Below are positions 1 through 64,000 of a DNA stretch of 64,000 nt, one piece after another (the first letter of the stretch is position 1; every line of letters begins with the position of its first letter). The stretch is from Calditrichota bacterium. GTDB lineage: Bacteria; Electryoneota; RPQS01. The stretch spans positions 210,150 through 274,149 of the forward strand of contig JACJVZ010000003.1 of assembly GCA_020637445.1 (NCBI GenBank), given 5' to 3'. The notes under the pieces are model-generated. The model was not told the origin of the DNA, ran no database searches, and saw nothing but the letters and a program-made list of their open reading frames with translations. The position numbers and the translations under genes are program-made.

Positions 1-28
1 GGCATGTTTTCGGGGGAAAAATATGGTC

Positions 29-69
29 AGAAAAAAGAGCGGGGCACCTGCAGCAGGTGCCGCCGCGAG
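29..69 (-). terminator. Intrinsic terminator of the ankyrin gene, formed by copy 1 of palindromic repeat family 1
   Basis: Core cggggcacctgcagcaggtgccgccgcg (40-67) forms a 7-bp GC-rich stem; on the minus strand it is followed by a T6 tract (complement of aaaaaag at 30-36), about 50 nt after the stop at 112. Confidence 0.6.
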
Positions 70-111
70 AATTCGTAGGGCAATTCGAGGGTATTGGGAG
101 TGAAGAAAGAA

Positions 112-657
112 CTATTCTTTCGCGCCGTGTGCTTTGAGCATTTCGGCGAACTCGTAGTTCTTTTTGTATTGTGCGACGCGCATGGGCGTCCACTTGTTCT
201 CATTGACGAAATTGACGTCGGCTCCGGCGGCGATGAGAGCCTTTGCGGCTGCAAAATTGTCACGCAGAGCCGACAAACAGAGCGGCGTCATTTGGTTATT
301 GTCCATCAGATAGAGAAATGCACCGTGATCGACTAACATTCTCACGGTCATGCTGTCACCCCCCATCGCCGCGTTGTGAATGGGAGCAAATCCGTCGTCG
401 TTGACGGCGTTGACTTCCGCACCCTTCGTCAGCAACATCTGGACTATTTCGTTGTGTGCGCCGTTGGCGGCCCAATGCAAAGCCGTGTAGCCGTGGTCAC
501 AAACGTCGTTGACGTTGGAACCGTTTTCGAGAAACCACTTCACGGCTTCCATGTTGCCGTTTTTTGCGGCTTCGCAGATATTCGGTTCAGTCGGATGAAT
601 TGCGGCGGCAACGGCCACCATTCCAAGCACACTCAAAAGGACGTAACGGATCATCAT
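112..657 (-). CDS. Ankyrin-repeat protein with N-terminal signal peptide
   Basis: 181-aa ORF; hydrophobic N-terminus (MMIRYVLLSVLGMVAVAAA) followed by ankyrin-like ~33-aa repeats (GYTALHWAANGAHNEIVQMLLTKGAEVNAVNDDGFAPIHNAA...). Confidence 0.8.
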   Translation of the reverse strand: MMIRYVLLSVLGMVAVAAAIHPTEPNICEAAKNGNMEAVKWFLENGSNVNDVCDHGYTALHWAANGAHNEIVQMLLTKGAEVNAVNDDGFAPIHNAAMGGDSMTVRMLVDHGAFLYLMDNNQMTPLCLSALRDNFAAAKALIAAGADVNFVNENKWTPMRVAQYKKNYEFAEMLKAHGAKE

Positions 658-661
658 TCTT

Positions 662-1375
662 TCAATTCTCAGCTTTGGTCTTCTTTACGACAATGTTTTT
701 TCGACCGGTGTCGAGTTTCGTGCGAACTTCGCGTATTACTGCAGGTTTCAGTACCTGTTCATGATCTTGCAAAAAGCTCTCCACTTCTTCGCGCTGGGTT
801 GCAATCGCGGAGCGCAGTCCCCACGACACGGCTTTGTAGATCATCGGATCGTGATCGCCGGCCAAATCGGACATACGAACGAAGAGCTCATCGGCAAATT
901 GTCCCGTACGGACGGGGCGGACAACGAGAACGATGGATGCGCGGCGCTTCCAGAGATTTTTGGAACGCGACCACGTGGCGGATTTGTCAATCAGGTCGGG
1001 CCATTTGGTGATGAATAAACTCAGCACGTCGCAGCACAGTCCATCCACCATCGCCCACCCTTCACAATCGTCGAGCCACTTGCTGAAATTGGTCCAGTGA
1101 TTCTTTTGGAACTCTTTCTTTTTGCGGACGGCGATATCGAGTGCGAGCGTTTTCGCCTCGAAGACATTGGATGCGCGGAGCAGATTGAGCGCGCCGATCC
1201 AGTCACCGGGCAAGTTCTGCATCAATTCCTTGCCAATGTGCTCGAGGTCTTTTTTATAGACGCCGAGCAATTCGTATTTTTCCGTGCCGAGGTAGCCTTC
1301 GGGGGGGCGGTTGCGCCGCTCGACCGCGCGCAGCAGGCGGACTGCGTCTCGCGCGAATTTCTCGTTTGCGGTCAC
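662..1375 (-). CDS. DNA alkylation repair enzyme family protein (AlkC/AlkD-like HEAT-repeat fold)
   Basis: 237-aa ORF; Trp/Arg-rich pattern (WTNFSKWLDDCEGWAMVDG...SKNLWKRRASIVLVV) typical of this family; start overlaps upstream gene stop by 4 nt. Confidence 0.6.
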   Translation of the reverse strand: MTANEKFARDAVRLLRAVERRNRPPEGYLGTEKYELLGVYKKDLEHIGKELMQNLPGDWIGALNLLRASNVFEAKTLALDIAVRKKKEFQKNHWTNFSKWLDDCEGWAMVDGLCCDVLSLFITKWPDLIDKSATWSRSKNLWKRRASIVLVVRPVRTGQFADELFVRMSDLAGDHDPMIYKAVSWGLRSAIATQREEVESFLQDHEQVLKPAVIREVRTKLDTGRKNIVVKKTKAEN

Positions 1376-2847
1376 TTCAAGAGCTCTTCAGTCTGCGCCT
1401 TCAGAATTTGCATGATTTGCGGATTGTATCCGACGTGTCGATGCGCGATTTTTCCGTCTTTGTCGATAACGAACATCGTGGGAATACCGCGCACGCCGTA
1501 TTGAGCGGCAAGCTCGTTTGTTCCGAAGAGAATCGGGAACGTGTATCCACTTTTTTCGATAAACGGGCCGACGCCGCCGGTACCGCTGCGCTCCCAGACA
1601 TTCACGCCGTACACTTCTACGTCGTTGTCGCGCGCTTGATAAAACTTGTCGATCTGGGGCATCGTCATTTTGCAAGGACCGCACCACGTGGCCCAGAAAT
1701 CGAGTACGACAACTTTGCCTTTGAGATCGGAGAGCTTGACTTTTCCGCCGCCGAGTTTTTCCAGATCAAAATCCGGAGCGGGAGTGTCCGTGCGGTTTTC
1801 GACCAATTCGCGTTTCTGATCGGCCGGCAATTCGCGTTGAACGGATTGGGCCAATTCGCGCATTTCACGATTGTGACTTTCTTCGACGGCCGAGAGCAGA
1901 TCGCTCCACCGTTTGTCGTCGCGCACCGGAATCAGATCATCGTCGTCGGTGTATTGGCCGGCGTCGTTCATACCGAGTTCGGCGGACTCAAACAGATGGG
2001 CATAGGCCGAATCGGTTTGACCCGTCAAGGAAAATCCACAAGCAAGGTTGTAGTGATTGACGGCATCCGGCTCGATTGCAGTGGCCCGCTGCATGGATTT
2101 GATGTAGCACTCCCAATCCCCCAGCTCGCGGCAGACGCGTGCGCGGACGTCCAATGCGACGGCGTCTTCGGGATTAGAATCTAGGTACTCATCGATGATC
2201 TTCAAATGCGTCTTGAAATCGCCGGGATGCAGGACAAGTCTGCGCGCGACGGGTTCAAAATCGCCGGGCAACTGTTTTGCCATTTCGATGTAGAGATCTT
2301 CGGCTTGTTCGGTTTTGCCCGAACGCGCCCACAGTTCACCGAGCAAAACGGGAGCGTAGGGCAGCGAGTTGTCCGTATCAATCGCCCGCACAAGCGCGGC
2401 CTCGGCCTTGGAGAAGTCTTGGTCATCTTCGGCGGAATAGGCTGTCGCCTGCAGCAACGATCCCCAATAGCTGCCGGGATTCAGAGTCAGAATCTTGGCA
2501 GTTATGCTTTGTTTGTCGGCTACGGATTCGGAATAGCGACCGCTGATGTAGAGATCAATTTCCGAGTTGGGATTCGCGGCAGCGCGTTCGGCATAGTAGC
2601 TTTGCACCTGTACCGGGTCTTCCAGCGCAAGCAAATCGGCGGCGCGGAGCTGCACGCCGGAATCGGTCGGGTAGTTTTTTTGAAACGACCTTGCGACCGA
2701 CGTGCGCGTCTGAAACGTAGACGCCGTGTCAAGCGCAGCGACGAATTCTTTTTCCGCTTTGCTTTGGGAATAGGGTTTCAATTTGACGCTGCCCGCGAAG
2801 GCAATCTGCGCGCACAAAACGACGACAAGCCAATAATAAAGTTTCAT
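1372..2847 (-). CDS. Secreted TPR-like domain protein fused to TlpA/ResA-like thiol-disulfide oxidoreductase
   Basis: 491 aa; signal peptide; C-terminal thioredoxin fold with WATWCGPC active-site motif; N-terminal helical repeat region. Confidence 0.85.
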   Translation of the reverse strand: MKLYYWLVVVLCAQIAFAGSVKLKPYSQSKAEKEFVAALDTASTFQTRTSVARSFQKNYPTDSGVQLRAADLLALEDPVQVQSYYAERAAANPNSEIDLYISGRYSESVADKQSITAKILTLNPGSYWGSLLQATAYSAEDDQDFSKAEAALVRAIDTDNSLPYAPVLLGELWARSGKTEQAEDLYIEMAKQLPGDFEPVARRLVLHPGDFKTHLKIIDEYLDSNPEDAVALDVRARVCRELGDWECYIKSMQRATAIEPDAVNHYNLACGFSLTGQTDSAYAHLFESAELGMNDAGQYTDDDDLIPVRDDKRWSDLLSAVEESHNREMRELAQSVQRELPADQKRELVENRTDTPAPDFDLEKLGGGKVKLSDLKGKVVVLDFWATWCGPCKMTMPQIDKFYQARDNDVEVYGVNVWERSGTGGVGPFIEKSGYTFPILFGTNELAAQYGVRGIPTMFVIDKDGKIAHRHVGYNPQIMQILKAQTEELLK

Positions 2848-2889
2848 ATCGACGGATGTTCTTACTGTTGAATTTCCAAACCGAACAGG

Positions 2890-3675
2890 TTATTGTTCCG
2901 AACCGTTATTTTCAAGTTGCTCGACTTCAAAGCTGTCGACCTTTCCGGCGCCTTCAGCATCGACTGCGAGCAGTTCGCGGACGATTTTGACTTCGCCGGG
3001 TGGCCCAATTTGTTCTTTAACCAATCCCACGCCTTGAGCAAACCAACGGACCGTTTGCCAATTGGCAACACCGCGCTCTTCGCTGTAGGCTTGTTCGTCC
3101 ATTTCATTCCGTTGGTAGCGGGCTTCAATGGAATCGGCAACGGCGGGCAGCGGGGTCACAACTGTTTTCAGACAGTCTTCGAATTTTCCGGCAGGAACCG
3201 TGACGGTTTCAAATCCGGCGACAATCGTCTCCGTCCCGGTCTGCTCGTTGTACCACGCGCTGTCCAAAGCGGCGCCTTCGTCCACCCATATTTGGTTAAA
3301 CGCACTAACCTGCGTCCGGGATTCCATGGACGTGAAGGAAATGCGGGTCGCGGCTTCGACGATGACTCCGTTGGAGCTGAACTCGATACCGCCGTACGGC
3401 GTGCCTTCGTCTTCACAGACATAGACTTTCCACGCGCGGCCGCCGATATACTTCATTGTCAGCGAATAATCGTAAGATTCACCGTTACCCTTTTCGTGAT
3501 AGCGCAATTTGCGGCCGTCCATTAAGGGCATGAATTCCGTCCCTCCTCGGTAGAGAGTGCGGGTCGCGACGTCGCCGCAAGCGGAAAAAAGCAGCGCCGC
3601 GATAATCACGGCAAAGATAGCTGCGCCGTTTAGGTGCGCGGTCGAAATGCGGGGAATTGCCTTCAAACTGATCAA
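2890..3675 (-). CDS. Hypothetical lipoprotein
   Basis: 261 aa; signal peptide ending in lipobox-like LLFSAC; no recognisable catalytic motif. Confidence 0.6.
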   Translation of the reverse strand: MISLKAIPRISTAHLNGAAIFAVIIAALLFSACGDVATRTLYRGGTEFMPLMDGRKLRYHEKGNGESYDYSLTMKYIGGRAWKVYVCEDEGTPYGGIEFSSNGVIVEAATRISFTSMESRTQVSAFNQIWVDEGAALDSAWYNEQTGTETIVAGFETVTVPAGKFEDCLKTVVTPLPAVADSIEARYQRNEMDEQAYSEERGVANWQTVRWFAQGVGLVKEQIGPPGEVKIVRELLAVDAEGAGKVDSFEVEQLENNGSEQ

Positions 3676-3676
3676 A

Positions 3677-5656
3677 TTACTTCAACAAAACAAGTTTCTG
3701 AGTTTCGACGAATGATCCGGCGGAAACTCGCAGGAGATAGACTCCGGTTGCGAAAGCCGCTCTATCTACCAGCAAGCTATGCACACCGGCATCGAAAACA
3801 TCATCAGCCAACGTTGCCGCTTCGCGGCCTTCGATGGTATAGAGTTTCGCCGACACATGTGAAGTTTGGGGTAAATCGAAAGCAACGCGCGTGACGGCGT
3901 TGAAAGGATTGGGATAGGCCGGATACAACACGAAGGATTCGGCAAGATCTGGACGATCCGGCGAATCCAACGCCAAAATATAGACTCCGACTTCATCTGC
4001 TGTGTCGGGGCAGGCATTGTGGTGAATGATGACCTCGCCGAAAAATTCGGATTCAGGGTGTTCGGGGTTGGTCAAGACGGACACGACGATCTCGCCCGAA
4101 GCTCCCGCCGCAATTTCGCCGGACTCGGGCGCGACATAGAGCCATCCATACGTGGGAGTGTGTTCAACGGTCTCGCAGGTAAACTGCAGAAGTCCGTCGC
4201 CGTCGTTTTGAACAGTTAACGTGTCACGCTCCCACCGTCCAAAAGTACCGATGATGTTGACGCTGGTCTTGTTGTTCTCGTATTGAGGAGTCCCGACGGT
4301 GAAATCAACGACGTTCTCCCCTCCCAAGACCAACTCGACCGATTGCGAATCCGGGGCAATGCACGGTCCCGTAATCAGTAAGGTCGCCTCGCTTTGATTT
4401 GTACCAAGCAAGTATGCACCTTGTTCGTCGGTGATCGTGAAATCTCCGGTTTCAACGACTTCGACTCGCACGCCGGACAACGGCTCATTTGTGCCTTGCG
4501 CCCGAACGATTCCGTTGACGATATAGCCGGGACCAAAGCGGTATAAGCGCGCGGCGTAGTCCGTAGACTGGAACGTCGTTCCGAAGATCAGTCCAGCACT
4601 GCCGCGGTTGTGCATGCCGCGCAGATCCACTCCGTCTGCCGAAAGCTCCGCCGAATGGTCGCTGTTACCGGACGAGTTTAACGTATATATCCGGCCTGTG
4701 AACGGCCCGACTTCGCTCGCAGTTGACCCGCACACAGTTGCGCCGCCGTCATCCGTAGGTCGAATACCGGAGATGCCAAAGAACTCGCCGTCTAACCCCG
4801 TCAAAGTCCAAACATAATTTCCGCTTGAGGTGAGCTTGTAAGCCCACGGCCAATAGATTCCGAAATCAAAGCCCTCATTCCCCGCGACATAGATATTTTC
4901 GTCGTCATCGAGTGCGATGGCTTGCGGCATGATGCGCATGATATCCGGAGAAGGATAGTCATTCATCCAAACAGTGCTTCCCGTAGGCGTGGTTCGTGCC
5001 ACAAATGCATCAAAAGTGAACGCATCCGTGGTCAACCAACCTGCGACCGCCAAGTCGCCATTGGCGAACTCTTGAACACAAGCTCCTTGACTTCCCCCCT
5101 GTCCTGAAACACTTGCAGTCCAGAGCGTGTCGCCGTTAGAGTCGAATTTGATTAGCAGATCGGATTGGGACCCGCTGTTGTCATACATACCCGTATACAA
5201 AACGAGTCCGTTGTCACGGGTCGCACAAATTCCCGCTTTGTTTTCGGGATAGGCGATGTCCAAGTCAAAAGAGATCTCGCCTTGAACGGCTCCGACATCG
5301 TTGATTCGGAGTACCGAGAGAGACGGCAAAGAGTCATTGTCAGACGTAACAACTCCAACTAACGCGATCTGGCCGTCTTCAAATTGCTCCATGCCAAGTA
5401 GGGTGCAGTAGTCACCCTGAAATGACACGGTTCCGTTCCAAACTTGGCTTCCAGTGGCATTCAGCCGCCACAGATCGATGCCCGCATCAGCATTGTGGGC
5501 GCTGGCCACCATTGTATGCCCGTTTTGCAGAATGATTGCGGACTGAACCCATTGAAAAGAGCTCAGGTCAATTTGTTGAGACCAAAGGGTGTCGAGTTCG
5601 GCGCGAGCCGGTTGCATGACAAAGAACAGCAGGACGATGAATCCAAATGACTTCAT
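3677..5656 (-). CDS. Secreted beta-propeller-repeat protein with T9SS C-terminal sorting domain (paralog 1 of 3)
   Basis: Start taken at internal Met (MKSFGFIVLLFFVMQPARA) preceded by AAAGGAG; ORF-track model 3677..5737 begins upstream of the signal peptide. C-terminus YPAYPNPFNAV...GVYLLRVSAGSFVETQKLVLLK is a Por/T9SS CTD. Confidence 0.8.
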   Translation of the reverse strand: MKSFGFIVLLFFVMQPARAELDTLWSQQIDLSSFQWVQSAIILQNGHTMVASAHNADAGIDLWRLNATGSQVWNGTVSFQGDYCTLLGMEQFEDGQIALVGVVTSDNDSLPSLSVLRINDVGAVQGEISFDLDIAYPENKAGICATRDNGLVLYTGMYDNSGSQSDLLIKFDSNGDTLWTASVSGQGGSQGACVQEFANGDLAVAGWLTTDAFTFDAFVARTTPTGSTVWMNDYPSPDIMRIMPQAIALDDDENIYVAGNEGFDFGIYWPWAYKLTSSGNYVWTLTGLDGEFFGISGIRPTDDGGATVCGSTASEVGPFTGRIYTLNSSGNSDHSAELSADGVDLRGMHNRGSAGLIFGTTFQSTDYAARLYRFGPGYIVNGIVRAQGTNEPLSGVRVEVVETGDFTITDEQGAYLLGTNQSEATLLITGPCIAPDSQSVELVLGGENVVDFTVGTPQYENNKTSVNIIGTFGRWERDTLTVQNDGDGLLQFTCETVEHTPTYGWLYVAPESGEIAAGASGEIVVSVLTNPEHPESEFFGEVIIHHNACPDTADEVGVYILALDSPDRPDLAESFVLYPAYPNPFNAVTRVAFDLPQTSHVSAKLYTIEGREAATLADDVFDAGVHSLLVDRAAFATGVYLLRVSAGSFVETQKLVLLK

Positions 5657-5737
5657 AAGGGCTCCTTTCGGGATGCAGCGCAATGACGAAAGACATTTGG
5701 TCCGGGCGGGACCCACTCCCGGGCCGGAAAAGAACAA

Positions 5738-7726
5738 TTAGCGAATATACAGCAATTTCTGGACGGCGAAGGTATTCGGCATCGCGGCCCGAACGAAATA
5801 CAGTCCGGTCGCTTCTCCGGACAAATCAATGTTTATATTGTGATTGCCAGCAGACATGCGACCGTCGACAAGAGTTTTTACCCATTTCCCTGCAATGTTA
5901 TACACCTCCAAGCGGGCGACAGTTTCATTGGGAATCGAGAGTGTAATTGAGGTGTTGCTATTGAAGGGATTTGGATAGGCCGGCGACAGTGAGAACTGGG
6001 CCGGGAGCTCGGAGTGATCGTTGACATCGAGCACACTGACCAGAATGGGTAAAACCATCACGGTGTCTGGACAGGCGTTGCTTCGGATGGTCAGTTGCCC
6101 GTAGAACTCAAAGTTTCCATCGTTGGTGGTGTCAGCATGAGCAGTTATGACGGCGGAAGTGCTTGCATTGGGCGCCAAAACTCCGTGATCAGGCGCAACC
6201 GTGAGCCACGCTCCCGGAGGAGAAATTCCTTCGACGCTGAGAGTGTAGTTCAGGCTACCCGAACCGGAATTGGAAAAAGAAACGTTCGCGGTGCCGTCGG
6301 TCTCGTTTTGCGAAATGATATTGACGCTCGATTGGAGATTCGCAACGTTGGGTTCGCCGACTTCAAAATTTATTTGGACCGACTCGTTCTCGACCACTTG
6401 GACTCCGAAGACGGTATCCGCTTCGATACAGGCACCGTTGACAACAAGGTTATAGGTTCCGGCTTCAATATCAAATTGATAGACTCCATCTACGTCCGTG
6501 AGCGCGTAACGCAGTCCTCCCGAATCCGAGACGCGGGCACCGGGTACGGGATCTCCGGTTTCGGCGCTGCGTACGATTCCGTGAATTCCTGCGGGCGGCG
6601 CTAAAGACAAAATGTAGGCACTGACAGCGTTGTCGTCGGCAACGATTGCACCGACTGCAACAGCTCCGCCGCTGGAGTAGCGAACGATATTGTTGAATCC
6701 GCCTTCTGCGCCGAGATTTCCATAGCGCCACACCCAGCGCGTGAGGTTTTCGTCATCCACCGCGCGCATGAACGGGCCGGTGTCCGTTGCACCGGGTCCG
6801 GACTTTCCGACGAATAACATGCCACCGAACCACGGAGTCGCACCGACAAAACGATCGGCGAAACCTGTTGAGCTAAAGGCGAGCGAATAAGGCGCTCCAT
6901 CTGTAGGATGCACTCCGACAAATCCCGAAGTGCCGTTGACATCGCTTCTGCCTACGATCCAAAGAGTTCCGACCGGGTCGGCAATGACATTAAAGCACGT
7001 TTCGTAGTTGGACGTGCCATAGGTTCGACCCGTACCGATTTGATTTCCGTCCAAATCGAATTCAAGCTCCCAGACGTCCGTGGAGCCCGCGCCGTAACTT
7101 CTGGTTTGAGCGGCGACGACCAGATTACCATCGGGTTTTTGAATGATATCGTTGCCGATATCGGTGTCATTTCCGCCCACCGTACGCGTCCAAACGGTAT
7201 CGCCGTTGGCTTCACACAAGAGTACCCAGACATCTGAATGTGTGGGGTCCGTTGTGCCGCCTCGGTATCCCGTCACGGCGAAGCGGCCGTCGGTAAGTTT
7301 GCAGAGATTCCAGCTTTTGGTCCGGCCTTCGCGAGCATACCCTCTTTGCCACAGGACTTCGCCGGTGGACGCCAGGAATGAGACGAGGCTCACCTCTCTT
7401 CCGTCTTGAATATCCCATCCGGCGGCAACCATCGTGTCGCCGGACAGAGCGATCAGACCGTTGAGCGATTCATTGTCCGTGGAGGCCAAGACGGTTTGCG
7501 CGTAGACCGAATCACCGGACGTGGTGTAGGCACAGATGAGATAGTCATAGTCGGGATCGGTAAAACCGATTTGGGCATAGCCGACTCCGACGATCAGGGT
7601 ATCGTGCACCACGGCGGCGTCGTACAGATAGCATCGATCATTGACCAGAAAAGAGCGCGACCACGTAGTATCGGGCTGCGCAAAGGAAAGACACGGCAGG
7701 AGCAACAGGAGCAGCAGCGCAGGCAT
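5738..7726 (-). CDS. Secreted beta-propeller-repeat protein with T9SS C-terminal sorting domain (paralog 2 of 3)
   Basis: 662 aa; signal peptide MPALLLLLLLPCLSFA; carboxypeptidase-regulatory-like middle domain (GIVRSAETGDPVPGARV); CTD AYPNPFNSNTSI...GLYFVRAAM...KLLYIR. Confidence 0.8.
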   Translation of the reverse strand: MPALLLLLLLPCLSFAQPDTTWSRSFLVNDRCYLYDAAVVHDTLIVGVGYAQIGFTDPDYDYLICAYTTSGDSVYAQTVLASTDNESLNGLIALSGDTMVAAGWDIQDGREVSLVSFLASTGEVLWQRGYAREGRTKSWNLCKLTDGRFAVTGYRGGTTDPTHSDVWVLLCEANGDTVWTRTVGGNDTDIGNDIIQKPDGNLVVAAQTRSYGAGSTDVWELEFDLDGNQIGTGRTYGTSNYETCFNVIADPVGTLWIVGRSDVNGTSGFVGVHPTDGAPYSLAFSSTGFADRFVGATPWFGGMLFVGKSGPGATDTGPFMRAVDDENLTRWVWRYGNLGAEGGFNNIVRYSSGGAVAVGAIVADDNAVSAYILSLAPPAGIHGIVRSAETGDPVPGARVSDSGGLRYALTDVDGVYQFDIEAGTYNLVVNGACIEADTVFGVQVVENESVQINFEVGEPNVANLQSSVNIISQNETDGTANVSFSNSGSGSLNYTLSVEGISPPGAWLTVAPDHGVLAPNASTSAVITAHADTTNDGNFEFYGQLTIRSNACPDTVMVLPILVSVLDVNDHSELPAQFSLSPAYPNPFNSNTSITLSIPNETVARLEVYNIAGKWVKTLVDGRMSAGNHNINIDLSGEATGLYFVRAAMPNTFAVQKLLYIR

Positions 7727-7777
7727 CGTTAAACCTCAGTTGCTAAGTTGAACATAAAAAAGCGGCGGTAAGAACAA

Positions 7778-9772
7778 TCAGCGAATGTACAGCAGTCTTT
7801 GGGTTTGACTGCGGGAGTGATCGGACAAGCGAACAAAATACAATCCGGACGCCAGTCCCTTTGCCTCCCACGACAGGGAATGTTCTCCGGCGGGGAGTTT
7901 CGAATGACTCAGCAGCACGGCGACCTCGCGTCCCGTGACGTCATAGACCCGCAGTGAGACGTCGGACTCGTGATCGAGACCGAACCGCAAGCGTGTGACG
8001 TTGTTGAAGGGATTGGGATAGGCGGGATAGAGCGCAAATTCGGACGGCAAGGCGGGAGCGTCGTCGGCATCGAGTACGACGGCCAGCACATCAAAAGTCA
8101 AGACCGTATCGGGACACGAATTAGTGTGCAGCTTGAGTTCGCCGAAGAAATCGTAGTTTCCGCTGTCGTTGGTGTCGGCCTCGAGAATGACTTGAGCGAC
8201 AAGCGTGCTTCCCGGTGCCAGTCGTCCAAAGGGAGGTTCGACACGAAGCCAGTCATCAGGCGGAATTTCGGTCAGGGGTTCGAAGGAATAGACCAGATCG
8301 CCGCTGCCGGAATTTGAAAATCTCAGGTCGGCGGCGCCCTGTCCATGATTGGGGCCGACGACGTTGATCGAGGAGTAGCTGACGGCGAGATTGGGGACGC
8401 CGGCAGTGATATCGGCTTGAGTATTCTGGTTGGCGAAGACCTCAATACCGTGAACAGTGTCGCCGGCGAAACACGGTCCGCCCGAGAACATCGTGTAAAC
8501 TCCGGGCGGCAGAGCGAGGGCAAACCGTCCGACCGTATCTGAAACGGCATATTGCGGCAGTTCAGCGGCCTGCACGCGCACTCCGGCAACAGGTTCGTTG
8601 GTGACACGATTATGAACGACGCCAGAGATACCCGACGGCGGACTAATCCGCCACATCAGCATGTTATCATGTCCGGAGGTGTTGGCTCTTCCGCAGGCGA
8701 CAAAACCACCGTCGGAGATACGAACCAAATCTTCGAAAGCCCGGCCCAATTCCGTGTCTGTCCAGGTCCAACTTGTGTCCCCGTTGGTCGTCGTCGCCAC
8801 AAGCCACAACCTGCCGGAATTTACACTGGCGCCGGTTTGTCCGGCGAACAGGGTTCCGCCTTCAAGATAGGGAGCGACACCGGTAAATTTCTCGCTGCCA
8901 CGTCCGTCGGTATAGGTTCGTTGCCAAAGTGTTTCTCCCGCGGAATTGAGACGCATGGTGAAAGCATCGCGCAGAGAACCGGAACGGGATTCCCCCGTGA
9001 CAACGACGTCCCCGCTAACGGAATCCACGGTCGCCGCGAAAACCTGCTCGTAGTCTGAATCACCGTATGTCCGTTCACTGATAAAATTGCCGTCGCTGTC
9101 CGTAATCACGATATAGAAATCAAAGTGACGACTGGTGTCGGGATCGCTGGTCGTGCCGACGAGCAGGAGGTTTCCATTGGGCACACGTACGATCTCGTTG
9201 GGCCAATCAGGATTTGATGTGCCAAATGTCCTTGAATAGAGCGAATCGCCATTCGAGTCACAGCGCATCAGGTAGAAATCGAGCGATCCTCCGGGGCCGG
9301 TTCGTCTACCAGCTACATAAAACCCGCCGTCCTGATTGGGCAACAGCGCGGCCGCTTGGTCGGAGCCAGACCAGAAAAACTCCCTTGACCAGACGAAATC
9401 ACCTTGCTGTGAATAGCATACGACCAGTGAGTTTAGGCTTGAATCATGGCCGCACGCCACCAGATTGCCATTTGTAAGCACATCAACGTCAAATAGTTGC
9501 TGAACTGAATTGGGAACTCCGAAAATGCGGGACCAAAGAGTGTCACCAAGCGGATCGTAGCGCACGATGATTGCATCGTCAGAGTTGCCTGCGAACACAG
9601 AGCCAACCGCTACGAACCCGCCGGTGCTAAGCTCAATACAGGAATTTAGTGAAGAGGCGGATCCAAGATCGTAGATACTGGTCCATAGGGTGTCCACCTG
9701 CGCGGAGGCACGAGTCGTCAGACCTGACAAAAGAAGCAGCGCAAGGGCGAGAGTGAATGGCTTGAAACTCAT
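7778..9772 (-). CDS. Secreted beta-propeller-repeat protein with T9SS C-terminal sorting domain (paralog 3 of 3)
   Basis: 664 aa; signal peptide; same domain order as the two downstream paralogs; CTD AYPNPFNNVTRL...GLYFVRLSD...RLLYIR. Confidence 0.8.
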   Translation of the reverse strand: MSFKPFTLALALLLLSGLTTRASAQVDTLWTSIYDLGSASSLNSCIELSTGGFVAVGSVFAGNSDDAIIVRYDPLGDTLWSRIFGVPNSVQQLFDVDVLTNGNLVACGHDSSLNSLVVCYSQQGDFVWSREFFWSGSDQAAALLPNQDGGFYVAGRRTGPGGSLDFYLMRCDSNGDSLYSRTFGTSNPDWPNEIVRVPNGNLLLVGTTSDPDTSRHFDFYIVITDSDGNFISERTYGDSDYEQVFAATVDSVSGDVVVTGESRSGSLRDAFTMRLNSAGETLWQRTYTDGRGSEKFTGVAPYLEGGTLFAGQTGASVNSGRLWLVATTTNGDTSWTWTDTELGRAFEDLVRISDGGFVACGRANTSGHDNMLMWRISPPSGISGVVHNRVTNEPVAGVRVQAAELPQYAVSDTVGRFALALPPGVYTMFSGGPCFAGDTVHGIEVFANQNTQADITAGVPNLAVSYSSINVVGPNHGQGAADLRFSNSGSGDLVYSFEPLTEIPPDDWLRVEPPFGRLAPGSTLVAQVILEADTNDSGNYDFFGELKLHTNSCPDTVLTFDVLAVVLDADDAPALPSEFALYPAYPNPFNNVTRLRFGLDHESDVSLRVYDVTGREVAVLLSHSKLPAGEHSLSWEAKGLASGLYFVRLSDHSRSQTQRLLYIR

Positions 9773-10008
9773 GGAAACTAAAGATATAACAATTGGTTAG
9801 CTGTGCTCGAAGGCAGTTCTTGTAAACTATTAATATACCATAGTCTCATGGCCTCTTCAAGTTCCTCTTGGAAGATTGAGCAATTAAGTGGTGGTTACGG
9901 TGCCCAGCCGAGAATTGTGTTTGCCGGACCTCGCTGGCTCTTGAGAGTTGTTTTCTTTTAGTTTATATTTACGTTTTAGGAAAAAAGTCAGAGTTTCGGG
10001 AGTTGACC

Positions 10009-10980
10009 ATGTATCGCATCGCTCTTAGTTTGATGATCCTTCTTTTCCCAATGCTCACCGCATCGGGATACACGGTGTCCGGCAACATATCCGGTCGCGA
10101 AGGTGCGGCACTCACGTATGTTTATACGATTCCGACGAGTCTGGACACGTTCTACATCGCGATCGCGAATTTCCTGAATGGCAATTACTCACAGGGTAAT
10201 CTGGACGAGGGAAGTTACATCATATTCTCATTTCAGGATGCGAATTTCAGCTTTTTGCCCGATCCGGACGAATCGCGGGGATTTTACGGCGGAGAAGTAC
10301 CACAGACGTTGGACGTGTCGTCCGATTTGACAGGCATCGATATAGAACTGATGCCGCCGAACACAGGAGGATTTTCCGGTACGACGACGTACGAAGGCAG
10401 TGAAACGGGACCGACGTATGTTTTTGCACACCGGACGAACACGTTTGACGGCCTGCCAAGCGGAGCGGGAATTTTGCTCAACAATTCGGGAAGTGGAGAC
10501 TACACGGCGATAGTGGACAGCTTTGGAGTTTACTACGCGTTCGCGTTCATGGATGTGAATTCGAACTTTCAGTACGACGTGGGTGAACCCTACGACGTAT
10601 ACGGCGACGATCTTGAACCTGAGCCGATTACGATTACTCAGGGACAATCGTTTCCGGACAACATAAATTTCACTCTCGTAGCGACGTCTTCCGCAGCCGC
10701 GCCGACCGTGGCCGTTTCCGATTTCGAGCTTGGCCAAGCCTATCCCAATCCGTTCAATCCAGTCGCGACGATTCCTTTCACATTGGAAAGAACGTTGAGT
10801 GTTGAGATCGTGGCTTGCGACATCCTTGGACGAACGGTGCGAACACTGCACTCGGGGGTTTTACCCGCCGGCGAACACAGCGTTACCTTTGACGGCAACG
10901 GATTGGCGAGCGGACTCTACATTATCGAATTGCGCACACAAAACCACTCATCATGCACTCCCGCCGTGCTGTTGAAATAG
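10009..10980 (+). CDS. Secreted protein with T9SS C-terminal sorting domain
   Basis: Start at first ATG (MYRIALSLMILLFPMLTASG) with GGGAG upstream; the ORF-track start 10003 is TTG. CTD AYPNPFNPVATIPF...GLYIIEL. Confidence 0.7.
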   Translation: MYRIALSLMILLFPMLTASGYTVSGNISGREGAALTYVYTIPTSLDTFYIAIANFLNGNYSQGNLDEGSYIIFSFQDANFSFLPDPDESRGFYGGEVPQTLDVSSDLTGIDIELMPPNTGGFSGTTTYEGSETGPTYVFAHRTNTFDGLPSGAGILLNNSGSGDYTAIVDSFGVYYAFAFMDVNSNFQYDVGEPYDVYGDDLEPEPITITQGQSFPDNINFTLVATSSAAAPTVAVSDFELGQAYPNPFNPVATIPFTLERTLSVEIVACDILGRTVRTLHSGVLPAGEHSVTFDGNGLASGLYIIELRTQNHSSCTPAVLLK

Positions 10981-13900
10981 TTTGGCTCATAGGGCTCCTG
11001 ATTTTAGCCGCCGGACTGCGCGTTCCGACGGCACGCGGGGAAGCTCTCTTTGTTCGGGGAGAAGTCACGGGAATTTGGAGTGCGCCGATAGACACGGTGG
11101 TGATTGACAGCTTCGCGTGGGTTCCCGCTGCGGAGACATTGCAGATAGCGCCCGGAATGGTTGTGGCCTTTTCCGGGCGTTTTTCATTGTTGGTCAACGG
11201 AACTCTGTTAGCCAACGGCGAAGGCGATGATTCCATTTTCGTACAGAGCATTCCGTACCACGATTCCAACGGTCATCTTGGAATCAGGTTCTACGAAACC
11301 ACCACGATCTCGCGGCTGAACAAGGTCAAGTTCGAGGACGGGTTCGCGAACTCGGGTAACTTTGAACGCTACGGCGGAGCGCTTGAACTCTATTTCTCGG
11401 AAGTTGAAATAGACTCTTGTTTATTTCAAGGCAATCGCGCGCGCATCGACGGCGGAGCAATTTATTGCCGCGAAGCGGGGACGCTGACGGTGCGAGCCTC
11501 GGAGTTTGAAGGCGACAGCACACGGTTTGGCGGAGGCGGCGCAATTTTGGCGCGGACGAGCGGTTACGTGCGGCTGACGCGCTGTAGATTCACGAACAAC
11601 TCGGCGGCGGTAAGCGGCGGCGCGGTCACTTCGGAGAGCGGCGTCGTGGTTGAACTTGATAGCTGCTATTTTGCGAATAACTTTGCCGTCAACAAAGCCG
11701 GCGGGCTCTACCTCTGGTCGACTCCTCCGGCAAGCTGGATTCGCAATTGCGTGATTGAAGAGTGCGTGGCCGATCAGGGCGGCGGAATCTTTACGGACAA
11801 CTGCCGGGCGACGATCGACGGATGCACGATTCGGAATTGCTTTGCCCGCTTGGGCGGCGGATTAGGCGCGCGACGGTCGAATAATCTTACGACCCTTTCG
11901 CACACGACGATTACGGGAAACGCCGCCAATGAAGACGGCGGCGGACTCTACATTACGGAGGCCGCGCGCTGCACGGTCGAGAATTGTTTGATTGCGAACA
12001 ACACGGCCACACGCGGCGGGGGAATCTTCACAGTCGCGTCCACTTCGCCGACGATTCGCTTCACGACATTTGCAGGAAATATTGCGCAAGGCGGATCGGC
12101 TCTGGATTTCTACGGCGGCGGCGAAATTTACAATTCAATTGTCACAGGTGAAACCGGAGACGCTCTGGTCAATTACGGCGCCACCGCTTCACCGACGGTT
12201 TCCTATACGAACATCTTCTCAAACTCGGTGCCTGAGTTGTCGGGAGTTCATCCTGAGTGGCTGCTGGAAAACACGAGAATGAATGTCGCGCTGGTGGAAT
12301 GTGACTCGCTGAGAAACATCTCATTCGATCCACAATTTGTAAATTCCGACAGCGGTGATTTCAATCTTTCGGACATAAGTCCGTGCTTGTTCGGTGCAGA
12401 TACAAGCTATTCGAGCGGTGCTGATCTCGCTGGAAATCCACGGGTGTCTCCGCAGGGAAGTTGGCCGGATATGGGGGCATATGAGAACGATGCGCCGCTG
12501 CCGTATTTTCAGAATTGCGGACCGCAGCGCGGAGTTTGGTTTCCGGGCGAGTACGTTGTCGGCTGTTCTTTGAGAGTTGAAACCTCTGATACTCTTGTTC
12601 TGATGGGCGGCGCGACACTCTTGTTCGCTCCCGGAGCCGGACTATATGTTGAGGGAACGCTGCTGGCGATGGGCACCGCGCACGATTCGATCGTCTTTGA
12701 CCGCTATTTTGACTTGCCGGACGCGACGTGGAACGGGATTTCGCTGGCATCCTCGACCACAAATTCACGACTGAATTATTGTTCCGTGCGGCACGTCGTA
12801 GGAGCGTCGGCACTGACGACCAGCGAACCAGCCACACAACTCAACCATTGCACGTTTTCATTGAACGAGCACGTCGGCGGTGGCGGAGGAGCCGCAAGCG
12901 CGCTGCAAAACTCGTCACCTGTTTTTACAAGGTGCACATTTAAGCAGAACCGCGCAACCACGGGCGGAGCAGTTAGTGCCCTGACAGGACACATCGACTT
13001 TCGCGGATGCTTGTTTGACCACAACGAGGCGGTAAACTTCGGTGCTCCATTCACTGCACTTGGCGGCGCGGTGAAATGCGAAAACGGGAGCTTCTCGGAG
13101 TGCTTGTTTGTTTCCAACACGGCCTACGAGGGCGGCGGCGTCGCATTGGATCATACGGGGATTTTTACAGACTGCGAATTCGACTCATGCGCGGCATGGA
13201 AAGGCGGCGGCCTGTCGCTCGGCGGGGGAACGGCGGAGCTTTACCGGGTTGAGTTTCGCGGCAATCAAGGAAAGGATTTCGGCGGAGCTGTGTGCATGGG
13301 CGAGGCGGTACTTTCGGACAGCGGCAGCTTTTACATAGGCAATCGCGGTGCAAACGGCGGAGCGATCGCGAATCTTCATGGCGGGTACTCGGGAACAGAC
13401 ACTGAGTATAGTGACAACTCGGCCGACAATGAAGGGGGAGTGATTTGGCTGGGAAATGACCGAGCGGCATTGTTTTTTACGTGCACACTCCACCGCAACC
13501 ACGCGAAGACCGGTGGAGCAGTTTGGGGAGACGCGGCAGGCATCGACTTTTTCCGCTGCTTATTGGACAGCAATTATGCGACGGAAGCGACGGGCGGAAT
13601 TTACTTGCTCGGCGGAGGCGTGTCCTTCTTGCGTTCGACGGTCGTAAATCACCATTCGCCCGGGCAAGGCACGGTCGTGCAAAACCGTTTCAATTCGGTG
13701 TTGTGGTGCAACTCGACTCTGTTTGCCGAAAACGGCGACAGCCCCATTTCCGTTCACAGCGGAGTGCAGAACGACTTCCGGTATTCGATGAGTGACGTGC
13801 TCATCGTAGCCGGCGACGATTCGATCGGATTTCCGAGCAGGGTGAATTTTAACGGCGATTCGTGCGACGCGGATTTGAATCTTGTGGCTGAACCGTTGTT

Positions 13901-14624
13901 TGTCGATTATGCGGCTCGCGACTACCGGTTGCAGAGCGAATCCAAAGCGGTGCAGGCGGCAGATTCGCTGCTTCCGCTCGACGACGACGGAACGCGCGCG
14001 GATATTGGGCTCTATCCGGGTATTCGTCCGTACCTGCTTTTGCAGCCTTTCAATCTTGCGTGGCCTGAACGGAACGCATACTTTCATCCGGGCGATACGG
14101 TGGCGTTTGCATGGAATTCATCGTGGGACGGCGATCCGGGAGACGAAATAGACTATTCACTACATTTGCACAGCGAGTCGTTTGACACGGCTATTACAAC
14201 GGGCAGCGAACTTGGCCATACGGTAATACTGCATAACGGGCAATATGAATGGTGGGTCGTGGCCGCGTCGCATCAACCGGAAACGGAACTGGAAAGTTTT
14301 GAGCGCCGGACGTTTGTCGTCACCGATCCTGACCTTGGCCTTGATGATGTTTTGTGGCCCCGGGAGTTTTCAGTTTCGATGGACGGACCGAATCCGTTTA
14401 ACAGCGCAACGCGACTGCGGATTACTCTTCCCCACTCCACTGAAGTGACGGTAACATTGGTTAACGTTTTGGGCAGAACGTCATTCGCGATTCGTGAACG
14501 TGAATTTGTAGCTGGGGTCCATAGCATTTCAATTGATGGGACTCGGCTCGGTTCGGGTGTGTATTGGGCGCATGTTAAAACGAGTTTAGGAACGAAAACT
14601 CTTCAATTACACTTGATCAAATAG
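10953..14624 (+). CDS. Pmp-like parallel beta-helix repeat protein with T9SS C-terminal sorting domain
   Basis: 1223 aa; signal peptide; ~18 GGA[IVL]/GGG[IVL] and F-x-x-N motifs (DGGAIYC, FQGN, FTNN, FANN...) as in polymorphic-outer-membrane-protein repeats; CTD NPFNSATRL...GVYWAHVK. Start overlaps upstream gene by 28 nt, so start is uncertain. Confidence 0.8.
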   Translation: MHSRRAVEIVWLIGLLILAAGLRVPTARGEALFVRGEVTGIWSAPIDTVVIDSFAWVPAAETLQIAPGMVVAFSGRFSLLVNGTLLANGEGDDSIFVQSIPYHDSNGHLGIRFYETTTISRLNKVKFEDGFANSGNFERYGGALELYFSEVEIDSCLFQGNRARIDGGAIYCREAGTLTVRASEFEGDSTRFGGGGAILARTSGYVRLTRCRFTNNSAAVSGGAVTSESGVVVELDSCYFANNFAVNKAGGLYLWSTPPASWIRNCVIEECVADQGGGIFTDNCRATIDGCTIRNCFARLGGGLGARRSNNLTTLSHTTITGNAANEDGGGLYITEAARCTVENCLIANNTATRGGGIFTVASTSPTIRFTTFAGNIAQGGSALDFYGGGEIYNSIVTGETGDALVNYGATASPTVSYTNIFSNSVPELSGVHPEWLLENTRMNVALVECDSLRNISFDPQFVNSDSGDFNLSDISPCLFGADTSYSSGADLAGNPRVSPQGSWPDMGAYENDAPLPYFQNCGPQRGVWFPGEYVVGCSLRVETSDTLVLMGGATLLFAPGAGLYVEGTLLAMGTAHDSIVFDRYFDLPDATWNGISLASSTTNSRLNYCSVRHVVGASALTTSEPATQLNHCTFSLNEHVGGGGGAASALQNSSPVFTRCTFKQNRATTGGAVSALTGHIDFRGCLFDHNEAVNFGAPFTALGGAVKCENGSFSECLFVSNTAYEGGGVALDHTGIFTDCEFDSCAAWKGGGLSLGGGTAELYRVEFRGNQGKDFGGAVCMGEAVLSDSGSFYIGNRGANGGAIANLHGGYSGTDTEYSDNSADNEGGVIWLGNDRAALFFTCTLHRNHAKTGGAVWGDAAGIDFFRCLLDSNYATEATGGIYLLGGGVSFLRSTVVNHHSPGQGTVVQNRFNSVLWCNSTLFAENGDSPISVHSGVQNDFRYSMSDVLIVAGDDSIGFPSRVNFNGDSCDADLNLVAEPLFVDYAARDYRLQSESKAVQAADSLLPLDDDGTRADIGLYPGIRPYLLLQPFNLAWPERNAYFHPGDTVAFAWNSSWDGDPGDEIDYSLHLHSESFDTAITTGSELGHTVILHNGQYEWWVVAASHQPETELESFERRTFVVTDPDLGLDDVLWPREFSVSMDGPNPFNSATRLRITLPHSTEVTVTLVNVLGRTSFAIREREFVAGVHSISIDGTRLGSGVYWAHVKTSLGTKTLQLHLIK

Positions 14625-14652
14625 TTTATCAACCAGTATAGATATCGATGCG

Positions 14653-14687
14653 GGAGGTCGGCTGCGATGCCGACCTCTCTTTTTTTC
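14653..14687 (+). terminator. Intrinsic terminator after the Pmp-like gene
   Basis: Stem ggaggtcggc / gccgacctc with loop tgcgat, followed by tctttttttc. Confidence 0.75.
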
Positions 14688-14877
14688 ACAATGTACGCAA
14701 AGTCGGCTTTTCAAGCAGATTTTGCGGGTGAATGCTGATGCAAATCATTGAATATAGTGTTCTTTGAAATTCGACAAACTTAATCAAGGTTTTTTGATAA
14801 TTGCTCTGATTCTCTTGCACTTGCGCGAACCAGAAGGTAATTTGTAGGTGACACTAACAGTAAAAGGGGATTATGTC

Positions 14878-17800
14878 ATGAGAGCAAGGATTTTGCTGTT
14901 GAGCCTTGCGGCACTGATGATGATCGGAGAGCGGGGAGTGCTCGCTGATTCAGCACAAGTATCTGAAGTCCGTGGCCAAAGATTGCGGACGGAACTGCAA
15001 AAGACGAACGATTCGGCAAAACAGAGAGCGATCAGAAAAGAGATTTCGCAGCGTGCGCAGACTCGGGAGCGGAGAGACTCGCGCGAACGGTTGGATCAGG
15101 GAGGAGAAACATGCTCTTTGCCGACGGACTTGACAGGAATGCCGATTCCGATTGTCGTGTCCGGAACCACCATCGACTTCGCGGACGACTACAATTGTGC
15201 AGGATTCGGTCCCGCGCCTCCGCCCTGCTGGACAGGCTACTACGATCAGCTGACTTCGTGTTCCGGGCCGGACGTGGTCTACAGGTTTACACCGCCGGCA
15301 GACGGGGATTACCGTTTTTCGTTGTGCAATTCGGATTACGACACGGGAATCCTGATCTTTAACGATAACTGTCCGCCGAATTTTCCGACGGACTTCGTCT
15401 GCGGAAACGACGACTATTGCAATGTTCAGACTGAGATCGTATCGCTTTCTCTGACCTCCTCGCAACCGATATTGGTTATTATCGACGGCTGGAATGGTGA
15501 TGCGGGAAACTACGAGTTGGTGATTGATTTTGCGGAGCCGCCGCCGCCCAACGACGATTGTTTCGGTGCACAGTTCATCGAGGCGCCGTCTTTGGTGTCA
15601 GGATCGACGGCCAATGCAACGTATGACGATGCGCCGTTCGTCTGCGGAGGGTCGGTCATCGACGGTCCGGGAGTTTGGTATACGACTCTGGGAACTGGAA
15701 ATACGATGACCGTGAATACGTGCTTGCTGGACGGCTATGACACTCAGATCGCCGTTTACCAAGGAGGTTGTACGGGTTTGACGTGTGTTGACGGCAATGA
15801 TCAATTCTGCCTGAATCAGAGTCAAGTGACGTGGTGCAGTCAAGCGGGAGAGCAGTATTTCATTCTCGTGCACGGTTATCAGGGACAGGCCGGAGATTTT
15901 GTGTTGGAACTCACGGACGACGGCATCCCGTGCGGAGGAACGACGCCTGTACTATCCATCCTTGAAGTTTACGAGAACTTGCCGGACTTGGTAGGTCAAC
16001 AGGTGACCATCCGGGGCTTTGGTTCCGGCCCGAATCAGGGGATTATCACGGAAACTGAAGGTGATTGGCTGCGCAACACGGAGCTTGAGCCGTATTCGGC
16101 GCTCAAAGTAGTCGGACTTGATCCTTGGAATATTTACATTCCTGAGTTGATGTGGGGGCAGTACATCGAAGTGCAAGGTATCATTGGCGCGATTCCGATC
16201 TCGCCGGACGTGCCGCCGGGATATGAGGCCACGATTGAAGTCAACGCGCCTGCGGTCGTGGTCCCGAGCACGCCGCATGTGCCGGTAACTCAGGGAAATT
16301 GGCGGCCAGCCAATTGGACTCCAGACACGACGAATTGTGATACGTGCAATTTCGGGATGTTCATCTCGGGCGGAATCGACAGTGCAAACAACCGGGACGA
16401 CTACTGGGATGATTTGGTTGATTTCTACTGTTACAAAACCGGCGCCGGGTATTGTCCGCAGAATATCAACATCTACTATTTCAAAGGCGACACGCTGGAC
16501 GGTAGAATACCTCCTGCGCGAGTGGACTCTTGCACACAGGCAAAGATTCAGGCCAGAATCAATGCGATTGCCAGCAAGGTCAAGGCTTGCAAAGATGCTG
16601 GCAAAACACCCAAGGTTGAGATTGTCGTGACGAATCACGGAAAACATCCTCCCAACGGTGGAATCAATATTCTGGGCCGCGACGGGGCCGGCAGTTCAAA
16701 CGCGATATCGCCGCATGATTTCACATCCATGATCCAGACTTTGTGCGATTCTGGAGCTGCAAATATCGAGATTGAGTTAGGCGAGTGCTTCAGCGGACAG
16801 ATGGTCAATCATCTTCGCGACAGTTTGGACACTAAAGGCGCAAATGTCACGGCAGCTTCGGCGGCGCCGGATTCACTTTCGAGTTGGAGCAAAGGCAAGA
16901 AGGGCGGCTGGAACCGTTGGCTGAATCCGTTGGTTTGCGCGAGATACTCGGGAGAAAGCCTTCCCGAAGCGATTCGTAGAGCGAATCAAAGCTACGACTC
17001 TTCTCTTGTGCAGCTTGATTCGTTGTTCCGGGCATGGGCAGCTTATCTCGATTCACTTGGTACACACGGAGACTCGGTGAAGGCCGCCAAGTACCGCCGG
17101 TGGGCCAGCGACGCCATCAACGGCAAGGGCGGAGAAACCGTTTGGTTCAGCAGAACGTTCAAAGAATCGTGCAACGGAGACACGATATCGGTTTCGCCGG
17201 GCGGCAGACTTGAATTCACGTATTCCGGTCCGAACTCGAGCTGCGGCAACAGCGAGATTATTTGCAAAAACACGGCCGGCCATTGGATCAATTACCGCCA
17301 TTGGAATTGGAACGTACCGGGCTCCGCGGGTTACCACACTGGCAACAATGTCCGCACGTTGGATGCCGGTGCGGGACACACAGGACTCTACGTCATTCAC
17401 AGTTTGAGTGATTCATTCAGGGTTTCTATCAAATCCATCAATCCACCGCTTCCTCCAAGTCTTTTGACCTCTGCTTCGAATCCTGAAGACTATGCGGGCT
17501 TCGGTGTGGGCTGGACATCGGGAAATTCGGATGAATTCGGGGCAATCAATACGGCCACACTGACACTCCCGGACGTGGACGACGACGGATTTGATCTGTC
17601 GACGGCTCCGAAACTGCTCGGCCCGGGCGGAGTGGGACAATTGTTCGCGGACTTTGACGTGTTGGCGGAGAACTATTGGTGGACGGACATGCGGGTTTAT
17701 ATGCGCGTGCTCGGAGGAACGGCCGGTGTGACGGTGACAGCGGACTGTCCCGATTGCGAATTCTCCAATGTTTCGTACGATCTCGCGGGCGGAGACGAGA

Positions 17801-18144
17801 AATTTTATTTGAACCTCGGTTCGATCAACGTGGTGGGTTCACATACGTTGTCGCTCACGGCGACCGGAACAACGGAATTGGATTGTTGGGGACTTGAATC
17901 GGCACACTCGACGGGAACACCGCTGCCTGTGACGGATCTTGTGATCATTCGTGACGGCGACAACATCAACCTTCACTGGAGCGCGGTGCCGCTTGCCGTC
18001 AGTTATTTGGTACAGAGAGCTGCATCCGAGAATGGGCCGTGGGCAACCATTGGATTGGCTTTCGGAACGACTTTCGTGCATACGGGACAAGCGGCGTCCT
18101 CAGACGAGCAGCTTTACTACCAAGTGATCGCGGTTAGTCCGTAG
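14878..18144 (+). CDS. Large secreted multidomain protein: two PPC-like jelly-roll domains, clan-CD (legumain/gingipain-like) cysteine peptidase candidate, C-terminal Fn3-like domain
   Basis: Start at ATG (MRARILLLSLAALMMIG) with AAAGGGG upstream; putative His-Cys dyad in strand-associated motifs IVVTNHGKHP and IEIELGECFSGQM; no T9SS CTD. Confidence 0.75.
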   Translation: MRARILLLSLAALMMIGERGVLADSAQVSEVRGQRLRTELQKTNDSAKQRAIRKEISQRAQTRERRDSRERLDQGGETCSLPTDLTGMPIPIVVSGTTIDFADDYNCAGFGPAPPPCWTGYYDQLTSCSGPDVVYRFTPPADGDYRFSLCNSDYDTGILIFNDNCPPNFPTDFVCGNDDYCNVQTEIVSLSLTSSQPILVIIDGWNGDAGNYELVIDFAEPPPPNDDCFGAQFIEAPSLVSGSTANATYDDAPFVCGGSVIDGPGVWYTTLGTGNTMTVNTCLLDGYDTQIAVYQGGCTGLTCVDGNDQFCLNQSQVTWCSQAGEQYFILVHGYQGQAGDFVLELTDDGIPCGGTTPVLSILEVYENLPDLVGQQVTIRGFGSGPNQGIITETEGDWLRNTELEPYSALKVVGLDPWNIYIPELMWGQYIEVQGIIGAIPISPDVPPGYEATIEVNAPAVVVPSTPHVPVTQGNWRPANWTPDTTNCDTCNFGMFISGGIDSANNRDDYWDDLVDFYCYKTGAGYCPQNINIYYFKGDTLDGRIPPARVDSCTQAKIQARINAIASKVKACKDAGKTPKVEIVVTNHGKHPPNGGINILGRDGAGSSNAISPHDFTSMIQTLCDSGAANIEIELGECFSGQMVNHLRDSLDTKGANVTAASAAPDSLSSWSKGKKGGWNRWLNPLVCARYSGESLPEAIRRANQSYDSSLVQLDSLFRAWAAYLDSLGTHGDSVKAAKYRRWASDAINGKGGETVWFSRTFKESCNGDTISVSPGGRLEFTYSGPNSSCGNSEIICKNTAGHWINYRHWNWNVPGSAGYHTGNNVRTLDAGAGHTGLYVIHSLSDSFRVSIKSINPPLPPSLLTSASNPEDYAGFGVGWTSGNSDEFGAINTATLTLPDVDDDGFDLSTAPKLLGPGGVGQLFADFDVLAENYWWTDMRVYMRVLGGTAGVTVTADCPDCEFSNVSYDLAGGDEKFYLNLGSINVVGSHTLSLTATGTTELDCWGLESAHSTGTPLPVTDLVIIRDGDNINLHWSAVPLAVSYLVQRAASENGPWATIGLAFGTTFVHTGQAASSDEQLYYQVIAVSP

Positions 18145-18175
18145 GACCCAAGAAACCAGAACTGGGGAGAGGGAA

Positions 18176-18225
18176 CGGGGCGCGGCTCGCAAGAGTCCGC
18201 CCCGTTTCTGCTTGTTTTGGGTTTT
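18176..18225 (+). terminator. Intrinsic terminator candidate after the clan-CD peptidase gene
   Basis: cggggcg...cgccccg stem followed by tttctgcttgttttgggtttt. Confidence 0.5.
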
Positions 18226-18297
18226 CAAGCCTCGCACAGGGGCGCGAAATCGTTTGTAAGGCTATAAAAACAATGGGAATAAGAGGCAAAATCGGGG

Positions 18298-18326
18298 TTG
18301 ACTCTGCGGGGGAATTTTCGTAGTAT
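18298..18326 (+). promoter_or_regulatory. Sigma70-like promoter candidate upstream of the aldehyde dehydrogenase gene
   Basis: TTGACT, 17-nt spacer, TAGTAT, about 75 nt upstream of the start; consensus for this lineage is unknown, so tentative. Confidence 0.3.
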
Positions 18327-18403
18327 TTAGAGCTATAGGTGGCAAACAGTTATTTCGGACAGCGCACGCGCCGTCCGCATAGTATTAAGTCAGGAGATTG
18401 ATC

Positions 18404-19939
18404 GTGGCGACAGCGACAGAGAAGAAGAAAGCCAGCCCGAACGGCGGCAAGGGCAAGACCAAAGTTTATCAGAATTTTATCGCCGGGAAGTGGTGCGACA
18501 GCTCGAACGGAGCAATTGTCGAAAACCGCAATCCGGCGATGTGGTCGGATTTGATTGGAACATTTCCGCACAGCACCAAGGAAGATGTGGACCGCGCGGT
18601 GAAGTCGGCGCAAAAGGGGTTTAAGAATTGGCGCTTGATTCCGCCTCCGCAGAAGGCGAAACTGTTCTTCCGTTTGGTGGAGATTTTGACCGAACGCAAA
18701 GAGCAGCTCGCGTTTGATATGACGCGCGAGATGGGCAAACCGATTTTTGAAACGCGCGGCGACGTGCAGGAAGCGATTGACACGGCGTGGTATGCCAGCG
18801 GCGAAGGCTATCGCATGTTCGGCAAGACCGTTCCGTCGGAACAGAACAACAAGTTCGCCATGACCGTGCGGATGCCGATCGGCGTGGCGGGATTGATCGC
18901 GCCGTGGAATTTCCCGATGGCGATTCCGTCGTGGAAAATTATTCCTGCGCTGATGTGCGGCAACACGGTCGTGTTCAAGCCCGCCGAATTGGTACCGCTG
19001 TCATCGCATAATTTCATTCAAGCGATTTTGGACGCGGGTTTCCCGCCGGAAATCATCAACCTCGTGCATGGGTCGGGCAAAGAAGTCGGCGCACATATGG
19101 TGACGCATCCCGATATTCCGCTGATTTCGTTTACCGGTTCATCGGCGGTGGGTCGCACGATTGGCCGCGACGCGAGCGGCATGCTGAAGCGCGTCTCGAT
19201 GGAACTGGGCGGCAAGAACGCTCAGATCGTGATGAACGACGCCGATTTGGATCACGCGGTGGAGTGTGCGATCTGGGGCGGCTTCGGCACGACGGGTCAG
19301 CGCTGCACGGCGACGTCACGGGTGATTTGTGAAGAAGGCATTCACGATGCGTTCGTCGAGAAGTACAAGAAGGCCGCGAAGAAACTTAAGATCGGTTACG
19401 GCAACAACGCCGACGTGACGATGGGGCCTTGCGTGAGCGAGGGCCAACGCAAGACGGTGCTCGACTATGTCGAAGTCGGCAAGAAGGACGGCGCGGAACT
19501 CGTATTGGGCGGCAAGGCGCTGACCAAGGGTGATCATGCCGACGGATGGTTCATGGAGCCGACGATTTTCACGGGTGTGAAGCCGAACATGCGGATTGCG
19601 CAGGAAGAAATTTTCGGACCGGTGGTGTCGGTGCTGAAGGCCAAGAATTTCGACGACGCAATCAAGATCAGCAACGGAATCGACTACGGTCTGTCGAGCG
19701 CGGTGTTTACGAAGAACGTGGATCAGGCGTTCCGCGCGTTCCGCGACATCGAAGCCGGGATCACCTACGTCAACGCGGCAACAATCGGCGCCGAAGCGCA
19801 CATGCCCTTCGGCGGCCTGAAAGCCACCGGCAACGGTCACCGCGAAGGCGGCTGGGAGGTCTACGAATTCTATTCAGAGACCAAGAGCTGCTACGTTGAT
19901 TACTCGGGCAAGCTCCAAAGAGCGCAGATTGACGAATGA
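18404..19939 (+). CDS. NAD(P)-dependent aldehyde dehydrogenase
   Basis: ALDH signatures ELGGKN and catalytic Cys in GQRCTA; GTG start 6 nt after AGGAG preferred over the ORF-track TTG at 18398. Confidence 0.9.
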
Positions 19940-19947
19940 GTTCAGGT

Positions 19948-19976
19948 CACTGGCGGAGTATGCTGCTCCGCCAGTG
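19948..19976 (+). terminator. Hairpin after the aldehyde dehydrogenase gene (terminator-like, no T-tract)
   Basis: Perfect 11-bp stem cactggcggag / ctccgccagtg with 7-nt loop, 9 nt after the stop codon. Confidence 0.4.
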
Positions 19977-19983
19977 ATTCCGG

Positions 19984-20026
19984 ATTCCGGCGGGGAACCG
20001 CTGCGCTAAATCCCCGCTCGGCGAAT
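19984..20026 (+). repeat. Conserved motif family 2, copy A
   Basis: gattccggcggggaaccgctgcgctaaatccccgctcggcgaa; 6-bp stem cgggga/tccccg around the conserved loop accgctgcgct. Confidence 0.6.
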
Positions 20027-20044
20027 TTGAACAAATTGCAACCT

Positions 20045-20521
20045 ATGCACTCCTTCCTCCAAAATCTCGTCAACTACAACACGTGGGCGAACAATGAAGT
20101 TGTTGAGTCGCTCAGGAGTTGTCCGGAAGTGCCGCGCGACGCGGTGATACGGCTGTCGCACATTCTGGAAAACAACTGGTATGTGCTGGACATTATTGAC
20201 GAGCAGGATCTTTCTAAATGGGATGCGGACCGGGATTACACCATTGACGAGTGCATCGCCGAAATTCCGAAGATTGACGCGGCGTACAAAAAGCTGCTTG
20301 GCGAGTTAAAGGACGAACAGCTTGAGTACTCCGTGCGATTCACGGACGTCGCTGGACGGAATGTTGAGCGACGGATTTCGGAATTGATATTTCACACGTT
20401 CGATCATTGCAGTCACCATCGCGGGCAGATTGCGATGATTGTTCGCGAAGCGGGCGGCGAGCCTGCACAAACTTGGTATAACCGGTGGATTCGCGAGACG
20501 GGTCGCGGAAAGAACTCTTGA
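20045..20521 (+). CDS. DinB/YfiT-like family protein
   Basis: First ATG of the ORF (MHSFLQNLVNYNTWANN...); C-terminal HTFDHCSHHRGQIAMI histidine cluster typical of the DinB fold. Confidence 0.75.
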   Translation: MHSFLQNLVNYNTWANNEVVESLRSCPEVPRDAVIRLSHILENNWYVLDIIDEQDLSKWDADRDYTIDECIAEIPKIDAAYKKLLGELKDEQLEYSVRFTDVAGRNVERRISELIFHTFDHCSHHRGQIAMIVREAGGEPAQTWYNRWIRETGRGKNS

Positions 20522-20535
20522 ATTGGTTTGAGCCG

Positions 20536-20742
20536 ATGGGTTGGATTTATCGTCCGCGTCATCTTTTGGGATGGGCAATTACACTTGCCGCCTGTGCGGC
20601 ATGTGTTTGGGTCTTTCTCGCCGTAGATCGCAATTCGCACTCGGCGAGCGACACACTTATCGGAGTTTTTCCCTACGCCGCGCTGTTTATTATTATTTGG
20701 GGCTGGATTGCTTCAAAAACTTCACTTCGACAAGGGAGCTAA
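20536..20742 (+). CDS. Small hypothetical membrane protein
   Basis: 68 aa from internal ATG; two predicted TM helices; no RBS seen; weak call. Confidence 0.3.
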   Translation: MGWIYRPRHLLGWAITLAACAACVWVFLAVDRNSHSASDTLIGVFPYAALFIIIWGWIASKTSLRQGS

Positions 20743-20744
20743 GC

Positions 20745-21161
20745 ATGGATTTGATGGACCTGATGAAAGGCGCAGGCAGTATTCTCGGCGATCAAGGCAA
20801 GGACGTGAACGTCGGCGGTCTGGCCGGTTCGGTCTTAGGTATGATTCAGAATGATTCCGGTGGTGTCGGTGGACTCGTCGAGCAATTTGCCAAGAACGGC
20901 ATGGGCGATATCGCAAAGTCTTGGGTCGGCTCGGGCAATAACCTGCCGGTGAACGGCGACCAGTTGATGCAGGTCTTCGGCGAACAAAAACTCGGCGCGA
21001 TGGCTGAACAATCCGGCATGAACTTGCAGAAGTTCCTCCCGATTCTCGTCGCCGCGCTGCCGATGATTATCGACAAACTGACTCCCGACGGCGAAGTCAA
21101 CGACAAGAGCAACAACATGCTTCAGCAAGGCATGGGTTTGCTGGGCTCGTTTCTGAAGTAA
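20745..21161 (+). CDS. YidB-like (DUF937) protein
   Basis: Start MDLMDLMKGAGSILG chosen inside ORF-track model 20541..21161; Gly/Met/Gln-rich composition typical of YidB. Confidence 0.65.
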   Translation: MDLMDLMKGAGSILGDQGKDVNVGGLAGSVLGMIQNDSGGVGGLVEQFAKNGMGDIAKSWVGSGNNLPVNGDQLMQVFGEQKLGAMAEQSGMNLQKFLPILVAALPMIIDKLTPDGEVNDKSNNMLQQGMGLLGSFLK

Positions 21162-21179
21162 TTGGTTTGGTGAAACACC

Positions 21180-22526
21180 GTGTTAAGATCCGTGATTTGC
21201 GGGTTGGTAATCTTGATGTTTGCGAATATCTCGCGAGCACAGGAAGTTTCAGTACCACTGGACAGCGCGGGAAAGCTCTTTGTCATCGACACCGACTTGG
21301 AGCGGCGGCTCGGACTGTTTGACGACTATCCGGGATTCATAGAAGCACGACTCTATCAAGCGAACGAAATCGAATTTTATCTTGAAGTCTTGCACGTCAA
21401 AGATTCGGTTACCGTTCGCTCAAGAGTTCCCGAAACTCCCGAACAAGTGGTCGAGATTCGCCGGCGAGTGACGGATGCCATAGCCTTGCGCGCTCCCGAT
21501 GCCATGTACAATCACAAAGGGCGCGGCGGCTTGCTGGTCAACAGCGCAATTTTGTCGATGGGCTATTATAGCTGGGCGGTGCCCGTCGCCACGAACGCTG
21601 AAGGCGCGGGAGCGGTGGCATCGTTTTTCTTTCTCGGATCAGCGGGAATCATGATCCCGTATTTCATAACCGAGCACTCGAACGTCGCGGTTTCGACGGC
21701 GATGATGGACTTCTACGGCGGCTCGCGCGGCATCGCGCATGGTATCGCCCTGTACTACGCGATGGATCCACAAGAAGACAGTGAGCGCGCGCCGTATGGT
21801 TGGGGAGTCGCGGGAAGTCTTGCGGAACGATTCGCGTTCAGTCAGTGGGCGCGCAAGACAGGAATGTCGGATGGCAAAGCCGCCGTAATTGGAGCCGTCG
21901 GGGATTTTGGATTGGTGTTGAGTGTTGTGCTTGGCACCGGCCACGATCTTTGGGACGGAGAACACCAGCAAGACGCTGGACTCATGGCGCTTGGGGGTTC
22001 CGCTGTTGGTTTGTTTGCCGGAAGTCAGTTGGCCGACCACGGCGATTATTCTCGCGGCGACGCATATGTGCTTCGCGCAATCGGTATTTTGGGCGCGGCC
22101 GTGCCTGCGACAATTGCCGATGCTACACACTCGGACGGACAACTGGCCTCGAATCTTGCAACAGCAGGATCAGTAGTAGGCTTAGGCGTCGGTCATGCGA
22201 TATTAAAGAACCGCGACTTCACGCGCTCGCAGGGCCTGGCGATTCTCGTTCTTGAAATCGCGGGAGCGACGCTGGCAACGGCGGTGGTCATTGAAACTGA
22301 AGCGGATGACTCAACGCCGTATTCGGTTGCGGCGACCCTCGGCGGAGCAGCAGGATTTGCGCTCTCGTATTCGATGGCAAGCAAATCCGCGCGCGTTTTA
22401 AGAAAAGCAGACAATTTGGACATAAAGCTGAATCATTGGCCTCTGTTTGCGTCGTTTCCGGAAAAGTCACGCTCTGATTACGAACACAAAGCCAAATTGG
22501 CACTTTCTCTAATCTACGAGTTTTAG
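21180..22526 (+). CDS. Hypothetical membrane protein with signal peptide and Gly/Ala-rich transmembrane segments
   Basis: 448 aa; GTG start; N-terminal soluble region followed by at least five GxxxG-rich hydrophobic segments. Confidence 0.6.
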   Translation: MLRSVICGLVILMFANISRAQEVSVPLDSAGKLFVIDTDLERRLGLFDDYPGFIEARLYQANEIEFYLEVLHVKDSVTVRSRVPETPEQVVEIRRRVTDAIALRAPDAMYNHKGRGGLLVNSAILSMGYYSWAVPVATNAEGAGAVASFFFLGSAGIMIPYFITEHSNVAVSTAMMDFYGGSRGIAHGIALYYAMDPQEDSERAPYGWGVAGSLAERFAFSQWARKTGMSDGKAAVIGAVGDFGLVLSVVLGTGHDLWDGEHQQDAGLMALGGSAVGLFAGSQLADHGDYSRGDAYVLRAIGILGAAVPATIADATHSDGQLASNLATAGSVVGLGVGHAILKNRDFTRSQGLAILVLEIAGATLATAVVIETEADDSTPYSVAATLGGAAGFALSYSMASKSARVLRKADNLDIKLNHWPLFASFPEKSRSDYEHKAKLALSLIYEF

Positions 22527-22529
22527 AGT

Positions 22530-23021
22530 ATGAACGAACATTCTTCGCACCTCAGGCAGATACAGAAAGCCTTCGAAGGCGAAGCGTGGCACGGGCCGTC
22601 GCTGATGGAGGCATTGGACGGCGTGGACGCGCACATGGCAAAACGCCGCTGGGTGGATGGCGTGCACACGATATGGGAAATCGCATTGCACACGGTGGCT
22701 TGGAAGCGCGCTGTAACCAAGTGGATCGAGGGTGACGACACAATTCGAGTGGAAGACGACGAGAATTTCCCGATGCCTGAGCAAGGCGACGACGCGGAGT
22801 GGGAACACGTTTTGAACGAACTGAAAGTTGCGCAGGCAGAGTTTCTGGCCGTCGTCTCGCGACTATCCAACGACAAACTCTATGAAAACCCGCCCGGTCG
22901 AACGACGATTTACTCGGACTACCTGTTCGGAGTGGTTCATCACGATCTTTATCATGCCGGACAGATTTCACTGTTGAAGAAGGCTGCGCAAGCGGAAATG
23001 CAGGGCAGTAAGGTAAAATAG
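22530..23021 (+). CDS. DinB_2/YfiT-like family protein (paralog A)
   Basis: 163 aa; C-terminal VVHHDLYHAGQISLLKK motif. Confidence 0.8.
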   Translation: MNEHSSHLRQIQKAFEGEAWHGPSLMEALDGVDAHMAKRRWVDGVHTIWEIALHTVAWKRAVTKWIEGDDTIRVEDDENFPMPEQGDDAEWEHVLNELKVAQAEFLAVVSRLSNDKLYENPPGRTTIYSDYLFGVVHHDLYHAGQISLLKKAAQAEMQGSKVK

Positions 23022-23024
23022 GTC

Positions 23025-23498
23025 ATGAGCGAAGTCACAAGACTTGTGGGACTGATGGGGCTTGCGTTTGACGGCGACGAGGACGGCGACGGCAGGTTTG
23101 GTCCCGCGCTTATGCCGCAACTTGTGAACGTTGACGCGAAGTTCGCCCTCAACAGACCGTTGCCGGACGCACATTGCATCTGGGAATTAGTGCTTCATCT
23201 CGCAGCGTGGAAAAGATATGTTGCGAAGAGGCTGCAAGACGAACCGGCGGACATTACACCGGAGATGAACTGGGAATCGATTCCACAAACGGACGAGCAA
23301 GCATGGAAAGGCGCACTGCAAAGCCTGCGCGAGACTCATGTGAAAGTGGTTGAGGTCGCCTCAAGACTTAAAGACGAGCAGCTTGCGACGCCTTGCGCGG
23401 GCGGCACAATCCCACGATATCAGGTTCTTCAAGATATTGTTCAACACGACGTCTATCATGGCGGACAGATCGCGATTTTGAAAAAAGCGAAGCTCTAA
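23025..23498 (+). CDS. DinB_2/YfiT-like family protein (paralog B)
   Basis: 157 aa; C-terminal IVQHDVYHGGQIAILKK motif; 3 nt after paralog A. Confidence 0.8.
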   Translation: MSEVTRLVGLMGLAFDGDEDGDGRFGPALMPQLVNVDAKFALNRPLPDAHCIWELVLHLAAWKRYVAKRLQDEPADITPEMNWESIPQTDEQAWKGALQSLRETHVKVVEVASRLKDEQLATPCAGGTIPRYQVLQDIVQHDVYHGGQIAILKKAKL

Positions 23499-23502
23499 AA
23501 TC

Positions 23503-23781
23503 ATGCCGAACGAAGAGTATCTTACGACTGCGGAGGCTGCGGCGCTCTTGAAAGTGAGTAAGAGCACCGTGCGGATGTTAGCCCGCGAGGGCCAGTTGCC
23601 AGCGGTCCGCGTCGGTGTTCAATGGCGAATTCCGCATGAAGCCCCTGAGCTTTGGCTTTACCGGCAGAAACAAGCGGCGGTGCGCGGAAAATCATCTTTG
23701 AAGACTGAGCGGCGCGCGAAAAGATCGGGATTCGACGATCTGCTCAAGATTTCGGGACCGATTAGGCTGGAGGCGAAGTGA
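23503..23781 (+). CDS. Excisionase/MerR-type helix-turn-helix DNA-binding protein (putative antitoxin)
   Basis: 92 aa; LTTAEAAALLKVSKSTVRMLAREGQLPAVRVGVQWRI is a typical HTH_17-like motif. Confidence 0.7.
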   Translation: MPNEEYLTTAEAAALLKVSKSTVRMLAREGQLPAVRVGVQWRIPHEAPELWLYRQKQAAVRGKSSLKTERRAKRSGFDDLLKISGPIRLEAK

Positions 23782-23845
23782 ACTCACCGGGCGTTTCTAC
23801 CCCCCTTGCCTCCCCCGGAGGACCGGAGGGGAATCGGAAAGTACC

Positions 23846-24295
23846 ATGCTGAAGTGTATTGATACCAGCTTGCTGCTGATCGCGACGGACACGACTCATC
23901 CGCTGTCGGAGCGCGCGGCGAAATACTTAAAATCGTGCGCGGCTGAACCGTGGGTGTCCTGCGTGTGTTACGCGAGTTTGGTAAGATGGAGCGAGCGGGT
24001 GACTTCGGCGGAATTTTGCGAAGCTCCATTGAAGTCTTCTGCGGTGCAGAATTCGATTGAAGCCATGCTGAAGCGGCGCGAGCCTCTGATTCTATACGGT
24101 GACGAGTTGATTTTGCGGCGGGCGCTGAAACTTTGCGGCAAGCACGCCGTACTGAAGGACAAACTCCACGAAGCGCACGTTGCCGCCACGGCCTTGGCAC
24201 ACGGAGTGAAAACCATTGTGACGGCCGACTCTGCTCCGTATCTTGCGGTGCGCGAGTTGACGGTTGAAAATCCGTTTGAAACTCTGTTTGCCTGA
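23846..24295 (+). CDS. PIN-domain protein (VapC-like putative toxin)
   Basis: 149 aa; N-terminal IDTSLLL, internal EAHVAATALA and C-terminal IVTADSAPY match the acidic residues of PIN nucleases. Confidence 0.65.
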   Translation: MLKCIDTSLLLIATDTTHPLSERAAKYLKSCAAEPWVSCVCYASLVRWSERVTSAEFCEAPLKSSAVQNSIEAMLKRREPLILYGDELILRRALKLCGKHAVLKDKLHEAHVAATALAHGVKTIVTADSAPYLAVRELTVENPFETLFA

Positions 24296-24301
24296 TCGCG
24301 C

Positions 24302-25111
24302 GTGACGAGTTGGTTTCAAGCGGCGGGCTACGACTTTCAGGAGTTTACGGCGAACGGGCTGCGAACGTTTGCCGTCGTGGAAGGACAGTCGGGCGGTTTT
24401 CCGCTGGTGCTGCTCCATTCGATTCCCGCGGCGTCATTTGTTTGGTCGACGACCATTCAAGCGATCGGCAGATCGAGCAGAATTATCGCACCCGACTTAC
24501 CGGGTTGGGGCAGGTCGCATAACCGGATTGCGCCGGTGGACTTCAGGCTGACTCGTGAATCCCTGAGTGCTTGGCTTACGGACGTAATATCCGCGCAACA
24601 ATGCGAGCGGTGCGATATTGCGGGATTGGGCGATGGCGCGTGGCTTGCGATGGAGTTCGTGCGCGAACATGCAAATAAGGTGCGCAGGTTGGGGCTGTTG
24701 AACTTGCCGATAGCGCCTAAGATTCTGCCAGCGCGCCGCTGGCCGTGGCAGAAACAGGATTGGACAGGTCGGCGTTTGACTAAGTGGTTGGCGGATACGG
24801 CGGGACTTACCGACGCATTGGAATCACAGTTTGACGAACTTTTTGCGGGCGGTTGGCATGTCGAGCGCTCTCCAGAATTTCCAAGCTCGGAGTATCTCCG
24901 TGAAATCAAGGCATATCGCGATAGATTGCGGAATTTCGAAGGAGAGATATTGTTAGGCTGGGGGGCGAATTCGGCCGGTTTTGACAAAGAGCGAGCCGAG
25001 TGGTTCGCACAAGGGCGGCACATTGAGGTTTGGGAAAATGCCGGAGAGTTTCCGATGTGGGAACAGCCGGAACAGTTTGCAAGTGAAATGAGAGAGTTCT
25101 TCGGACAATGA
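24302..25111 (+). CDS. Alpha/beta-fold hydrolase
   Basis: 269 aa, GTG start; LVLLHSIPAASFVW...APDLPGWGRS and nucleophile-elbow-like GLGDGAW. Confidence 0.75.
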   Translation: MTSWFQAAGYDFQEFTANGLRTFAVVEGQSGGFPLVLLHSIPAASFVWSTTIQAIGRSSRIIAPDLPGWGRSHNRIAPVDFRLTRESLSAWLTDVISAQQCERCDIAGLGDGAWLAMEFVREHANKVRRLGLLNLPIAPKILPARRWPWQKQDWTGRRLTKWLADTAGLTDALESQFDELFAGGWHVERSPEFPSSEYLREIKAYRDRLRNFEGEILLGWGANSAGFDKERAEWFAQGRHIEVWENAGEFPMWEQPEQFASEMREFFGQ

Positions 25112-25234
25112 TATTTTTGAGGCTTGATTTCTTCGCGCTGACACGGCGCAATTCCGGCTCCACGGATCCTCCGCGGTGAATGGTCTCGTTTGTCCTTAAG
25201 TAGCAGAAACCATTTAACCAAAAGGAGGTTTGCC

Positions 25235-26584
25235 ATGTCGCATATCAACCCCAAAAACGTTCACGAAACGCTTTCGAAATACATGCTGGCCGACGGATTC
25301 GATCTGGTTTTCGATCTGGAAGAATCCAAAGGCACGTTTTTCCATGACTCTCGCCACGATCGCAAGTTCATGGACTTTTTCACGTTCTTCGCTTCGAGTC
25401 CGGTCGGATTCAATCATCCGCGCCTGACGTCGCCGGAGATGATCGAGAAACTGGGTAAGCTCGCCGTCAACAACATTACGAACTCGGATCTGTACACGGT
25501 TGAGTTTGCCGAATTCGTGGACACGTTTTTCAAGATCGCGGTACCGCCGCAGTTCAAGCACTCGTTCTATGTTTCGGGCGGCGCGCTCGGCGTGGAAAAC
25601 GCGATCAAAGCTGCGATGGACTGGAAGGTGCGCAAGAATTTCAAGAAGGGCTACCGCCGCGAGATCGGCAACCAGGTGATGCACTTCGAACAGTGTTTCC
25701 ACGGCCGCACGGGCTATACGCTGTCAATGACAAACACGGCCGATCCGAACAAGTACAAGTACTTTGCGAGATTCGATTGGCCGCGCGTGCTGAATCCGAA
25801 GCTGCGCTTCCCGCTGACGGAAGGTCATCTCGAAGAAGTCGAGAAGCTCGAGAAGCTCTCAATTGCCCAGATCAAGCAGCATTTCCATGAGCGCAAAGAC
25901 GAGATTTGCGCGATTGTGCTCGAACCGATTCAAGGCGAAGGCGGTGACAACCACTTCCGCACGGAGTACATGCAGGCGCTGCGCACGCTGGCGAACGAAA
26001 ACGACGCAATGTTGATTTTCGACGAAGTGCAGACGGGCGTCGGCTTGACCGGCAAGATGTGGGCTTGGCAGCATCACAACGTCGAACCGGATATGTTCTG
26101 CTTCGGCAAGAAGGCGCAGGTGTGCGGCTTTGTCGCGGGTCCGCGCATCGACGAGATCGACGACAACGTGTTCAACGTTTCGTCGCGCATCAACTCGACT
26201 TGGGGCGGCAACTTGATCGACATGTACCGCTTCAAGACATATCTTGAGATTATCAATGACGAGAACCTCGTCGACCATGCCGCGAAGACCGGCGAGAAGG
26301 CTCTGTTCATGCTGCAGAAGGTCGCCGACGAATATCCGCAGATGGTTTCCAATGTGCGCGGACGCGGCCTGATGTGCGCGTTCGATTTCCCGAACCCGTC
26401 GATTCGCAACCGGGTCGTAGATGCGCTGTATGAAAGCGGCGTGTGCATGCTGCCGTCGGGAACGCATTCGATCCGTTTCCGTCCGCCGCTGAATATTTCC
26501 GAATCGGAAGTTGCGGAAGGCGTCGACGTGATTCGCAAGTGTACGGGCGAAGTTCTCGAACAGGTTCAAATTCAACCTGCCTGA
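25235..26584 (+). CDS. lat: L-lysine 6-aminotransferase (class III PLP aminotransferase)
   Basis: Start MSHINPKNVHETLSKYMLADGFDLVFDLEES preceded by AAAAGGAGG; class III aminotransferase motifs including FDEVQTGVGLTGKMWAWQ. Confidence 0.8.
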   Translation: MSHINPKNVHETLSKYMLADGFDLVFDLEESKGTFFHDSRHDRKFMDFFTFFASSPVGFNHPRLTSPEMIEKLGKLAVNNITNSDLYTVEFAEFVDTFFKIAVPPQFKHSFYVSGGALGVENAIKAAMDWKVRKNFKKGYRREIGNQVMHFEQCFHGRTGYTLSMTNTADPNKYKYFARFDWPRVLNPKLRFPLTEGHLEEVEKLEKLSIAQIKQHFHERKDEICAIVLEPIQGEGGDNHFRTEYMQALRTLANENDAMLIFDEVQTGVGLTGKMWAWQHHNVEPDMFCFGKKAQVCGFVAGPRIDEIDDNVFNVSSRINSTWGGNLIDMYRFKTYLEIINDENLVDHAAKTGEKALFMLQKVADEYPQMVSNVRGRGLMCAFDFPNPSIRNRVVDALYESGVCMLPSGTHSIRFRPPLNISESEVAEGVDVIRKCTGEVLEQVQIQPA

Positions 26585-26623
26585 AGAGAAGATTGGCAAA
26601 GTTGAGTAGTCGTTTAGACAAAA

Positions 26624-26666
26624 CAGGCCGGGGGCTCTCGTGCGAGGGCCCCGGCCTTGTCATTTT
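26624..26666 (+). terminator. Intrinsic terminator candidate after lat
   Basis: Long GC-rich imperfect hairpin caggccgggggctctcg / cgagggccccggcctt followed by gtcatttt. Confidence 0.5.
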
Positions 26667-26669
26667 GGG

Positions 26670-27389
26670 ATGAGCGGCGAAGCACTCTTTCCCGAGGGAT
26701 CTTTAGCGGTCGTGGCCACACCGATCGGCAACTTGGGAGATTTTTCGTTTCGCGCGGTTGAAGTCCTAAAGGCGGCGGACGTGCTGCTCTGCGAAGACAC
26801 GCGGCACTCGAAGCGACTTCTGGATCACTATGCGATTCAGGTTGCGACGACGAGTTACGGCGCGCATAACTTGAAATCGAAACTGCCGTGGGTGCTGGAG
26901 CAGCTTGCACAGGGCAAGAAAGTTGCTCTGATCAGCGACGCGGGGACGCCGGGGATTAGTGATCCGGGGACGATGCTGGTAGGTTCGGCGATTGAGGCGG
27001 GGTATGAAGTTTTTACGGTGCCGGGAGCATCAGCGATGATTTCTGCGCTGGTGGTTTCGGGTTTGCGCACGGACAGTTTTGTGTTTGAGGGGTTTCTTCC
27101 TCACAAAAAGGGCCGGCAAACCAAACTCAAACAGCTTGCCGTCGAACCGCGCACGATTGTTTTGTACGAGAGTGTCCACCGGATTCAGAAGACGCTTTCG
27201 GAACTGCGCGAGTATTTGGGGGATCGCAGAGTAGCTGTTTGCCGCGAACTGACGAAGCTGCATGAAGAGATTGTACGCGGGAATTTTAGTGACGCGATTG
27301 CTCACTTCGAGAAGAATACGCCGAAGGGCGAGTTTGTAGTGGTGGTGGCGGGGACGGAGTCGTGGGAAAGGATGAAGGATGAAGGATGA
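26670..27389 (+). CDS. rsmI: 16S rRNA (cytidine1402-2'-O)-methyltransferase
   Basis: Start MSGEALFPEGSLAVVATPIGNLGD; tetrapyrrole-methylase-like fold motifs; the ORF-track start 26640 lies inside the upstream terminator hairpin. Confidence 0.9.
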   Translation: MSGEALFPEGSLAVVATPIGNLGDFSFRAVEVLKAADVLLCEDTRHSKRLLDHYAIQVATTSYGAHNLKSKLPWVLEQLAQGKKVALISDAGTPGISDPGTMLVGSAIEAGYEVFTVPGASAMISALVVSGLRTDSFVFEGFLPHKKGRQTKLKQLAVEPRTIVLYESVHRIQKTLSELREYLGDRRVAVCRELTKLHEEIVRGNFSDAIAHFEKNTPKGEFVVVVAGTESWERMKDEG

Positions 27390-27396
27390 AGGATTA
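27369..27396 (+). repeat. Heptanucleotide tandem repeat (AGGATGA)x3 plus one imperfect unit at the 3' end of rsmI
   Basis: aggatga aggatga aggatga aggatta; encodes the final MKDEG residues and contains the stop codon. Confidence 0.8.
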
Positions 27397-27451
27397 TGTC
27401 CGCGACTAATCAGGTTTTTCGATTTACCATTTTCAATTTTCTATTTAGCTT

Positions 27452-28279
27452 TTGCATCCTGACCTTTTTAAGATAGGACCGTTTGCGCTGCACAGCTATG
27501 GGCTGATGATGGCGCTGGCATTCGGATTCGGAATATGGATCGCGGCGAAGCGCGCGCCCGGGCGCGGCGTGCCAGGACAAGCGATCATGGATATTTCCGT
27601 GGCGGCGCTTCTGTTTGGTTTGGCGGGCGGACGCATCGCCTATGTGTTTACACATTGGAGAGAGTTCGAAGGCCATTGGATCGACACGATTTCGCCTATT
27701 CAAAGCGACGGCACGATTGGAATTGCCGGATTGGTGCTGCTCGGCGGAGTTGTGTTGGGATTTGGCGGCGCGTACTGGATGGCGCGGCGAAAAGGTGCGC
27801 AGTTCTTGACCGTAACCGACATCATGGTTCCGTCGCTGGCACTGGGTATTGCGTTCGGCCGGATCGGATGTTTTTTGAACGGATGCTGTTTTGGCAACGA
27901 GTGTGATTTACCGTGGGGCGTAGTTTTTCCCGAATCAAGTCTTGCGGGATCGGTCTATCCGCACGTGCATATTCATCCGACTCAGCTCTATGAATCCATC
28001 GCGATGGTCATGTTGTTCCTGTTCTTGTTGTGGCGCGACCGTACGCCGCTGGGCAAAGGAGTATTGACGGGCACGTTCTTGATACTTTACGGTATCTGGA
28101 GATACTACGTCGAGGGCCTGCGTTGGTACGAAGACGGGATGATCTTTGGACATATTGGCGATCACCGAATAACATTCTCGCGGATCATTTCCGCGGCCAT
28201 GGTGGTGATCGGAGTTTATTTGATTTCGCGAAAATCCGAACCCGATTCACCCCAACCCTCAGAACCCGATGTTTATTAG
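27452..28279 (+). CDS. lgt: Prolipoprotein diacylglyceryl transferase
   Basis: TTG start; Lgt signatures HSYGLMMALAFGFG and FGRIGCFLNGCCFG. Confidence 0.9.
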   Translation: MHPDLFKIGPFALHSYGLMMALAFGFGIWIAAKRAPGRGVPGQAIMDISVAALLFGLAGGRIAYVFTHWREFEGHWIDTISPIQSDGTIGIAGLVLLGGVVLGFGGAYWMARRKGAQFLTVTDIMVPSLALGIAFGRIGCFLNGCCFGNECDLPWGVVFPESSLAGSVYPHVHIHPTQLYESIAMVMLFLFLLWRDRTPLGKGVLTGTFLILYGIWRYYVEGLRWYEDGMIFGHIGDHRITFSRIISAAMVVIGVYLISRKSEPDSPQPSEPDVY

Positions 28280-28886
28280 TTTTGAAGGGATCGACGGATC
28301 GGGGAAATCAACTCAGATTGCGCGCACGGTCGCGTGGTTGAAAGAGCTTGATTTTGACGTGCTGGTGACACGGGAACCGGGGGGAACCACAGCGGGCGAA
28401 GCGGTACGGGAGTTGCTGCTTGATCCGAAGAGCCATTTGACGGGCAAAGCCGAGTATTTGCTTTATTCTGCTTCACGGGCACAATTGGTTGAAGAAATCC
28501 TGTTGCCGCACCTGAGAAAACACCGCGGCGTGGCCTTGGTCGACCGTTATGCGGATTCTTCGACGGTATATCAAGGCTCCGGCCGGGAGTTGGGACTCGA
28601 TGAAATCGAAGCGGTCAACATGTTCGTGACCGGGAACTTAGCTCCCGATTTGACGATTTACTTAGATGTGGATTATGAAACTTCAATTGCCCGGCGCGCT
28701 GCCAATGGCGGGACGCCGGATAGATTGGAACAGAATCCACGCGAATTTTTTGAAGCGGTCCGGCACGGATATTTGGAATTGTGCCGACGCCATTCCGAGC
28801 GCATAAGAAAGATCGACGCGCGCGGGAACGAAGACGATGTATTTGCGCAGGTGAAGGCAGCGATTGCCGCTCGCCTGCCGGGTTAA
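28269..28886 (+). CDS. tmk: Thymidylate kinase
   Basis: MFISFEGIDGSGKSTQ P-loop and REPGGT motif; overlaps lgt by 11 nt. Confidence 0.9.
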   Translation: MFISFEGIDGSGKSTQIARTVAWLKELDFDVLVTREPGGTTAGEAVRELLLDPKSHLTGKAEYLLYSASRAQLVEEILLPHLRKHRGVALVDRYADSSTVYQGSGRELGLDEIEAVNMFVTGNLAPDLTIYLDVDYETSIARRAANGGTPDRLEQNPREFFEAVRHGYLELCRRHSERIRKIDARGNEDDVFAQVKAAIAARLPG

Positions 28887-28907
28887 ACCACGGGAATAGG
28901 GTGTGCT

Positions 28908-30593
28908 ATGACGCACAGACGATTGTACCTCTTGCTGATTTCGATATTGCTTCCGCTGACGGTGTTTGCCGGAGCGCGCAACATGTCGGCGGACGAGCTC
29001 TACGCGAAGATTCATCACAACATGGGGCTGTTCGGCGATATTTACCGCGAGATCAGCTTGCGCTACGTGGATCAGATCGATCCGGATGAGTTCGTGCAAG
29101 CGGGAATCGACGGCATGCTCGAGACTCTCGATCCGTACACGGTATATATTCCCGAGGAAGACACCGATGACATCGATGTGATCACGTACGGCAAGTACGG
29201 CGGCGTAGGCATCGAGATCGGTGTTCGTGGTGAAGATAAGGTGTTGACGGTGATCAGCGCAATGGATGATTCTCCCGCTCAGCGCGTGGGCATGCGCAGC
29301 GGCGACCGTGTGATCGAAGTAGACGGTCAGTCGATGATCGGCAAGTCGACTCGCGACGCGTCGCGGCTTTTGCGCGGCGAACCGGACACGCATGTCATGA
29401 TCAAAGTCGAACGGCCGGGCGCGATCGAGCCCATTGAATTCGATTTAAGCCGCCAAGTCATCAATGTAAAGGACGTTGCCTACAGCGGGTTCGTGGAGCC
29501 CGGAATTGGCTATATCAAACTGGCGCATTTTTCGACGCGCGCACAAAGCGAGCTCGACGAAGCGCTGCTTGACTTGCAAAGCAAGGGAATGCACTCTTTG
29601 ATTTTGGATCTGCGCGGAAATCCGGGCGGGTTGATGAGCGCGGCAGTCGGCGTGCTGCAGAAGTTTATGGACAAAGGTGAAGTCGTGGTTTCCACGAAAG
29701 GACGCGCGCCGGATGCGAACCGCACGTTCAAACTCGCGAGCGATCCGATAGCCAAAGACGTGCCGCTGGCGGTGTTAATAGACGGAGGGTCGGCGTCTGC
29801 ATCGGAAATTGTCGCCGGTGCGATTCAGGACCTCGACAGGGGAGTTTTGATCGGCGAACCGACTTTTGGCAAAGGGCTTGTGCAGTCGGTGATTTCATTT
29901 GAGACGGGCGAAGCTCTGAAATTGACGACCGCGAAGTATTTCACGCCGTCGGGCCGGTTGATTCAGAAGGTCGATTATTTTGGCGACGACACGACTTTTG
30001 TGATTTCACCGATTGAAGAATCGACGGACACGGCATTCACGACGCGCAACGGACGCAAAGTCGAAGGCGGAGGCGGAATAGAGCCTGACATAATGGTCGA
30101 AACTCCTCAGCCGGGACAGTTGGGCGTGGAACTCTGGCGCAAAGGGACGTTTTTCGATTTTGTGACGCAGTTCATCGCAGAAAACCCCGGCGTTACCGAC
30201 GCGAAAGTCAGCGAGCAGATGATCGATCAGTTCCGCGATTGGCTCGTAGAGAATGACTTCAATTATTCCGTGGACGGCGAGAAGGAACTTGAAACGCTGC
30301 GTGAGATTCTCACCACCTTCAATTTGGAGAACGACGCGGAAGCGGACTTTGCGCACCTTGAGCACTATTTGGAGCTTGTGCGAGACCGGGATTTCGACGA
30401 AGAGCGGCCGTTCATCAAGAACAGTTTGCAGACCGAGCTTGGAAATTCATTGTACGGCAGCACGGGCCGAATCGAAGCGAGTTTTGACAGCGATCCGCAG
30501 ATTTTGCAAGCGGTCGAGGTCTTGAACAACAACAGCGAATACGGAAAACTGCTTGCTGTGACAACGGACAGTTCGCAAACGAAAGGCGAATAG
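28908..30593 (+). CDS. Carboxyl-terminal processing protease (peptidase S41) with PDZ domain
   Basis: 561 aa; signal peptide; PDZ (GMRSGDRVIEVDG); S41 core GGSASASEIVAGA. Confidence 0.9.
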   Translation: MTHRRLYLLLISILLPLTVFAGARNMSADELYAKIHHNMGLFGDIYREISLRYVDQIDPDEFVQAGIDGMLETLDPYTVYIPEEDTDDIDVITYGKYGGVGIEIGVRGEDKVLTVISAMDDSPAQRVGMRSGDRVIEVDGQSMIGKSTRDASRLLRGEPDTHVMIKVERPGAIEPIEFDLSRQVINVKDVAYSGFVEPGIGYIKLAHFSTRAQSELDEALLDLQSKGMHSLILDLRGNPGGLMSAAVGVLQKFMDKGEVVVSTKGRAPDANRTFKLASDPIAKDVPLAVLIDGGSASASEIVAGAIQDLDRGVLIGEPTFGKGLVQSVISFETGEALKLTTAKYFTPSGRLIQKVDYFGDDTTFVISPIEESTDTAFTTRNGRKVEGGGGIEPDIMVETPQPGQLGVELWRKGTFFDFVTQFIAENPGVTDAKVSEQMIDQFRDWLVENDFNYSVDGEKELETLREILTTFNLENDAEADFAHLEHYLELVRDRDFDEERPFIKNSLQTELGNSLYGSTGRIEASFDSDPQILQAVEVLNNNSEYGKLLAVTTDSSQTKGE

Positions 30594-30648
30594 CAACCTA
30601 CAGTTGCCGCACTTTCAGCCAGCACATTAGACTCGGAGACACGTCATC

Positions 30649-31005
30649 ATGATCGTGGCCTACTTAATCCTCGGACTTGCCGCGGGAGTTCTCAGCGGGC
30701 TTGTGGGAATCGGCGGAGGAATTTTAATTGTGCCCGCGTTGGTTTTCATTTTTGGCCTGACGCAGCAACAGGCGCAGGGCACGACGCTGGCACTGATGGT
30801 TCCTCCAATCGGTATTTTGGCGGCGTGGACATACTATAAACAGGGATTCGTCGATCTTAAGATCGCGGGATTAATATGCGCGGGATTCGTGTTGGGCGGC
30901 CTGCTCGGCGCGAGATTCGCAGTCGGCATGACCAGCGCGACGCTGCAGAAAGTCTTTGCGGTTTTTCTCATCATCGTCGGCGTCAAGATGCTGTTTGGCA
31001 AGTAG
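30649..31005 (+). CDS. TSUP/TauE-SafE-like small membrane protein (DUF81 half-unit)
   Basis: 118 aa, four predicted TM helices, GIGGGIL motif. Confidence 0.55.
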   Translation: MIVAYLILGLAAGVLSGLVGIGGGILIVPALVFIFGLTQQQAQGTTLALMVPPIGILAAWTYYKQGFVDLKIAGLICAGFVLGGLLGARFAVGMTSATLQKVFAVFLIIVGVKMLFGK

Positions 31006-31063
31006 TCCGTTCCGTTTCGCAAGTCTCTCCTTTTAGCTTCTATTCACATCTTCGCTTTTCCTC

Positions 31064-31927
31064 ATGCAAACTCTCGACTTGAAACTTTTGGGTCGCGGCA
31101 AGGTCCGTGACATTTACGAATACGATGATCGTCATTTGGTGTTCGTGACTTCTAATCGCGTGTCCGCCTTCGACGTGGTCCTCCCTACTCCGATTCCGAA
31201 CAAAGGATCGACCTTGAATTTGCTGACGCGTTTTTGGATGGGCAAGTTCGCGCCGTTGTGCGGGAACCACATCGCCGCCGGAGATTACGCTGGTTTTATA
31301 AAGGAGTTCGCGGCGAGTTTGCCCGCGACGGATGCCGGTCAAGTGGAAGTCGTAAAACGCGCGGAGATGCTGCAGGTTGAGTGTGTGGTGCGCGGATTCA
31401 TCACAGGGTCAGGTTGGAAGGACTACAGAAAGACGGGCGCAGTGTGCGGGCACAAACTTCCCGACGGATTAGAACACTGCGCACAATTTCCGGAGCCGTT
31501 GTTTACACCCGCGACGAAGGCGGCATCGGGCCACGACGAAAATATCGACTTCAATCAGATGTGCAGCATCGTGGGCAAAGAGATGGGAACAAAGCTCCGC
31601 GATTTGTCGCTGGAAATTTACTCGAAGGGACGGGACTACGCTCGCGAACGGGGGATTTTGATAGCGGACACAAAATTCGAATTCGGGATGATTGACGGCG
31701 AGCTGTGTTTGTGCGACGAAGTGCTGACGCCGGACAGTTCGCGCTTTTGGCCTGCCGACGAATACGAACCCGGACGCGATCAACGCAGCTTCGACAAGCA
31801 GATTGTTCGCAACTATCTTGAGACGCTCGGTTGGGACAAGTCACCTCCGGGACCGGAACTTCCGCAGGAAATCGTGCAAAAGACCGCGGCAGCCTACAAA
31901 GAAATCACGGACAAGCTGATGGCATAG
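31064..31927 (+). CDS. purC: Phosphoribosylaminoimidazole-succinocarboxamide synthase (SAICAR synthetase)
   Basis: GKVRDIYEYDD...HLVFVTSNRVSAFD and ILIADTKFEFG motifs. Confidence 0.9.
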   Translation: MQTLDLKLLGRGKVRDIYEYDDRHLVFVTSNRVSAFDVVLPTPIPNKGSTLNLLTRFWMGKFAPLCGNHIAAGDYAGFIKEFAASLPATDAGQVEVVKRAEMLQVECVVRGFITGSGWKDYRKTGAVCGHKLPDGLEHCAQFPEPLFTPATKAASGHDENIDFNQMCSIVGKEMGTKLRDLSLEIYSKGRDYARERGILIADTKFEFGMIDGELCLCDEVLTPDSSRFWPADEYEPGRDQRSFDKQIVRNYLETLGWDKSPPGPELPQEIVQKTAAAYKEITDKLMA

Positions 31928-31946
31928 CGCTGAGCGAAAATTTAGA

Positions 31947-31980
31947 CAAAAAAACCCGCGGATATCGCGGGTTTTTTGTT
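31947..31980. terminator. Bidirectional intrinsic terminator between purC and the convergent methyltransferase gene
   Basis: A7, stem acccgcg / cgcgggt with loop gatat, then T6. Confidence 0.8.
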
Positions 31981-31997
31981 TTGGAACTTATAGCAAA

Positions 31998-32678
31998 CTA
32001 CGGCTTGACACACTTCACGGCAAGCAACTCGATCTCGTCATTGCGGGGCGGGAAGTCCGGAAAACGCGCAAGCAGATCCTCTTCGTTGACGCGCGTGACT
32101 GAAGTAAACCCGGCTTTCTCGAGTGCCCATTTCAGCAATTCAAAATCGAACAGGTTTTTGTGCTCACCGCGCTGGTGAAACATTCTATTGAGAACAAACC
32201 GTTCCGGCGCACCCTCCGGCAGGGATAACGGATCACGCCACATGACGTATTCGTGGAGTTTTTTGCCTCCCGTCTCGACGTAGTCCCGGCACAACTTCTC
32301 CATGTCCGGCGTCGACACCCAAAACTCTCCGCCCGGTTTCAACACGCGGAAAATTTCCGACAAGACGGGAAAGACCTCGTCTTCCACGTCGAGATGTTCG
32401 ACGACGTGCTGGCTTACAACGGACTCGAACGACTCGGACGTAAACGGGAAGGGTCGAATTGCCAAGTCGATGTTGACGTCCGCACCGGACAAATCGACAT
32501 TCACCCAACCGGGCAATTTTCTGGTCCCGCAGCCGAGATGCAGGCGCGAATGAGCAGGAACGCGTTGCTTCCGCGGACCAAAGAGTTTTGGCCGCAGTTT
32601 GAACAGCTCAAACTGAAGAATGCGCCGTGTCCTGAACGAAAACAAGTAGCGGGCAATAGCCCGAAGAGGTCGAATCAT
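31998..32678 (-). CDS. Class I SAM-dependent methyltransferase
   Basis: LHLGCGTRKLPGWVNVD motif I and VLKPGGEFWVSTPD motif. Confidence 0.75.
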   Translation of the reverse strand: MIRPLRAIARYLFSFRTRRILQFELFKLRPKLFGPRKQRVPAHSRLHLGCGTRKLPGWVNVDLSGADVNIDLAIRPFPFTSESFESVVSQHVVEHLDVEDEVFPVLSEIFRVLKPGGEFWVSTPDMEKLCRDYVETGGKKLHEYVMWRDPLSLPEGAPERFVLNRMFHQRGEHKNLFDFELLKWALEKAGFTSVTRVNEEDLLARFPDFPPRNDEIELLAVKCVKP

Positions 32679-32731
32679 CTGCGCACCGGAGACTTGCTAA
32701 TATCGCAAGATACGGAATCGCAAGTCGATAC

Positions 32732-34606
32732 TCAAGCGGCGGCTGCGCGGCAGTGCTGGTTGATAACACGCAGGAGCCGTTCACCGAAGGCTCGCGACTT
32801 GCGTTCGCCGATACCGGGGATTTGCACGAATTGAGCGAGCGAACGAGGTTTGTGACGCGCCAGATCGCGCAGGACAGAGTCGTGCAGCACGACATACGCG
32901 GGCACGTTTTGCTCGATTGCAATGTTCATGCGTTCGGACCGCAAGAGCGCGAACAGCTCTTTGTCCACGTCGTTCCAGTCGACTTCCGCGCGTGCAGAGG
33001 AGCCCATCATCGGCAGCTTGGGTCCGGCTTTGGGATCAACGGATAAGTTAGGCGTCACGCTGCCGCGAATAACCTCGTGTCCTGCTTCCGTGACCGACAA
33101 CGTGTTGAACTCGGGATCGGGATGCAGGAAATGCTGCTCGACCAATTGCCGCACAAAACTATTGATAACCGGAATTGTGTAGGATGACAATAGACCGTAG
33201 GTCGAGAGTTTGTCGTGACTATACAGCAATACGGTTTTGTCGGATGACCCCTTTAGGACAAGCGAGACGTGAGACTGCCCGAAGCGTTCTTTTAGCCGCA
33301 GCACACAACAGAGAATCATTTGCGACATTTGGAGAGCGTCCGCGATCTTGGGAGCCGCGGACAGAACGGCGACCTTGCTTTCGCAGACGTCGCATGCCCC
33401 GCATTTCGCTTGCTCGTAATCTTGATCGAAGTAGCGAACCAGCAGCCTGTGCCGGCAGGACTTGGCATGTGCGTAGTCGAGCATTTGCTCAAGTTTGTCC
33501 GACGCGATCTTGCGCTCGCTTTCGGGGAGTTCGGTCAGGAATCTCTTTTGCTGAACGAGATCACCGACGGAATAAAGCAGCACGCAATCGGCGACCAGTC
33601 CGTCGCGGCCGGCGCGTCCGGATTCCTGCTGATAGTTTTCGAGCGATTTCGGCAATGCGGAGTGAATCACGAAGCGGACATTCGACTTATCTATTCCCAT
33701 GCCGAAGGCGACTGTGGCAACGATAATGTCGCATTCGTCACGCAGAAACGCCTCCTGGGTCACGCGGCGCTGTTCGTTTTCCATTCCCGCATGGTAAGCA
33801 CGTGCTTTGAAGCCCGCTCGCACGAGTTTTTCGGCAAGTTTTTCCGTGGCCGACCGCGAGATGCAATAGATGATACCGGACTCGCCTTTGTGCGCATTTA
33901 GGACAGACAAGACCTGAGTGAGCAGGTCGCCGCGCTGCACGGCGGTGTACACAAGATTAGGTCTATCGAAACTGCCAATAAGGACTTCGGGCTTATGGAG
34001 TTTCAGTTGAGTCGAAATGTCTTCTCGGACACGCCGCGTGGCAGTAGCGGTTAGAGCAATCGTCGGGACGTCCGGAAAGCGCTGCTTTAAGACAGAAAGT
34101 TGACGGTACTCGGGCCGGAAGTCGTGTCCCCATTGGCTGATGCAATGCGCTTCATCCACGGCGAAGAGCGAAATCTCCAGCGATTCGAGGAATTTCAACG
34201 TGCCGTCGGCGGCGATACGCTCGGGCGACATATAGAGAATTTTGATTTGTCCGTAGCGGACTTGCCGCATGGCTGTGCGATTCTCTTCAGAAGTGGCCAT
34301 GCTTGACAGGCATACGGCGGGGATACCCTGAGCTTTGCAGGCGTCCACCTGGTCTTTCATCAAGGCAAGGAGCGGTGAGATGACCACGGCGGTGCCGGGC
34401 AAAGCGAGCGCCGGAAGCTGGTAGCAAAGTGACTTGCCGCCGCCTGTGGGAAGAACAAGTACGACATCTTTGCGGCCTGTCAGGGAAGTGATGGCCTCGT
34501 GCTGATACGGTCTAAATTGCTCAAAGCCCCAGTACTTCTTGAGAAGTGTTTCATGAAGTCCCACAGGTTGCCTCAGAGTTCGATGAACAGATGTGCATTT
34601 GAACAA
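32732..34606 (-). CDS. recQ: ATP-dependent DNA helicase RecQ
   Basis: FRPYQHEAI, Walker [19 protein letters not shown] box ([18 protein letters not shown]), C-terminal RQC/HRDC region. Confidence 0.9.
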
Positions 34607-34933
34607 ATGTAATATCTTCGAGTATCAGAGTCAATCACATTTTCGAATTTTTAATATTTTGATATTTAATAGTTTGTGGCAATAGTCTTGTAAGCCCGCG
34701 AGTCTTTAGGCTTTCGGGTACACCTCTTTGTTTGTGATCCAAAGGGATCGTGCTGCAGTATCTACAGATTATTTTCGCATTCCTAATAAGAGGCAACGAG
34801 AGCGTGTGTGGAAACCGTGGATAAGAAAATGACTTATTGCAGTTTCAATCGTTGAATTGAATCGATAGAAATCTTGACCAAATGCGTTTTGGAGGCTATC
34901 TTATTATCCTATAACTTTGTGAAAGGCTCAAGT

Positions 34934-37900
34934 ATGGCTGCTTTGACTCGGTTTGACTGCCTTTCTTATTGCTCCAAAATTGGAGCGATTGGATCTATTT
35001 TCATTATTGTTTTGATGCTTGGTGTCTTGCCATCCCTTGCATTTGGTGCAGACGGCCAGCAATCCGAGCAGCTTTCACCTTTGCATGAGGACTATGTTCC
35101 TCCCTCCCCCGCCGAGGACGTGCGCATAGAAATAATCGGCGATGCGCGGACGTTCGCCGTCAACAATCCCTTCAGTCGTGATTTCTTACGCAGATCGGGG
35201 TTGATGGCAAAAGGAAGCACGTGCGGTCAAGGCAACAACTGCGCACTGCGCCCGAGTGAAGATGTCGTGTTGTCCGTGTTTATTCCGACCAGTAGAAACT
35301 GGTCGTTTTCGCTCTGCGGCTCGTCGTTTGACACGTACATGGCAATCGGCACGACTCCTTGTTCCGCCAATTTGGGATTCAACGATGATTTTTGCGGCCG
35401 GCAGTCCCAGTCAGAGTGTATCTATCTGGACGTCGGCGTAGTCTATGTGACCATTGAGTCGGGATCCGGCGGATGCGGCACATACAAATTGATAGTCGAT
35501 ACGTGTTCGGCGGGCCGCTGCTGCTACATGGATTCAAATAACGAGCCGGCATGCACAAACTCGGGATATACCGAGTGTGCCGCAGTAAGCGGCGAATGGG
35601 ATGCGTCGACGAGGTGCGAAACGGATCCTTGTCCCTTGGGCCGTTGCTGCTACGAGATCGACGGAGTGCCGAATTGCATGGACGGGCTGTTGGAAAAAGA
35701 GTGTTTGTTCAACCTTCAAGGCACATGGACGGAAGGCGTCACGTGCAGCCAGGAGATATGTCCTGAGATGGTGGACACCCTTACTTGCGGTCCGCTGGAC
35801 TTGGTGCTGGCCATTGATGTTTCGGGTTCAATGATAGAGGAACTTTCTACTGTTCAATCGGAAGCCCAAGAAATTTTGACTCGTGCTGTTGAAGTGTCCC
35901 GCGAAGATCTGCGAGTAGGTCTGGTAACTTTTCGCGAATTCGTCAGCGTACCTTCATCCCTGACGAACGATATCGGATCTGTGTCTTCCGCCATTGGCCA
36001 GCTTTTCGCTTATTGGGGCGGCGATCCCGGAGAAGCGTCTGACGAAGCCCTGCGCGAGATTATCACGATGGACGGTTCTTGCACACATGGTCCGGGATTC
36101 GACACGCCTTTCAGAGCGGGCGCGGACAAAGTGATCATCATCATGACGGACGAGATCAATAGCGGGTGCTCGGGAATATTCAGGCCGCAGTATGCTCATC
36201 AACGCGCATTGGACGCTCAAGCCGCGGATATCAGGATTTCCTCTATCTATATTCGAGGAGAATTGAACGAACGGAATATATCCGATGTATTGCGAGACTA
36301 CGCCGAGACGACGGGCGGCCTCTATGTGGTATCGCGCGCAGGAGAAAACATCTCTGAAAATATCGAGTACATTTTGGATCGCTGCGGTCGGTCGACGCTT
36401 GCTTTGGCCGGTGATTCGATACCCAATGTGCCGTGCGTAAACTCCACCGACTTTCCAAACCAAGTAGAGTTGAAGATCAGAGTAAGGAATGTAACAAACG
36501 AACCGATCGGTGGAGGCACGGTTCATTTGTTTTCTGACGCAGGTCCCGGAGGAACAGGTCTTGTAATCTCTCCAAATCCCGTGTCACTGGGGTACGTACT
36601 TCCTCACGACACCGTCGAAGTAGGATTCACGGTAGTCCTCGCGGCCAATCCTTCCGGGGGATGCATCAATTTTCGCGCTGTACTGACTCAAGACACTATT
36701 GAACTCGGAACGGATTCGATATGCATAAACGTTCCAAATGGGGGACTTGAATTTGGGAATCACTGGTTTCCCGCGGTACACTGCGACGGATACGGGGTTG
36801 CACCCACCAGTTTCACGGCCACGTTTGATGTGGTCAACAACTCGCTTTGCGAAGTGGATGACGCCCAAGTATCATTGGAAATTTTGAGCGGAAGCGGCGG
36901 TCAAGGCACGGTAGTTTCAGCAAATCCCGTGCAGTTGGGACACGTTCCTTACGGCCGGACCGTTACCGTACCATTTGACGTACAGATTCAACCGTTGCCT
37001 CCGGGAGGGTGTATCTACTTTCGAGCCATGCTGCACTTCGGTGATGAACCATACCAAGTGCAAGAGTCGTGTTTGAATATCCCTTCCTATGAGCTTACGC
37101 TGCTGGCAATTTCTGACTATGCCGTCAGCTGTGTAGATGGCGAAATAGTGCCTTTGTCTATGAATTTGGTTGTCGCGGCACGGAACTCATCCTCATGTCC
37201 TGCACACGGAGTACAGATATGGATGGGACCCGGCAATGGGTCCGCAGGTACCGGAACGGTCGTGACGCAGAATCCGGTTGTGATCGGCACCATGAATCTC
37301 CTCTCCACACGAGGTGCGAACTTTGGTGTTGAAATCAATCCGAATTCCACAGGCGGAATCATTTCTTTCCCCGTGAAATTGATTGTGGGTACAGACACGG
37401 TTGCCACGAGCAATGCAAACATCATTGTTCCACCTTGCGGCTGCGAGTCGACAACTGCCGTTGTGATGTCATCCAAGAGCGAGAGCTTGGGATGCACTTG
37501 TGTGCAAATGTGTGATACCGCACCAATTCCCATCACAATCTGCGGGGACGGCTACGAAACGCCAAGCCCGCCAGTTATCAGTTTTCAAGACTGTTTCGGT
37601 GACTGCGTGCAGGGCGAAGCTGCGGTTCCGGAATCACTGTGGATACACGAGAATGATTGCTGGACAAACTTCATCCATGTGGTCGTGACCGGATGCACCC
37701 AAGTATGCGCAGAGTTCCCCAGACATCTCGCCGCGGCGGATTTCAAGTTGATACGAGACTTCGACCGGATTTATGTTCGCTGGAACATGGTCTCAGAGAA
37801 GAACTTGAAACTGCTCGAAGTAGAACGCAACGGCCAAATGGTTGCTGTTGTCGACGCGACGAACGAAGTCGGTTCCGAGTACGAGTGGACGGACAGCAAC

Positions 37901-38275
37901 GTTCGTCCGGGAGCATCGTATGAGTACCGGTTATTTGCCACGGACCTTGAAGGGATGCGCGGCGAACTTGGGTTTGCAGTTGCGTCTCCGCTAGACGAAC
38001 CCTCTATCGTCAGTGGTTTCGCTTTGCTTCCAAACTATCCCAATCCGTTCAACGGCTCGACAACCATAGAATTCGATTTACCGGAAGCCTCTGACGTGCA
38101 GCTTGTGGTGTACGACATTTCCGGGCGTAAGGTGACAGAACTTGCGCATGGCTCATTTGCCTCGGGCCGTCATGCTGTAGTGTTTGGCGGAGAGGAATTG
38201 GCCTCCGGGCTCTACCTCTGCCATATGACAGCAGGGAAGTTCTCGACACGACAAAAGATGCTTTTGCTAAAGTAG
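34934..38275 (+). CDS. Giant secreted protein: PPC-like domain, Cys-rich CCY repeats, vWA domain, T9SS C-terminal sorting domain
   Basis: Start at MAALTRF... ahead of hydrophobic signal; vWA (LDLVLAIDVSGSM); two GRCCY Cys-rich repeats; CTD LPNYPNPFNGSTTIEF...GLYLCHM...KMLLLK. Confidence 0.8.
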   Translation: MAALTRFDCLSYCSKIGAIGSIFIIVLMLGVLPSLAFGADGQQSEQLSPLHEDYVPPSPAEDVRIEIIGDARTFAVNNPFSRDFLRRSGLMAKGSTCGQGNNCALRPSEDVVLSVFIPTSRNWSFSLCGSSFDTYMAIGTTPCSANLGFNDDFCGRQSQSECIYLDVGVVYVTIESGSGGCGTYKLIVDTCSAGRCCYMDSNNEPACTNSGYTECAAVSGEWDASTRCETDPCPLGRCCYEIDGVPNCMDGLLEKECLFNLQGTWTEGVTCSQEICPEMVDTLTCGPLDLVLAIDVSGSMIEELSTVQSEAQEILTRAVEVSREDLRVGLVTFREFVSVPSSLTNDIGSVSSAIGQLFAYWGGDPGEASDEALREIITMDGSCTHGPGFDTPFRAGADKVIIIMTDEINSGCSGIFRPQYAHQRALDAQAADIRISSIYIRGELNERNISDVLRDYAETTGGLYVVSRAGENISENIEYILDRCGRSTLALAGDSIPNVPCVNSTDFPNQVELKIRVRNVTNEPIGGGTVHLFSDAGPGGTGLVISPNPVSLGYVLPHDTVEVGFTVVLAANPSGGCINFRAVLTQDTIELGTDSICINVPNGGLEFGNHWFPAVHCDGYGVAPTSFTATFDVVNNSLCEVDDAQVSLEILSGSGGQGTVVSANPVQLGHVPYGRTVTVPFDVQIQPLPPGGCIYFRAMLHFGDEPYQVQESCLNIPSYELTLLAISDYAVSCVDGEIVPLSMNLVVAARNSSSCPAHGVQIWMGPGNGSAGTGTVVTQNPVVIGTMNLLSTRGANFGVEINPNSTGGIISFPVKLIVGTDTVATSNANIIVPPCGCESTTAVVMSSKSESLGCTCVQMCDTAPIPITICGDGYETPSPPVISFQDCFGDCVQGEAAVPESLWIHENDCWTNFIHVVVTGCTQVCAEFPRHLAAADFKLIRDFDRIYVRWNMVSEKNLKLLEVERNGQMVAVVDATNEVGSEYEWTDSNVRPGASYEYRLFATDLEGMRGELGFAVASPLDEPSIVSGFALLPNYPNPFNGSTTIEFDLPEASDVQLVVYDISGRKVTELAHGSFASGRHAVVFGGEELASGLYLCHMTAGKFSTRQKMLLLK

Positions 38276-38298
38276 TCCGCCCATGCCAACAAGAACAA

Positions 38299-38325
38299 AG
38301 CCCTCGGAATTTCCGAGGGCTTTTG
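38299..38325. terminator. Bidirectional intrinsic terminator between the vWA/T9SS gene and the convergent metallophosphoesterase gene
   Basis: Stem agccctcgg / ccgagggct with loop aattt, flanked by A-rich and T-rich runs. Confidence 0.75.
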
Positions 38326-38347
38326 CTGTAAGGCGAGTCGGCAAGTA

Positions 38348-39145
38348 CTATGCGAGACTTGCAGCCGCCAATCTCGGATCAATCGTGGGAATCGGAAAAC
38401 TCAGAACCGGTTTAACCGTCGTAATGAAGTCCTCTACAAAAGTGGGCTTTTCGTAACCGGCTGGCTTGGCAATATCGAAACGGTTTTTGTCCCAGTTGAT
38501 CAGGACTCCTTCCTGCGCGGTGTCCATGAACGACCCGGTGTTGATGTAGGTTCGGCCGTTTTCCGTGCAGACTTCCTGATGATGCACGTGGCCGCAAACG
38601 ACGAAGCGGAAGTCCTGCTTCTCGGCATATTCGAGTGCGCGGGAGCGAACTCGCTTAATCACGTTCAGCCACGACTTGCTGGTGTACTTGACGTATTCGC
38701 TGAAGCGGTTGCTTCTCACGCAGCGCTGAATGTAGTAATAGGCGCGCGAGGCGATTTCCGTGGTGATGGGATACTTGCGAATGAAGTTGTCGAACTGGTG
38801 TCCGTGGAGAATCCCGATTTTTCCGTGCGGAGTTTCGATGTGTAATTCCAACAGATTCTCATTGAACAAAGGAAGAATCTCCGAGTCATGATTCCCCTTG
38901 ATCCAAATGACCTCTTTGCGACGCTTGTAGAGATCCCAGATAAGAGTCAAGACCTCACGGTGAGGTCTTCTTAGTCTGTGCAGGTTCGGATTGTCGTAGG
39001 TATCGCCGTTGATGACCAAGGTGTCGAATTCGGAATTTTCGAGAGTTTCGATGATACCTTCGGCATTGCAGTTGGGTGATCCCAAATGCAAGTCCGAGAT
39101 AACGAGGACTGAACCGTTTTCTCTTAGATTACGAAGACTTGTCAT
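38348..39145 (-). CDS. Metallophosphoesterase (calcineurin-like)
   Basis: Motifs VISDLHLG, INGDTYD, GNHD, GHQFD, CGHVHH. Confidence 0.8.
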   Translation of the reverse strand: MTSLRNLRENGSVLVISDLHLGSPNCNAEGIIETLENSEFDTLVINGDTYDNPNLHRLRRPHREVLTLIWDLYKRRKEVIWIKGNHDSEILPLFNENLLELHIETPHGKIGILHGHQFDNFIRKYPITTEIASRAYYYIQRCVRSNRFSEYVKYTSKSWLNVIKRVRSRALEYAEKQDFRFVVCGHVHHQEVCTENGRTYINTGSFMDTAQEGVLINWDKNRFDIAKPAGYEKPTFVEDFITTVKPVLSFPIPTIDPRLAAASLA

Positions 39146-39330
39146 AAACCTCCGCGATAGGTGCTTGAATATGAAGAGGGTCTTTACTTATAATGCCATG
39201 CAAATGAAATTAGTGAAGATACGTTAGGTTGGCATAGGGCAAACGGTTAGTTTTATATGATTGTGTGGACAACTTGAGGGGAGAAGTGGTTTGACCGTTT
39301 GCCTTTCCGGAAGACCGAGGGGAAATCGGA

Positions 39331-39379
39331 TAACAGAAACGCGCCTGTCCCCCCTCGGACAGGCGCGTTGTTCTTTATG
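39331..39379. terminator. Bidirectional intrinsic terminator candidate between hsp20 and the metallophosphoesterase gene
   Basis: 11-bp perfect stem cgcgcctgtcc/ggacaggcgcg (39340-39350 / 39357-39367), loop cccctc, T-rich on both transcript orientations. Confidence 0.55.
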
Positions 39380-39422
39380 TCAACCTCTCCCCCGCTGGGA
39401 TAGAGGATTGTTGTCTTGGGGC

Positions 39423-39442
39423 GGGCGGATTGCCATCCGCCC
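39423..39442 (-). other. GC-rich hairpin downstream of hsp20
   Basis: gggcggat-tgcc-atccgccc, perfect 8-bp stem with 4-nt loop. Confidence 0.5.
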
Positions 39443-39471
39443 CTACACAGATTCGCCAAGAGCACAGAGTG

Positions 39472-39499
39472 CGGGGCACCCGCAGCGGGTGCCGCCGCG
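39472..39499. repeat. Palindromic repeat family 1, copy 2 (downstream of hsp20)
   Basis: cggggcacccgcagcgggtgccgccgcg; 26/28 identical to copy 1, and the two differences (t->c, a->g) are base-pairing partners in the stem. Confidence 0.7.
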
Positions 39500-39507
39500 T
39501 TAGTGAG

Positions 39508-39957
39508 TTACTTGGAAACCTTGATCGTGCGGCTCTTGGCCTCTTCGGCCTTGGGGAGCGTGACCTTCAGGACGCCGTCGCTGTAGTTGGCGGAAACGCG
39601 GTCGCCTGTGATGTTGTTCGGCAGGCTGAAACTGCGTTCGAACTTGCCGTAGCTGCGCTCGACGCGGACGAAGTTGTCCTTTTCTTCCTTGATTTCGCGC
39701 TTTTTTTCACCCGAAATGGTAAGGACATTGTTGTTCAGGGTAATGTTGATGTCCTCTTCGCGCATGCCGGGAAGTTCGGCATGAATTTCATAGCTGTCGG
39801 GATTTTCGGCGATATCGACATCGGGGGCCCAGCTTCGCATGATGCCGCCCTTGTTCCAGCCCATCAGTTCATTCAGGGCTTCATCCAGATTGCCTACGGG
39901 GAAACCCGGTTGCATGTGACGGGGAACGTACTTCGTGATCTTCATGGTGATCTCCAT
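39508..39957 (-). CDS. Hsp20/alpha-crystallin family small heat-shock protein
   Basis: Alpha-crystallin domain (APDVDIAENPDSYEIHAELPGMREEDINIT...GVLKVTLPK); alternative start at second ATG (39945), which has a GGAG-like SD. Confidence 0.9.
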   Translation of the reverse strand: MEITMKITKYVPRHMQPGFPVGNLDEALNELMGWNKGGIMRSWAPDVDIAENPDSYEIHAELPGMREEDINITLNNNVLTISGEKKREIKEEKDNFVRVERSYGKFERSFSLPNNITGDRVSANYSDGVLKVTLPKAEEAKSRTIKVSK

Positions 39958-40191
39958 ATCTTTGGTTTGTTGTAGAAAGGGTAAAGAGTTCTGCAGTCAT
40001 TGTGACACTGACCCTTAAGGCAACGGAAATGCCAATTGTGTAAAAAATTGTTTTACAAACAGATAGCGAGAATTTGAAATTTTCTGCATCTGCAACGGTG
40101 GCAGAGTGGGCTGTTAATCCGACAGGTATTATGTCGCATTGGCAGGCAGATGACAGGAGAGATTCAGAAGCCCCCCTTTATCCCCCATTTC

Positions 40192-40219
40192 TCGCGGTGG
40201 CATCTGCTGCGGGTGCCCC
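40192..40219. repeat. Palindromic repeat family 1, copy 3 (inverted, degenerate)
   Basis: cgcggtggcatctgctgcgggtgcccca is 24/28 identical to the reverse complement of copy 1; the stem is kept on the plus-strand transcript only through G-U pairs. Confidence 0.55.
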
Positions 40220-40390
40220 ATACCGAGTCATTTATCGGATTGCGGCGGGAAACCGCTCGCGAAATTCCCACTTGGTGAACAAGACGGAAATGGGGGGAGA
40301 CCGGAGGTTGCATATTCGCCTTTGAGTGGGTATCTTTTTAGATTCCAAGCTCCTTGCGAGTTTCAACCGCTAACTTTGCCCCTGCCACCA

Positions 40391-41155
40391 ATGACCTCAA
40401 AGAAGCTCTGCCCTCACTGCCTCAAAGTCATCCCACTAAAGCACCGATTCAAGTCCAAATGCCCGCATTGTTTTCGTCCGCTCCGCCGCAAGAGTGAAGG
40501 CGAACGAAGCACCCTTGCCCTCTGGTTGGAAGACCGCGGAAAATACTGGTGGTTTTTCATACTGATTATCATCTGCGTGATCGGCGCCATGATCGGACAA
40601 ATGGCGGGACGGCATTCCTCGTTTCTGAATTTTATCAGCGAACACCCGATCATGTTCATGTTGACGCTGTATTATTTGGGAGCGTTCGCGTCGCTGATTT
40701 CGCGCATGTATATTCCGCTGATGTTGGGAGCGCCGCGCATTTTGAGGCGGGAACGGTCTCAGATTACACAGTACAAAGTATTCACGGCCGTCGGCATGCT
40801 GCTGGGTTTGGGTTTGGCGCTGTTTGTCGTTGGAGCCAACCAGTTTTTCGTTATGTTTCCGGCGAGCGTGTTTTTGTTTACGCTTCCGATAGCGATCTTG
40901 TGGGCCTATCTTGCTTTGGTATTGCAGGAGCAGGACTATGAAGACGAGCGCGTCTGGTCATATTTGACGGAGCTTGGCGGAGGTGACAGACTGGACCACC
41001 GTCACAACGGCTATCTTGTGTTGATCATGGTTCCGTTGGCGGCTCTGTTGTTTTATTGGATGATGCAGAACCAGTGGATATATTATTGGTTCTCCGATTC
41101 GACACTTGTTTCAATGTTTAAGGAATTGTACATGCGCGCAACGGGCCGCATGTAA
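40391..41155 (+). CDS. Hypothetical membrane protein with N-terminal zinc-ribbon (CPHC...CPHC)
   Basis: Start at internal Met MTSKKLCPHC; several TM helices. Confidence 0.55.
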   Translation: MTSKKLCPHCLKVIPLKHRFKSKCPHCFRPLRRKSEGERSTLALWLEDRGKYWWFFILIIICVIGAMIGQMAGRHSSFLNFISEHPIMFMLTLYYLGAFASLISRMYIPLMLGAPRILRRERSQITQYKVFTAVGMLLGLGLALFVVGANQFFVMFPASVFLFTLPIAILWAYLALVLQEQDYEDERVWSYLTELGGGDRLDHRHNGYLVLIMVPLAALLFYWMMQNQWIYYWFSDSTLVSMFKELYMRATGRM

Positions 41156-41164
41156 TCCTGTTTC

Positions 41165-42253
41165 ATGTCACAATTCAAGTCGCGAGGCAAAAAGAAGAAG
41201 AGAAGAACCGCGCACAAAGCCGGCCAGCTTCCGGGCAGCGTTGTCTACGGGGGCGAAAACGGCCGGGAGTCGGTGCTTCGCGGAGTTCGGTACGACGCCG
41301 TGACTTTTGAGGAAAAGCCGCTTGCCAACGCAAGTGAGGTCAAGGAGTTTCTCGGCCAGCCCGGAGTCAAATGGGTGAATCTGGACGGGCTTTCTGACAC
41401 GAAGTTGCTCGAAGAGATTGGCAGAGTCTTGGAGTTGCATTCGCTGGTGCTTGAAGATATCGCAAACACACAGCAACGCACAAAAATTGAGGAAGACAAC
41501 AACCAATTTGTGTTGTTTCTAAGAGACTTTGACAGAAACTCAGAGACACACGGTTTGGAGGATTCGCAAGTCGCGATTGCGCTCGGCGAAGATTTTGTAT
41601 TCACATTTTGCGAGCGAGAACCGACCGAATTCACATTAATGCTCGGCAGGCTTGCCTCGAATCAAGGAATAGCCCGCAGCAACGGCGCGGACTATTTGGT
41701 GTATCGGATGCTCGACTTGCTGGTGGATCAGTATTTTGTGATGCTCGACGACGAGAGCAACAAACTGGACCAGCTCCAAGCCAAGATCATGGATGATCCG
41801 ACTGACCGGGGAATCCTAAGCGAACTTTTTGACACACGTCAAGAACTTCAAGCGCTCAGATACGGGATATTGCCGCTGCGGGACGTGCTGGCGGCACTCG
41901 AGCGGCGGGACACAGCGCTCATTCAGCCGGGAACAAAAGCGTATTTACGCGACGTATATGATCACGCGCTCAACGTCTCGGAGTCCATTGATTCGCTGCG
42001 GGACTTGCAGGCGACGGCTTTGGAGGTCTATCTTTCCCGGCTTTCGCTTCGACAGAACGACGTTGTGCGGGTACTCACTGTGATTTCGACGGTGTTCCTG
42101 CCACTGACCTTTTTTGTCGGGGTATGGGGTATGAACTTCATCAACATGCCCGAGCTGCATTGGCACAACGGCTATTTCCTGGCGCTGGGTTTCATGGCGC
42201 TGTTGTTGGTGGGCATGCTCCTGTACTTCAAAAGGAAGGGTTGGTTTTCGTAG
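41165..42253 (+). CDS. corA: Magnesium/cobalt transporter CorA
   Basis: C-terminal two TM helices with GVWGMNF (GMN) signature. Confidence 0.9.
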   Translation: MSQFKSRGKKKKRRTAHKAGQLPGSVVYGGENGRESVLRGVRYDAVTFEEKPLANASEVKEFLGQPGVKWVNLDGLSDTKLLEEIGRVLELHSLVLEDIANTQQRTKIEEDNNQFVLFLRDFDRNSETHGLEDSQVAIALGEDFVFTFCEREPTEFTLMLGRLASNQGIARSNGADYLVYRMLDLLVDQYFVMLDDESNKLDQLQAKIMDDPTDRGILSELFDTRQELQALRYGILPLRDVLAALERRDTALIQPGTKAYLRDVYDHALNVSESIDSLRDLQATALEVYLSRLSLRQNDVVRVLTVISTVFLPLTFFVGVWGMNFINMPELHWHNGYFLALGFMALLLVGMLLYFKRKGWFS

Positions 42254-42314
42254 CAGAGACAACGGCAATTCTGGTTGGTGATTACAGTCGCTGTCAACTC
42301 GATCGGAGGTTTCC

Positions 42315-42764
42315 ATGACATATCATTTCCCAAAACCGTTTGTCCACGACCATCCGCCAATTCAGAACGTAAATGACATCATTCAGGATCGGCTGACATT
42401 CGGGCAGAAAGCGGCAGATCGCATCGCTCAAATGGTCGGGTCTTGGCGGTTCATCATCATTCAATCTTGCCTGCTGGCAGCTTGGGCTGCCGTGAATGTA
42501 GTCGCGTGGACGCATCATTGGGATCCCTATCCATTTATTCTGATGAATCTTTTTCTTTCCCTGCAAGCTGCATACACGGCGCCGATGATCATGATGAGTC
42601 AGAACAGGCAAAACGCGCGGGATCGGGTGGAAGCTCACGTGGACTACTTGACAAATCAAAAAGCTGAAGTCGAGATCCGGGCGGTTCTGGATCATTTAGC
42701 CGCACAGGATCAAGCGCTTGCAAAGTTGATCGACCAAGTATCGACGATTCAAAAGGCAAATTGA
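42315..42764 (+). CDS. DUF1003-family membrane protein
   Basis: GSWRF...WDPYPFILMNLFLSLQAAYTAPMIMMSQNRQ motif block. Confidence 0.65.
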   Translation: MTYHFPKPFVHDHPPIQNVNDIIQDRLTFGQKAADRIAQMVGSWRFIIIQSCLLAAWAAVNVVAWTHHWDPYPFILMNLFLSLQAAYTAPMIMMSQNRQNARDRVEAHVDYLTNQKAEVEIRAVLDHLAAQDQALAKLIDQVSTIQKAN

Positions 42765-42820
42765 CGATATTGATTTAGCGGTACCATAAAGAAAAACACA
42801 TCACAAAAAAATATACTCGC

Positions 42821-44845
42821 ATGACACGCAAGACACGCACACAGAAGAAAGTCCCTGTTTCGATTCACGATTTCAAGAAGTTTGAAATGCCCAAATCGAT
42901 TTCGTTGTCACCTGACGGGAAGCTCGCGGCTTATACGCGCTCCTGGATCGACGAAAAGCAGAACAAGACTTTTGCGAATTTGCACATTCTCGATTTGACT
43001 ACGGGCGAAACTCGCCAGTGGACGAAGGGAGAACATACGGATCGTTCGCCCAAATGGTCGCGTGACGGAAGAAGGCTCGCGTTCTTTCGCCATGAAAAAG
43101 GCGAGGACAGAATTTATTGTTTGAGCCGTGACGGCGGCGCGGCCGACCTTGTGTGGAAGGGCCGCGGTTCGCTGGCCGGCATGGAATGGGCTCTCGACGA
43201 TGCGATGCTTGTGGTGAAATTTCGCAAAGCCGATCCGGACAAAGATGCTGAGAAGGCGATAGCCGAAGGCAAGGATCCCGAAAGCAAGACTCCCGTTGCG
43301 CGCAGAATCACGAGACTTTATTACCGTTTGGACGGCGCGGGGTATTTGCCGGAAGACCGCTACCATCTTTACACGCTCGATTTGAAGAGCAAAACATGGA
43401 AGCAGATTTCACAAGGACATGCCGATGACGGATCGTTCGCGATTTCGGCGGACGGGACGGTGCTTGCCTACATGGGCAACACACATCGTGATCCTGACCG
43501 CAATCCTTACGATAACGATTTGCACTTCGTGAATCTGAAGAGCGGCCGCCGCAATGTGTATGAAGGGCCGCAGGGCGAAAAGGGGAGTTTGAGTTTTTCG
43601 CCGGACGGAAAGTGGCTGGTCTATTTGGGGCATCACAACAAGCAGGATGCCTGGGGAGTCGAACCGGTGCACCCGTGGCGCATCGATTTGCGCAGCGGCA
43701 AGATGAAGAATCTCACGCCCGATTACGACCGTCAGCCGATGGATCTGTCGCTGGGGGACATCGGTTTTGATTTCGAAGAGCCGAAAGTTTGCTGGAGCAA
43801 AGACAGCAAGTCGCTCTACTATCCGGTTTCGGACCGCGGGGACACGGTGGTTGTGAAACTTGCCGTGAACGGTGGAACGCCGGAGAAGTTCTGGAGTGCG
43901 AAGGGTCAGGCTCCGATGTTTGACCTGCGGAACAATACGATGGCGCTGGTGCATGCGGATTTTCATTCGCTGGGTGATATCCACGTGTGCGCGGACATTT
44001 CCAAACGCGGCGCGACGTTCCGCAAAATTTTGACACACAATCAAGACTATCTGAAATCGATTGAAACGTCAAAAGTCATGGACGTGTGGGTTCCCTCAAC
44101 GGACAAGACGCGCGTGCATACGTTTGTGTTTACGCCGCCGAATTTTTCACCGCGCAAGAAATATCCCGCGATTATTTATGTCCACGGCGGACCGCGCACG
44201 CAATACGCGCGCGCCTTCTTCCACGAAATGCACTTCTTGGCGGCGAACGGGTATGTTGTGGCTTGTCCAAATCCGCGTGGCAGTCAAGGGTATGGAAAAG
44301 CCTTTGCAGAAGCGATTGTCGCGGCATGGGGTACGAAGGATTGGGAAGACATCGAAGCCGTGGCCGATTGGCTCGACGCGCAGAAATTCGTCCAGAAGAA
44401 GCACGTCGCGATTTGCGGCGGAAGTTACGGCGGCTACATGACGAACTGGGCTTTGGGACAGACGCGCAGATTCCGCTGTGGTGTGACGGACCGCTCGGTG
44501 GTTGAACTAAAGACGTTTGCGGGCTCGTCGGATATCGGTTATCTGGACAATCTTGAGTTCGGCGGATACTACTGGCAGAATCCGGAAGGCTATGAAAAAA
44601 TGTCGCCGCTGACGTACGCGCACAACATCAAGGATCCGCTGTTGATCGTACACAGTGAAATGGATCAGCGCTGCAACATCGAGCAGGCAGAACAGTTGTT
44701 CGTCGCGATTAAGGTACGCGGCAGGACGGTTGAGATGCTGCGCTTCCCGGAAGAATCGCACGGGCTTTCGCGCGGAGGAAGACCGGATCGCAGAGTCGTT
44801 AGAATGCAGGCGTATTTGGATTGGTTCAATAAGTATTTGAGATGA
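42821..44845 (+). CDS. S9 family serine peptidase (prolyl oligopeptidase/acylaminoacyl-peptidase-like) with N-terminal beta-propeller
   Basis: Catalytic serine in GGSYGGYM; IYVHGGP...; C-terminal Asp/His region. Confidence 0.85.
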   Translation: MTRKTRTQKKVPVSIHDFKKFEMPKSISLSPDGKLAAYTRSWIDEKQNKTFANLHILDLTTGETRQWTKGEHTDRSPKWSRDGRRLAFFRHEKGEDRIYCLSRDGGAADLVWKGRGSLAGMEWALDDAMLVVKFRKADPDKDAEKAIAEGKDPESKTPVARRITRLYYRLDGAGYLPEDRYHLYTLDLKSKTWKQISQGHADDGSFAISADGTVLAYMGNTHRDPDRNPYDNDLHFVNLKSGRRNVYEGPQGEKGSLSFSPDGKWLVYLGHHNKQDAWGVEPVHPWRIDLRSGKMKNLTPDYDRQPMDLSLGDIGFDFEEPKVCWSKDSKSLYYPVSDRGDTVVVKLAVNGGTPEKFWSAKGQAPMFDLRNNTMALVHADFHSLGDIHVCADISKRGATFRKILTHNQDYLKSIETSKVMDVWVPSTDKTRVHTFVFTPPNFSPRKKYPAIIYVHGGPRTQYARAFFHEMHFLAANGYVVACPNPRGSQGYGKAFAEAIVAAWGTKDWEDIEAVADWLDAQKFVQKKHVAICGGSYGGYMTNWALGQTRRFRCGVTDRSVVELKTFAGSSDIGYLDNLEFGGYYWQNPEGYEKMSPLTYAHNIKDPLLIVHSEMDQRCNIEQAEQLFVAIKVRGRTVEMLRFPEESHGLSRGGRPDRRVVRMQAYLDWFNKYLR

Positions 44846-45432
44846 GCAAGTCCCCGAAGCGCTGCGCGTGGCCGTCTGACGATGAGTTGATGATGGCCTA
44901 TCACGACGAGGAATGGGGTGTGCCGGTCTTGGATGACCGGAAACACTTCGAGTTCTTGGTGCTTGATTGTTTTCAGGCCGGGTTGTCGTGGCGCACGATT
45001 CTTTATAAGCGCGAGAACTTCCGCAAGGCTTTCGCGAATTTCGACTATAAGAAGGTCGCGAAGTTCGGCGACAAGGAATTCGAGCGGTTGATGAACGACG
45101 CCGGGATCATTCGCAACCGACTAAAGATCTTGGGAACAATTCAGAACGCGAAGATGCTTCTGGAAGTCCAGAAGGAATTCGGGAGCTTCAATAAGTATAT
45201 CTGGCAGTTCACGAAGGGCAAGCAGCTCAACAGCAAGATTGGCACGATTAAAGAAATTCCCGCGAAGACGGCTGTCTCGGATGAGATGAGTAAAGACTTG
45301 AAGAAGCGCGGGTTCAAATTTGTGGGATCAACGATTTGCTACGCATACATGCAGGCTGCGGGGATGGTAAACGACCACGAGACGATCTGTTTCCGCCACA
45401 AGGAGTGCACGGCGCTGGCCAAGCAGATGTGA
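44842..45432 (+). CDS. tag: DNA-3-methyladenine glycosylase I
   Basis: RCAWPSDDELMMAYHDEEWGVP and FEFLVLDCFQAGLSW match Tag; 4-nt overlap with upstream gene. Confidence 0.9.
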   Translation: MSKSPKRCAWPSDDELMMAYHDEEWGVPVLDDRKHFEFLVLDCFQAGLSWRTILYKRENFRKAFANFDYKKVAKFGDKEFERLMNDAGIIRNRLKILGTIQNAKMLLEVQKEFGSFNKYIWQFTKGKQLNSKIGTIKEIPAKTAVSDEMSKDLKKRGFKFVGSTICYAYMQAAGMVNDHETICFRHKECTALAKQM

Positions 45433-45448
45433 TAGCAGTGAAATCGAT

Positions 45449-46021
45449 ATGAGGCTTATGCGGATCGCAATCATACCCGGCTCGCTTAGAGCCGGTTCTT
45501 ACAACCGGAAACTTGCTCACGTCGCTGAAGAAATATTGAAACGTCACGACGGGGAGACGGATGTGATCGACTTAAAGGATCATCCGCTGCCCGTGTATGA
45601 CGGCGACCTCGAAGAGTCAGACGGTATTCCGGATGCATGTTGGAAATTGAAAGCGCGAATTGCGTCGGCGCATTCTGTCGTTGTATGTTCGCCGGAATAC
45701 AATGGCGGCACACCGGGGATGCTGAAGAACACGCTCGATTGGACGACACGCGGCGGATCGAATCCGTGGAGCGGAAAAGTGGTGATGTTGATGGGCGCGT
45801 CGGACGGTCCGTGGGGAACGAACCGTATGCAGCCGAGTTTGCGTGCGTCGTTTGCGGTGATGGGCGCGCTGGTGATTCCGCAGACGGTGACGATTCCGCG
45901 TGCGAGCACGGTTTGGGATGAAGCAGGGAAATTACTTGATGAGAACTTGCCTGGAAGAGTGGAGAAAGCTCTCGCGGGCCTGATGGATGTTACCCGAAAG
46001 ATGACGGCAGAGCGGCTCTAA
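45449..46021 (+). CDS. NAD(P)H-dependent FMN reductase family oxidoreductase
   Basis: RIAIIPGSLRAGSYNRKLA and CSPEYNGGTPGMLKNTLDW flavodoxin-like motifs. Confidence 0.8.
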   Translation: MRLMRIAIIPGSLRAGSYNRKLAHVAEEILKRHDGETDVIDLKDHPLPVYDGDLEESDGIPDACWKLKARIASAHSVVVCSPEYNGGTPGMLKNTLDWTTRGGSNPWSGKVVMLMGASDGPWGTNRMQPSLRASFAVMGALVIPQTVTIPRASTVWDEAGKLLDENLPGRVEKALAGLMDVTRKMTAERL

Positions 46022-46042
46022 CGAGCTGCTTTTGTTTGAGAG

Positions 46043-47035
46043 ATGGCTGCGATCTACCGATGGATCATGCGCGTCGCGCTGTTTGTCAGTGCGATTTTCA
46101 TTCTGTTCGTGCTGCGCGAATTGGTGACGTGGTATGTCTTTTTTGAGAAATTCGGAGCGTGGGCTGGAATTGCTTATGTAGTTGGTGTGTTAGGATTGGT
46201 GAGCTATTTTGTCGTTCTGCCGATTTGGAATATTTTCGCGCTGCCGAGTTTCGGAACACCGGTTGAAAATCCCAGCGAGAAACAGAAGCGGCAAATGCTT
46301 GAGCGGCGCGGAAGAATTTTGGGATTGTCGCGCTCTGAAGTGAAATCTCGCGGTGAAGCGGAGCTGCTCTCCTACATACATAAGGAAATCGCAAGACGGT
46401 CGGAAGAGGCTGCAGCCATCCGGCGTAAACATGTAACTGTTACCTTCATCGGCACGGCGGCGTCGCAAAGCGCGGTGGTGGATTTGTTCGTGGTGATTTC
46501 GGCGGCGCTGAAAGTGACGTGGAAGACGTTTCAGGTGTACGGTGTACGCACACCGTTGAAAGATACGCTGGCGATTTTCAGAGAGATTGCGGTCGGCGGT
46601 GCGCTGGGAGCGAGTGAAATCGCGGAGACCGGAGGTGAAGTGTTCAGCCACTTTGCTTTCAAGAGCTTCTCAAAATTTCCGGCATGGAATTTCTTCGTGG
46701 AGTGTTTGGCCGACGGATTGGTGAACAGCTATTTGGTCTGCCGGATTGCGATGATTGCTGAAAATTATTGCGCGACGGCTTACACTGAGAAAGCCGCGCA
46801 CTGGCAGCCGACGGTGAAGGCGACGTACCGCGCGACGTTTGACATTTTGCATGAATCGGGCGACCAGATCAGGAAAGCGCTCGGGCCTTCGTATAAATGG
46901 GCGATAGACTTGCTATTTCGGCGCGCGAAATCCGATGCGGAACCCGCGGCGGAAGAGAGCAGTGAACAAAAAGGATTGATCACAAAATTAACTGAATATT
47001 TCAACAAGTGGCGAACAGGACCAGAGACAACATAA
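46043..47035 (+). CDS. Hypothetical membrane protein (possibly YcjF/DUF697-like)
   Basis: 330 aa; two N-terminal TM helices, charged linker, hydrophobic C-terminal region; 3' end overlaps typA by 28 nt; family assignment is tentative. Confidence 0.5.
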   Translation: MAAIYRWIMRVALFVSAIFILFVLRELVTWYVFFEKFGAWAGIAYVVGVLGLVSYFVVLPIWNIFALPSFGTPVENPSEKQKRQMLERRGRILGLSRSEVKSRGEAELLSYIHKEIARRSEEAAAIRRKHVTVTFIGTAASQSAVVDLFVVISAALKVTWKTFQVYGVRTPLKDTLAIFREIAVGGALGASEIAETGGEVFSHFAFKSFSKFPAWNFFVECLADGLVNSYLVCRIAMIAENYCATAYTEKAAHWQPTVKATYRATFDILHESGDQIRKALGPSYKWAIDLLFRRAKSDAEPAAEESSEQKGLITKLTEYFNKWRTGPETT

Positions 47036-48846
47036 GGAACGTGGCGATTATCGCGCACGTGGACCACGGTAAAACAACACTGGTGGATGCGATGCTGCAT
47101 CAGGCGGGCGTATTCCGCGACAATCAGCATGTGGCAGAGCGCGTGATGGATAAACTCGATCTCGAACGCGAAAAGGGAATCACGATTCTTTCGAAGAACA
47201 CGACGATTCACTGGCAAGACAATCTTGTCAATATTTTGGATACGCCGGGTCACGCGGACTTTGGCGGACAGGTGCAGCGGGTACTGCGTATGGTGGATGG
47301 ATGTTTGCTGCTGGTGGACGCGAGTGAAGGCCCGCTGCCGCAGACGAGGTATGTGCTTTCGAACGCACTCGAACTCGGTTTGTCACCGATTGTGGTGATC
47401 AACAAGATCGACCGTCCGGACGCGCGGATCGGTGAAGTGCTCGATGAAGTGCTTGAGCTGTTCTTGGATTTGGATGCTTCGGAAGAGCAATGTCATTTTC
47501 CTGTAGTGTACACGAACGCGAAAATAGGCACGGCGACGATGGATTTGAGCACTGAGGGCGAAAATTTGATGCCGCTGTTCAGATTGATATTCGACAAGGT
47601 TCCGCCGCCGAAGTATGACGATGAAGCTCCGCTCCAACTGCAGATTACGACGCTCGACTACAGTGACTACGTGGGACGCATCGGCATCGGCAGAATCGCA
47701 AATGGCACGATCAAACACGCGGAACAGATAGCGTTAATCAAACGCGACGGGACAAAGTCGCAGGCAAAGATTGCGCAGCTCTATACGTATGACGGATTGG
47801 CTCGCGTCGACGCAAAGAGCGCTTCCGCGGGTGAAATCGTGGCGGTGGCCGGAGTGGAAGACATGGACATCGGCGATACGATTACGTCGCTGACCGATCC
47901 GCGCCCGCTGCCTCCGCTGAAAATCGACGAGCCGACGCTCGAAATGGTGTTCGGTGTAAATACGTCGCCGTTTGCCGGACGGGAAGGGCAGTTTGTCACG
48001 ACACGTCAGATACGCGACAGGCTCTTCAAAGAGATTCAGGGCAATCCCGCGCTGCGAGTAGAAGATGCGGAAAGCGTCGAAGGCTACCGTGTGTATGGCC
48101 GCGGAGAATTGCAGATGGCAATTCTGATCGAGACCATGCGTCGCGAAGGTTTTGAGATGGGAGTCGGCAAGCCGCGCGTGTTGTTTAAGACGATAAACGG
48201 AGTGCGCGTCGAACCGTACGAAGAAGTATTGATGGATTGCCCGGAAGAATTCGTCGGAGTGGTCACCAGCACATTGGGCATGCGGCGCGGACGGATGACG
48301 CACATGACCGATCACGCAACGGGTTGGGTGCGGCTCACGTTTGAGATTCCGATGCGCGGTTTGATCGGCATTCGCCCGATTATGCTGACGATGACGCGCG
48401 GCACGGCGATCATGAACACGAACTTCCTCGAATACCGTCCGGTAGAGGGCGAAGTGACGCAGCGCGCGACGGGTGTTTTGGTGGCTGACCGCGAAGGCAA
48501 GGTGACGGCCTATGCTTTGAACAGCTTGCAGGATCGCGGTGAAGTATTTGTCGCGCCGGGAACACCGGTTTATGAAGGGATGATTTGCGGAGAAAATTCG
48601 CGCGACAACGACCTCGTCGTGAACATCGTGCGTGACAAGAAGTTGACGAACATGCGCGCGTCGGGAAGTGATGAGAATTACAAAATTGCGCCGCCGCGCC
48701 CGATGTCACTGGAAGAAGCGATTGCATTCATCAATGACGACGAGTTAGTGGAAGTGACCCCCAAGACTGTGCGGCTCAGAAAGTACTATTTGCGGGAAGA
48801 AGAGAGGAAACAAGCGGCTAAACGGGCGGCAGCGGCAGTCTCATAA
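47008..48846 (+). CDS. typA: Translational GTPase TypA/BipA
   Basis: GTG start; G-domain motifs [24 protein letters not shown]. Confidence 0.95.
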
Positions 48847-48888
48847 TTCTGCCCCAACTTCAGAGGACTCAATTATTTTGACCCGAAA

Positions 48889-48915
48889 AGGCAGGAGAAA
48901 TCCTGCCTTTTTTTG
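48889..48915 (+). terminator. Intrinsic terminator after typA
   Basis: Stem aggcagga / tcctgcct with loop gaaa, followed by T7. Confidence 0.85.
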
Positions 48916-49025
48916 TTGCAGAATTATGACACTTAGTGGCATATTTTTATTGCTTTGTAAGAATATGTTGTTATGTTCAATAATAATTCATTTGACATAA
49001 CATCCAATAAATCGAGGGAATAGCT

Positions 49026-50114
49026 ATGAAGAAGCTGATTTTAGTATTGGTCGTGGCCGGACTGGTTTCCAGCGCCACAGCAACGATTCGGACGGTGAGT
49101 CAGTTTGGGACAGCAGATTACACATCTGTTTCATCGGCGGTCAGTGCAAGCTCAACGGGCGACACGATTCTGGTATCGCCGGGATCTTACAACGACGCTA
49201 TCACCATCACATTTCGGACGATTACCATCATCGGCGCGGGTTGGGACGCGACTCAGATTTCGCCTTCAAGCGGAGCAGCGCTTACCCTGAGTACCAGTTC
49301 CAATGGATCAGTTCTTGAGGGAATGGCGATAGTGGCAAATACGACCGTGCTAAACACCGGAGGCAACACCGACTCGGTGACTATTCGGAGGTGCACAATG
49401 CAGACACCTCAGAATTTTGGATATTCATTGACCAACTGCCGGAGGATATATTTTGAGGATTGTGTCTTGACGTCCACTGCCAACAGCACAATGTTCAATG
49501 TTTCAGTTCAGACCAACTCAACGCTGACGCTGCGGGGCTGCATACTTGGATTCAACGGAACGTCAGCAAGTTCTTCTGTTTACTTTAGTGGAAACAACGG
49601 CAGTCCGGTCGAGATTACGAATTGTACATTCGTCAATTGCCGTCAGATTTTCAATTTGAGTGGGGCGCAGCCAGTTGTGGCGATCAACAATGTCCTTTAC
49701 GATTGGACGGGTGGCGTAAGTTGGGGATCCTATCTTGCGGGAAGCGTATTTGACTATAATGCATCGGATGCCACAGGTCCGGCGATTCCGGGTGACTTCA
49801 CGAATCATGTTTCACTTGGAGCAAACGATCCGTTCGTGAACTATGACGAGTCGCTAAATTATCAGCACGGAGTTAGTGATTTACACTTGAATGGCGGCAC
49901 GGGTGGATTATTGCTTACGGACGCAGGCAATCCTCTGATTTTTGATGTAGACGCGTCACAATCAGACGTGGGCGCCTATGGCGGCCCGAAGCCGCTGGTG
50001 GACAACGGAGTTCCGTCGTATCCGTTCGTGATCTCGCTTGATGTGCCGAACTTACTTGAGTCCGGCGACGATCTAAATGTATCTTCGACAGGCCGAGTCG
50101 GACCACGATATTAA
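49026..50114 (+). CDS. Secreted right-handed parallel beta-helix repeat protein
   Basis: Signal peptide MKKLILVLVVAGLVSSATA; repeated short beta-helix rungs rich in N-x-[ST]; no T9SS CTD. Confidence 0.7.
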   Translation: MKKLILVLVVAGLVSSATATIRTVSQFGTADYTSVSSAVSASSTGDTILVSPGSYNDAITITFRTITIIGAGWDATQISPSSGAALTLSTSSNGSVLEGMAIVANTTVLNTGGNTDSVTIRRCTMQTPQNFGYSLTNCRRIYFEDCVLTSTANSTMFNVSVQTNSTLTLRGCILGFNGTSASSSVYFSGNNGSPVEITNCTFVNCRQIFNLSGAQPVVAINNVLYDWTGGVSWGSYLAGSVFDYNASDATGPAIPGDFTNHVSLGANDPFVNYDESLNYQHGVSDLHLNGGTGGLLLTDAGNPLIFDVDASQSDVGAYGGPKPLVDNGVPSYPFVISLDVPNLLESGDDLNVSSTGRVGPRY

Positions 50115-50135
50115 ACAAACTCAGGAGGATTTCTC

Positions 50136-51371
50136 ATGAGACTCATGAGTTTGCTGGCCTGTGTTGTGATAACGAGTGTGCTTGCGCACGCTCTCACCAT
50201 CACGCAGGCTGAATATTATGTCGACAGTGATCCGGGCGAAGGCTTCGGAACGTCGATCGCGATTACAAGCGGCGAGAGCGTTTCGTTTTCGTCTCTGCCA
50301 ATTTCAACGGTCGGACTTGACCCGGATAAATTGCACAGTTTGTATGTTCGTTATCTATCGAACGAAGGGTACTGGAGTTTGGGCGAAGGCCGGTACTTCT
50401 ACCCGCTCCAGGCAAGTTCCGGCGCGCTGAATCAGATCAATATCGTTTCCGGTGAATACTGGTTTGACGGCGATGCGCCGACCGCATTTGACGTGCCGGA
50501 TTCACCGGAAGTAAGCTATCCCGCGCTTGTCCCGTCAAGTAGTCTCCAGGACAATACACTACACACATTTCACCTGCGGTACTTGGACGACGATGGAAGC
50601 ATCGCATTGGCTGAGGGCAGGTATTTCTATGTTTTGGCAACACAAGCAGGAAACGTGCAAATCAAGACGGTGACACAGCTTGAATATTGGTTTGACAGCG
50701 ATGCTCCGACGCAAGTTGACTTGACGGACGCCCCGGAAGTGAATTTTGCTGACTTAATTCCGCCGGGAACGGACAGCGGAATACACACATTCAATCTTCG
50801 CTTTTTGGATGACGAAGGAGTTTGGAGTTTTGCGGAAACACGGAGGTTTGTAATTATCTCCGAACTTGCAGGTTCAATCACTCCGAAAAATATCGTCGCG
50901 GCGGAGTACTTCATTAACGGTGATCCGGGTCCCGGAGGTGCGATTGCAATCCCGACCCCCGTGGACGGAACCTATGATGAAGGGGATGAAGAGGCTGCGG
51001 TCGTGGTGTCCGGCTTGCCGATCGGACTGCATCTCTTCTGTATTCGTTATCAGGACAGCGAAGGAATTTGGACACCGGCCTTTTGCGACTCTGTGTATAT
51101 GTCGCCCATTTTAGTGATTCAGCCATCAGGGACTGACATTGTCTTGTCGTGGTTCGCCGATCCGCTGCACGTTCCATTTCACGTGTACCGGTCGCCGACT
51201 CCGGACGGAACTTTCACGGAAATCGGTACAAGCGATTCGCTGGGCTATTTGGATGCGGGAGTTCTCGGTACTTCGGATGAACAGAACATTTATCATGTGA
51301 GAACGACCTCGGGAGCATTGTCGACATTTCGTTTGCCGGAAGCATCGGGGAGTCAACGCCGAGTGAAGTAA
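50136..51371 (+). CDS. Secreted protein with four internal ~75-aa repeats
   Basis: Signal peptide; repeats begin AEYYVDSDPGEG / GEYWFDGDAPTAFD / LEYWFDSDAPTQVD / AEYFINGDPGPGG and share an H-x-F-x-L-R-[YF]-L-D-[DN]-[DE]-G core. Confidence 0.7.
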   Translation: MRLMSLLACVVITSVLAHALTITQAEYYVDSDPGEGFGTSIAITSGESVSFSSLPISTVGLDPDKLHSLYVRYLSNEGYWSLGEGRYFYPLQASSGALNQINIVSGEYWFDGDAPTAFDVPDSPEVSYPALVPSSSLQDNTLHTFHLRYLDDDGSIALAEGRYFYVLATQAGNVQIKTVTQLEYWFDSDAPTQVDLTDAPEVNFADLIPPGTDSGIHTFNLRFLDDEGVWSFAETRRFVIISELAGSITPKNIVAAEYFINGDPGPGGAIAIPTPVDGTYDEGDEEAAVVVSGLPIGLHLFCIRYQDSEGIWTPAFCDSVYMSPILVIQPSGTDIVLSWFADPLHVPFHVYRSPTPDGTFTEIGTSDSLGYLDAGVLGTSDEQNIYHVRTTSGALSTFRLPEASGSQRRVK

Positions 51372-51397
51372 ATCCTGCAATAATACACTTTGGGAAG

Positions 51398-51433
51398 AGT
51401 CCGCGTGTTAGAAGCGCGGACTTTCTCATTTTA
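51398..51433 (+). terminator. Intrinsic terminator candidate after the repeat-protein gene
   Basis: Stem agtccgcg / cgcggact with 9-nt loop, followed by ttctcatttta. Confidence 0.6.
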
Positions 51434-51597
51434 TTAGCTAGCACTATGCAAGCATATTGTGAGCTAATGAAAGTTCAACCTCTCCTCAACGTCAGCATAG
51501 CAAAAGTCTCACGCGAGAAACACGAGGAAGTGATAGATTTCGCGTTCTGACTGAGAAGTCGAAGCACACTCTGAAAAAAATATGCAAGGAGAGAAAG

Positions 51598-54384
51598 ATG
51601 AGAAACTTAGGCAAGGCTTTGTTGATGACGTTGATCGTCTTGAGCTTGAACGCGGGTTCGGCTTGGGCGAATTTCACGCTGACGATTCTGCACAACAATG
51701 ACGGCGAATCGAAGCTGTCGACACTTGGAACGACGCAGCCTGATTACGCCGGCGCTGCCCGCTTTGTAACGAAGGTCAACGACCTCAAGACTTGGGCAAA
51801 CACGAACACGGACGGTTTTGTAATGCTGTCCTCGGGCGACAACTTTTTTGCGGGTGCTCAGTACAACGCGGGTGTGAACAACGGCGTGTACTATGACGCT
51901 CTGGTGTTGGACAAGATTGGCTACAGCGCACTGGCGTTCGGTAACCACGATTTCGATTTCGGCTGCAACACGCTTGCCGCATTCATGGATGACTATTCGA
52001 CGCTGCCCTATCCTCTGTATGTCATCTGCAACATGGATTTCTCGGCTGAGCCCGCGATGCAGGCTCAGGTGAACGCGGGCCGCATTGTTCCGAGCACGAT
52101 TTTGAACGTGAACGGTACGTTGGTCGGCGTGGTTGGCGCGATTTATCCGGATTTGGCTTCAATTTCCAGCCCCGGTAACGCCGTGGTGGATCCAAACCTT
52201 GCAGCCGCGGTTCAGGCTCAAGTGGATGCCATGGTTTTGAACGGCGCGAATATTATCATCATGATTTCGCACCTTCAGGACACGGCCAACGAAGAAGCTC
52301 TGGTTGCTCAGCTTCAGGGTGTGGACGTTGTGATCGCCGGCGGCGCGGACGAGTTCCTTGCCAACGCGGGCATCTCGCCTGTGTACCCCGGTGACGTTGT
52401 GAACCCGGTTCGCACCTATCCGTTGGTTCGTCAGGACTTGAACGGTGACGACGTGCTGGTAGTTACGACGACGGGCGAATATAAGTATGTTGGCCGTTTA
52501 GTGGTTGAGTTTGACAATAACGGCGACGCGATTGCCGTGGATCCGATTTCGAATCCGGTTTGTGTGTTGGATGCTTCGATTGACGCGGTGAACGGTGTGA
52601 CGGCGGACCCGGCTTGTGTGGCCGCAGTAATCAACCCGGTTGAAACCTACATCAACAATCTGGCCACGCACGTGATTGCGACGACCGACGTTCCGCTGAA
52701 CGGCACGCGTCCGTTGATCCGCCAGGTTGAGACGAACCAGGGCGACATTTTCGCCGATGCCATGCTGTGGGAAGGCCAGCGCAGAGCCGCATCGTTTGGC
52801 GTTTGCGTTCCTAACGTCGCGTTCCAGAACGGCGGTGGTATGCGTAAGAACGACGGTGAAATCCCCGTGGGCAACGTGTCGGAATTGAACACCTACGAAA
52901 TCGCGGCGTTTGACAACCAGGTTTCGATTACGCCGAACATTCCGGTTCAGCAGTTCAAGGAAATGCTGGAAGCGGCTGTTCGCCTTTCGCCCTCGCAGAA
53001 CGGCGGCTTTTTGCAGGTTGCGGGTTTCAAGTACACGTACGACAACACCCGTCAAGCTCAAGTTTTGGACGGCAGCTTGAACGTGGTGACTCCGGGCGAG
53101 CGCGTGCGCGACGTCGTGCTGAATGACGGAACGGTAATCGTCAGCTGCGGCGAAGTCGTCTCGGGCGCACCAGACCTCTGCATCGCGACGAACAACTTCA
53201 CGGCCGGTCAGAGCGGCGACAATATTCCGTTCCGCGGCGCTCCGCTGACGTTGATTGGTGTGACCTATCAGCAGGCTCTGTACAACTACATCGTTGAAGC
53301 GACCGGCTTGAACGGCGTGATCACGGGTGCTCAGTATCCTGTGACGCCGGGACAGTACCGTATCGTCGAGCGCACGTTCACGCAGACGTTCACGAACAAT
53401 AACACGGCTGCGATCTTCACGGCGACGGCAACGACGGACGCGATGACAAACTTGAGCAGCGGATTCAGCGTGAACTTCTACCCGTCGAATGCGCCGACTT
53501 CGATGACGGGCAGCTTCTCGCGCGTTCGTCCGGCTTTGTCGGATATCGATTACAACCTGCCCGAAGCGTTTGCGGTGGGTCGTTACTTCAACTTCACGAC
53601 GGAGAACGACGGTTCGTCAAGCACGAACGCCGACCTTTACTTCAATGCCTGCGAAGTTCCGGCGGGCCTGTCGCTGAACAATCTCGTAGCGGTGCGCACG
53701 GAAGACGGCGGCGCAAACTGGTATACGGTTGCCCCGATTTCCGTTACGAGTATCGGCAACGGCATCTACAAAGCCGAGTTTGAGAATGTCGGCACTATCG
53801 AAGGTTTCTGGGGCTTGGGAGTTCGTGACCGCGTGCTGCCGGTTGAGCTGACGAGCTTTGACGCTGAAGCCATCAACGGCGAAGTTGCTTTGATGTGGAC
53901 GACAGCTTCGGAATCAGACGTCGCACGATTCGAACTTTCGCGCAACGGCGATAAGATTGCCGAGATCACGGCGCAGAACAACCCGACCGGCGCGACCTAC
54001 AGCTTCACCGACCGCGTCGAAGCGGGTTCATACACGTATGAACTTTCCGAAGTGTCGATGAACGGTGAGCACATCGTTTTGGGTACGACCTCAATTGAAC
54101 TTTCCGACGGCGCAGTCGCCAATGAGTACGAATTGGGCGAGGCCCATCCGAACCCGTTCAACCCGACAACCAGCATCGACTTCGTGATTGCCAATGCCGA
54201 AAACGTGAAGCTCGACGTCTTCAACCCGCTGGGTCAAGTTGTGGCCACGTTGGCCGACGGCCGGATGGAAGCCGGCAGCCACACGGTGCAGTTTGACGGC
54301 GCGAACCTGACGAGCGGTATTTACTTCTACCGTTTGGAAGCCGGTTCGTTCTCCGCGATGAAGAAGATGGTTCTGGTCAAGTAG
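51598..54384 (+). CDS. Secreted 5'-nucleotidase/metallophosphoesterase family protein with T9SS C-terminal sorting domain
   Basis: LTILHNNDGESKL and GNHDFDFG motifs; CTD EAHPNPFNPTTSIDF...GIYFYRLEAGSFSAMKKMVLVK. Confidence 0.85.
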   Translation: MRNLGKALLMTLIVLSLNAGSAWANFTLTILHNNDGESKLSTLGTTQPDYAGAARFVTKVNDLKTWANTNTDGFVMLSSGDNFFAGAQYNAGVNNGVYYDALVLDKIGYSALAFGNHDFDFGCNTLAAFMDDYSTLPYPLYVICNMDFSAEPAMQAQVNAGRIVPSTILNVNGTLVGVVGAIYPDLASISSPGNAVVDPNLAAAVQAQVDAMVLNGANIIIMISHLQDTANEEALVAQLQGVDVVIAGGADEFLANAGISPVYPGDVVNPVRTYPLVRQDLNGDDVLVVTTTGEYKYVGRLVVEFDNNGDAIAVDPISNPVCVLDASIDAVNGVTADPACVAAVINPVETYINNLATHVIATTDVPLNGTRPLIRQVETNQGDIFADAMLWEGQRRAASFGVCVPNVAFQNGGGMRKNDGEIPVGNVSELNTYEIAAFDNQVSITPNIPVQQFKEMLEAAVRLSPSQNGGFLQVAGFKYTYDNTRQAQVLDGSLNVVTPGERVRDVVLNDGTVIVSCGEVVSGAPDLCIATNNFTAGQSGDNIPFRGAPLTLIGVTYQQALYNYIVEATGLNGVITGAQYPVTPGQYRIVERTFTQTFTNNNTAAIFTATATTDAMTNLSSGFSVNFYPSNAPTSMTGSFSRVRPALSDIDYNLPEAFAVGRYFNFTTENDGSSSTNADLYFNACEVPAGLSLNNLVAVRTEDGGANWYTVAPISVTSIGNGIYKAEFENVGTIEGFWGLGVRDRVLPVELTSFDAEAINGEVALMWTTASESDVARFELSRNGDKIAEITAQNNPTGATYSFTDRVEAGSYTYELSEVSMNGEHIVLGTTSIELSDGAVANEYELGEAHPNPFNPTTSIDFVIANAENVKLDVFNPLGQVVATLADGRMEAGSHTVQFDGANLTSGIYFYRLEAGSFSAMKKMVLVK

Positions 54385-54448
54385 CCAGCCAGCATAGACG
54401 CTGGACTCAATGCGCTTCGCGGGCGCTTGGGTTTATTGAACAAGAAAA

Positions 54449-54481
54449 CGCCCCGACCGTTTGGCCGGGGCGTTTTTTGTT
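54449..54481. terminator. Bidirectional intrinsic terminator between the 5'-nucleotidase gene and the convergent ABC operon
   Basis: Stem cgccccgacc / ggccggggcg, preceded by aaaa and followed by ttttttg. Confidence 0.8.
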
Positions 54482-54486
54482 TGAGG

Positions 54487-54527
54487 ATTCCGACAGGGAA
54501 CCGCTGCGCTTGGTCCCTGCTCGGAGA
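54487..54527 (+). repeat. Conserved motif family 2, copy B
   Basis: gattccgacagggaaccgctgcgcttggtccctgctcggagag; 34 of 41 positions identical to copy A; stem caggga/tccctg differs from copy A by a compensatory pair. Confidence 0.6.
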
Positions 54528-54533
54528 GTTATG

Positions 54534-55868
54534 TTATCCCAACTCCGTTGCCAGTCTCTTTCTAAAAATGACAATTGCGATGCCGGTCATGATCGCGGCC
54601 ATACCGAGACAGACTCCGCATTCGAGCAGGATTCCGGAGATTCCTTGATTGCGCCAAAAGATGTCATTGAATCCGCGCATCGCCCAGTAGACGGGCGTAA
54701 CTTCACTTATTGCGCGAATAAACGGCGGGAGCATGAAGCTGGGAAACATCGCGCCGCCGATGGACGAGATGCTTAGGATCACTACGACTTGAATGCCGCT
54801 TGCTTGCTCTTCGGTGCCGGACAGCGCGGAGATAATCAATCCGACGCCGCTCATCACAATCGCGGTCACCACAATCATCAGAAGCAGCGCGGGCAAGTGA
54901 TCCCAAATCTGCAAGTCGAAAATCAACCAGCCATAAACCATCATCGCAAAAAGTTGAAAGCTGCCGAGCGTGACGGCATACAGAAGTTTCGAGAGCAGAA
55001 TATCGCCTCCGGTCGCACCCATCAACAAGAGTCTTTGCGCCGTGCCCGAGCGCATTTCGCGCAGCAGCGACGCGGCGATTGCACCGACGCCGAAGAGCAT
55101 GAACATCACGGCCGTGCCGGCGGTCGTATGTGACACGGCGGAATTGACGACTTGTTGACCGACGACTTGCGTGCGGGTGATTTGATTTACTTTGTCAAAA
55201 CTCTGCGCCATGTTGAAACCGCCGCTATCCGCGGCCGCGTTGTTCTCACCGAGCAGCATGTCTTCAGGCACGAGGTCCTTGAAGCTCATACCACTGTCGG
55301 GAAGTTCTACGCCGAAGTTTTTCTCAATCGCCGAAGCGAGATCCTTGTTGAACATCGACGTTGACATTGAGTCCAGCATGCCGGACATCATCGCCGACGG
55401 CATCAGCATTGGAAAGGTCTCGAACGAAGTCTTTTGCATCAGCCCGAGCAAAACTCCGGCAGTTATTGGATCACGAGTATCTTCGAGAATGTGCGCGCGG
55501 ATTTCACCGTCTTTAATGCCTTCGGTGAAATCCGAGGGAATCACCAAAGCAGCCGAGTAGGTTCCACCGTAAACAAGTTTTGCCGCGGCGGCACTGTCAT
55601 ACATGGAGCTGTCCTTAGGCGAACGGTCGATCATCTGCAGTTCTTCGAGTTTGTCGAGCGAAGAAATGAACCGCGCGCCCGCCGGGCCGAGGTCCTCGTT
55701 GACGGCAATCACTCTCAGCTCTTTCAGTCCTTCACTGCCTTGACCGCCGAACACAAATCCAAACACGACGATCATCACCATAGGCACAATAAAAGCAAGC
55801 CCGAGTGCGACGGGGTCCGCGAGAAAGATCGCGAGGTCTTTGCGGGCCAGATACCAGATTTTTTTCAT
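54534..55868 (-). CDS. ABC-2 family transporter permease with large extracytoplasmic loop
   Basis: 444 aa; N-terminal TM, ~200-aa soluble domain, C-terminal TM bundle; overlaps upstream ATPase gene by 4 nt. Confidence 0.8.
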   Translation of the reverse strand: MKKIWYLARKDLAIFLADPVALGLAFIVPMVMIVVFGFVFGGQGSEGLKELRVIAVNEDLGPAGARFISSLDKLEELQMIDRSPKDSSMYDSAAAAKLVYGGTYSAALVIPSDFTEGIKDGEIRAHILEDTRDPITAGVLLGLMQKTSFETFPMLMPSAMMSGMLDSMSTSMFNKDLASAIEKNFGVELPDSGMSFKDLVPEDMLLGENNAAADSGGFNMAQSFDKVNQITRTQVVGQQVVNSAVSHTTAGTAVMFMLFGVGAIAASLLREMRSGTAQRLLLMGATGGDILLSKLLYAVTLGSFQLFAMMVYGWLIFDLQIWDHLPALLLMIVVTAIVMSGVGLIISALSGTEEQASGIQVVVILSISSIGGAMFPSFMLPPFIRAISEVTPVYWAMRGFNDIFWRNQGISGILLECGVCLGMAAIMTGIAIVIFRKRLATELG

Positions 55869-56776
55869 GCGTCGCGCAGCTCCCGCCCCGTTAATTCAAG
55901 AAACAGCATTTCCAAATTTGGCGCCACGACTTCGACGCGCTGCGCACCTGTGAAGCCCGCGAGCGTTCCGAGGATATCGGGCAAACCGTCTTCACCTTGG
56001 GGAATGTAATCCACCCGCAAGCCGGAGAGCTTTCGTTCGACTCCGTTCAAACTCGGTGGAGTTTCATTTTCGCTGCGCAGAATAAGCCGGACGAACCGCG
56101 GAGTCTTGACGAGCTTGACCAACTCATTTAGCGAGCCGACTCCGAGCAACTTACCGTGATCGAGTATGGCGATGGTGCGGCAAAGTCGCTCCGCTTCTTC
56201 CATGTAGTGAGTCGTGTAGAGAATCGTCATGCCCGATTGATGCAGCGATTCGAGCAAATCGAAGATGCTCGCGCGCGACTGCGGATCGACTCCAACCGTC
56301 GGTTCATCGAGCAAAAGAATTTTAGGTTCGCTCAGTAGCGCGACGCCGAGGTTCAAACGCCGTTTCATGCCGCCGGAAAAAGTCTTGACTCGCGACTTTC
56401 TGCGATCGGAAAGCCCGACTTGTTCGAGTACGCGGTCAATCCGTTTGTCGAGCTCTTTTCCGGTCACTCCGCGAAGTTTGCCGAAGAGTTCGAGATTTTT
56501 TTGCGCGGAGAGCACATCATACAGAGCAATGTCTTGCGGAACGACGCCCATGGCATACGGAATTTGCCAACGCTCGAGTTTGCTGTCGAAAATTCGCAGT
56601 TCACCGCTGTCGGGCGCAACCAATCCGCAGAGCACGCGCATCAGGGTCGTCTTCCCCGCTCCGTTGGGCCCAAGCAAGCCAAAGAAATCACCTTTCGCAA
56701 CCGAGAACGAGACGTCATTCAGTGCGCGCACGTCGCCGAAGGACTTGCTGATACTCTTGATATCAAACGCACTCAC
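55865..56776 (-). CDS. ABC transporter ATP-binding protein
   Basis: Walker [10 protein letters not shown], signature FSGGMKRRL, Walker B ILLLDEP. Confidence 0.9.
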
Positions 56777-58218
56777 GATTTTTTCCCCAAAAGTCCACCG
56801 AGCAAGCCGCGAATGAGCGACCGTCCCGCTTGCGAAGCGGCGGCGCGCGCGGCAGATTTCATCACGGCAGTCATGACGTCCTCCGGTCCTTTCGCAGATT
56901 TCTTCTTTGCTTTGCTGACTTCTTCGGCTTTCTCGGAAGCAGCGGCCTGTTCCGCTTTTTGTTTTAGTTTTTCGTAAGCGGATTCACGGTCGACGCTTTG
57001 TTCGTAGACTCCCGCCACAATCGAACTTTGCATCGTAACGAGCCGCTCGTTGTCTTCAAGCGGCCCGATGCGCGAGAACGGCGGCAGGATGTAGGCGCGT
57101 TCAGCGGGTGCGGGCACGCCTTTTTCGTCGAGAAAACTCACCACAGCTTCACCGATTCCAAGTTCCGGAATTGCCTTTTCGAGATCCAGCCCGGGGTTGG
57201 CGCGAAACGTCTCGGCAGCCGCTTTCAATTTCTTTTGTTCGGCGGGCGTGAACGCACGGAGCGCGTGCTGCACACGATTTCCGAGCTGAGTGAGAACTTT
57301 TTCGGGCACGTCCATCGGATGCTGCGTGACAAAAAACACTCCGACACCTTTTGAACGAATGAGCCGCACGACCTGCTCGATCTTGTCAAGCAGTGCAGCG
57401 GGCGCGTCGTCGAACAGCAGATGTGCTTCGTCAAAGAAGAAGACGAGTTTGGGCTTTTCGGGATCGCCCACTTCGGGAAGCCGCTCGAAGAGTTCGGAGA
57501 GCATCCACAGCAGAAATGTCGCGTAGACTTTGGGAGCGCGCACGAGTTCTTCGGCATGGAGTATATTGATATATCCGTGACCGTTGGCGTCCGTCTGCAG
57601 CAAGTCCATCAAATCAAAGGCAGGTTCGCCGAAGAATTTGTCTCCGCCCTGCTCTTCAAGCGTCAAGAGCGCGCGCTGAATTGCGCCGACGCTTGCGGGT
57701 GAAACGTTACCATATTCTGTGGTGAGTTCCTTGCGAATCTCGCCGACGTGGGCCAGCATCGCCCGCAGGTCTTTCAAGTCGAGCAAGAGCAGACCTTCGT
57801 CATCGGCATAGCTGAAAATAATCTGCAGCACGCCGGCTTGGGTTTCATTGAGATTCAGGAGCCGCGACAGGAGCAGGGGTCCCATCTCGGATATCGTCGT
57901 GCGGATCGGATGTCCCTTTTTTCCGAACACGTCCCAGAAAATGGTAGAATTCCCGGAGAACTCGTGTTCTTTGATTCCCAGCAAGTCAAGCCGCTTTTGA
58001 AATCTCTCGGACATTTTACCTGCCGTGGCGACACCGGACAGATCGCCTTTGACATCGGCGGCGAAAACCGGGATTCCTGCACGGGACATGCGCTCGGCCA
58101 TGACCTGCAATGTGACGGTCTTGCCTGTTCCCGTCGCTCCGGTAACGAGACCGTGACGGTTAAGTCTTTTAGGAAGTACGGAGATTTCGACGGAGTCTTT
58201 GAGAGCTATGGGCAGCAT
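56773..58218 (-). CDS. DUF853 family P-loop NTPase (YjgR/HerA-like)
   Basis: N-terminus [24 protein letters not shown]...[11 protein letters not shown] as in YjgR-type DUF853; Walker B-like [12 protein letters not shown]; Lys/Ala-rich C-terminal tail. Confidence 0.75.
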
Positions 58219-58466
58219 AACGAAATTGAGTAGAGTTGAAGGTAGGTTGAGGGAATTCAGGAGATTGAGGTCAAACGCGAAGGAGGGCTCGCGTTTAATT
58301 TAGTCAGATTTTCCGTAGGAAGTCAAGATAACGTCTCAAACGCCTTTTGAACGATGTTAAGGAAGAGAGCGGTGTTCACATGGCCTCGCAGGGGAGAATC
58401 AGTCCGTAAGTTCAATGTTTACAAATTGCATCCCGTGGCTCAGATGCCTACCATATTAGGTTAACG

Positions 58467-59891
58467 GTGAATCAGAGGAGCGGAGTTTTGACGGACCAGA
58501 CGATTCAGTGGATGATCATTATCGCGTATGTCACCTTTATTTTTGTGAAGGGCGTGATGAAGAGCAAGAACATCCATTCGACGGATGACTACTTGGTCGC
58601 GGGCCGTAATGTTGGCTGGTGGCTTTTGTTTGCGACGATGGGTGCAACGGTAATTGGCGGCGGGTACTCGATCGGTGCGACCGCAAAGACATACGAGTAC
58701 GGAGTGCTGTGGGTACTGATCTCCATGGGCGGCTATCTGCACTTTATTTTTTCGGGGATGGTCGTCGCGCCGAAATTCCGGGAAGCTGAACTCTATACGG
58801 TCGCAGGCTACTTCAAATACCGGTTTGGCGAGCGTCCGCGATTTGTTGCGATGCTGCTCTCGCTGCTGTTTTCGGTATTCATCATCGCGGCCCAGATGGC
58901 AGCCTTTGGTTCAATCTTGGCGACCTTGATGCCAGGCGCGGCGGAAGGCGGTTTCGACGTGCGCTGGGCAATCTTGATCGGCGGGTTTATCGTCATCGTG
59001 TACAGCACAGCAGGCGGATTGTTGGCCGTGATATACACGGACGTCTATCAATTCGTGGTCTTGTTCATCGGATTTGCGGTGACGCTTGCGATGTGCGCGC
59101 CGGATTTGATTTCTTCATGGGGACACGTACAAGCCACCCTTCCCGACAAGTGGTTTTCTTTTGACGGCGGCAAGGGGATCAGCTTTTTAGTAACGACGTT
59201 CTTTGCATTTTTGCTGGGAGAGACGTTTGCGCCGGGGTATGCGACACGCTATTGCATCGGCCGCGACATCAAGCACACGCAACGCGGTATTGCCGGTGTG
59301 GGAATCGTACTGGCACTGACCTTTCCGCTGGTTTTGTTCTTCATCGCCTTGTACGGCAGGCTGCATTTCCCGAACATAGATTCACAGCTTGCACTTTCTT
59401 TGGTCATAAAGAATCTTCACAGCCCGTGGATCGCGGGACTAATCATCGCGGCTCTGCTGTCGGCGGTGATGTCGTCAGCGGACTCGGCTCTTAACTCGTG
59501 CACGGCGATTTTCGTCAAGGACGTTTTCGAAGACCAATTCAAGACGCAATTCAAAAGCGACAAGGAAACGTTGAAATGGGCGCGGCGTTTGACGATGGGC
59601 GTGGGAGTCGCGGCGACGCTTGTGGCATTCTTTTGGCCGGACATTATCGGGCTGCTGCTTTTCACTTACCACTTGTGGGCGCCGGGAATCATTCTTCCGG
59701 TCGTATACGGGACACTAACCAAGAAGAAGTCGCCGGCTCTGACAGAGGCCATTTTCTTGACGATGGTCCTTTCCGTAATCGTCACGTTGTTCTATCGCAA
59801 AACAAGTTACGCCGAAACTTTTGATCCTGCTGTCTTCGGCGTCATCGCAAGCATTGTGATTTTCGCGATTATAAGGTTATTCAAGAAATGA
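58467..59891 (+). CDS. Sodium:solute symporter family (SSF) transporter
   Basis: DDYLVAGRNVGWW...ATVIGGGYSIG motif; multiple TM helices; GTG start, alternative TTG at 58488 after AGGAG. Confidence 0.85.
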   Translation: MNQRSGVLTDQTIQWMIIIAYVTFIFVKGVMKSKNIHSTDDYLVAGRNVGWWLLFATMGATVIGGGYSIGATAKTYEYGVLWVLISMGGYLHFIFSGMVVAPKFREAELYTVAGYFKYRFGERPRFVAMLLSLLFSVFIIAAQMAAFGSILATLMPGAAEGGFDVRWAILIGGFIVIVYSTAGGLLAVIYTDVYQFVVLFIGFAVTLAMCAPDLISSWGHVQATLPDKWFSFDGGKGISFLVTTFFAFLLGETFAPGYATRYCIGRDIKHTQRGIAGVGIVLALTFPLVLFFIALYGRLHFPNIDSQLALSLVIKNLHSPWIAGLIIAALLSAVMSSADSALNSCTAIFVKDVFEDQFKTQFKSDKETLKWARRLTMGVGVAATLVAFFWPDIIGLLLFTYHLWAPGIILPVVYGTLTKKKSPALTEAIFLTMVLSVIVTLFYRKTSYAETFDPAVFGVIASIVIFAIIRLFKK

Positions 59892-61027
59892 ACACTATCA
59901 TTTCCACGGCCATCGCTCAGCGGCATGCGCTGCACCGGCTGGCGGAACTCTCCAATCAGGAGAAATTGACATCCGAATTCGTACAGGGGTTTGTGCAAGG
60001 CTGCAAGCCGCTGGCAATTCACGCGCATCTTGGCGGACATGGTTTGATCGCGGAATTCGGCATCAAAGATGCGCAGCCTGTTACTTTGTTTCGTGCGGAA
60101 CTCGACGCACTGCCGATTCCCGAAACGATCGATGCTCCGCACGCGTCGGACGCACCGTTCGTGAGTCACAAATGCGGTCACGACGGTCACATGGCGATTT
60201 TATGCGGCATCGCACAACATTTGCGTGACCATCCTCTCAAAAGGGGCCGCTTGGCTTTGCTCTTTCAACCGGCGGAAGAGACAGGAGACGGCTGTGCGAA
60301 AGTCATGAAGACGGCAGTCTTCAAGAAATTGAAACCGACGACTTGTTTTGCGCTGCATAACCTTCCGGGCTACGACGCAGGTCAAGTTGTCGTTCGCGAG
60401 AATCTCTTTGCCGCGGCGTCGCTCGGTCTAATCATTCGACTGCACGGCAGTACGTCACATGCTGCGGAACCGCACAAGGGCAACTCGCCGACGCGCGCTT
60501 TGGCAACACTGCTTGATCAACTTCCGTCCGTACCGCACTATCATGCGGGGCTGTTCGACTCCGCGCAAGTGACCGTTATCCACGCTCAACTGGGCAAAGA
60601 AGCATTTGGAACATCACCGGGCGACGCGGACATCATGCTGACCTTGCGGGCCGAATCGGACACTCTTTTAGACATTTTGCTTCAAACCTGCGTTCAATTT
60701 GCAAAGTCGATCGCGCTCCTTCATTCTCTCAAATGTTCCACGGACGTCACCGAGCGCTTTCCGGCCACCGTTAACGACGGTGCTTGCGTGGCCAGAGTGA
60801 CCAGCGCCGCTCAACGCTCCAATATACCATTGCTGGTCACTGAACGTCCTTTCGCTTGGTCGGAAGATTTCGGTCATATGTTAAAGAAATGTCCCGGAGC
60901 ACTTTTCGGCATCGGCGCAGGCAAGAAGCATCCGTCTCTGCATCATCCCGAATACGATTTCCCCGACGAGATCATCGAGCCCGCCCTTCGAATTTTCACC
61001 GAACTTCTTAAAGATGAACATTACTGA
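59888..61027 (+). CDS. M20-family amidohydrolase (M20D/aminoacylase-like)
   Basis: FRAELDALPI, HKCGHDGH and FQPAEETGDG metal-binding motifs; 4-nt overlap with symporter gene. Confidence 0.8.
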   Translation: MNTIISTAIAQRHALHRLAELSNQEKLTSEFVQGFVQGCKPLAIHAHLGGHGLIAEFGIKDAQPVTLFRAELDALPIPETIDAPHASDAPFVSHKCGHDGHMAILCGIAQHLRDHPLKRGRLALLFQPAEETGDGCAKVMKTAVFKKLKPTTCFALHNLPGYDAGQVVVRENLFAAASLGLIIRLHGSTSHAAEPHKGNSPTRALATLLDQLPSVPHYHAGLFDSAQVTVIHAQLGKEAFGTSPGDADIMLTLRAESDTLLDILLQTCVQFAKSIALLHSLKCSTDVTERFPATVNDGACVARVTSAAQRSNIPLLVTERPFAWSEDFGHMLKKCPGALFGIGAGKKHPSLHHPEYDFPDEIIEPALRIFTELLKDEHY

Positions 61028-62222
61028 AATTGAAGATACGACTCTCTCCGGACTATTCTCAAGTTCACGCATAGAGATATCGAAGTCCGCGCTGCAAAGC
61101 AATTTAAGTTTTTTGCGCAAAGTCATCGGCAAGAACGTCATCATTTGCTCGGTCGTCAAAGGCAACGCCTACGGTCACGGCATGGAGCAATTTGTGCCGC
61201 TTGCCGAGACTTGCGGCGTGCGCTGGTTCGCCGTTTATTCCGCGGACGAAGCCTTACGAGTCTTCAACAGCAGCACGGCGGGATCGTCGATCATGATCAT
61301 GGGCGGTATGTCGCGGGACCAAGTCGAGTGGGCTATCGAACACGGAATTACGTTCTACGTGTTCGATCTCAATGAACTGACTTTCGCAATCGAATCTGCC
61401 CGAAAGGTCGGCAAGCGGGCACAAGTTCATCTCGAAATTGAAACGGGCATGAACCGCTTGGGTTTTGGAGAAACCGCGCTTGAACAAGCGGCGGAACTGA
61501 TAAAATACAACAACGAGCTTGTCGACGTGGTCGGAGTATGCACGCACTTTGCGGGAGCCGAAAGCGTCGCCAATCACTTGCGCATTCAGCACCAGATTCA
61601 GACTTTTGAAACGCGGTTGGAGTGGTTGTTCGGACTGGGAATTGAACCTCGATTGCGGCACGCGGCAAGTTCGGCGGCGACTTTCAGCTATCCGTATACG
61701 CGGTACGACATGGTGCGGGTTGGTATTGCACAATACGGATTTTGGCCAAGCATAGAGACTCGAATGCAGTATGTCCTTCAGCAGCAAGCCAACGGCGGCA
61801 AGCAGCTTGCGCGCGATCCTCTGACACGCGTGCTGCGCTGGAAATCACATGTCATAAATGTGAAAGACGTGCGAGCAGGCGAGTTCATCGGTTACGGCAC
61901 GTCGTTCCTGACTACCCGGCCGTCGCGAGTTGCGGCGGTTCCGGTCGGATACTACCACGGATTCAATCGCAATCTAAGCAACGTCGGGCACGTCTTGGTG
62001 CGCGGCAAACGCGTTCCCGTCGCCGGAGTCGTGAACATGAATCTGATGCTCGTGGACGTGACGGACGTACGCCACGTGGAAAACGGCGACGAGGTTGTGT
62101 TGATCGGAAAGCAAGGCCGCAGCGAAATCACGGTGGGCGCATTCAGTGATTTGACAAAGCTCCTGAACTACGAAGCTCTCGTCAGACTGTCGCCGGATAT
62201 CGCGCGAACGGTCGTGCCGTAA
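61014..62222 (+). CDS. alr: Alanine racemase
   Basis: PLP-binding SVVKGNAYGHG motif; C-terminal beta domain; 14-nt overlap with upstream gene. Confidence 0.9.
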   Translation: MNITEIEDTTLSGLFSSSRIEISKSALQSNLSFLRKVIGKNVIICSVVKGNAYGHGMEQFVPLAETCGVRWFAVYSADEALRVFNSSTAGSSIMIMGGMSRDQVEWAIEHGITFYVFDLNELTFAIESARKVGKRAQVHLEIETGMNRLGFGETALEQAAELIKYNNELVDVVGVCTHFAGAESVANHLRIQHQIQTFETRLEWLFGLGIEPRLRHAASSAATFSYPYTRYDMVRVGIAQYGFWPSIETRMQYVLQQQANGGKQLARDPLTRVLRWKSHVINVKDVRAGEFIGYGTSFLTTRPSRVAAVPVGYYHGFNRNLSNVGHVLVRGKRVPVAGVVNMNLMLVDVTDVRHVENGDEVVLIGKQGRSEITVGAFSDLTKLLNYEALVRLSPDIARTVVP

Positions 62223-62241
62223 CAACAATTTGCAACAAATG

Positions 62242-62271
62242 AAAAAGGACTCGCAATTGCGAGTCCTTTTT
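62242..62271. terminator. Bidirectional intrinsic terminator between alr and convergent ccsB
   Basis: Perfect palindrome ggactcgcaa / ttgcgagtcc flanked by A5 and T5. Confidence 0.8.
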
Positions 62272-62287
62272 GCTCAGAGAAAGGAGA

Positions 62288-63880
62288 TTAATAGCTGACG
62301 ATATCCGGCTGCACGCTCATCTTGACATTACAGCCGTCCTTCTTGGATACGTCTTCGATATCATGCTCAAACGCGCGCACCATTTTCTTGCTAAAAGCAT
62401 AGAGGCGCACGAGTGGCTGTTCGGGAGTCGGCATTTCAACGTAGACAATGCGGTGCGTGACATAAAAACACAAGATCAAACCGATCGTCGAAACAATGAA
62501 ACCGAGCCACAGGAACTCCGTGCCCATGGATTGACGGATGTCAAAAATCGTAGCGATGTCTTGCCCGGCTTCTGCTCCCGTAAGGTCGGCGGCTTCAAAG
62601 CGGAGATCGCCGATCGTAATCTGATGACCCTGCATTGTCAAGAACGACCACATCGACCGGTGGAAACCGTCAGGACCGTTTGCGATCAATTCAACCGCGG
62701 GATTCGAGAAACTGCCGCTTGCGGAATAGGCATTTCGCTGCGCGTCCATCTTGAAATCAGGCAGCAACCGGCCCGCCGTGATGGTAATGCTGTCGCCGGG
62801 AATTGACACAGTTTGGCCTTGCTTCACCGGGATTCTGTCCACGACGTTTCCCGCCGTGTCACTGACGACAATCGTAAGTTGATCGTAGCTCGCATGCACG
62901 CGCGGCGCAGACGGGTCGTAAGAACTTTGATAGAGTCTAAATCCCGAGCGGCGCAAGGGACTATTCACAGAGATTTGCCGTTCGTCAACAACTTGTCCGT
63001 CTTCAATGATAGACACGCTGCTGATATATTGCTTGATATTGCCGGAAGCCTGTTTGACGTCCCAACTATTGGAAATCCACTCATCTTCCATCGAGACGAG
63101 TTGAGTGTTTCCGTTTTGATCGAAGCGTTCGATTTGCCACGTGCCGGGACTGTCTTCTTTAACCAGCCTTCCGAACCACTCACCGTCCACAAGCACCCAT
63201 TGACGGGCTTGCAAGGGATAGAATTCGACTCTGAAACTGTCGATGCGGACTTCAAACGGCAGTTCTTCGAAAGCAATCGTGTCGCCGGGATAGCCGCCCG
63301 CGCGGTACTCGTTGTCACCGAACGAACCGACCAATCCTCCGATTGCCAAGAATAACAAGCCGAGGTGAGTCAGCAACGGACCCCAGAGCGCGAGCCTGCC
63401 GGATTCCCCGACCCAAAGTTTGTCCGTGCTGAGACGCGGAGAAAGTTTCGTGGACAACCGTTCGATGAACGACGCGGGAGCTTCGTCGGTCGTCAAATAG
63501 ATCGGCGAAGTTTTTTCGTTGATCGTGCGCGGATCAAGTTCAGGTTTTTTGCTCCAACGGCGCCAAACGATCGGCGTGCGCTCGAGAATGCATGCGAACA
63601 GAGAAAGAGAAAGTAAGCCGACCAGTCCGCGATACCACCACGAGCGGAACGGATCGTTCAAATGCATTGCCTTATACAAGAACTGACCGAAAGCGCCGGC
63701 TGTGGTCTCAGGTTGGTTCGCCAGCCACTGCGGATCGATCAACTCGTCGCTAAAGAGAGACGCGAGCGATAAGACACTCAAGATGATGAGAATCCAAATC
63801 GCGAATTTCATCGTCGAGAGCATCGCCCACAGTTTGGGCTTGCGGCTCACCGGTGCGGTCAAAGAGTTTGTGGAAGTCAT
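62288..63880 (-). CDS. ccsB: Cytochrome c biogenesis protein ResB/Ccs1 (System II)
   Basis: N-terminal TM MKFAIWILIILSVLSLASLF, large soluble domain, C-terminal TM; ResB-like topology. Confidence 0.8.
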   Translation of the reverse strand: MTSTNSLTAPVSRKPKLWAMLSTMKFAIWILIILSVLSLASLFSDELIDPQWLANQPETTAGAFGQFLYKAMHLNDPFRSWWYRGLVGLLSLSLFACILERTPIVWRRWSKKPELDPRTINEKTSPIYLTTDEAPASFIERLSTKLSPRLSTDKLWVGESGRLALWGPLLTHLGLLFLAIGGLVGSFGDNEYRAGGYPGDTIAFEELPFEVRIDSFRVEFYPLQARQWVLVDGEWFGRLVKEDSPGTWQIERFDQNGNTQLVSMEDEWISNSWDVKQASGNIKQYISSVSIIEDGQVVDERQISVNSPLRRSGFRLYQSSYDPSAPRVHASYDQLTIVVSDTAGNVVDRIPVKQGQTVSIPGDSITITAGRLLPDFKMDAQRNAYSASGSFSNPAVELIANGPDGFHRSMWSFLTMQGHQITIGDLRFEAADLTGAEAGQDIATIFDIRQSMGTEFLWLGFIVSTIGLILCFYVTHRIVYVEMPTPEQPLVRLYAFSKKMVRAFEHDIEDVSKKDGCNVKMSVQPDIVSY

Positions 63881-63887
63881 ACTGAGT

Positions 63888-64000
63888 TTATGCGTAGGCG
63901 TGCAAACCGCCGAAGAAATAGTTGCCGAACAGCGAGAGCATCATCATCGCGAAGCCGATCAAAGACAGCACGGCGGTTTTGGGACCGTTCCATCCGCGTT
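63888..64000 (-). CDS. ccsA: Cytochrome c biogenesis protein CcsA/ResC, C-terminal fragment (truncated by window edge)
   Basis: Minus-frame translation ends ...AVLSLIGFAMMMLSLFGNYFFGGLHAYA*, resembling the conserved CcsA C-terminus; stop 8 nt upstream of the ccsB start. Confidence 0.5.
   Translation of the reverse strand, partial: RGWNGPKTAVLSLIGFAMMMLSLFGNYFFGGLHAYA

Follow-up and report, generated by a model that had tools for sequence, protein, structure and literature searches.

The window, by which the whole 64,000-nt stretch of DNA analysed is meant, was ordinary chromosome encoding RecQ, TypA, a lysine transaminase and many type-IX-secretion cargo proteins; proteins identical to its own carry the NCBI name Calditrichota bacterium. 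Near its left end, an ankyrin-repeat gene (nt 112..657, minus strand; Pfam Ank_2, 1.8e-28) was followed, 44 nt past its stop codon, by a palindrome designated copy 1 (nt 40-67; part 38..69, core 41-67, hairpin 39-66; minus strand, cggggcacctgcagcaggtgccgccgcg), which lay 35 nt ahead of the next gene on the same strand, encoding a 3-hydroxyacyl-CoA dehydrogenase (start codon at nt 3-5). Two other copies were located on either side of an HSP20 gene (nt 39508..39957, minus strand; Pfam HSP20, 6e-28): copy 2 on the 3′ side at nt 39472-39499 (part 39470..39501, core 39473-39499; minus strand, cggggcacccgcagcgggtgccgccgcg), and the degenerate, inverted copy 3 on the 5′ side at nt 40192-40219 (part 40191..40222, core 40193-40219; plus strand, reverse complement ggggcacccgcagcagatgccaccgcga). 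Copy 2 lay 8 nt past the HSP20 stop codon, within the HSP20 3′UTR; copy 3 was situated in a 433-nt divergent region upstream of HSP20, between that gene and the 40322/40391 membrane-protein gene. Alignment with relatives placed copy 3 in a composite repeat block at nt 40170..40307 (boundaries approximate, no strand assigned), which also contained a module designated family X and the short inverted repeats TCTCCCCCCATTTC and GAGAAATGGGGGA, by which it was bounded.

Other repeats were observed in the same region. Family X (GGATTCCGGCGGGGAACCGC...AAATCCCCGCTCGGCG) occurred alone or beside the hairpin repeat, at nt 19977-20024 and 40223-40278 of the window and elsewhere in L126 (2041-2092), L192 (~9640-9700) and the spacer between the ankyrin and 3-hydroxyacyl-CoA dehydrogenase genes of L201, and a related motif, CAACCCGGCCGGAAT, recurred near copies in loci of metagenome Ga0268298. 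A second palindromic family, GGGGCGGATKGCMATCCGCCC, was present at nt 39421-39447, 25 nt downstream of copy 2, as a tandem pair just left of the window (L001 12406-12471) and once in a relative (L141 238-255). In several cases, short metagenome contigs of this species stop within this second family or right behind it, which suggests that it breaks assemblies. Three further stretches of the window (nt 23800-23841, 49950-50025 and 54389-54437) were 76-92% identical to several places in Ga0268298, and are probably more repeat families or conserved gene ends.

The element strand reading 5′-CGCGGCGGCACC... was defined as the T strand. On it, the cores read CGCGGCGGCACCTGCTGCAGGTGCCCC in copy 1 (nt 41-67, minus), CGCGGCGGCACCCGCTGCGGGTGCCCC in copy 2 (nt 39473-39499, minus) and CGCGGTGGCATCTGCTGCGGGTGCCCC in copy 3 (nt 40193-40219, plus), and they scored 51.6, 53.7 and 41.7 bits, respectively, in the covariance model. 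The three palindromes of the sequence-only reading were found as described. A search with a 24-nt consensus, allowing up to 3 mismatches, returned exactly these 3 sites in the window, versus 0.00 expected from 100 dinucleotide-preserving shuffles, which excludes an origin by chance. A fourth copy, CGCGGCGGCATCCGCCTCGGATGCTCC, was found about 4.3 kb past the left edge of the window (L001 14897-14923), 7 nt 3′ of the stop codon of a Big_1-domain gene, giving a modest density of 4 copies in about 84 kb here, compared with roughly 1 per 60 kb in the Ga0268298 contigs. The sequence of copy 1 was identical in 10 strain-level contigs, and all four copies were unchanged across every strain-level contig recovered. 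A possible half-copy that had been tentatively placed at nt 9898-9920 had to be dropped from the family, having no match to a 33-nt consensus at up to 10 mismatches and no match to the covariance model run with filters off, in which the best window match after the real copies scored 12.7 bits (E=1.5) and lay away from this position.

Each unit was predicted to fold into a hairpin whose 8-bp stem closes a loop of 3 nt, with a bulged C and three or four further pairs on the outer side; a transcribed copy would form a hairpin of about -20 to -30 kcal/mol (-23.1 kcal/mol with a z score of -4.3 for copy 1). The compensatory change proposed earlier between copies 1 and 2 was borne out: the only two positions at which they differ pair with each other in the stem, as U-A in copy 1 and as C-G in copy 2. 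In copy 3, the full 8-bp stem was formed on the plus strand only, with two G-U pairs (-19.0 kcal/mol), and was broken on the minus strand; the observation that this copy keeps its stem on one strand through G-U pairs thus stands, but as an argument on its own it is too weak, consisting of two transitions, and A-C mismatches occur on the same strand in other copies.

For a search beyond the window, a pattern was used that fits all four copies and permits transitions at the variable stem positions. In the JGI metagenomes, it gave 68 matches, approximately 42 of which had all eight inner pairs intact, were carried by contigs of 49-60% GC and had unrelated flanks, while the remaining matches were mispaired and lay within genes of high-GC organisms, as expected of chance. 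The fully paired matches came mostly from Ga0268298 (at least 21 on 15 contigs), Ga0154020 and Ga0138256. One of the Ga0268298 loci, L159, was syntenic with nt 23-33 kb of the window at about 73% nucleotide identity, and the hosts of the other copies are therefore relatives of the window organism. The unit could be written as 5′-CGCGGCGGCAYCYGC-NNN-GCRGRTGCCCC(G)-3′, 27-31 nt in length; its edges were sharp, similarity stopping 1-4 nt outside the 27-nt core, and it was near-identical even between genomes in which the genes retain about 73% nucleotide identity. An exact copy-1 variant was also observed about 5 nt past the stop codon of a type-IX cargo gene on a contig of 66% GC (L138 3123-3149), from which the family may reach beyond close relatives. 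In L129 (2354-10161), five full or divergent copies were seen within 8 kb among genes of unknown type; a Pfam scan of this locus showed mostly unknown proteins, one weak phage-capsid match and no transposase. No copy was found in viral contigs (IMG/VR), plasmids or phages. No Rfam match in the window reached the gathering score, and at E up to 1 none scored on the copies themselves; the sole match overlapping a copy, ylbH-leader at nt 32-114 (17.3 bits versus a gathering score of 50, E 0.099), was taken as chance.

With only three copies in the window, two of them flanking one gene, the similarity could be attributed to chance or to recent local duplication of a single terminator of the window. 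The probability of this is close to nil and the explanation was rejected, as the shuffles yielded no such sites, the flanks of the copies were unrelated, about 40 more copies occurred at unrelated loci in other genomes, and the fourth copy lay outside the window.

Pairing was maintained throughout the family. In the first alignment (A2), of 39 copies, 96.4% of the cells were paired, compared with 31-60% in slid controls (28-60% across alignments), and pairs 11-21 and 13-19 switched between C-G and U-A in 12 cells; the covariation score was reached by none of 500 shuffles. The covariance model recovered copies missed by the search pattern, and in the enlarged alignment (A6) 94.2% of the cells were paired and four pairs were changed on both sides, including C-G to G-C flips at pairs 12-20 and 4-27, with that at 4-27 carried by only two weak model matches (21.7 and 24.4 bits). 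Covariation, suspected at first from a single pair, thus extends to four stem pairs, and the variants retain the 8+3-bp stem by changes on both sides of the pairs. Matches below about 33 bits are regarded only as probable relatives, because unrelated sequences at loci L017-L116, chosen for shared flanks and hence not an independent control, reach 18-32 bits in the model. The copies derive from a few master variants, so that independent substitution events are few, and much of the invariance seen in the core is imposed by the search pattern, which fixed many core positions. On the reference strand, G-U wobbles and A-C mismatches, which would distinguish folding as RNA from folding as DNA, numbered 5 versus 3, a difference that was not significant.

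Orthologous sites were compared for evidence of turnover. A spacer that measures 62 nt and holds no copy in the window was longer by about 130 bases at the L159 locus, and a copy lay within this added stretch. Around HSP20, four related genomes with 83-95% identical HSP20 and preserved synteny were available: copy 2 was missing at the orthologous site in all four; copy 3 had an intact orthologue only in the closest relative (L192/L193, 50.3 bits) and was not found at the orthologous sites of L194, L196 and L198; and no other copy was seen in the approximately 160 kb of these loci. L196 and L198, the more distant relatives, had none of the composite block at nt 40170..40307, and in L192 this block was larger. 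As the ankyrin protein itself had no homologue at E <= 1e-30, orthologous loci of copy 1 were reached through the neighbouring AlkD-like protein. In L200 (7330-7385; AlkD 84% identical), the orthologue of copy 1 kept the left arm and the T-tract, while its loop and right arm were longer by about 16 bases; it still folds (-23.5 kcal/mol) and is missed by the covariance model. A different repeat module occupied the place of copy 1 in L201, and a plain, unrelated terminator in L202. No clean pair of empty and filled sites with defined junctions or a target duplication was found among the sites compared, the filled sites differing by messy replacements. The filled, empty and decayed orthologous sites of relatives point to an element that is acquired, lost and eroded over the time in which species diverge.

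The positions of the copies relative to genes were determined with a codon-usage log-likelihood gene caller trained on long ORFs. The intergenic location foreseen for the family was borne out, 35 of 39 copies being intergenic versus 12.1% expected (p ~4e-28). Sixteen of these 35 lay within 15 nt of a stop codon, versus 7.8% of intergenic positions expected (p ~2e-9), and 25 within 45 nt, versus 19.4% (p ~4e-11). Published REPs are 20-40 bp long; most lie downstream of ORFs, in many cases at a distance below 20 bp, and occasional copies are intragenic (PMC3733652). The distribution of the copies matches that of published REP families. Intragenic units were observed as well, the 27-nt unit being equal to 9 codons: one lay in-frame in a type-IX secretion C-terminal sorting domain (L140 5404-5430, GAPAAGAAA), another in-frame in a HAD hydrolase alongside another repeat (L141 552-578, AAASAADAP), and in L184 (1831-2013) three 78-nt tandem units were in-frame in a phage-region ORF beside a Mu-like portal gene. 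With some 40 further copies, unrelated flanks, intergenic enrichment and covariation, the earlier description of a REP-like intergenic family with hairpin-preserving substitutions is upheld.

This location raises the alternative that the hairpins act in RNA, as functional elements at the 3′-ends of mRNAs such as terminators, stabilisers or sites for RNA-binding proteins, maintained by selection gene by gene and not as mobile DNA. The strong enrichment just past stop codons and the stable folds agree with such a role, as do one-sided changes that give G-U pairs on the transcribed strand (copy 3, copy 4, L173 and L129_2354), and stabilisation of mRNA by REPs has been reported, as has an effect on translation when they lie within 15 nt of an ORF (PMC6006769, PMC12306157). 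However, the T strand occurred in both orientations relative to the upstream gene (17 sense versus 9 reverse, not significant), although asymmetric features of the unit (5′ CGC and the bulged C) are conserved; copy 3 and L178 lay in divergent promoter regions; some copies were in-frame within ORFs; and selection on structure only would not preserve 27 identical bases across genera.

Copy 1 was directly followed on the coding strand of the ankyrin gene by a T-rich tract (TCTTTTTTCT, nt 29..38, minus strand), and a terminator scan flagged the arrangement (site 61..43); copy 1 with its U-tract plausibly terminates transcription, and the same arrangement of hairpin and T-tract, also kept in L200, speaks for the RNA-element explanation. 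Copies 2 and 3 had no T-tract, as noted before. In the family, a U-rich tail followed only 3-4 of 26 copies, which counts against that explanation. The HSP20 gene had an intrinsic terminator of its own at nt 39331..39368 (minus strand; 12-bp stem plus UUUCUGUU; -32.4 kcal/mol, z -5.1), kept in five genomes about 140 nt past the stop codon with compensatory changes in the stem. Copy 2 follows the HSP20 stop codon and precedes this terminator by about 100 nt, and is therefore an insertion in the 3′UTR and not the terminator; its position upstream of a conserved terminator, together with its lack at four orthologous loci, likewise counts against the RNA-element explanation. A weak match of nt 39331-39368 to the Rfam Atu_C9 terminator end (25 bits, short of the gathering score) lay on the plus strand, the terminator itself being on the minus strand, and was taken as generic terminator similarity. 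The proposal that copy 1 serves as the terminator of the ankyrin gene thus remains in force for this copy, but it does not extend to the family, most members of which lack a U-tract. With 3-4 U-rich tails in 26 copies and copy 2 lying ahead of the conserved HSP20 terminator, the family as a whole was rejected as intrinsic terminators; termination is an occasional use of the element and not its defining role. On both sides of the evidence, the RNA-element explanation appears unlikely.

The copies also showed a strand asymmetry. After removal of the coding-strand effect, estimated from loci with genes on both strands, 22 of the 25 copies whose flanks were usable had the T strand (CGCGG...) on the C-rich strand (p 1.6e-4), as did 15 of 16 loci (p 5e-4); the exceptions were copy 3, L159_6437 and L129_2354. 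This bias is confounded in that most of the sampled copies follow genes which are themselves on the C-rich strand. In the window, the G-rich strand carried 32 of 47 genes, as expected of the leading strand, and the C-rich strand is presumed to be the lagging strand. An orientation set by replication is not cleanly separable from a sense orientation combined with a preference for lagging-strand genes; in the neighbourhoods of leading-strand genes, five copies obeyed the replication rule and two the gene rule. Under both readings, the asymmetry is linked to replication. It hints at a replication-linked mechanism acting on single-stranded DNA. Y1 enzymes act on hairpins in the single-stranded DNA of the lagging-strand template (PMC6006769, PMC3333891), and an asymmetry of this kind is what such fork-coupled enzymes produce, but it is not proof.

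Correlation of orientation with the GC-skew strand, together with conservation of sequence as well as structure across genomes, would also be compatible with a palindrome that is bound as double-stranded DNA by a chromosome-organising or polar-motif protein (gyrase-like or IHF-like binding, as at BIMEs, or a replication-oriented motif) and is kept by selection for that role; for REPs, binding of gyrase, Pol I and IHF is known (PMC6006769). The compensatory changes, however, maintain pairing, which is of relevance to a folded single strand and not to a duplex. Moreover, the density of copies was low and variable between close relatives, presence or absence differed at orthologous sites, and the copies were nearly confined to the first few tens of bases past stop codons. 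A role as a duplex protein-binding site is thus considered highly unlikely.

These findings make it fairly probable that the palindromes are REP-like elements, that is, short dispersed DNA hairpins of an uncultured Calditrichota lineage, the unit being copied by a trans-acting enzyme that recognises the folded single strand. RAYT enzymes of the Y1/HUH type recognise GTAG REPs in this way, and SsnA nucleases recognise CGTC repeats in single-stranded form and cleave them. In this mechanism, the enzyme would copy the unit to new sites, probably on single-stranded DNA at the replication fork, and the copies would persist where insertion is tolerated, as in 3′UTRs. Once transcribed, a copy would form a hairpin that could serve as a terminator if a U-tract follows, as for copy 1; one that has no U-tract would be a 3′UTR stem-loop that may slow exonucleases and, when within 15 nt of the stop codon, may affect translation termination. 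No RAYT or other Y1 enzyme was detected near any copy in the window plus about 750 kb of sampled loci by a weak test consisting of tblastn with an E. coli RAYT sequence, regular expressions for the HUH and Y motifs, and precomputed Pfam labels; a similarly weak test by regular expression found no GIY-YIG motif in six-frame translations of the sampled loci. A more specific version, in which an enzyme that is neither RAYT nor SsnA mobilises or uses the family, acting on single-stranded DNA with replication polarity and a preference for the 3′-ends of lagging-strand (head-on) genes, is a speculative proposal that we consider rather unlikely. If true, it would add a third type of partnership between hairpin repeats and an enzyme, in the little-studied Calditrichota.

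Hairpin repeats of the REP type influence the ends of mRNAs, the rearrangement of genomes and the quality of assemblies. Their characterisation has centred on Proteobacteria, and RAYT and SsnA are the two partner enzymes known for them. The present data document a REP-like population without a tag in the Calditrichota, which as a phylum are known almost exclusively through metagenomes, with clear covariation, turnover at orthologous sites and a marked strand asymmetry. The family, made up of repeats that standard annotation ignores, offers a defined substrate for finding the enzyme that recognises it. Within the REP field, this is an expected kind of finding and no surprise.

For REPs with a GTAG tag, as in E. 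coli and Pseudomonas, the partner is RAYT (TnpA_REP), a Y1/HUH transposase (PF01797). Canonical REPs have a GT[AG]G guide that precedes the foot of the hairpin by 0-2 nt, occur mostly as inverted doublets and are associated with a cognate, single-copy RAYT gene flanked by REPs (PMC3333891, PMC6006769). Like the repeats of the REP/RAYT system, the Calditrichota element is a GC-rich, imperfect palindrome in the range of 20-40 nt that contains a small bulge, and it has many dispersed, extragenic copies with unrelated flanks, mostly just downstream of ORFs. Also in common are subfamilies set apart by compensatory changes in the stem, intragenic copies in occasional cases, gain and loss that are specific to lineages, and a strand asymmetry that would be compatible with an enzyme acting on single-stranded DNA at the fork. 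The element differs in having no GTAG or GTGG at the foot, where CGCGGC precedes the hairpin on one strand and a weakly conserved N-T-T/G-C on the other. Unlike REP, REPIN and BIME arrangements, the copies are singletons, the nearest pairs being 130-950 nt apart and mostly in direct orientation, and their density is lower than that of the REPs of E. coli or Pseudomonas. With canonical tags, doublets and an identified transposase all absent, REP-like is the right level of claim.

CGTC REPs and Ssn-related motifs are known from Neisseria and alpha-Proteobacteria, and have also been reported in Chlorobi and Bacteroidetes. These repeats (NTS/dRS3) carry a CGTC, TGTC or CCTC tag, an 8-9-bp stem with A-T at the first two positions, a loop of 4-5 nt and a CCA tail (PMC3733652), and they pair with SsnA single-strand nucleases of the GIY-YIG type (cd10448), the ssnA gene being flanked by repeats (PMC11893778). 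In common with them, the element is a hairpin of about 30 nt with non-palindromic, oriented flanks, and CGTC REPs are present in the FCB group. They reach hundreds of dispersed copies in some genomes, and their partner enzyme acts on a single strand. Here, by contrast, CGCGGC is found at the 5′ side, the stem starts with G-C, G-C, the loop is of 3 nt and a CCA tail is lacking (G-A-A-(C) at best).

Several other classes were compared. The element resembles Rho-independent terminators in being a GC-rich hairpin at gene 3′-ends, with a U-tract in copy 1, but most copies have no U-tract and the sequence is common to unrelated genes. As with Rickettsia palindromic elements (RPE), some copies are in-frame inside ORFs; RPE, however, are about 100-150 bp, versus a 27-nt unit with only about 4 of 39 copies intragenic. 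A MITE (50-500 bp, with terminal inverted repeats and target-site duplication) was rejected, since similarity ends 1-4 nt past the 27-nt core and there are no duplications. A CRISPR repeat was rejected because the copies are isolated, the only tandem case (L184, 78-nt period) lying in an ORF and having repeated "spacers", and a DNA uptake sequence because the element is not within genes at the expected density; attC was likewise considered and rejected. Untagged REP-like stem-loop families have been described from M. tuberculosis, D. radiodurans, Bordetella, Brucella and cyanobacteria, and are listed as awaiting study (PMC3733652). Like these, the element is a dispersed palindrome that has neither a conserved terminal tag nor a known dedicated enzyme, although it differs from those listed in sequence and in phylum, none being described from Calditrichota in the library covered by the search. 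It is among these untagged REP-like stem-loop families that the element fits best, as a new family belonging to a known kind and not as a new kind of system.

Follow-up and report, generated by a model that had tools for sequence, protein, structure and literature searches.

A stable and ancient trio of predicted T9SS cargo proteins with propeller heads on a two-cysteine stalk in an uncultured Calditrichota bacterium

Calditrichota are uncultured or poorly studied bacteria, and our literature search found neither work on T9SS in Calditrichota or Caldithrix nor a description of the Calditrichota T9SS cargo repertoire. Type A cargo of this system is represented by the gingipains of P. gingivalis, while a propeller raised on a stalk is the arrangement of integrin alpha, in which the Ig-like thigh and calf domains come after a seven-bladed propeller. 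The T9SS CTD is a compact Ig-like beta-sandwich of 3+4 strands (PMC11285876), and the Bacteroidetes "Q-rule" refers to Gln after the signal-peptide cleavage site (PMC5837995). Among enzymes, CylK (PDB 7ron, 7fh6), a cyanobacterial Friedel-Crafts alkylating enzyme with a C-terminal seven-bladed propeller, has its active site between this propeller and an N-terminal Ca-binding beta-roll, which supplies Arg105 (PMC8916777).

The locus considered here comprises three neighbouring minus-strand ORFs, A, B and C, of an uncultured Calditrichota bacterium, analysed within a window that means the whole 64-kb stretch of DNA. A sequence-only reading had placed three consecutive same-strand genes here, and ORFs were found at exactly its coordinates:

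3677..5656, minus strand: gene A, 659 aa, architecture as in B and C, the most diverged paralogue (BLASTP, TIGR04183)
5738..7726, minus strand: gene B, 662 aa, architecture as in C, sister paralogue of C (BLASTP, NJ tree)
7778..9772, minus strand: gene C, 664 aa, with signal peptide, 7-bladed propeller, CarboxypepD_reg domain, BACON/ASH-like sandwich and T9SS type A CTD

Public gene calls give identical products for all three, and C is identical to database protein P0001, [quoted passage not shown]. A TTG at 5737 would lengthen the ORF of A, but the ATG at 5656 is preferred because it is preceded by an AGGAG Shine-Dalgarno sequence, yields a canonical signal peptide and agrees with the orthologue starts MKSFG/MKAFG.

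The genes had been proposed to be tandem paralogues sharing one domain order, and pairwise BLASTP supports this with 33% identity over 656 columns for B and C (E 1e-102), 28% over 663 columns for A and C (E 1e-65) and 26% over 561 columns for A and B (E 3e-44). The opposite case, in which similarity is confined to the generic CTD and the genes are mere neighbours, fails in the same alignments, in which homology is full length. Given this homology, the common domain order and adjacency on one strand, A, B and C are, as judged from sequence, true paralogues originating from tandem duplication. The N-terminal half, described earlier as strongly diverged, indeed shows 16-27% identity between paralogues versus 32-40% in the C-terminal, stalk-side half; however, alignability is not a privilege of the latter, as N-terminal regions also align and are homologous.

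Domains were called by Pfam and NCBIfam profiles against curated cut-offs, and AF2 modelled C (pLDDT 90) as a 28-stranded propeller of 7 blades that is followed by two beta-sandwiches and finally the CTD. Profiles and model together bear out the predicted order of signal peptide, propeller, CarboxypepD_reg domain, motif-containing domain and CTD, with the following placement:

9701..9772, minus strand: signal peptide of C, residues 1-24, with ...TRASA/QVDTLW cleavage, read from sequence
8642..9700, minus strand: propeller head of C, residues 25-377, 28 strands in 7 four-stranded blades
8399..8632, minus strand: CarboxypepD_reg (transthyretin-like) domain of C, residues 381-458 (PF13620, 40.4 bits; AF2 model)
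8072..8389, minus strand: BACON_2/ASH-like Ig-type sandwich of C, residues 462-567 (PF19190; AF2 model)
8105..8122, minus strand: N-S-C-P-D-T loop of C, residues 551-556 (motif scan)
6062..6079, minus strand: N-A-C-P-D-T loop of B (motif scan)
4001..4018, minus strand: N-A-C-P-D-T loop of A (motif scan)
7781..8020, minus strand: T9SS type A CTD of C, residues 585-664, from PAYPNPFN (TIGR04183 42.1 bits, PF18962 40.4 bits)

All three products have a predicted Sec signal peptide, a hydrophobic core followed by AxA, with cleavage sites predicted at ARA/ELDT in A, SFA/QPDT in B and ASA/Q in C; the model of C places a hydrophobic helix at residues 5-20, and the AxA site is conserved in orthologues. 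In the propeller of C the N-terminal DTLWT strand closes blade 7. Of the two stalk domains, PF13620 scores above cut-off in B (38.6 bits) and C and falls 0.8 bit short in A, and PF19190 (BACON_2) reaches 35.0 bits in B, above cut-off, and 18.7 bits in C, accompanied by weak ASH, HYDIN and Cep192 matches. The N-[AS]-C-P-D-T motif is present in A, B and C as anticipated, but does not end its domain: in the model of C it lies between strands 541-550 and 557-567, the last two of the sandwich, thus in the loop before the last strand. The CTD, also foreseen for all three, exceeds the TIGR04183 cut-off of 23 in A (34.3 bits), B (39.1) and C, while PF18962 (cut-off 27) is passed by B (39.6) and C, with A below at 23.0; the CTD match stops 2-4 residues short of the stop codon. 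In the model this domain of C is a compact Ig-like fold of six long strands at 592-662 with short bridges before them (pLDDT >=90), and its profile matches the solved CTDs 8glj_D (E 1e-7), 8glk_D and 8qb1_A.

Like T9SS type A cargo, the trio therefore combines an Ig-like CTD having the PxYPNPF...GxY...K/R-terminal pattern with a signal peptide and Ig-like domain(s) before the CTD, and, like Bacteroidetes cargo, most family members carry Gln/Glu right after the predicted signal-peptide cleavage. Known type A cargo differs in its host, Bacteroidota rather than Calditrichota, and in its passenger, which here is a propeller on a two-domain stalk. The 64-kb window encodes seven CTD-bearing proteins, which would imply a working T9SS; genes of its machinery (SprA/Sov, PorV, PorU, PorK-N) were not found within this window.

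The stalk delimits the family to which A, B and C belong, ~660-aa T9SS cargo from Calditrichota and related uncultured lineages, named in databases only as "hypothetical" or "T9SS ... domain-containing". A search with the stalk returned 96 representatives (50% identity level) at E<=1e-10 among 1.84 billion entries, nearly all ~660 aa long with the stalk at ~375-580. A CTD is present in 63 of 64 stalk-bearing representatives, and in 14 of the 64 (lineage L025 among them) an FG-GAP propeller takes the place of the A/B/C-type head. Both stalk cysteines are kept in 61/61 family representatives and both are missing in three distant larger proteins. In C these are Cys434 (codon 8471-8473), in a beta-hairpin of the CarboxypepD_reg domain, and Cys553 (codon 8114-8116), in the N-S-C-P-D-T loop. 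From the secondary-structure string of the C model, which served for deducing the cysteine positions, the disulfide and the propeller face assignment, Cys434 would be located at the end of domain 1 facing domain 2 and Cys553 at the end of domain 2 facing domain 1, so that a disulfide between the two domains is probable, with a small metal site as the alternative. By its distribution over family sequences, the stalk with its two cysteines is a cassette carrying either of two unrelated propeller types. The family, newly delimited by this two-domain, two-cysteine stalk, offers a tractable model for T9SS display of binding modules in non-Bacteroidota FCB bacteria.

The heads are recognised by their fold, seven four-stranded blades of the SBBP type, while curated sequence cut-offs are not reached: SBBP PF06739 scores 15.0 against 20.5, DUF5122 PF17164 15.3 against 27, the TIGR02608 delta-60 repeat 30.9 against 76.5, and NF047494, a Leptospira LipL53-type lipoprotein model, 32.7 against 400. 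The blades thus weakly match those of SBBP/DUF5122/delta-60 proteins, and many head relatives pair these Pfam domains with a CTD; unlike A, B and C, most relatives consist of propeller and CTD only, about 470-550 aa, with no Cys-bearing stalk. Structural matches include PHL/PLL propeller lectins and integrin alpha (propeller, then Ig-like domains), the latter being among the top ones with the longest alignments and sharing with the trio a seven-bladed propeller on a beta-sandwich stalk in its ectodomain. In contrast to integrin alpha, A, B and C contain no FG-GAP repeats, DxDxDG motifs or PF01839 or PF13517 matches, lack a transmembrane segment and a beta-subunit, and build their stalk from domains of other families; the likeness is best taken as analogy and not as membership.

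With a probability of roughly 0.6, we read the locus as an ancient trio of T9SS cargo that would expose propeller binding modules at the cell surface with three non-redundant specificities, the latter being suggested because each head is old and conserved in its own right, yet the three differ widely from one another. Its parts deserve different trust: architecture, paralogy and age of the duplication are held with great confidence, whereas a binding role of adhesin, lectin or receptor type, proposed by analogy with propellers of such function and from the lack of conserved catalytic residues, has about an even chance. Paralogy, architecture, synteny, duplication age and purifying selection follow from the sequence data, whereas we infer that A, B and C are secreted, anchored to the surface, braced by the disulfide and engaged in binding. 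By comparison with known T9SS cargo, the protein would pass the inner membrane via Sec and fold in the periplasm, where the two invariant cysteines at the stalk domain interface would stiffen the stalk through the probable disulfide or metal site; the CTD, joined to the two-domain stalk by a flexible linker, would then be recognised by T9SS, and after export and CTD removal the protein would stay on the surface. The stalk appears to exit the propeller from the conserved scaffold-loop face, and therefore the variable face would point away from the cell. A bolder and rather doubtful extension is that stalk and CTD constitute a dedicated Calditrichota-like display scaffold holding interchangeable SBBP- or FG-GAP-type propellers at fixed distance, as a counterpart of integrin alpha, with the trio acting as a three-receptor set or hetero-complex that recognises separate ligands, for example constituents of flocs or exopolymers. 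We regard the trio as belonging to an ordinary family of putative surface proteins, and current understanding is not overturned.

Among solved structures none comes nearly as close to the head as the CylK propeller, which ranks top in the sequence-profile search and with two structure methods. The head's nearest characterised relatives, CylK and virginiamycin B lyase, are both enzymes, and alternatively the heads might be secreted or surface enzymes of lyase, lactonase or alkyl-transferase type, with the trio as isozymes for different substrates. This seems unlikely to us. The mature C starts with the propeller at residue 25, and none of the three has the N-terminal Ca2+-binding beta-roll, so that Arg105 and the inter-domain active-site cleft are missing as well. 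In the phmmer alignment CylK Asp440 stands opposite Trp190 and Tyr473 opposite Phe, although in a repeat protein such a pairing depends on an uncertain blade register. CylK has neither T9SS CTD nor stalk, and no CylC-type halogenase, resorcinol pathway or other biosynthetic genes are present among the window ORFs scanned. Within the propeller it is the DGG and xGD scaffold loops that are conserved; the D-A/B-C loop face has no residue, shared or paralogue-specific, that reaches 80% conservation in each of the three groups, although a small conserved site could be missed in an orthologue sample as thin as 8 A, 7 B and 14 C. A CylK-type enzyme was rejected, its N-terminal domain being absent and its catalytic residues apparently not kept, and CylK is viewed as a scaffold relative of the heads and not a functional one; in our reading they are neither enzymes nor an antigenically varying set.

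Comparison with other genomes dates the trio. The C-B-A set with 1:1 orthologues and kept order recurs in six or more further MAG assemblies of Calditrichota; orthologues in L007, L008/L009, L012, L013 and L014 share 40-64% identity versus 23-33% between paralogues, and the NJ tree resolves A, B and C as three monophyletic groups. Three copies are present in seven assemblies and two in a single lineage, L010/L011, which retains B and C intact along with a 42-codon relic of A; because this relic persists, A was lost there by internal deletion and was not ancestrally absent. No sign of gene conversion or concerted evolution among A, B and C was detected. Over its 8.1 kb the locus matches three other assemblies at 100% identity, and each of two further ones departs from it by a single base or indel, which leaves no variation for a strain-level pN/pS. 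On these sequence comparisons the triplication is ancient and stably inherited.

Such persistence would also be explained if A, B and C built a fixed hetero-oligomeric surface structure, for instance a coat, an S-layer-like lattice or a three-part receptor. In favour of this, gene order (C-B-A) and 1:1 orthology are strictly kept in six further assemblies, co-transcription is suggested by the short spacers (51 nt for C-B, 81 nt for B-A), and the S-layer model SlaB gives a weak match to the stalk region of C, with E 0.008 and a score far under the cut-off. Against it stand the lineage that lost A and yet retains intact B and C, and the family member P0109 of lineage L096, which is a singleton; we hold this explanation to be improbable.

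Synonymous sites are saturated between paralogues and closest orthologues (pS 0.70-0.81, dS undefined or >2), and therefore dN/dS is not estimable and the analysis relies on pN against pS and on relative dN. With pN of 0.22-0.27, far below pS of 0.70-0.76, the trio is under purifying selection. Head dN is about twice that of the stalk in A and C, and the head of B is no faster than its stalk. Change falls mostly on loops predicted to be on the distal side, away from the stalk, and no other class is conserved less, even among orthologues. Of the sequence-only reading there remain the fast heads of A and C and these variable loops, but active diversification is not supported, and the picture of a diversifying, expanding surface family gives way to 1:1 orthologues, stable copy number and a near-invariant locus; strain variation, copy flux, gene conversion and non-synonymous excess, by which a contingency family would be recognised, are not observed. 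An actively diversifying or expanding family of contingency or antigenic-variation type, for which speak the low identity of heads relative to stalks and the fast heads and distal loops, is therefore largely refuted by copy-number stability, orthology, the near identity of the locus among assemblies, the pN deficit and the slow head of B, and is very improbable. The practical outcome is a corrected annotation, with a trio of predicted T9SS surface proteins that is ancient and stable instead of a fast-diversifying array.

Sequences flanking the coding regions include the following features:

9773..10008, no strand assigned: divergent intergenic region between C and a 323-aa CTD gene, one sigma-70-like site per strand (consensus scan only)
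9860-9832, minus strand, and 9941-9969, plus strand: the sigma-70-like sites of this region (consensus scan only)
5657..5737, minus strand: B-A spacer with a ~50-nt block CCGG.CCGGGA..GGGTCCCGCCCGGACCAAATG..CTTCTTCATTGCACTGCA, conserved in six lineages (alignment)

Counts in the sigma-70 and terminator scans are no higher than the shuffled expectation. A downstream 258-aa lipoprotein was considered as a dedicated partner of the trio and rejected because in more distant relatives it adjoins the TPR-thioredoxin gene with no propeller gene upstream; its fold is LolA/RseB/YmcC-like, which is uninformative about the trio. The conserved B-A spacer gave no meaningful match in an Rfam search; unlike the C-B spacer, where no conservation was seen, it preserves the block listed above, and it contains a small hairpin, GGTCC-N5-GGACC.

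Three consecutive open reading frames of the minus strand (A, 3677-5656; B, 5738-7726; C, 7778-9772) encode products of 659, 662 and 664 aa, respectively. The frame of gene A may be extended upstream to TTG at 5737; ATG 5656 has AGGAG upstream and is followed by a normal signal peptide, and the same start appears in public gene calls and in orthologues. The products are homologous over the whole length (B-C: 33% identity, E 1e-102; A-C: 28%, E 1e-65; A-B: 26%, E 3e-44), therefore their similarity is not limited to the generic T9SS tail; the refuting condition set by the sequence-only reading does not hold, and the paralogy it proposed is borne out. The spacers between the genes are 51 nt (C-B) and 81 nt (B-A) long. 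Its assertion that N-terminal parts are more diverged than C-terminal ones agrees with 16-27% identity in the first 375 residues versus 32-40% in the C-terminal part. Protein C is identical to the NCBI entry [quoted passage not shown], and the window sequence matches contig JAGQRY010000015.1 of MAG GCA_020439805.1. To judge from isolate names, the source communities may be activated sludge. The remaining window is ordinary chromosome with RecQ, BipA, SAICAR synthetase, Lgt, CorA, ABC transporters and similar genes.

All three full-length paralogues share one architecture, namely an N-terminal propeller (head), a stalk of two sandwiches and a C-terminal sorting domain (CTD). Pfam and NCBIfam searches located CarboxypepD_reg at ~380-456, a BACON_2/ASH-like Ig domain at ~462-567 (over the cut-off in B) and a type A sorting domain at ~581-660, where TIGR04183 exceeds its cut-off in A, B and C, confirming the CTD suggested earlier. 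Propeller-like repeats found support in the confident AlphaFold2 model of C (35 input sequences, mean pLDDT 90, pTM 0.67); matches of the N-terminal halves to the propeller-repeat profiles SBBP, DUF5122, delta-60 and PQQ_2 are all sub-threshold. In this model the N-terminal helix corresponds to the signal peptide and residues 28-376 form 28 strands composing seven four-stranded blades, followed by beta-sandwiches at 381-458 and 462-567, a low-confidence linker at 568-590 and the CTD sandwich at 592-662. The N-terminal DTLWT strand of C carries the motif common to the outer strand of each blade and therefore closes blade 7. The motif N-[AS]-C-P-D-T, previously taken as a domain end, is placed by the model in the loop that joins the two final strands of the second sandwich.

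According to the family alignment, at least 44 of 61 representatives, including C and B (codons 9698-9700 and 7676-7678 of the minus strand, respectively), have Gln immediately behind the predicted site of signal-peptide cleavage, and the A group (9 of 61) has Glu there. The prevalence of Gln resembles the Bacteroidetes “Q-rule” (PMC5837995), which was reported not to be general across the FCB group.

The stalk alone (residues 376-575 of C), searched against 1.84 billion representatives, gave 281 matches at E<=1e-3, of which 96 reach E<=1e-10 and 19 reach E<=1e-30, and nearly all strong matches are proteins of 640-700 aa with the stalk at ~375-580. Among 64 aligned representatives, 63 possess the CTD and 58 CarboxypepD_reg, while in 14 an FG-GAP propeller replaces the SBBP-type head. 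Cys434 and Cys553 (numbering of C) are both present in all 61 proteins of ~660 aa and both missing from three larger distant ones; the stalk is thus a modular cassette with two invariant cysteines. Strand parity in the model of C assigns Cys434 to a hairpin at the end of the first sandwich facing domain 2, and Cys553 to a loop at the end of the second one facing domain 1. The simplest reading of this geometry would be an interdomain Cys434-Cys553 disulfide, a small metal site with neighboring conserved acidic residues being the alternative. One FG-GAP member (L025:7306-9276, 656 aa), with a seven-repeat FG-GAP/DxDxDG head on a CarboxypepD_reg and BACON-like stalk (NSCPDT) and a CTD, is encoded elsewhere in the genome that holds one of the syntenic trios (L014).

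One rival view takes A, B and C as enzymes. The A2 profile matches CylK, a Friedel-Crafts alkylating enzyme, via its propeller repeats (E 4.5e-43), as well as solved T9SS CTDs, and Foldseek ranked CylK on top (E 6e-19), followed by integrin alpha ectodomains, sialidase and Photorhabdus propeller lectins. However, A, B and C begin directly with the propeller and therefore lack the CylK N-terminal domain; Asp440 and Tyr473 of CylK have no kept equivalents in the sequence alignment, where the blade register of a repeat protein is ambiguous, and scanning of the window ORFs revealed no halogenase gene near the trio. The head is thus kin to CylK in its scaffold, not as an enzyme of that type. Given the Asp-rich motifs common with CylK, the blade junctions may plausibly bind Ca2+, by analogy with the sites of CylK.

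The order C-B-A with the same neighbors recurs in other MAGs (L007, L008/L009, L012, L013 and L014), flanked on one side by genes of a divergent 323-aa protein with a CTD, a beta-helix CTD protein, a ~1090-aa protein and aldehyde dehydrogenase, and on the other by genes of a small lipoprotein, a TPR-thioredoxin, a DNA-alkylation repair protein and an ankyrin protein. Identity to the positional orthologue amounts to 49-64% for C, 44-64% for B and 40-58% for A, against 23-33% to other paralogues, and in the NJ tree each paralogue forms a monophyletic group, those of B and C being sisters. CTDs of the paralogues are not homogenised, and hence there is no sign of gene conversion. An obligate A-B-C complex was considered as another rival; the conserved order is in its favor, and the lineage L010/L011, which has only C and B and misses A as a full gene, as well as the family member P0109, a singleton in its genome, speak against it. 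The spacer between B and the lipoprotein gene in L010/L011 holds a relic of A:

L010:14054-14264, also L011:14135-14263; relic of A in the spacer after the B orthologue

It is a 42-codon ORF (73% identity, tblastn E 9e-10), MKSFGFMILSFVCVTVALATGVYILRMTAGASVATQKLVLLK, where the signal peptide of A is fused in frame to the 26 C-terminal residues of its CTD, with the upstream conserved spacer element and RBS kept. As judged from these sequences, the relic is a product of a ~1.85 kb internal deletion within gene A, so that A was ancestral and was lost in this lineage. The trio arose before all these lineages separated and was retained since. The tandem triplication is ancient and stably inherited.

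In L013:7103-10847 (JADJCU010000005.1) the C orthologue is broken up into two ORFs and the first ~110 residues are missing from the B orthologue, probably because of long-read assembly indel errors rather than pseudogenization. The records L012, with its syntenic trio, and L016/L096 are titled “uncultured Alphaproteobacteria bacterium” despite clear Calditrichota-type loci, and the corresponding bins are probably mislabelled.

Three other public assemblies carry the 8.1-kb region with 100% identity, and two further ones with a single difference each, a mismatch or a 1-bp indel; this near invariance makes population-level tests impossible. In one Logan assembly (SRR17907852, L002:10639-12617) a 1-bp indel, the sole difference within 8.1 kb, splits gene A into calls of 207 and 429 aa and could be either an assembly error or a true frameshift variant. 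For the closest orthologues pS is saturated (0.70-0.76) and pN is 0.22-0.27, therefore the trio is under overall purifying selection, with dN/dS not estimable. Relative rates were compared between the window and L007:

Non-synonymous divergence (dN) of head and stalk
A: head 0.46, stalk 0.22
B: head 0.30, stalk 0.33
C: head 0.36, stalk 0.17

Heads thus evolve faster in A and C. Within-group conservation was mapped to the classes of strands and loops that the model of C defines. Among head loops it is the best for the scaffold loops A-B (“DGG”) and C-D (“xGD”), 0.55-0.74, and the lowest values of all belong to D-A and B-C loops, 0.40-0.64. The D-A/B-C face has no position that reaches >=80% conservation in all three groups, neither as a common nor as a group-specific residue. 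Strand C of blade 7 is the last one before the chain exits the propeller, and this exit lies on the scaffold-loop side, so that by topology the variable face would be directed away from the stalk. Active diversification of the trio, the remaining rival and a claim of the sequence-only reading, could appeal to these heads, but it is contradicted by pN far below pS, the near-identical locus across assemblies, 1:1 orthologues and the lack of any sign of gene conversion.

A, B and C are putative T9SS surface cargo with propeller passengers, an ordinary kind already known; the details at family level, namely a stalk cassette whose two cysteines are invariant, propeller types that can be swapped, and the relic of A, are neat, yet unsurprising to a specialist. 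The proteins would be exported by Sec, fold in the periplasm with disulfide formation, and then undergo T9SS export, CTD removal and attachment to the cell surface, where they may serve for binding with three specificities rather than for catalysis. T9SS is characteristic of the FCB superphylum according to PMC9170169 and PMC12398890, and no paper on T9SS in Calditrichota or Caldithrix was found in the literature searched. T9SS machinery genes are absent from the 64-kb window, which encodes seven CTD proteins, the trio and four of those listed here.

Other genes of the window (coordinates, strand, product)
2890-3666, minus, 258-aa putative lipoprotein (LLFSAC lipobox)
10009-10980, plus, 323-aa CTD protein with no other domain
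10953-14624, plus, 1223-aa beta-helix/PMP-repeat CTD protein, start overlapping the 323-aa gene by 28 nt
14878-18144, plus, 1088-aa protein with no CTD and no Pfam/NCBIfam match
34874-38275, plus, 1133-aa VWA CTD protein
51598-54384, plus, 928-aa 5'-nucleotidase-C CTD protein

The 1088-aa protein is conserved beside the cluster in all syntenic genomes (1075-1101 aa). The lipoprotein has no sequence match in Pfam, NCBIfam or PDB, and its AF2 model (pLDDT 91.7) is a LolA/LolB/RseB/YmcC-like open barrel with top matches 4fvs and 3fzx. Across relatives its gene is constantly accompanied by the TPR-ResA/TlpA-like thioredoxin gene (1372-2847) rather than by the propeller trio; as more distant relatives pair these two with no propeller genes upstream, the lipoprotein was rejected as a dedicated partner.

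The B-A spacer (5657-5737, minus strand), unlike the C-B one, which is not conserved, includes a ~50-nt block that is nearly the same in six lineages with saturated synonymous sites. This block occurs once in the window, has no Rfam match and contains a GGTCC-N5-GGACC hairpin with possible alternative CGGGA...TCCCG pairing; it may represent a processing site, an attenuator or a protein-binding site.

Follow-up and report, generated by a model that had tools for sequence, protein, structure and literature searches.

The region between positions 2890 and 18144 of the window (the whole stretch of 64,000 nt analysed here, from an uncultured Calditrichota bacterium) is probably a vertically inherited chromosomal neighbourhood for exported cell-envelope proteins, in which five genes encode proteins ending in a T9SS sorting domain (CTD) and another encodes a secreted protein whose core appears to be a cysteine peptidase of clan CD, distantly related to the legumains and the caspases; this protein is the one out-of-the-ordinary product of the block. 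The gene content and the domain calls of an earlier note on this DNA, which had framed the block as a cell-surface island, were right, and the open reading frames that it listed were present where it had placed them; its overall interpretation is partly supported.

Organization of the region

The features identified are collected in Table 1. An export signal, read directly from the sequence as a hydrophobic N-terminus or as a lipobox, was found at the start of all seven genes between 2890 and 18144. The earlier note had counted six of the seven as encoding secreted proteins, and these six hold, but the seventh also carries an export signal: its product, a predicted lipoprotein, has the N-terminus ...AVIIAALLFSAC with the lipobox LLFSA/C, and its sole family match was a sub-threshold one to DUF3108_like. 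The start of this lipoprotein gene is 1 nt away from the stop of propeller paralog A.

Table 1. Features of the region (positions in the window).
Feature	Position	Strand	Details
Predicted lipoprotein, 261 aa	2890..3675	-	Last gene of the propeller operon, directly abutting
Propeller paralog A	3677..5659	-	Public gene calls: 659 aa from ATG 5656; ORF reaches TTG 5737
Propeller paralog B, 662 aa	5738..7726	-	Signal peptide ...CLSFA/Q
Propeller paralog C, 664 aa	7778..9772	-	First gene in the leftward operon; signal peptide ...TRASA/Q
Intergenic region separating the two divergent operons	9773..10002	.	Promoter-like sites
Small CTD protein	10003..10980	+	325 aa from TTG 10003; public gene calls: 323 aa from ATG 10009
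Pmp-repeat right-handed beta-helix protein (predicted), 1223 aa, T9SS CTD	10953..14624	+	Domain models and motif counts
Intrinsic terminator of the small CTD protein and beta-helix operon	14652..14689	+	Hairpin 14652-14679, then TTTTTTT
Secreted multidomain protein (predicted), 1088 aa, legumain-like clan CD core	14878..18144	+	No CTD; Fn3-like end
Conserved peptidase core, residues 465-900	16270..17577	+	Caspase/legumain fold, helical hairpin and jelly-roll beta-sandwich (modelled)
Putative catalytic His587 codon (VTNHG)	16636..16638	+	Translation checked; invariant in alignment A2
Putative catalytic Cys637 codon (GECFSG)	16786..16788	+	Translation checked; invariant in alignment A2
Hairpin and T-rich tail, terminator candidate 3' of the peptidase gene	18171..18225	+	Folding energy

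The seven genes belong to at least three transcription units, and not to one. A leftward operon would run from 9772 to at least 2890, with the genes for the three propeller proteins followed by that for the lipoprotein; a rightward operon (10003-14624) would carry the genes for the small CTD protein and the beta-helix protein and be closed by the terminator at 14652; and the peptidase gene (14878-18144, plus strand) would be transcribed separately. The intergenic region between the two divergent operons held the best promoter-like sites in the 20 kb scanned, these being consensus matches only: one on the plus strand at 9941-9969, with 10 of 12 matches, and one on the minus strand at 9860-9832, with an extended -10 TG. 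The hairpin downstream of the beta-helix gene has an 11-bp stem with 8 GC pairs (-23.2 kcal/mol; z -4.95) and is followed by a T-run. The intrinsic terminator that had been placed at 14653-14687 is thus real, but it is internal to the region and does not mark the end of the cluster, as had been claimed. The second terminator candidate was also recovered, as a 17-bp hairpin with one bulged base (18171-18209; -34.3 kcal/mol; z -3.5), which was absent from the consensus terminator scan because its T-tract is interrupted.

Propeller paralogs, small CTD protein and beta-helix protein

The three proteins of about 660 aa, described earlier as beta-propeller paralogs, share 26-33% identity over their full length, so the duplications that gave rise to them must be ancient. 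A profile covering the first 380 residues of these proteins matched the propeller of CylK (PDB 7fh6; E=1.3e-37) in multiple blade registers, in agreement with the propeller call, and seven GDxxW-type repeats with a period of about 50 aa were detected in the paralogs. Judging by profile similarity, the fold would be a propeller of the SBBP/CylK type with roughly seven blades. Weak matches to the SBBP, DUF5122, delta-60 and LipL53 models were also obtained, those to Pfam SBBP being under threshold. Over its N-terminal 380 aa, paralog C shares 47% identity with its positional counterpart in relative L007.

Regarding the remaining domains, paralog A (signal peptide MKSFGFIVLLFFVMQPARA/E) scored 27.1 bits with CarbopepD_reg_2, under the cut-off of 32.2; paralog B, named by NCBI as a T9SS type A sorting domain-containing protein, matched CarboxypepD_reg (38.6 bits), BACON_2 (35.0 bits) and Por_Secre_tail (39.6 bits); and paralog C matched both CarboxypepD_reg and Por_Secre_tail at 40.4 bits. 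Besides its signal peptide and its SBBP/CylK-type propeller, each paralog would have two Ig-like domains, one of the CarboxypepD_reg kind and one BACON-like, together with the type A T9SS CTD. Among the SBBP propellers, exemplified by the C-terminal domain of CylK and by the Leptospira LipL53-type lipoproteins, the blades of CylK were those matched repeatedly by the paralog profile. In contrast to CylK, however, the paralogs lack the CylK N-terminal domain, show no sign of alkylating chemistry and continue from the propeller into Ig-like domains and a CTD.

The first gene of the rightward operon encodes the small T9SS protein of the earlier note, an assignment sustained by a Por_Secre_tail match of 31.8 bits. 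Its N-terminal 230 aa gave no family match in a relaxed Pfam scan and no solved-structure match in a single-sequence PDB search. The gene overlaps that of the beta-helix protein by 28 nt, an overlap kept in L001, L007 and L008, and the same gene pair is also found upstream in L009, L010, L011 and L014.

The Pmp-like beta-helix assignment of the 1223-aa protein was corroborated by Beta_helix (95.2 bits) and Chlam_PMP (43.4 bits, above the cut-off). Motif counts exceeded expectation for GG[AG][ILVMF] (n = 16, expected 0.8) and for FxxN (n = 13, expected 3.8), and the motifs were grouped into two blocks (residues 141-355 and residues 671-887), so the protein would be a double beta-helix; a single-sequence PDB search with this protein returned nothing useful. 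Like the chlamydial Pmp proteins, it has GGA[ILV] and FxxN repeats spaced by about 25-28 residues, a predicted right-handed beta-helix and a match to Chlam_PMP. Unlike these autotransporters, which use type V secretion, it has a T9SS CTD at its C-terminus and no autotransporter beta-barrel was found in it, so what it has in common with Pmp proteins is the type of passenger repeat and not the secretion family.

T9SS sorting domains

All five CTD proteins reached the TIGR04183 cut-off of 23 bits (34.1, 39.1 and 42.1 bits for paralogs A, B and C, 25.1 bits for the small protein and 23.5 bits for the beta-helix protein), with the domain located at the extreme C-terminus. The Pfam Por_Secre_tail (PF18962) cut-off of 27 bits was passed by three of them, the other two lying below it at 22.8 and 20.3 bits. 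A hydrophobic N-terminus and an AxA-type site were read directly from the sequence in each of the five proteins. A profile made from the five CTDs picked up two further instances in the window and no others (34874-38275 and 51598-54384). Both were confirmed by Pfam, and the total is the seven CTD proteins counted earlier. Although the paralogs share only 26-33% protein identity, the region encoding the YPNPFN motif is conserved among them even in its DNA sequence, which argues for selection on the sorting signal.

No T9SS component family was matched by any of the approximately 45 ORFs of the window, in line with the earlier observation that machinery genes are missing from it. Genes for T9SS cargo usually lie dispersed and apart from those for the machinery, and the separation of cargo and secretion apparatus is the normal arrangement for a T9SS and not a peculiarity of this region.

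According to the route that we propose, the five CTD proteins would cross the inner membrane through Sec, their CTD would hand them over to a T9SS-type outer-membrane translocon, and their destination would be the cell surface or the medium, where they may act as binding or adhesin modules. They resemble the type A T9SS cargo of the FCB superphylum in having a signal peptide, modular Ig-like or binding domains and a C-terminal CTD of about 75-85 aa, and differ from it in that the host belongs to Calditrichota and not to Bacteroidota and in that translocon, shuttle and sortase are putative in this genome. The gliding machinery of Bacteroidetes and the T9SS have GldK/L/M/N in common. As gliding machinery of the Bacteroidetes type was not found in the genome of Caldithrix abyssi (PMC5317091), the secretion route of the CTD proteins is one that we infer. 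The same paper places Calditrichaeota within the FCB superphylum, reports that they carry TIGR04183 domains and describes TIGR04183 as an FCB marker (PMC5317091). A literature search yielded nothing relevant linking the T9SS with Calditrichota or Caldithrix, or bacterial legumains with the T9SS.

A predicted legumain-like peptidase core

The product of the last gene had been put forward as a peptidase candidate of 1089 aa; the peptidase guess proved correct, and the length had to be amended to 1088 aa from ATG 14878. This protein had no Pfam or NCBIfam match, and a word search retrieved only three full-length homologs. A single-sequence PDB search with its N-terminal 464 aa gave nothing useful, and scanning the segments without an assignment against Pfam at relaxed settings yielded noise-level matches only. 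Its C-terminus (residues 1031-1097, numbered from GTG 14848) matched the Fn3-like structure 3mpc (E=3.5e-5).

A full-length AF2 model based on a 4-sequence alignment was rejected (pLDDT 43). The model of the core, generated from a 26-sequence alignment, had a pLDDT of 86 and predicted a caspase-hemoglobinase alpha/beta fold in which the His and the Cys are located directly after beta-strands 115-120 and 165-170, respectively. The catalytic dyad of clan CD enzymes occupies positions just after such strands. The profile of the peptidase family matched VdiPAL1 (9vsx), a ligase of the legumain type, at E=5.7e-5, and both the TNHG and the C motif were in register: the His587 position, aligned to the TNHG motif of VdiPAL1, is His in 80 of 84 family sequences, and the Cys637 position, aligned to its EAC motif, is Cys in 83 of 87. 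Peptidase_C13 was matched by 3 of 26 relatives as judged by E-value (best E=1.1e-5), and the window protein itself had no match to it at E<=1. From the profile and the model we are confident that the core is a legumain-like domain of the clan CD cysteine peptidases, with an intact putative dyad formed by His587 and Cys637.

Compared with the C13 legumains, which include the plant asparaginyl ligases and GPI8, the core is only about 17% identical and has an additional invariant CxxC and two further Cys. The Arg-His pair of the legumain S1 site (YRHQAD) is not kept, the profile alignment, which is less certain in this loop, showing K-Y-W and not R-H-Q. In the model, the catalytic domain leads into a helical hairpin (core residues 218-285), and this hairpin and a jelly-roll with a WNWNxPGS motif would stand in place of the LSAM prodomain; the OaAEP1 proenzyme was aligned over only 206 residues. 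Further differences from the legumains are its bacterial origin, its predicted secretion and its multidomain build, which includes an Fn3-like end and cysteine-rich N-terminal domains that are common to other multidomain secreted proteins.

All of the roughly 100 sequence clusters that make up the family come from uncultured FCB bacteria (Calditrichota-like, Ignavibacteria, Zixibacteria, Eisenbacteria and Bacteroidota). The family is not covered by any Pfam or NCBIfam model, and every named member is annotated as "hypothetical". A T9SS CTD is present in 19 of its 106 members, and a signal-peptide-like N-terminus in 68 of the 96 that begin with Met. The product of L009 10093-12855, considered as a tandem copy, clusters with the peptidases and lacks the core, and was discarded. 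Identity as a PorU-like sortase was also rejected, as the NF033707 model had no match in the peptidase. Analysis of the neighbourhood of the peptidase gene across 36 loci revealed only lineage-specific synteny, and the search for a dedicated partner gene was dropped as no neighbour recurs outside the Calditrichota-like group. In the relatives, a transporter gene lies between the peptidase gene and the rest of the block.

The protein would be a Sec-exported extracytoplasmic endopeptidase with a specificity other than for Asn, and, because it has no CTD, its final location would be the periplasm or the outside of the cell. Such a role would fit the peptide-fermenting habit reported for Caldithrix abyssi, the cultivated member of the phylum (PMC5317091).

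Discussion

The title of the earlier note implied that the block was a horizontally acquired genomic island with surface-protein cargo, a reading that now looks extremely unlikely. Genes for secreted proteins are indeed clustered here, and their GC3 (0.59-0.61) is slightly below that of housekeeping genes for cytoplasmic proteins in the window (0.62-0.75), but values just as low occur outside the block in genes for secreted or hypothetical proteins, the GC content is flat with respect to the flanks (about 0.54), and the codon-usage distance of the pooled cluster from the rest of the window (0.44) lies within the range of similar-size control blocks (0.25-0.64). No tRNA, Rfam RNA, integrase, IS element or flanking repeat was found, the sole repeats being the CTD-coding YPNPFN segments. 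In addition, L007 and L008, whose orthologs are only about 50% identical, keep the same gene order between the same conserved housekeeping flanks (aldehyde dehydrogenase, DinB, YidB, aminotransferase and TP_methylase), and the divergence of the propeller paralogs speaks of ancient duplications. With its ordinary composition, the lack of mobility signatures and the synteny kept with relatives, the region does not bear out the island framing, which is already largely refuted, and the label should be dropped. A different objection concerns the CTDs, which might be present in a lineage devoid of a canonical T9SS and have another role, for instance as an Ig-like stalk, or serve a different exporter. 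This we consider unlikely, given that they reach the TIGR04183 cut-off, are always at the extreme C-terminus of a protein with a signal peptide in front, and keep the YPNPFN region at the DNA level, implying selection on the signal; moreover, T9SS cargo is normally scattered from the machinery, and TIGR04183 is an FCB marker that includes this phylum. In favour of a lineage devoid of a canonical T9SS are the lack of machinery genes within 64 kb, the reported absence of Bacteroidetes-type gliding machinery from Caldithrix abyssi (PMC5317091) and the lack, in the literature searched, of any paper linking the T9SS with Calditrichota.

With respect to the peptidase, the legumain-like domain could be a catalytically dead scaffold or binding module, as it sits among several putative binding domains, reaches no Peptidase_C13 threshold in the window protein and does not conserve the legumain S1 residues. 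However, the His-Gly and the Cys do not vary in A2 and are kept in about 95% of the family, the modelled dyad is directly after the strands, at the site of the clan CD dyad, and loss of the dyad is apparent in a few members, with Q/E or S/A substitutions, whereas the window protein keeps it; we therefore regard a dead domain as quite unlikely. A broader proposal comes by analogy with GPI8 and the plant asparaginyl ligases, which belong to C13, and with the T9SS sortase PorU, which belongs to C25, also in clan CD, all of which act on C-terminal signals. The region could then be one functional system, in which the neighbouring CTD proteins would be the substrates of the legumain-like enzyme, working either as a processing protease or as a transpeptidase. 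That seems very unlikely in view of the lack of a recurrent neighbour outside the Calditrichota-like group, of what lies between the CTD operon and the peptidase gene (a terminator in the window, a transporter gene in relatives), of the 19 of 106 family members that are themselves CTD-bearing cargo, and of the missing match to the PorU model. Equally improbable, and drawn from the same analogy, is that the 1088-aa protein founds an uncurated, FCB-restricted clan CD family of surface-protein transpeptidases or maturases similar to GPI8, the ligases or PorU.

A vertically inherited neighbourhood for exported cell-envelope proteins thus remains the preferred explanation. The cluster as such matters little; for a phylum on which few studies exist, it adds T9SS-type cargo of an ordinary kind. 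On the other hand, its dense CTD cargo, together with the report that the cultivated member of the phylum is without gliding machinery, raises the question of whether Calditrichota have a complete T9SS. If the transpeptidase or maturase reading were true, the conserved adjacency of the peptidase gene to CTD cargo in the lineage would be functional. The peptidase family is a candidate for a new family of clan CD, and is possibly a source of new specificities or of ligase chemistry.

Organization and conservation of the surface-protein cluster

The open reading frames between 2890 and 18144 lie at the positions given in the earlier note, whose observation of the cluster is accurate; its interpretation as an island is not borne out. 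The GC content is flat at ~0.54 throughout the window, per-gene values within the cluster are ordinary (GC 0.52-0.56, GC3 0.59-0.61), and the pooled codon-usage distance between cluster and rest (0.44) falls within the range of equally sized control blocks (0.25-0.64). No tRNA, Rfam RNA or boundary repeats were found, the sole repeats being CTD-coding YPNPFN segments. Most decisive against an island is that two relatives, GCA_016702305.1 (locus L007) and GCA_964269295.1 (locus L008), keep the gene order of cluster and flanks although their orthologs are only ~50% identical: propeller paralogs leftward and, rightward, the genes for the small protein, beta-helix protein, peptidase, aldehyde dehydrogenase, DinB proteins, YidB, aminotransferase and TP_methylase. 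The region is thus ordinary, a conserved stretch of the chromosome that encodes exported surface proteins.

Both relatives differ in one respect only: a gene for a sodium:dicarboxylate symporter (SDF) lies between those for the beta-helix protein and the peptidase (L007, 8478-9782; L008, 8452-9750). In the window, the corresponding interval (14625-14877) contains just a terminator and ~250 nt of spacer, so either the window has lost the gene or the relatives have gained it. The pair of small-protein and beta-helix genes also precedes the peptidase gene in L009, L010, L011 and L014. Sixteen public contigs, among them JAGQRY010000015.1 (GCA_020439805.1), encode paralog C with every residue the same, and all those long enough to show it have the window gene order; the NCBI organism label is Calditrichaeota/Calditrichota bacterium.

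In the 20 kb scanned for consensus matches, the best-matching promoter-like sites of either strand are in the 9773-10002 spacer. Leftward, the genes are separated by 51 nt, 78 nt (public start) and 1 nt, and this unit may continue through the TPR-thioredoxin gene. Further downstream on this strand, past the propeller operon, are the ankyrin and TPR-thioredoxin genes, which may be co-transcribed with it. Rightward, the small CTD and beta-helix genes overlap by 28 nt, an overlap retained in L001, L007 and L008 that suggests translational coupling. A strong terminator (14652-14679), formerly taken as the end of the cluster, closes this pair and is therefore internal, with the peptidase gene beyond it; the latter forms a unit of its own, the end of which is marked by a 17-bp hairpin containing a single bulged base (18171-18209).

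Positions of the features discussed
Feature	Position (strand)	Size	Remarks
Ankyrin-repeat protein	112-657
TPR-plus-TlpA/ResA-like thioredoxin	1372-2847		signal peptide
Lipobox protein	2890-3675
Propeller paralog A	3677-5737 (-)
Propeller paralog B	5738-7726 (-)
Propeller paralog C	7778-9772 (-)	664 aa
Small CTD protein	10003-10980 (+)	325 aa from TTG 10003; 323 aa in public gene calls	directly before beta-helix gene
Peptidase candidate	14878-18144 (+)	1088 aa	start ATG 14878
CxxC (core C23, C26)	16336-16347
Core C62	16453-16455
Core C107	16588-16590
Putative catalytic His587	codon 16636		core H123
Putative catalytic Cys637	codon 16786		core C173
DinB/YidB-like run	20027-23498
VWA-domain CTD protein	34874-38275	1133 aa	CTD profile and Pfam
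Beta-helix and repeat proteins	49026-51371	362 and 411 aa	in this order
5'-nucleotidase-type CTD protein	51598-54384	928 aa	5'-nucleotidase C-terminal domain; CTD profile and Pfam

Sorting domains and export signals

All seven genes of the cluster encode an N-terminal export signal: the six previously counted as secreted, and also the seventh, left out of that count, which carries a lipobox (LLFSA|C). Five of the proteins end in a type A T9SS sorting domain (CTD; Por_Secre_tail/TIGR04183), all of them reaching the TIGR04183 cut-off and three the Pfam cut-off. A profile made from these five CTDs picked up exactly two more in the window, both confirmed by Pfam, which upholds the earlier total of seven. 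Within the first 20 kb, no DNA is repeated except the CTD segments coding for YPNPFN (3887-3934, 5948-5995, 7991-8038 and 10717-10779), which are 65-81% identical, though the paralog proteins are only ~30% identical.

As had been noted, T9SS machinery genes are absent from the window: family scans of ~45 ORFs across it turned up housekeeping functions but no T9SS component, and of two ORFs without family assignment, one reads by eye as a ResB-like membrane protein and the other as a secreted repeat protein. In the C. abyssi genome paper, Calditrichaeota are assigned to the FCB superphylum and TIGR04183 is noted there; Bacteroidetes-type gliding machinery is reported as not found (PMC5317091). 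In reviews, the T9SS is treated as a system specific either to the FCB superphylum or to Bacteroidota (PMC12398890, PMC9170169, PMC10202324). A T9SS would be the most likely route of export for the five CTD proteins.

Elsewhere in the window, the 362-aa beta-helix gene and that of the 411-aa secreted repeat protein, which lacks a family match, lie immediately upstream of the nucleotidase gene; the 411-aa protein has an Fn3-like end similar, by eye, to that of the legumain-like protein. The aldehyde dehydrogenase gene is followed downstream by three DinB/DinB_2 genes, a YidB-like gene and a gene for a 448-aa membrane protein (family unassigned), an arrangement also present in L007 and L008.

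Propeller and beta-helix proteins

Paralogs A-C share 26-33% identity over their full length, so their duplications are old. Each consists of a signal peptide, a ~380-aa N-terminal region, a CarboxypepD_reg Ig-like domain and the CTD, with a BACON_2-like match in B and C (under cut-off in C). Their assignment as beta-propellers is supported by sequence comparison, namely seven GDxxW-type repeats at ~50-aa spacing in the N-terminal region and a match of its profile, in several blade registers, to the CylK beta-propeller (PDB 7fh6, 7ron; E=1.3e-37); Pfam SBBP and DUF5122 and NCBIfam LipL53 and delta-60 gave sub-threshold matches only. NCBI names paralog B "T9SS type A sorting domain-containing protein".

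The 1223-aa protein ("right-handed parallel beta-helix repeat-containing protein" at NCBI) passed the cut-offs for Beta_helix and Chlam_PMP and has, in two blocks, 16 GG[AG][ILVMF] motifs (0.8 expected) and 13 FxxN motifs (3.8 expected), in agreement with its reading as Pmp-like. It shares with Pmp the passenger repeat type, but its C-terminus is a T9SS CTD and not an autotransporter barrel, so that its secretion family is not that of Pmp. The N-terminal 230 aa of the small CTD protein matched no family in a relaxed Pfam scan and no solved structure.

A candidate legumain-like peptidase family

The 1088-aa protein ("hypothetical protein" at NCBI) matches no Pfam or NCBIfam model, and its sequence matches a solved structure, that of an Fn3-like protein, only over the last 67 residues (E=3.5e-5). 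A word-indexed search gave three full-length homologs (46-51% identity) and many partial matches covering 11-31% of its length, and an exhaustive HMMER search with its core (residues 465-900) gave 103 representative clusters, 47 with E<1e-30. In an alignment of 26 diverse cores (A2), C23, C26, S33, C62, G73, C107, H123, G124, C173 and G176 are invariant, as are six further residues, all in the C-terminal domain of the core; across all family matches the putative catalytic His is kept in 80/84 and the Cys in 83/87.

The A2 profile matches the plant legumain-type ligase VdiPAL1 (9vsx, E=5.7e-5), aligning the family's LISGG, TNHG and QC..G with legumain LIAG, TNHG and EAC.AG, and Pfam Peptidase_C13 is matched by three of the 26 members (best E=1.1e-5). 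In the AF2 core model, which is confident (pLDDT 86.1, pTM 0.88), strands 115-120 and 165-170 are followed by the His and the Cys, respectively. Foldseek matched its catalytic half to caspase-9 and caspase-6 (probability 1.0) and also gave CBM4/6/22-like matches (112-141 aligned columns) that we ascribe to the beta-sandwich at the C-terminal end of the model. The legumain link, caspase-like fold and conserved His/Cys corroborate the earlier guess of a peptidase: the protein is a predicted clan CD enzyme, nearest to family C13 and too divergent for the curated model of that family. The Arg-His motif of the legumain S1 pocket is not retained in the alignment; Asn specificity should not be assumed. 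Immediately before strand 1 of the legumain-like domain comes the invariant CxxC, and two further invariant cysteines, C62 and C107, are close by. These residues may be engaged in disulfides or in a metal site, and we know of no counterpart in legumain.

The 36 family loci come from MAGs labeled Ignavibacteria, Zixibacteria, Eisenbacteria, Bacteroidetes/Bacteroidales, GN15 and unclassified "bacterium"; one Elusimicrobia and two Alphaproteobacteria labels look doubtful. L009 (CAZHAK010000003.1) and L010 (CAZPKG010000007.1), titled "uncultured Alphaproteobacteria", hold the closest peptidase homologs (55-60% identity) and share the beta-helix and small-protein synteny of the Calditrichota window, so their label is probably wrong. 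One Zixibacteria MAG (L030) has two tandem legumain-like-core genes (3517-6462 and 6834-9848), and a 5041-aa family protein (P0038) contains the core twice (residues 848-1258 and 3964-4378). All named members are "hypothetical protein", with no precomputed Pfam domain on the core.

Across the lineages of the 36 loci, no recurrent partner gene ties the legumain-like gene functionally to its neighbors, and a sortase-like or ligase role is possible but unlikely. Because a T9SS CTD ends 19 of 106 family proteins (the window member lacks one) and 68 of the 96 starting with Met have a signal-peptide-like N-terminus, the family is predicted to be extracytoplasmic and partly T9SS cargo. This legumain-like clan CD peptidase family, which has no curated model, is the sole element here that goes beyond routine annotation.

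Follow-up and report, generated by a model that had tools for sequence, protein, structure and literature searches.

Closest described systems

The closest described counterparts of the protein analyzed here are the beta-helix cargo proteins of Bacteroidota that carry a type-A C-terminal sorting domain (CTD) of a type IX secretion system (T9SS). For Prevotella intermedia, PMC11969387 describes T9SS cargo with one to three pectin-lyase-fold domains as 'common', and such proteins (also GenBank entries named 'choice-of-anchor Q domain-containing protein', for instance P0053 and P0073) share with ours a signal peptide, one to three right-handed beta-helix domains (PF02415/PF13229), a cap that resembles the choice-of-anchor Q domain and, at the C-terminus, a CTD of the TIGR04183/PF18962 type. 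Our protein differs from them in its host phylum, Calditrichota, in an identity of only about 25–31%, and in the fixed two-module layout and conserved overlapping partner gene of the Calditrichota clade. The adhesin-like proteins of Methanobrevibacter and Methanosphaera (PMC11532034), which are present among the homologs found (P0092; L004, L005), likewise contain repeated beta-helix modules with PF02415 matches, after which come Ig-like domains and an anchor at the C-terminus, but they are archaeal, and the anchor is a transmembrane or pseudomurein one instead of a CTD.

The polymorphic membrane proteins of Chlamydia (PmpA-I, PmpD; type Va), which are surface-exposed adhesins (PMC11166332), have GGA[ILV] and FxxN motifs at the same spacing, which form the coils of a long parallel beta-helix. 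PMP_M and the C-terminal beta-barrel are, however, lacking in our protein, so that its secretion route differs, and it has two shorter helices where a Pmp has a single helix with at least 27 coils. The passengers of Bordetella Vag8 and pertactin and of E. coli Ag43/TibA/EtpA are type V secreted, are 7–12% identical and do not have the GGA/FxxN signature. Two-domain PL6 alginate lyases (8bwk, 7o7t, 7dmk) contain the same tandem pair of right-handed beta-helix domains in one chain, but they are enzymes whose catalytic Lys/Arg and Ca2+ sites are defined, and identity to them is 8–12%.

Two beta-helix modules, an Ig-like domain and a sorting domain

The gene occupies positions 10953..14624 (+) of the window, by which we mean the whole 64,000-nucleotide stretch of Calditrichota DNA that was analyzed; it starts with ATG and ends with a stop codon at 14622–14624, and the open reading frame of 1223 aa reproduces exactly the coordinates given by the first-pass annotation. 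The product is a large protein, probably secreted and located at the cell surface, with two rod-shaped beta-helix modules and a T9SS sorting domain, encoded by a real and ordinary Calditrichota gene. In GenBank, it bears the generic name 'right-handed parallel beta-helix repeat-containing protein.' As a whole, it is probably a double beta-helix protein that is exported through Sec and T9SS to the surface or the medium, with adhesion or ligand binding as its most likely role.

The first-pass annotation had counted roughly 18 GGA[IVL]/GGG[IVL] motifs. This count is fair and far beyond chance, because nine GGA[IVL] and seven GGG[IVL] motifs (16 in the strict sense) and 19 motifs of the relaxed form GG[AG][IVLAMF] were found, against means of 0.3, 0.4, and 1.3 (maximum 6), respectively, in shuffled versions of the same protein. 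The FxxN motifs (13, against 3.8 ± 1.9 expected) alternate regularly with the GG[AG]h motifs, as had been claimed, in two blocks (aa 141–375 and aa 635–890) with the register GG[AG]h-x13-[FLI]xxN-x4-6, which gives about 10 and 11 coils of 23–33 residues each, mostly 25–28. The Pfam models Beta_helix (PF13229; 4e-27), Chlam_PMP (43.4 bits, cutoff 20.6; aa 155–172) and NosD (32.7 bits) and the NCBIfam model POMP_repeat (30.8 bits, cutoff 15) matched, so that the Pmp-type and beta-helix models are found above threshold. The structure model is a continuous right-handed parallel beta-helix with three strands per turn, the fold that had been anticipated, which together with the PF13229 match places the protein in the pectin-lyase-like superfamily. 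A sequence search of the PDB with the whole protein gave one weak match only, at the level of the repeats (7w5z, E 0.012).

The protein is an internal duplication, in which module 2 duplicates module 1. DNA-level tandem repeats were not found within the gene; the repeats are ancient and can be seen only in the protein sequence. Module 1 (11040..12152, +) consists of an N-terminal start or cap region (aa 30–139) and beta-helix 1 (aa 140–400, about 10 Pmp-type coils), for which the AlphaFold pLDDT is mostly 85–96. It is followed by a C-terminal cap and inter-module linker (aa 401–530; 12153..12542, +), whose motif DPQFV..GDF.L...SPC...AD....D..G..R......DMGAYE resembles the choice-of-anchor Q domain; this region is highly conserved in sequence and poorly modeled (pLDDT <50 in parts). 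Module 2 (12543..14027, +) comprises a start or cap region (aa 531–612), beta-helix 2 with its roughly 11 coils (aa 613–940) and then a second cap (aa 941–1025) with the motif EPLFVD...RDYRL......AAD....D.DGT.ADIG. The model choice_anch_Q (NF041518) scores 15.5 bits (E 0.016) on the protein, under its cutoff of 25, with the motif visible twice in the sequence, and it matched five of 12 family members at E<=0.01 (best E 1.5e-7).

The caps are followed by an Ig/FN3-like beta-sandwich (aa about 1030–1125; 14040..14327, +) with the conserved motif W-N-x-S-x-D-x-D-P-G-D, modeled as six strands (pLDDT about 70–80); it had no Pfam match even at E<=10, and in the structural comparison pairs of FN3 domains in tandem could be aligned with it and the CTD together. 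The chain ends in a T9SS type-A CTD (aa 1146–1223; 14388..14621, +) with the elements PNPFN, LGR, G.H, SGVY and a terminal K, modeled as a seven-strand sandwich (pLDDT about 80–88). On public models, this CTD (matched at aa 1146–1218) is marginal, scoring 20.3 bits against a cutoff of 27 with Pfam Por_Secre_tail (PF18962) and 23.5 bits against one of 23 with TIGR04183. A leave-one-out HMM made from the six other CTDs in the window gives it 59 bits (E 2e-17), it aligns almost gap-free with these six with 10 invariant columns, and TIGR04183 matched eight of 12 family members (best E 1e-7). Models, alignment and local HMM thus agree with the earlier reading of the C-terminus as a T9SS sorting domain and not a beta-barrel.

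Start codon and signal peptide

As reported earlier, the gene upstream, whose stop is at 10980, overlaps this one by 28 nt, but the start that had been called uncertain on this account is not so. Judged by hydropathy and inspection, ATG 10953 yields a classic signal peptide (aa 1–29; 10953..11039, +; MHSRRAVE / IVWLIGLLILAAGL / RVPTARG, then EA) with n-, h- and c-regions and an A-x-G cleavage motif. Kyte-Doolittle hydropathy averages 2.93 in its hydrophobic core; from aa 49, the next start in frame, the value is 1.76. The signal peptide is conserved in the orthologs, which were taken from the protein database and in which position −1 is a small residue and position −3 is A or V. The ATG at the position of 10953 is invariant in four lineages, and the overlap of 28 nt is likewise kept in four of the five compared, although the lineages sharing it are only 47–54% identical at the protein level. 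Because both the signal peptide and the overlap are conserved in this way, ATG 10953 is the true start. The alternative GTG 11097 (aa 49), chosen by gene callers in the L011 locus, was rejected, because the conserved signal peptide would be lost. In one lineage (L011/L012), the big gene is without a canonical start codon (ATG, GTG or TTG) and the signal peptide is retained, which may make initiation there dependent on coupling to the gene upstream.

Ligand binding or enzymatic activity

The mature protein would be made of two rigid rods in tandem, right-handed parallel beta-helices of Pmp-type 25–28-residue coils (GG[AG]h...C.FxxN). Each rod would have a start region of its own and a cap at its C-terminal end, and the Ig-like domain would act as a spacer after both. 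Adhesion or binding of a glycan or protein ligand is the most likely function of the modules, because the coils are uniformly short and without long loops, and no glycosidase or lyase signature motif (GH28, PL1, PL6, AlgE) was recognized by eye. Sequence conservation among the orthologs is densest in module 1, in which the residues E145, Y171, R173, R201, E228, R162, D166, D188, and R191 form an invariant charged ladder in the first coils, a candidate binding site.

This dense cluster of invariant Asp, Glu, Arg and Tyr residues could equally be an active site, and it is conceivable, albeit unlikely, that the architecture and export are as described here and the modules are polysaccharide-acting enzymes, such as lyases, hydrolases or epimerases. 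Many of the best structural neighbors in the PDB are polysaccharide lyases or depolymerases, which weighs against an adhesin, and the top whole-chain Foldseek match is with the PL6 alginate lyases (E 3e-5), with a poor superposition (TM 0.19–0.28). However, identity to the structurally similar enzymes is only 7–12%, no PL or GH family was found at E<=0.1 in Pfam or NCBIfam, and the autotransporter passenger Vag8 is as good a structural match as the enzymes. The short uniform coils do not have the long loops that form substrate clefts, and the same inspection by eye for GH28, PL1, PL6 and AlgE motifs speaks against catalysis. Adhesion or ligand binding is therefore preferred.

The upstream partner and the gene neighborhood

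The overlapping upstream gene (10003..10980, +; probably from ATG 10009) encodes a protein of 325 aa. Its signal peptide is followed by about 230 aa that match no family and by a type-A CTD of the T9SS kind (Por_Secre_tail 31.8 bits, TIGR04183 25.1 bits). Its N-terminal 242 aa had no Pfam match even at E<=10, which was also true of the downstream 1098-aa protein. Every related locus has the 325-aa gene at the corresponding place, and its product is 63% identical to the counterpart in the L006 locus. A possible origin as a paralog of the neighboring 664-aa CTD protein was rejected on comparison. In the genome-contig scan for the beta-helix gene, only distant relatives were found (Neomarinimicrobiota, Bacteroidales, Desulfatibacillaceae, Methanobrevibacter), and no orthologs.

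The two genes form a two-gene unit within a conserved cluster of genes for CTD proteins, and the beta-helix gene is probably co-transcribed with, and translationally coupled to, the 325-aa gene. A sigma-70-like promoter candidate lies upstream of the unit (9941..9969, +; TTGAGA-17-TATATT, 10 of 12 consensus positions), being a consensus match in a region where the number of such sites is not over the shuffle expectation. A hairpin resembling an intrinsic terminator begins 28 nt past the stop (14652..14689, +; 11-bp stem with eight GC pairs, loop of 6, then T7); it is by far the strongest of the region, in which the number of terminator-like sites is not over the shuffle expectation either. That the 325-aa and double-beta-helix proteins make up a Calditrichota-specific two-component surface structure, with the ladder as docking or active site and T9SS-like export in a phylum without described machinery, is a speculation that we regard as improbable.

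Probable export route

Export would start with a cleavable N-terminal signal peptide that directs the protein through Sec to the periplasm, where the type-A CTD may be recognized by the T9SS and the folded cargo moved across the outer membrane; by analogy with Bacteroidota cargo, removal of the CTD would then leave the protein linked to a glycolipid at the surface or set it free. The sequence has the two features of type-A cargo, a Sec signal peptide at the N-terminus and a CTD at the extreme C-terminus.

The C-terminal domain might instead be a structural Ig-like or FlgD-like sandwich, or the signal of an uncharacterized Calditrichota sorting system; the protein would then be no cargo of the T9SS. 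This is quite unlikely, although several observations are in its favor: the larger open reading frames of the 64-kb window include no T9SS machinery genes recognizable with Pfam or NCBIfam, related CTDs of the window also match FlgD_ig, the Caldithrix abyssi genome paper reports that a Bacteroidetes-type gliding machinery was not found (PMC5317091), and we found no paper tying T9SS to Calditrichota or Caldithrix, PMC7323717 and PMC9727166 being silent on the topic. However, the gene set for gliding is not that of the T9SS core, and according to reviews the distribution of TIGR04183, which is restricted to FCB bacteria, tracks T9SS (PMC12398890). Moreover, seven window proteins of unrelated function (VWA, 5′-nucleotidase, CarboxypepD_reg/BACON, and others) share the domain at their extreme C-termini, as sorting signals do, and five of the seven pass the Pfam gathering score for Por_Secre_tail. 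T9SS-dependent export is therefore the favored route.

Relationship to chlamydial Pmps

The designation as chlamydial-Pmp-like holds for the repeats, which are real: multiple GGA[ILV] and FxxN tetrapeptides (PF02415/TIGR01376) alternate regularly with a spacing that matches that of Pmps (PMC11166332). It does not hold for the protein, which is no chlamydial Pmp, because neither PMP_M (PF07548) nor the autotransporter beta-barrel (PF03797) was matched at E<=0.1 in the Pfam scan of the 1223 aa. The accompanying statement that these repeats are normally associated with autotransporters is true only for Chlamydia, which accounts for less than a third of PF02415 proteins (PMC11166332). The repeats have 75,851 relatives at E<=0.001, spanning bacteria, archaea and eukaryotes; an autotransporter barrel domain is listed for none of the best 120 of these, and of the same 120, 13 carry a CTD by one count and 18 a Por_Secre_tail domain. 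Kinship with a true Pmp autotransporter whose barrel was recently swapped for a CTD is effectively refuted and hardly conceivable, since the identical tetrapeptides and spacing, a weak match of one family member to the AIDA-I/YfaL passenger model (E 3e-4) and the structural proximity of the Vag8, pertactin and Ag43 passengers are set against the lack of PMP_M and barrel, the mostly non-chlamydial range of the relatives (PMC11166332) and the fact that, among the best 120, no named or annotated homolog is chlamydial.

Implications

The combination of beta-helix and CTD is routine and common in this bacterial group, and not a surprising exchange of pathways, given the abundance of repeat relatives, the CTD-bearing homologs and the beta-helix T9SS cargo in the literature. 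The details that are new here are the internal duplication, the Ig-like domain, the true start and the two-gene unit with the 325-aa protein in a conserved CTD-protein cluster. The generic GenBank name can thus be replaced by that of a double Pmp-type beta-helix protein with a signal peptide, which is probably a type-A cargo of the T9SS and whose start codon and partner gene are defined; beyond annotation, the protein is of little importance. It is one more case in which the Pmp-type coil serves as a generic building block that is paired with many different anchors. With seven CTD proteins in 64 kb, Calditrichota lean heavily on the CTD sorting signal, which makes it worthwhile to look explicitly for the machinery of the T9SS in the phylum.

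Repeat architecture of the beta-helix protein

As the first-pass annotation had it, the open reading frame at 10953-14624 (+ strand, ATG start) encodes 1223 aa, and its roughly 18 GGA/GGG motifs were recounted as nine GGA[IVL] and seven GGG[IVL], or 19 with a relaxed fourth residue, against means of 0.3, 0.4 and 1.3, respectively, in shuffles of the same protein; FxxN occurs 13 times (3.8 +/- 1.9 expected). The motifs are grouped rather than scattered, forming two blocks (aa 141-375 and aa 635-890) of about 10 and 11 coils, each of 23-33 residues (mostly 25-28), in the strict register GG[AG]h-x13-[F/L/I]xxN-x4-6, with a Cys usually two residues ahead of the F. This spacing is the same as in chlamydial Pmps, in which 14-18 residues separate GGA from FxxN and 4-5 separate FxxN from GGA (PMC11166332). 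No tandem repeats are present at the DNA level in the gene. Both Pmp-repeat models, Chlam_PMP (Pfam, 43.4 bits; cutoff 20.6) and POMP_repeat (NCBIfam, 30.8 bits; cutoff 15), score above cutoff, and Pfam also returned Beta_helix (E 4e-27) and NosD (32.7 bits).

The protein has an anatomy absent from that annotation. Residues about 30-530 are duplicated at about 531-1025 (28% identity, E 1e-7), and the duplication takes in the start region of each module, G.W..P...V......V....TL.I.PG..V.F.....L.V.GTLLA.G...DSI.F. Each of the two modules is closed by a cap motif, [DE]P.FV......D[FY].L followed by an Asp run and D[MI]G.Y, similar to the choice-of-anchor Q domain; the corresponding model gives 15.5 bits on this protein (cutoff 25) and matches five family members (best E 1.5e-7), and the caps are poorly modelled (pLDDT below 50). 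[quoted passage not shown] Conservation among eight orthologs is uneven, with maxima at aa 30-230 and aa 430-580 and a low level in the helix core of module 2. The first coils of module 1 carry an invariant ladder in which E145 and Y171 occupy register position 5 and R173, R201 and E228 occupy position 7, joined by the invariant turn residues R162, D166, D188 and R191. Judging from the register, this ladder would face outward, and it is a candidate functional patch.

Sorting domain

Matches of the tail to the public CTD models are marginal (Por_Secre_tail, 20.3 bits, below the cutoff of 27; TIGR04183, 23.5 bits against a cutoff of 23), and the tail was therefore aligned with the C-termini of the six other proteins in the window that match CTD models. 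The alignment is near-gapless, all sharing PNPFN, G[RK], G.H and G.Y and ending in K or R, and an HMM built from those six CTDs alone scores 59 bits (E 2e-17) on the tail. TIGR04183 matches eight of 12 family members (best E 1e-7). On this sequence evidence, the protein ends in a genuine CTD of type A, and the Pfam scan found no match to PMP_M or an autotransporter barrel at E<=0.1, so that the earlier proposal of a T9SS CTD in place of a barrel holds. The 64-kb window encodes seven CTD proteins in total, two of them at 34874-38275 (+, 1133 aa, VWA) and 51598-54384 (+, 928 aa, 5'-nucleotidase domain); no T9SS machinery genes were found within it.

Translation start and signal peptide

The start, previously considered uncertain, is settled at ATG 10953 by the predicted signal peptide, the conserved N-terminus, the invariant ATG and the conserved overlap with the upstream gene. 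From this ATG the + strand encodes MHSRRAVE-IVWLIGLLILAAGL-RVPTARG, with predicted cleavage before EA; the n-region is positively charged, the 12-residue hydrophobic core has a Kyte-Doolittle mean of 2.93, and A-x-G precedes the cleavage site. The next in-frame start, at aa 49, lacks signal-peptide features (mean 1.76) and was rejected. Orthologs of 46-54% identity have the same N-terminus. The ATG is invariant in three further lineages (L006, L007/L008 and L009), in which the stop of the upstream gene is equally distant and the 28-nt overlap is therefore conserved; the gene caller chose a later start in L009.

At 65% identity, P0002 (two contigs, each sample contributing to the pair of samples) is the closest lineage, and it has GTC at the homologous codon. 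Across the signal-peptide region of its contigs (L011:7806-8003 and L012:1462-1659, orthologous to 10953-11100) there is no ATG, GTG or TTG, ATT and ATC being the only candidates; the frame is still open and encodes the conserved signal peptide, which the gene caller's start at aa 49 would remove. In that lineage, this suggests either non-canonical initiation or initiation coupled to the upstream gene that overlaps.

Gene neighborhood

Gene order is common to five lineages: a Redoxin/TPR protein and a 210-261-aa protein; three CTD proteins of ~665 aa on the minus strand, with CarboxypepD_reg and some with BACON; and, on the plus strand, a 323-325-aa CTD protein, the beta-helix protein, sometimes an SDF transporter, a 1075-1122-aa protein and an aldehyde dehydrogenase. 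In the window, the trio consists of tandem paralogs of ~665-686 aa (3677-9772, -) with a beta-propeller-like N-terminal region, CarboxypepD_reg, BACON_2 and the CTD; it is kept as three in all related loci and is divergent from the beta-helix gene pair.

The upstream overlapping partner (10003-10980, +, 325 aa) and the beta-helix gene appear to form a translationally coupled, bicistronic unit, because a promoter-like site (9941-9969) lies ahead of the former and a strong hairpin with T7 behind it (14652-14689) lies directly 3′ of the latter. The partner probably does not begin at TTG 10003, which the ORF finder listed; its alignment with the ortholog begins at ATG 10009. Its first ~240 aa have no family match, and it is better conserved than the beta-helix protein (63% versus 47% identity in the same compared genome).

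The downstream secreted protein (14848-18144, +, 1098 aa) is conserved in each of the five related loci. Neither Pfam nor NCBIfam matches it, its sole match being C-terminal and Fn3-like (PDB 3mpc, E 3.5e-5); by eye, VVTNHG ... ELGECFSG putatively resembles the surroundings of the His/Cys dyad in cysteine peptidases of clan CD. The rest of the window, which derives from a Calditrichota MAG, has ordinary chromosomal content (RecQ, SAICAR synthase, Lgt, thymidylate kinase, BipA, alanine racemase and others), and at 49026-51371 (+) it holds a 362-aa Beta_helix/NosD-like protein without a CTD and, after it, a 411-aa protein without a family match. GC skew is positive over nearly the whole window, cumulative skew climbs steadily between ~8 kb and 54 kb, and the + strand carries most of the genes there, consistent with a leading-strand segment of the chromosome.

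Export, function and distribution

In the best-supported reading, the protein would be exported by Sec, translocated by T9SS by way of its CTD and displayed on or released from the surface, the first and last of these steps being suggested by sequence features and by established knowledge of T9SS (PMC12398890); its two rigid beta-helix rods, kept off the membrane by the Ig-like spacer, may serve adhesion or ligand binding, because the coils are smooth and loop-poor and no enzyme-family match was found for the 1223-aa protein. The main rival is that the modules are enzymatic, in line with the many structural neighbors that are lyases or depolymerases and with the dense invariant charged cluster in module 1. 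A lesser one, that the CTD in Calditrichota directs sorting by a route distinct from canonical T9SS, draws on the genome paper of C. abyssi, in which no Bacteroidetes-type gliding machinery was found (PMC5317091), but the gene sets for gliding and for the T9SS core differ.

The observation of Pmp-type repeats with a T9SS tail is confirmed and its interpretation supported overall; the implied novelty is not, and the premise of a normal association with autotransporters is valid in Chlamydia alone. When 1.84 billion cluster representatives were scanned in full with HMMER, 75,851 relatives were returned at E<=0.001, of which 17,163 reach E<=1e-10. Among the best 120 homologs in an indexed search, 18 carry Por_Secre_tail, 13 of them with Chlam_PMP (two named 'choice-of-anchor Q domain-containing protein [Bacteroidota bacterium]'), and none is listed with an autotransporter barrel; others bear domains of the dockerin, SLH, PKD or kinase type, and algae, oomycetes or Methanobrevibacter are the source of several. 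A GenBank protein in the 90%-identity cluster of the beta-helix protein (MCB1060298.1 / MCB9369785.1) is named only 'right-handed parallel beta-helix repeat-containing protein'. Chlamydial proteins make up under a third of PF02415 (PMC11166332). TIGR04183 is found in the FCB superphylum, Calditrichaeota included (PMC5317091), and, similar to the beta-helix and CTD combination here, proteins with 1-3 pectin-lyase-fold domains occur commonly among the 80 proteins predicted as T9SS cargo in Prevotella intermedia (PMC11969387). Pmp-type coils are generic units for building beta-helices, joined to whichever anchor their host employs; that they occur together with a CTD in a bacterium of the FCB superphylum is to be expected rather than very unusual, and the beta-helix protein belongs to a known, very large kind.
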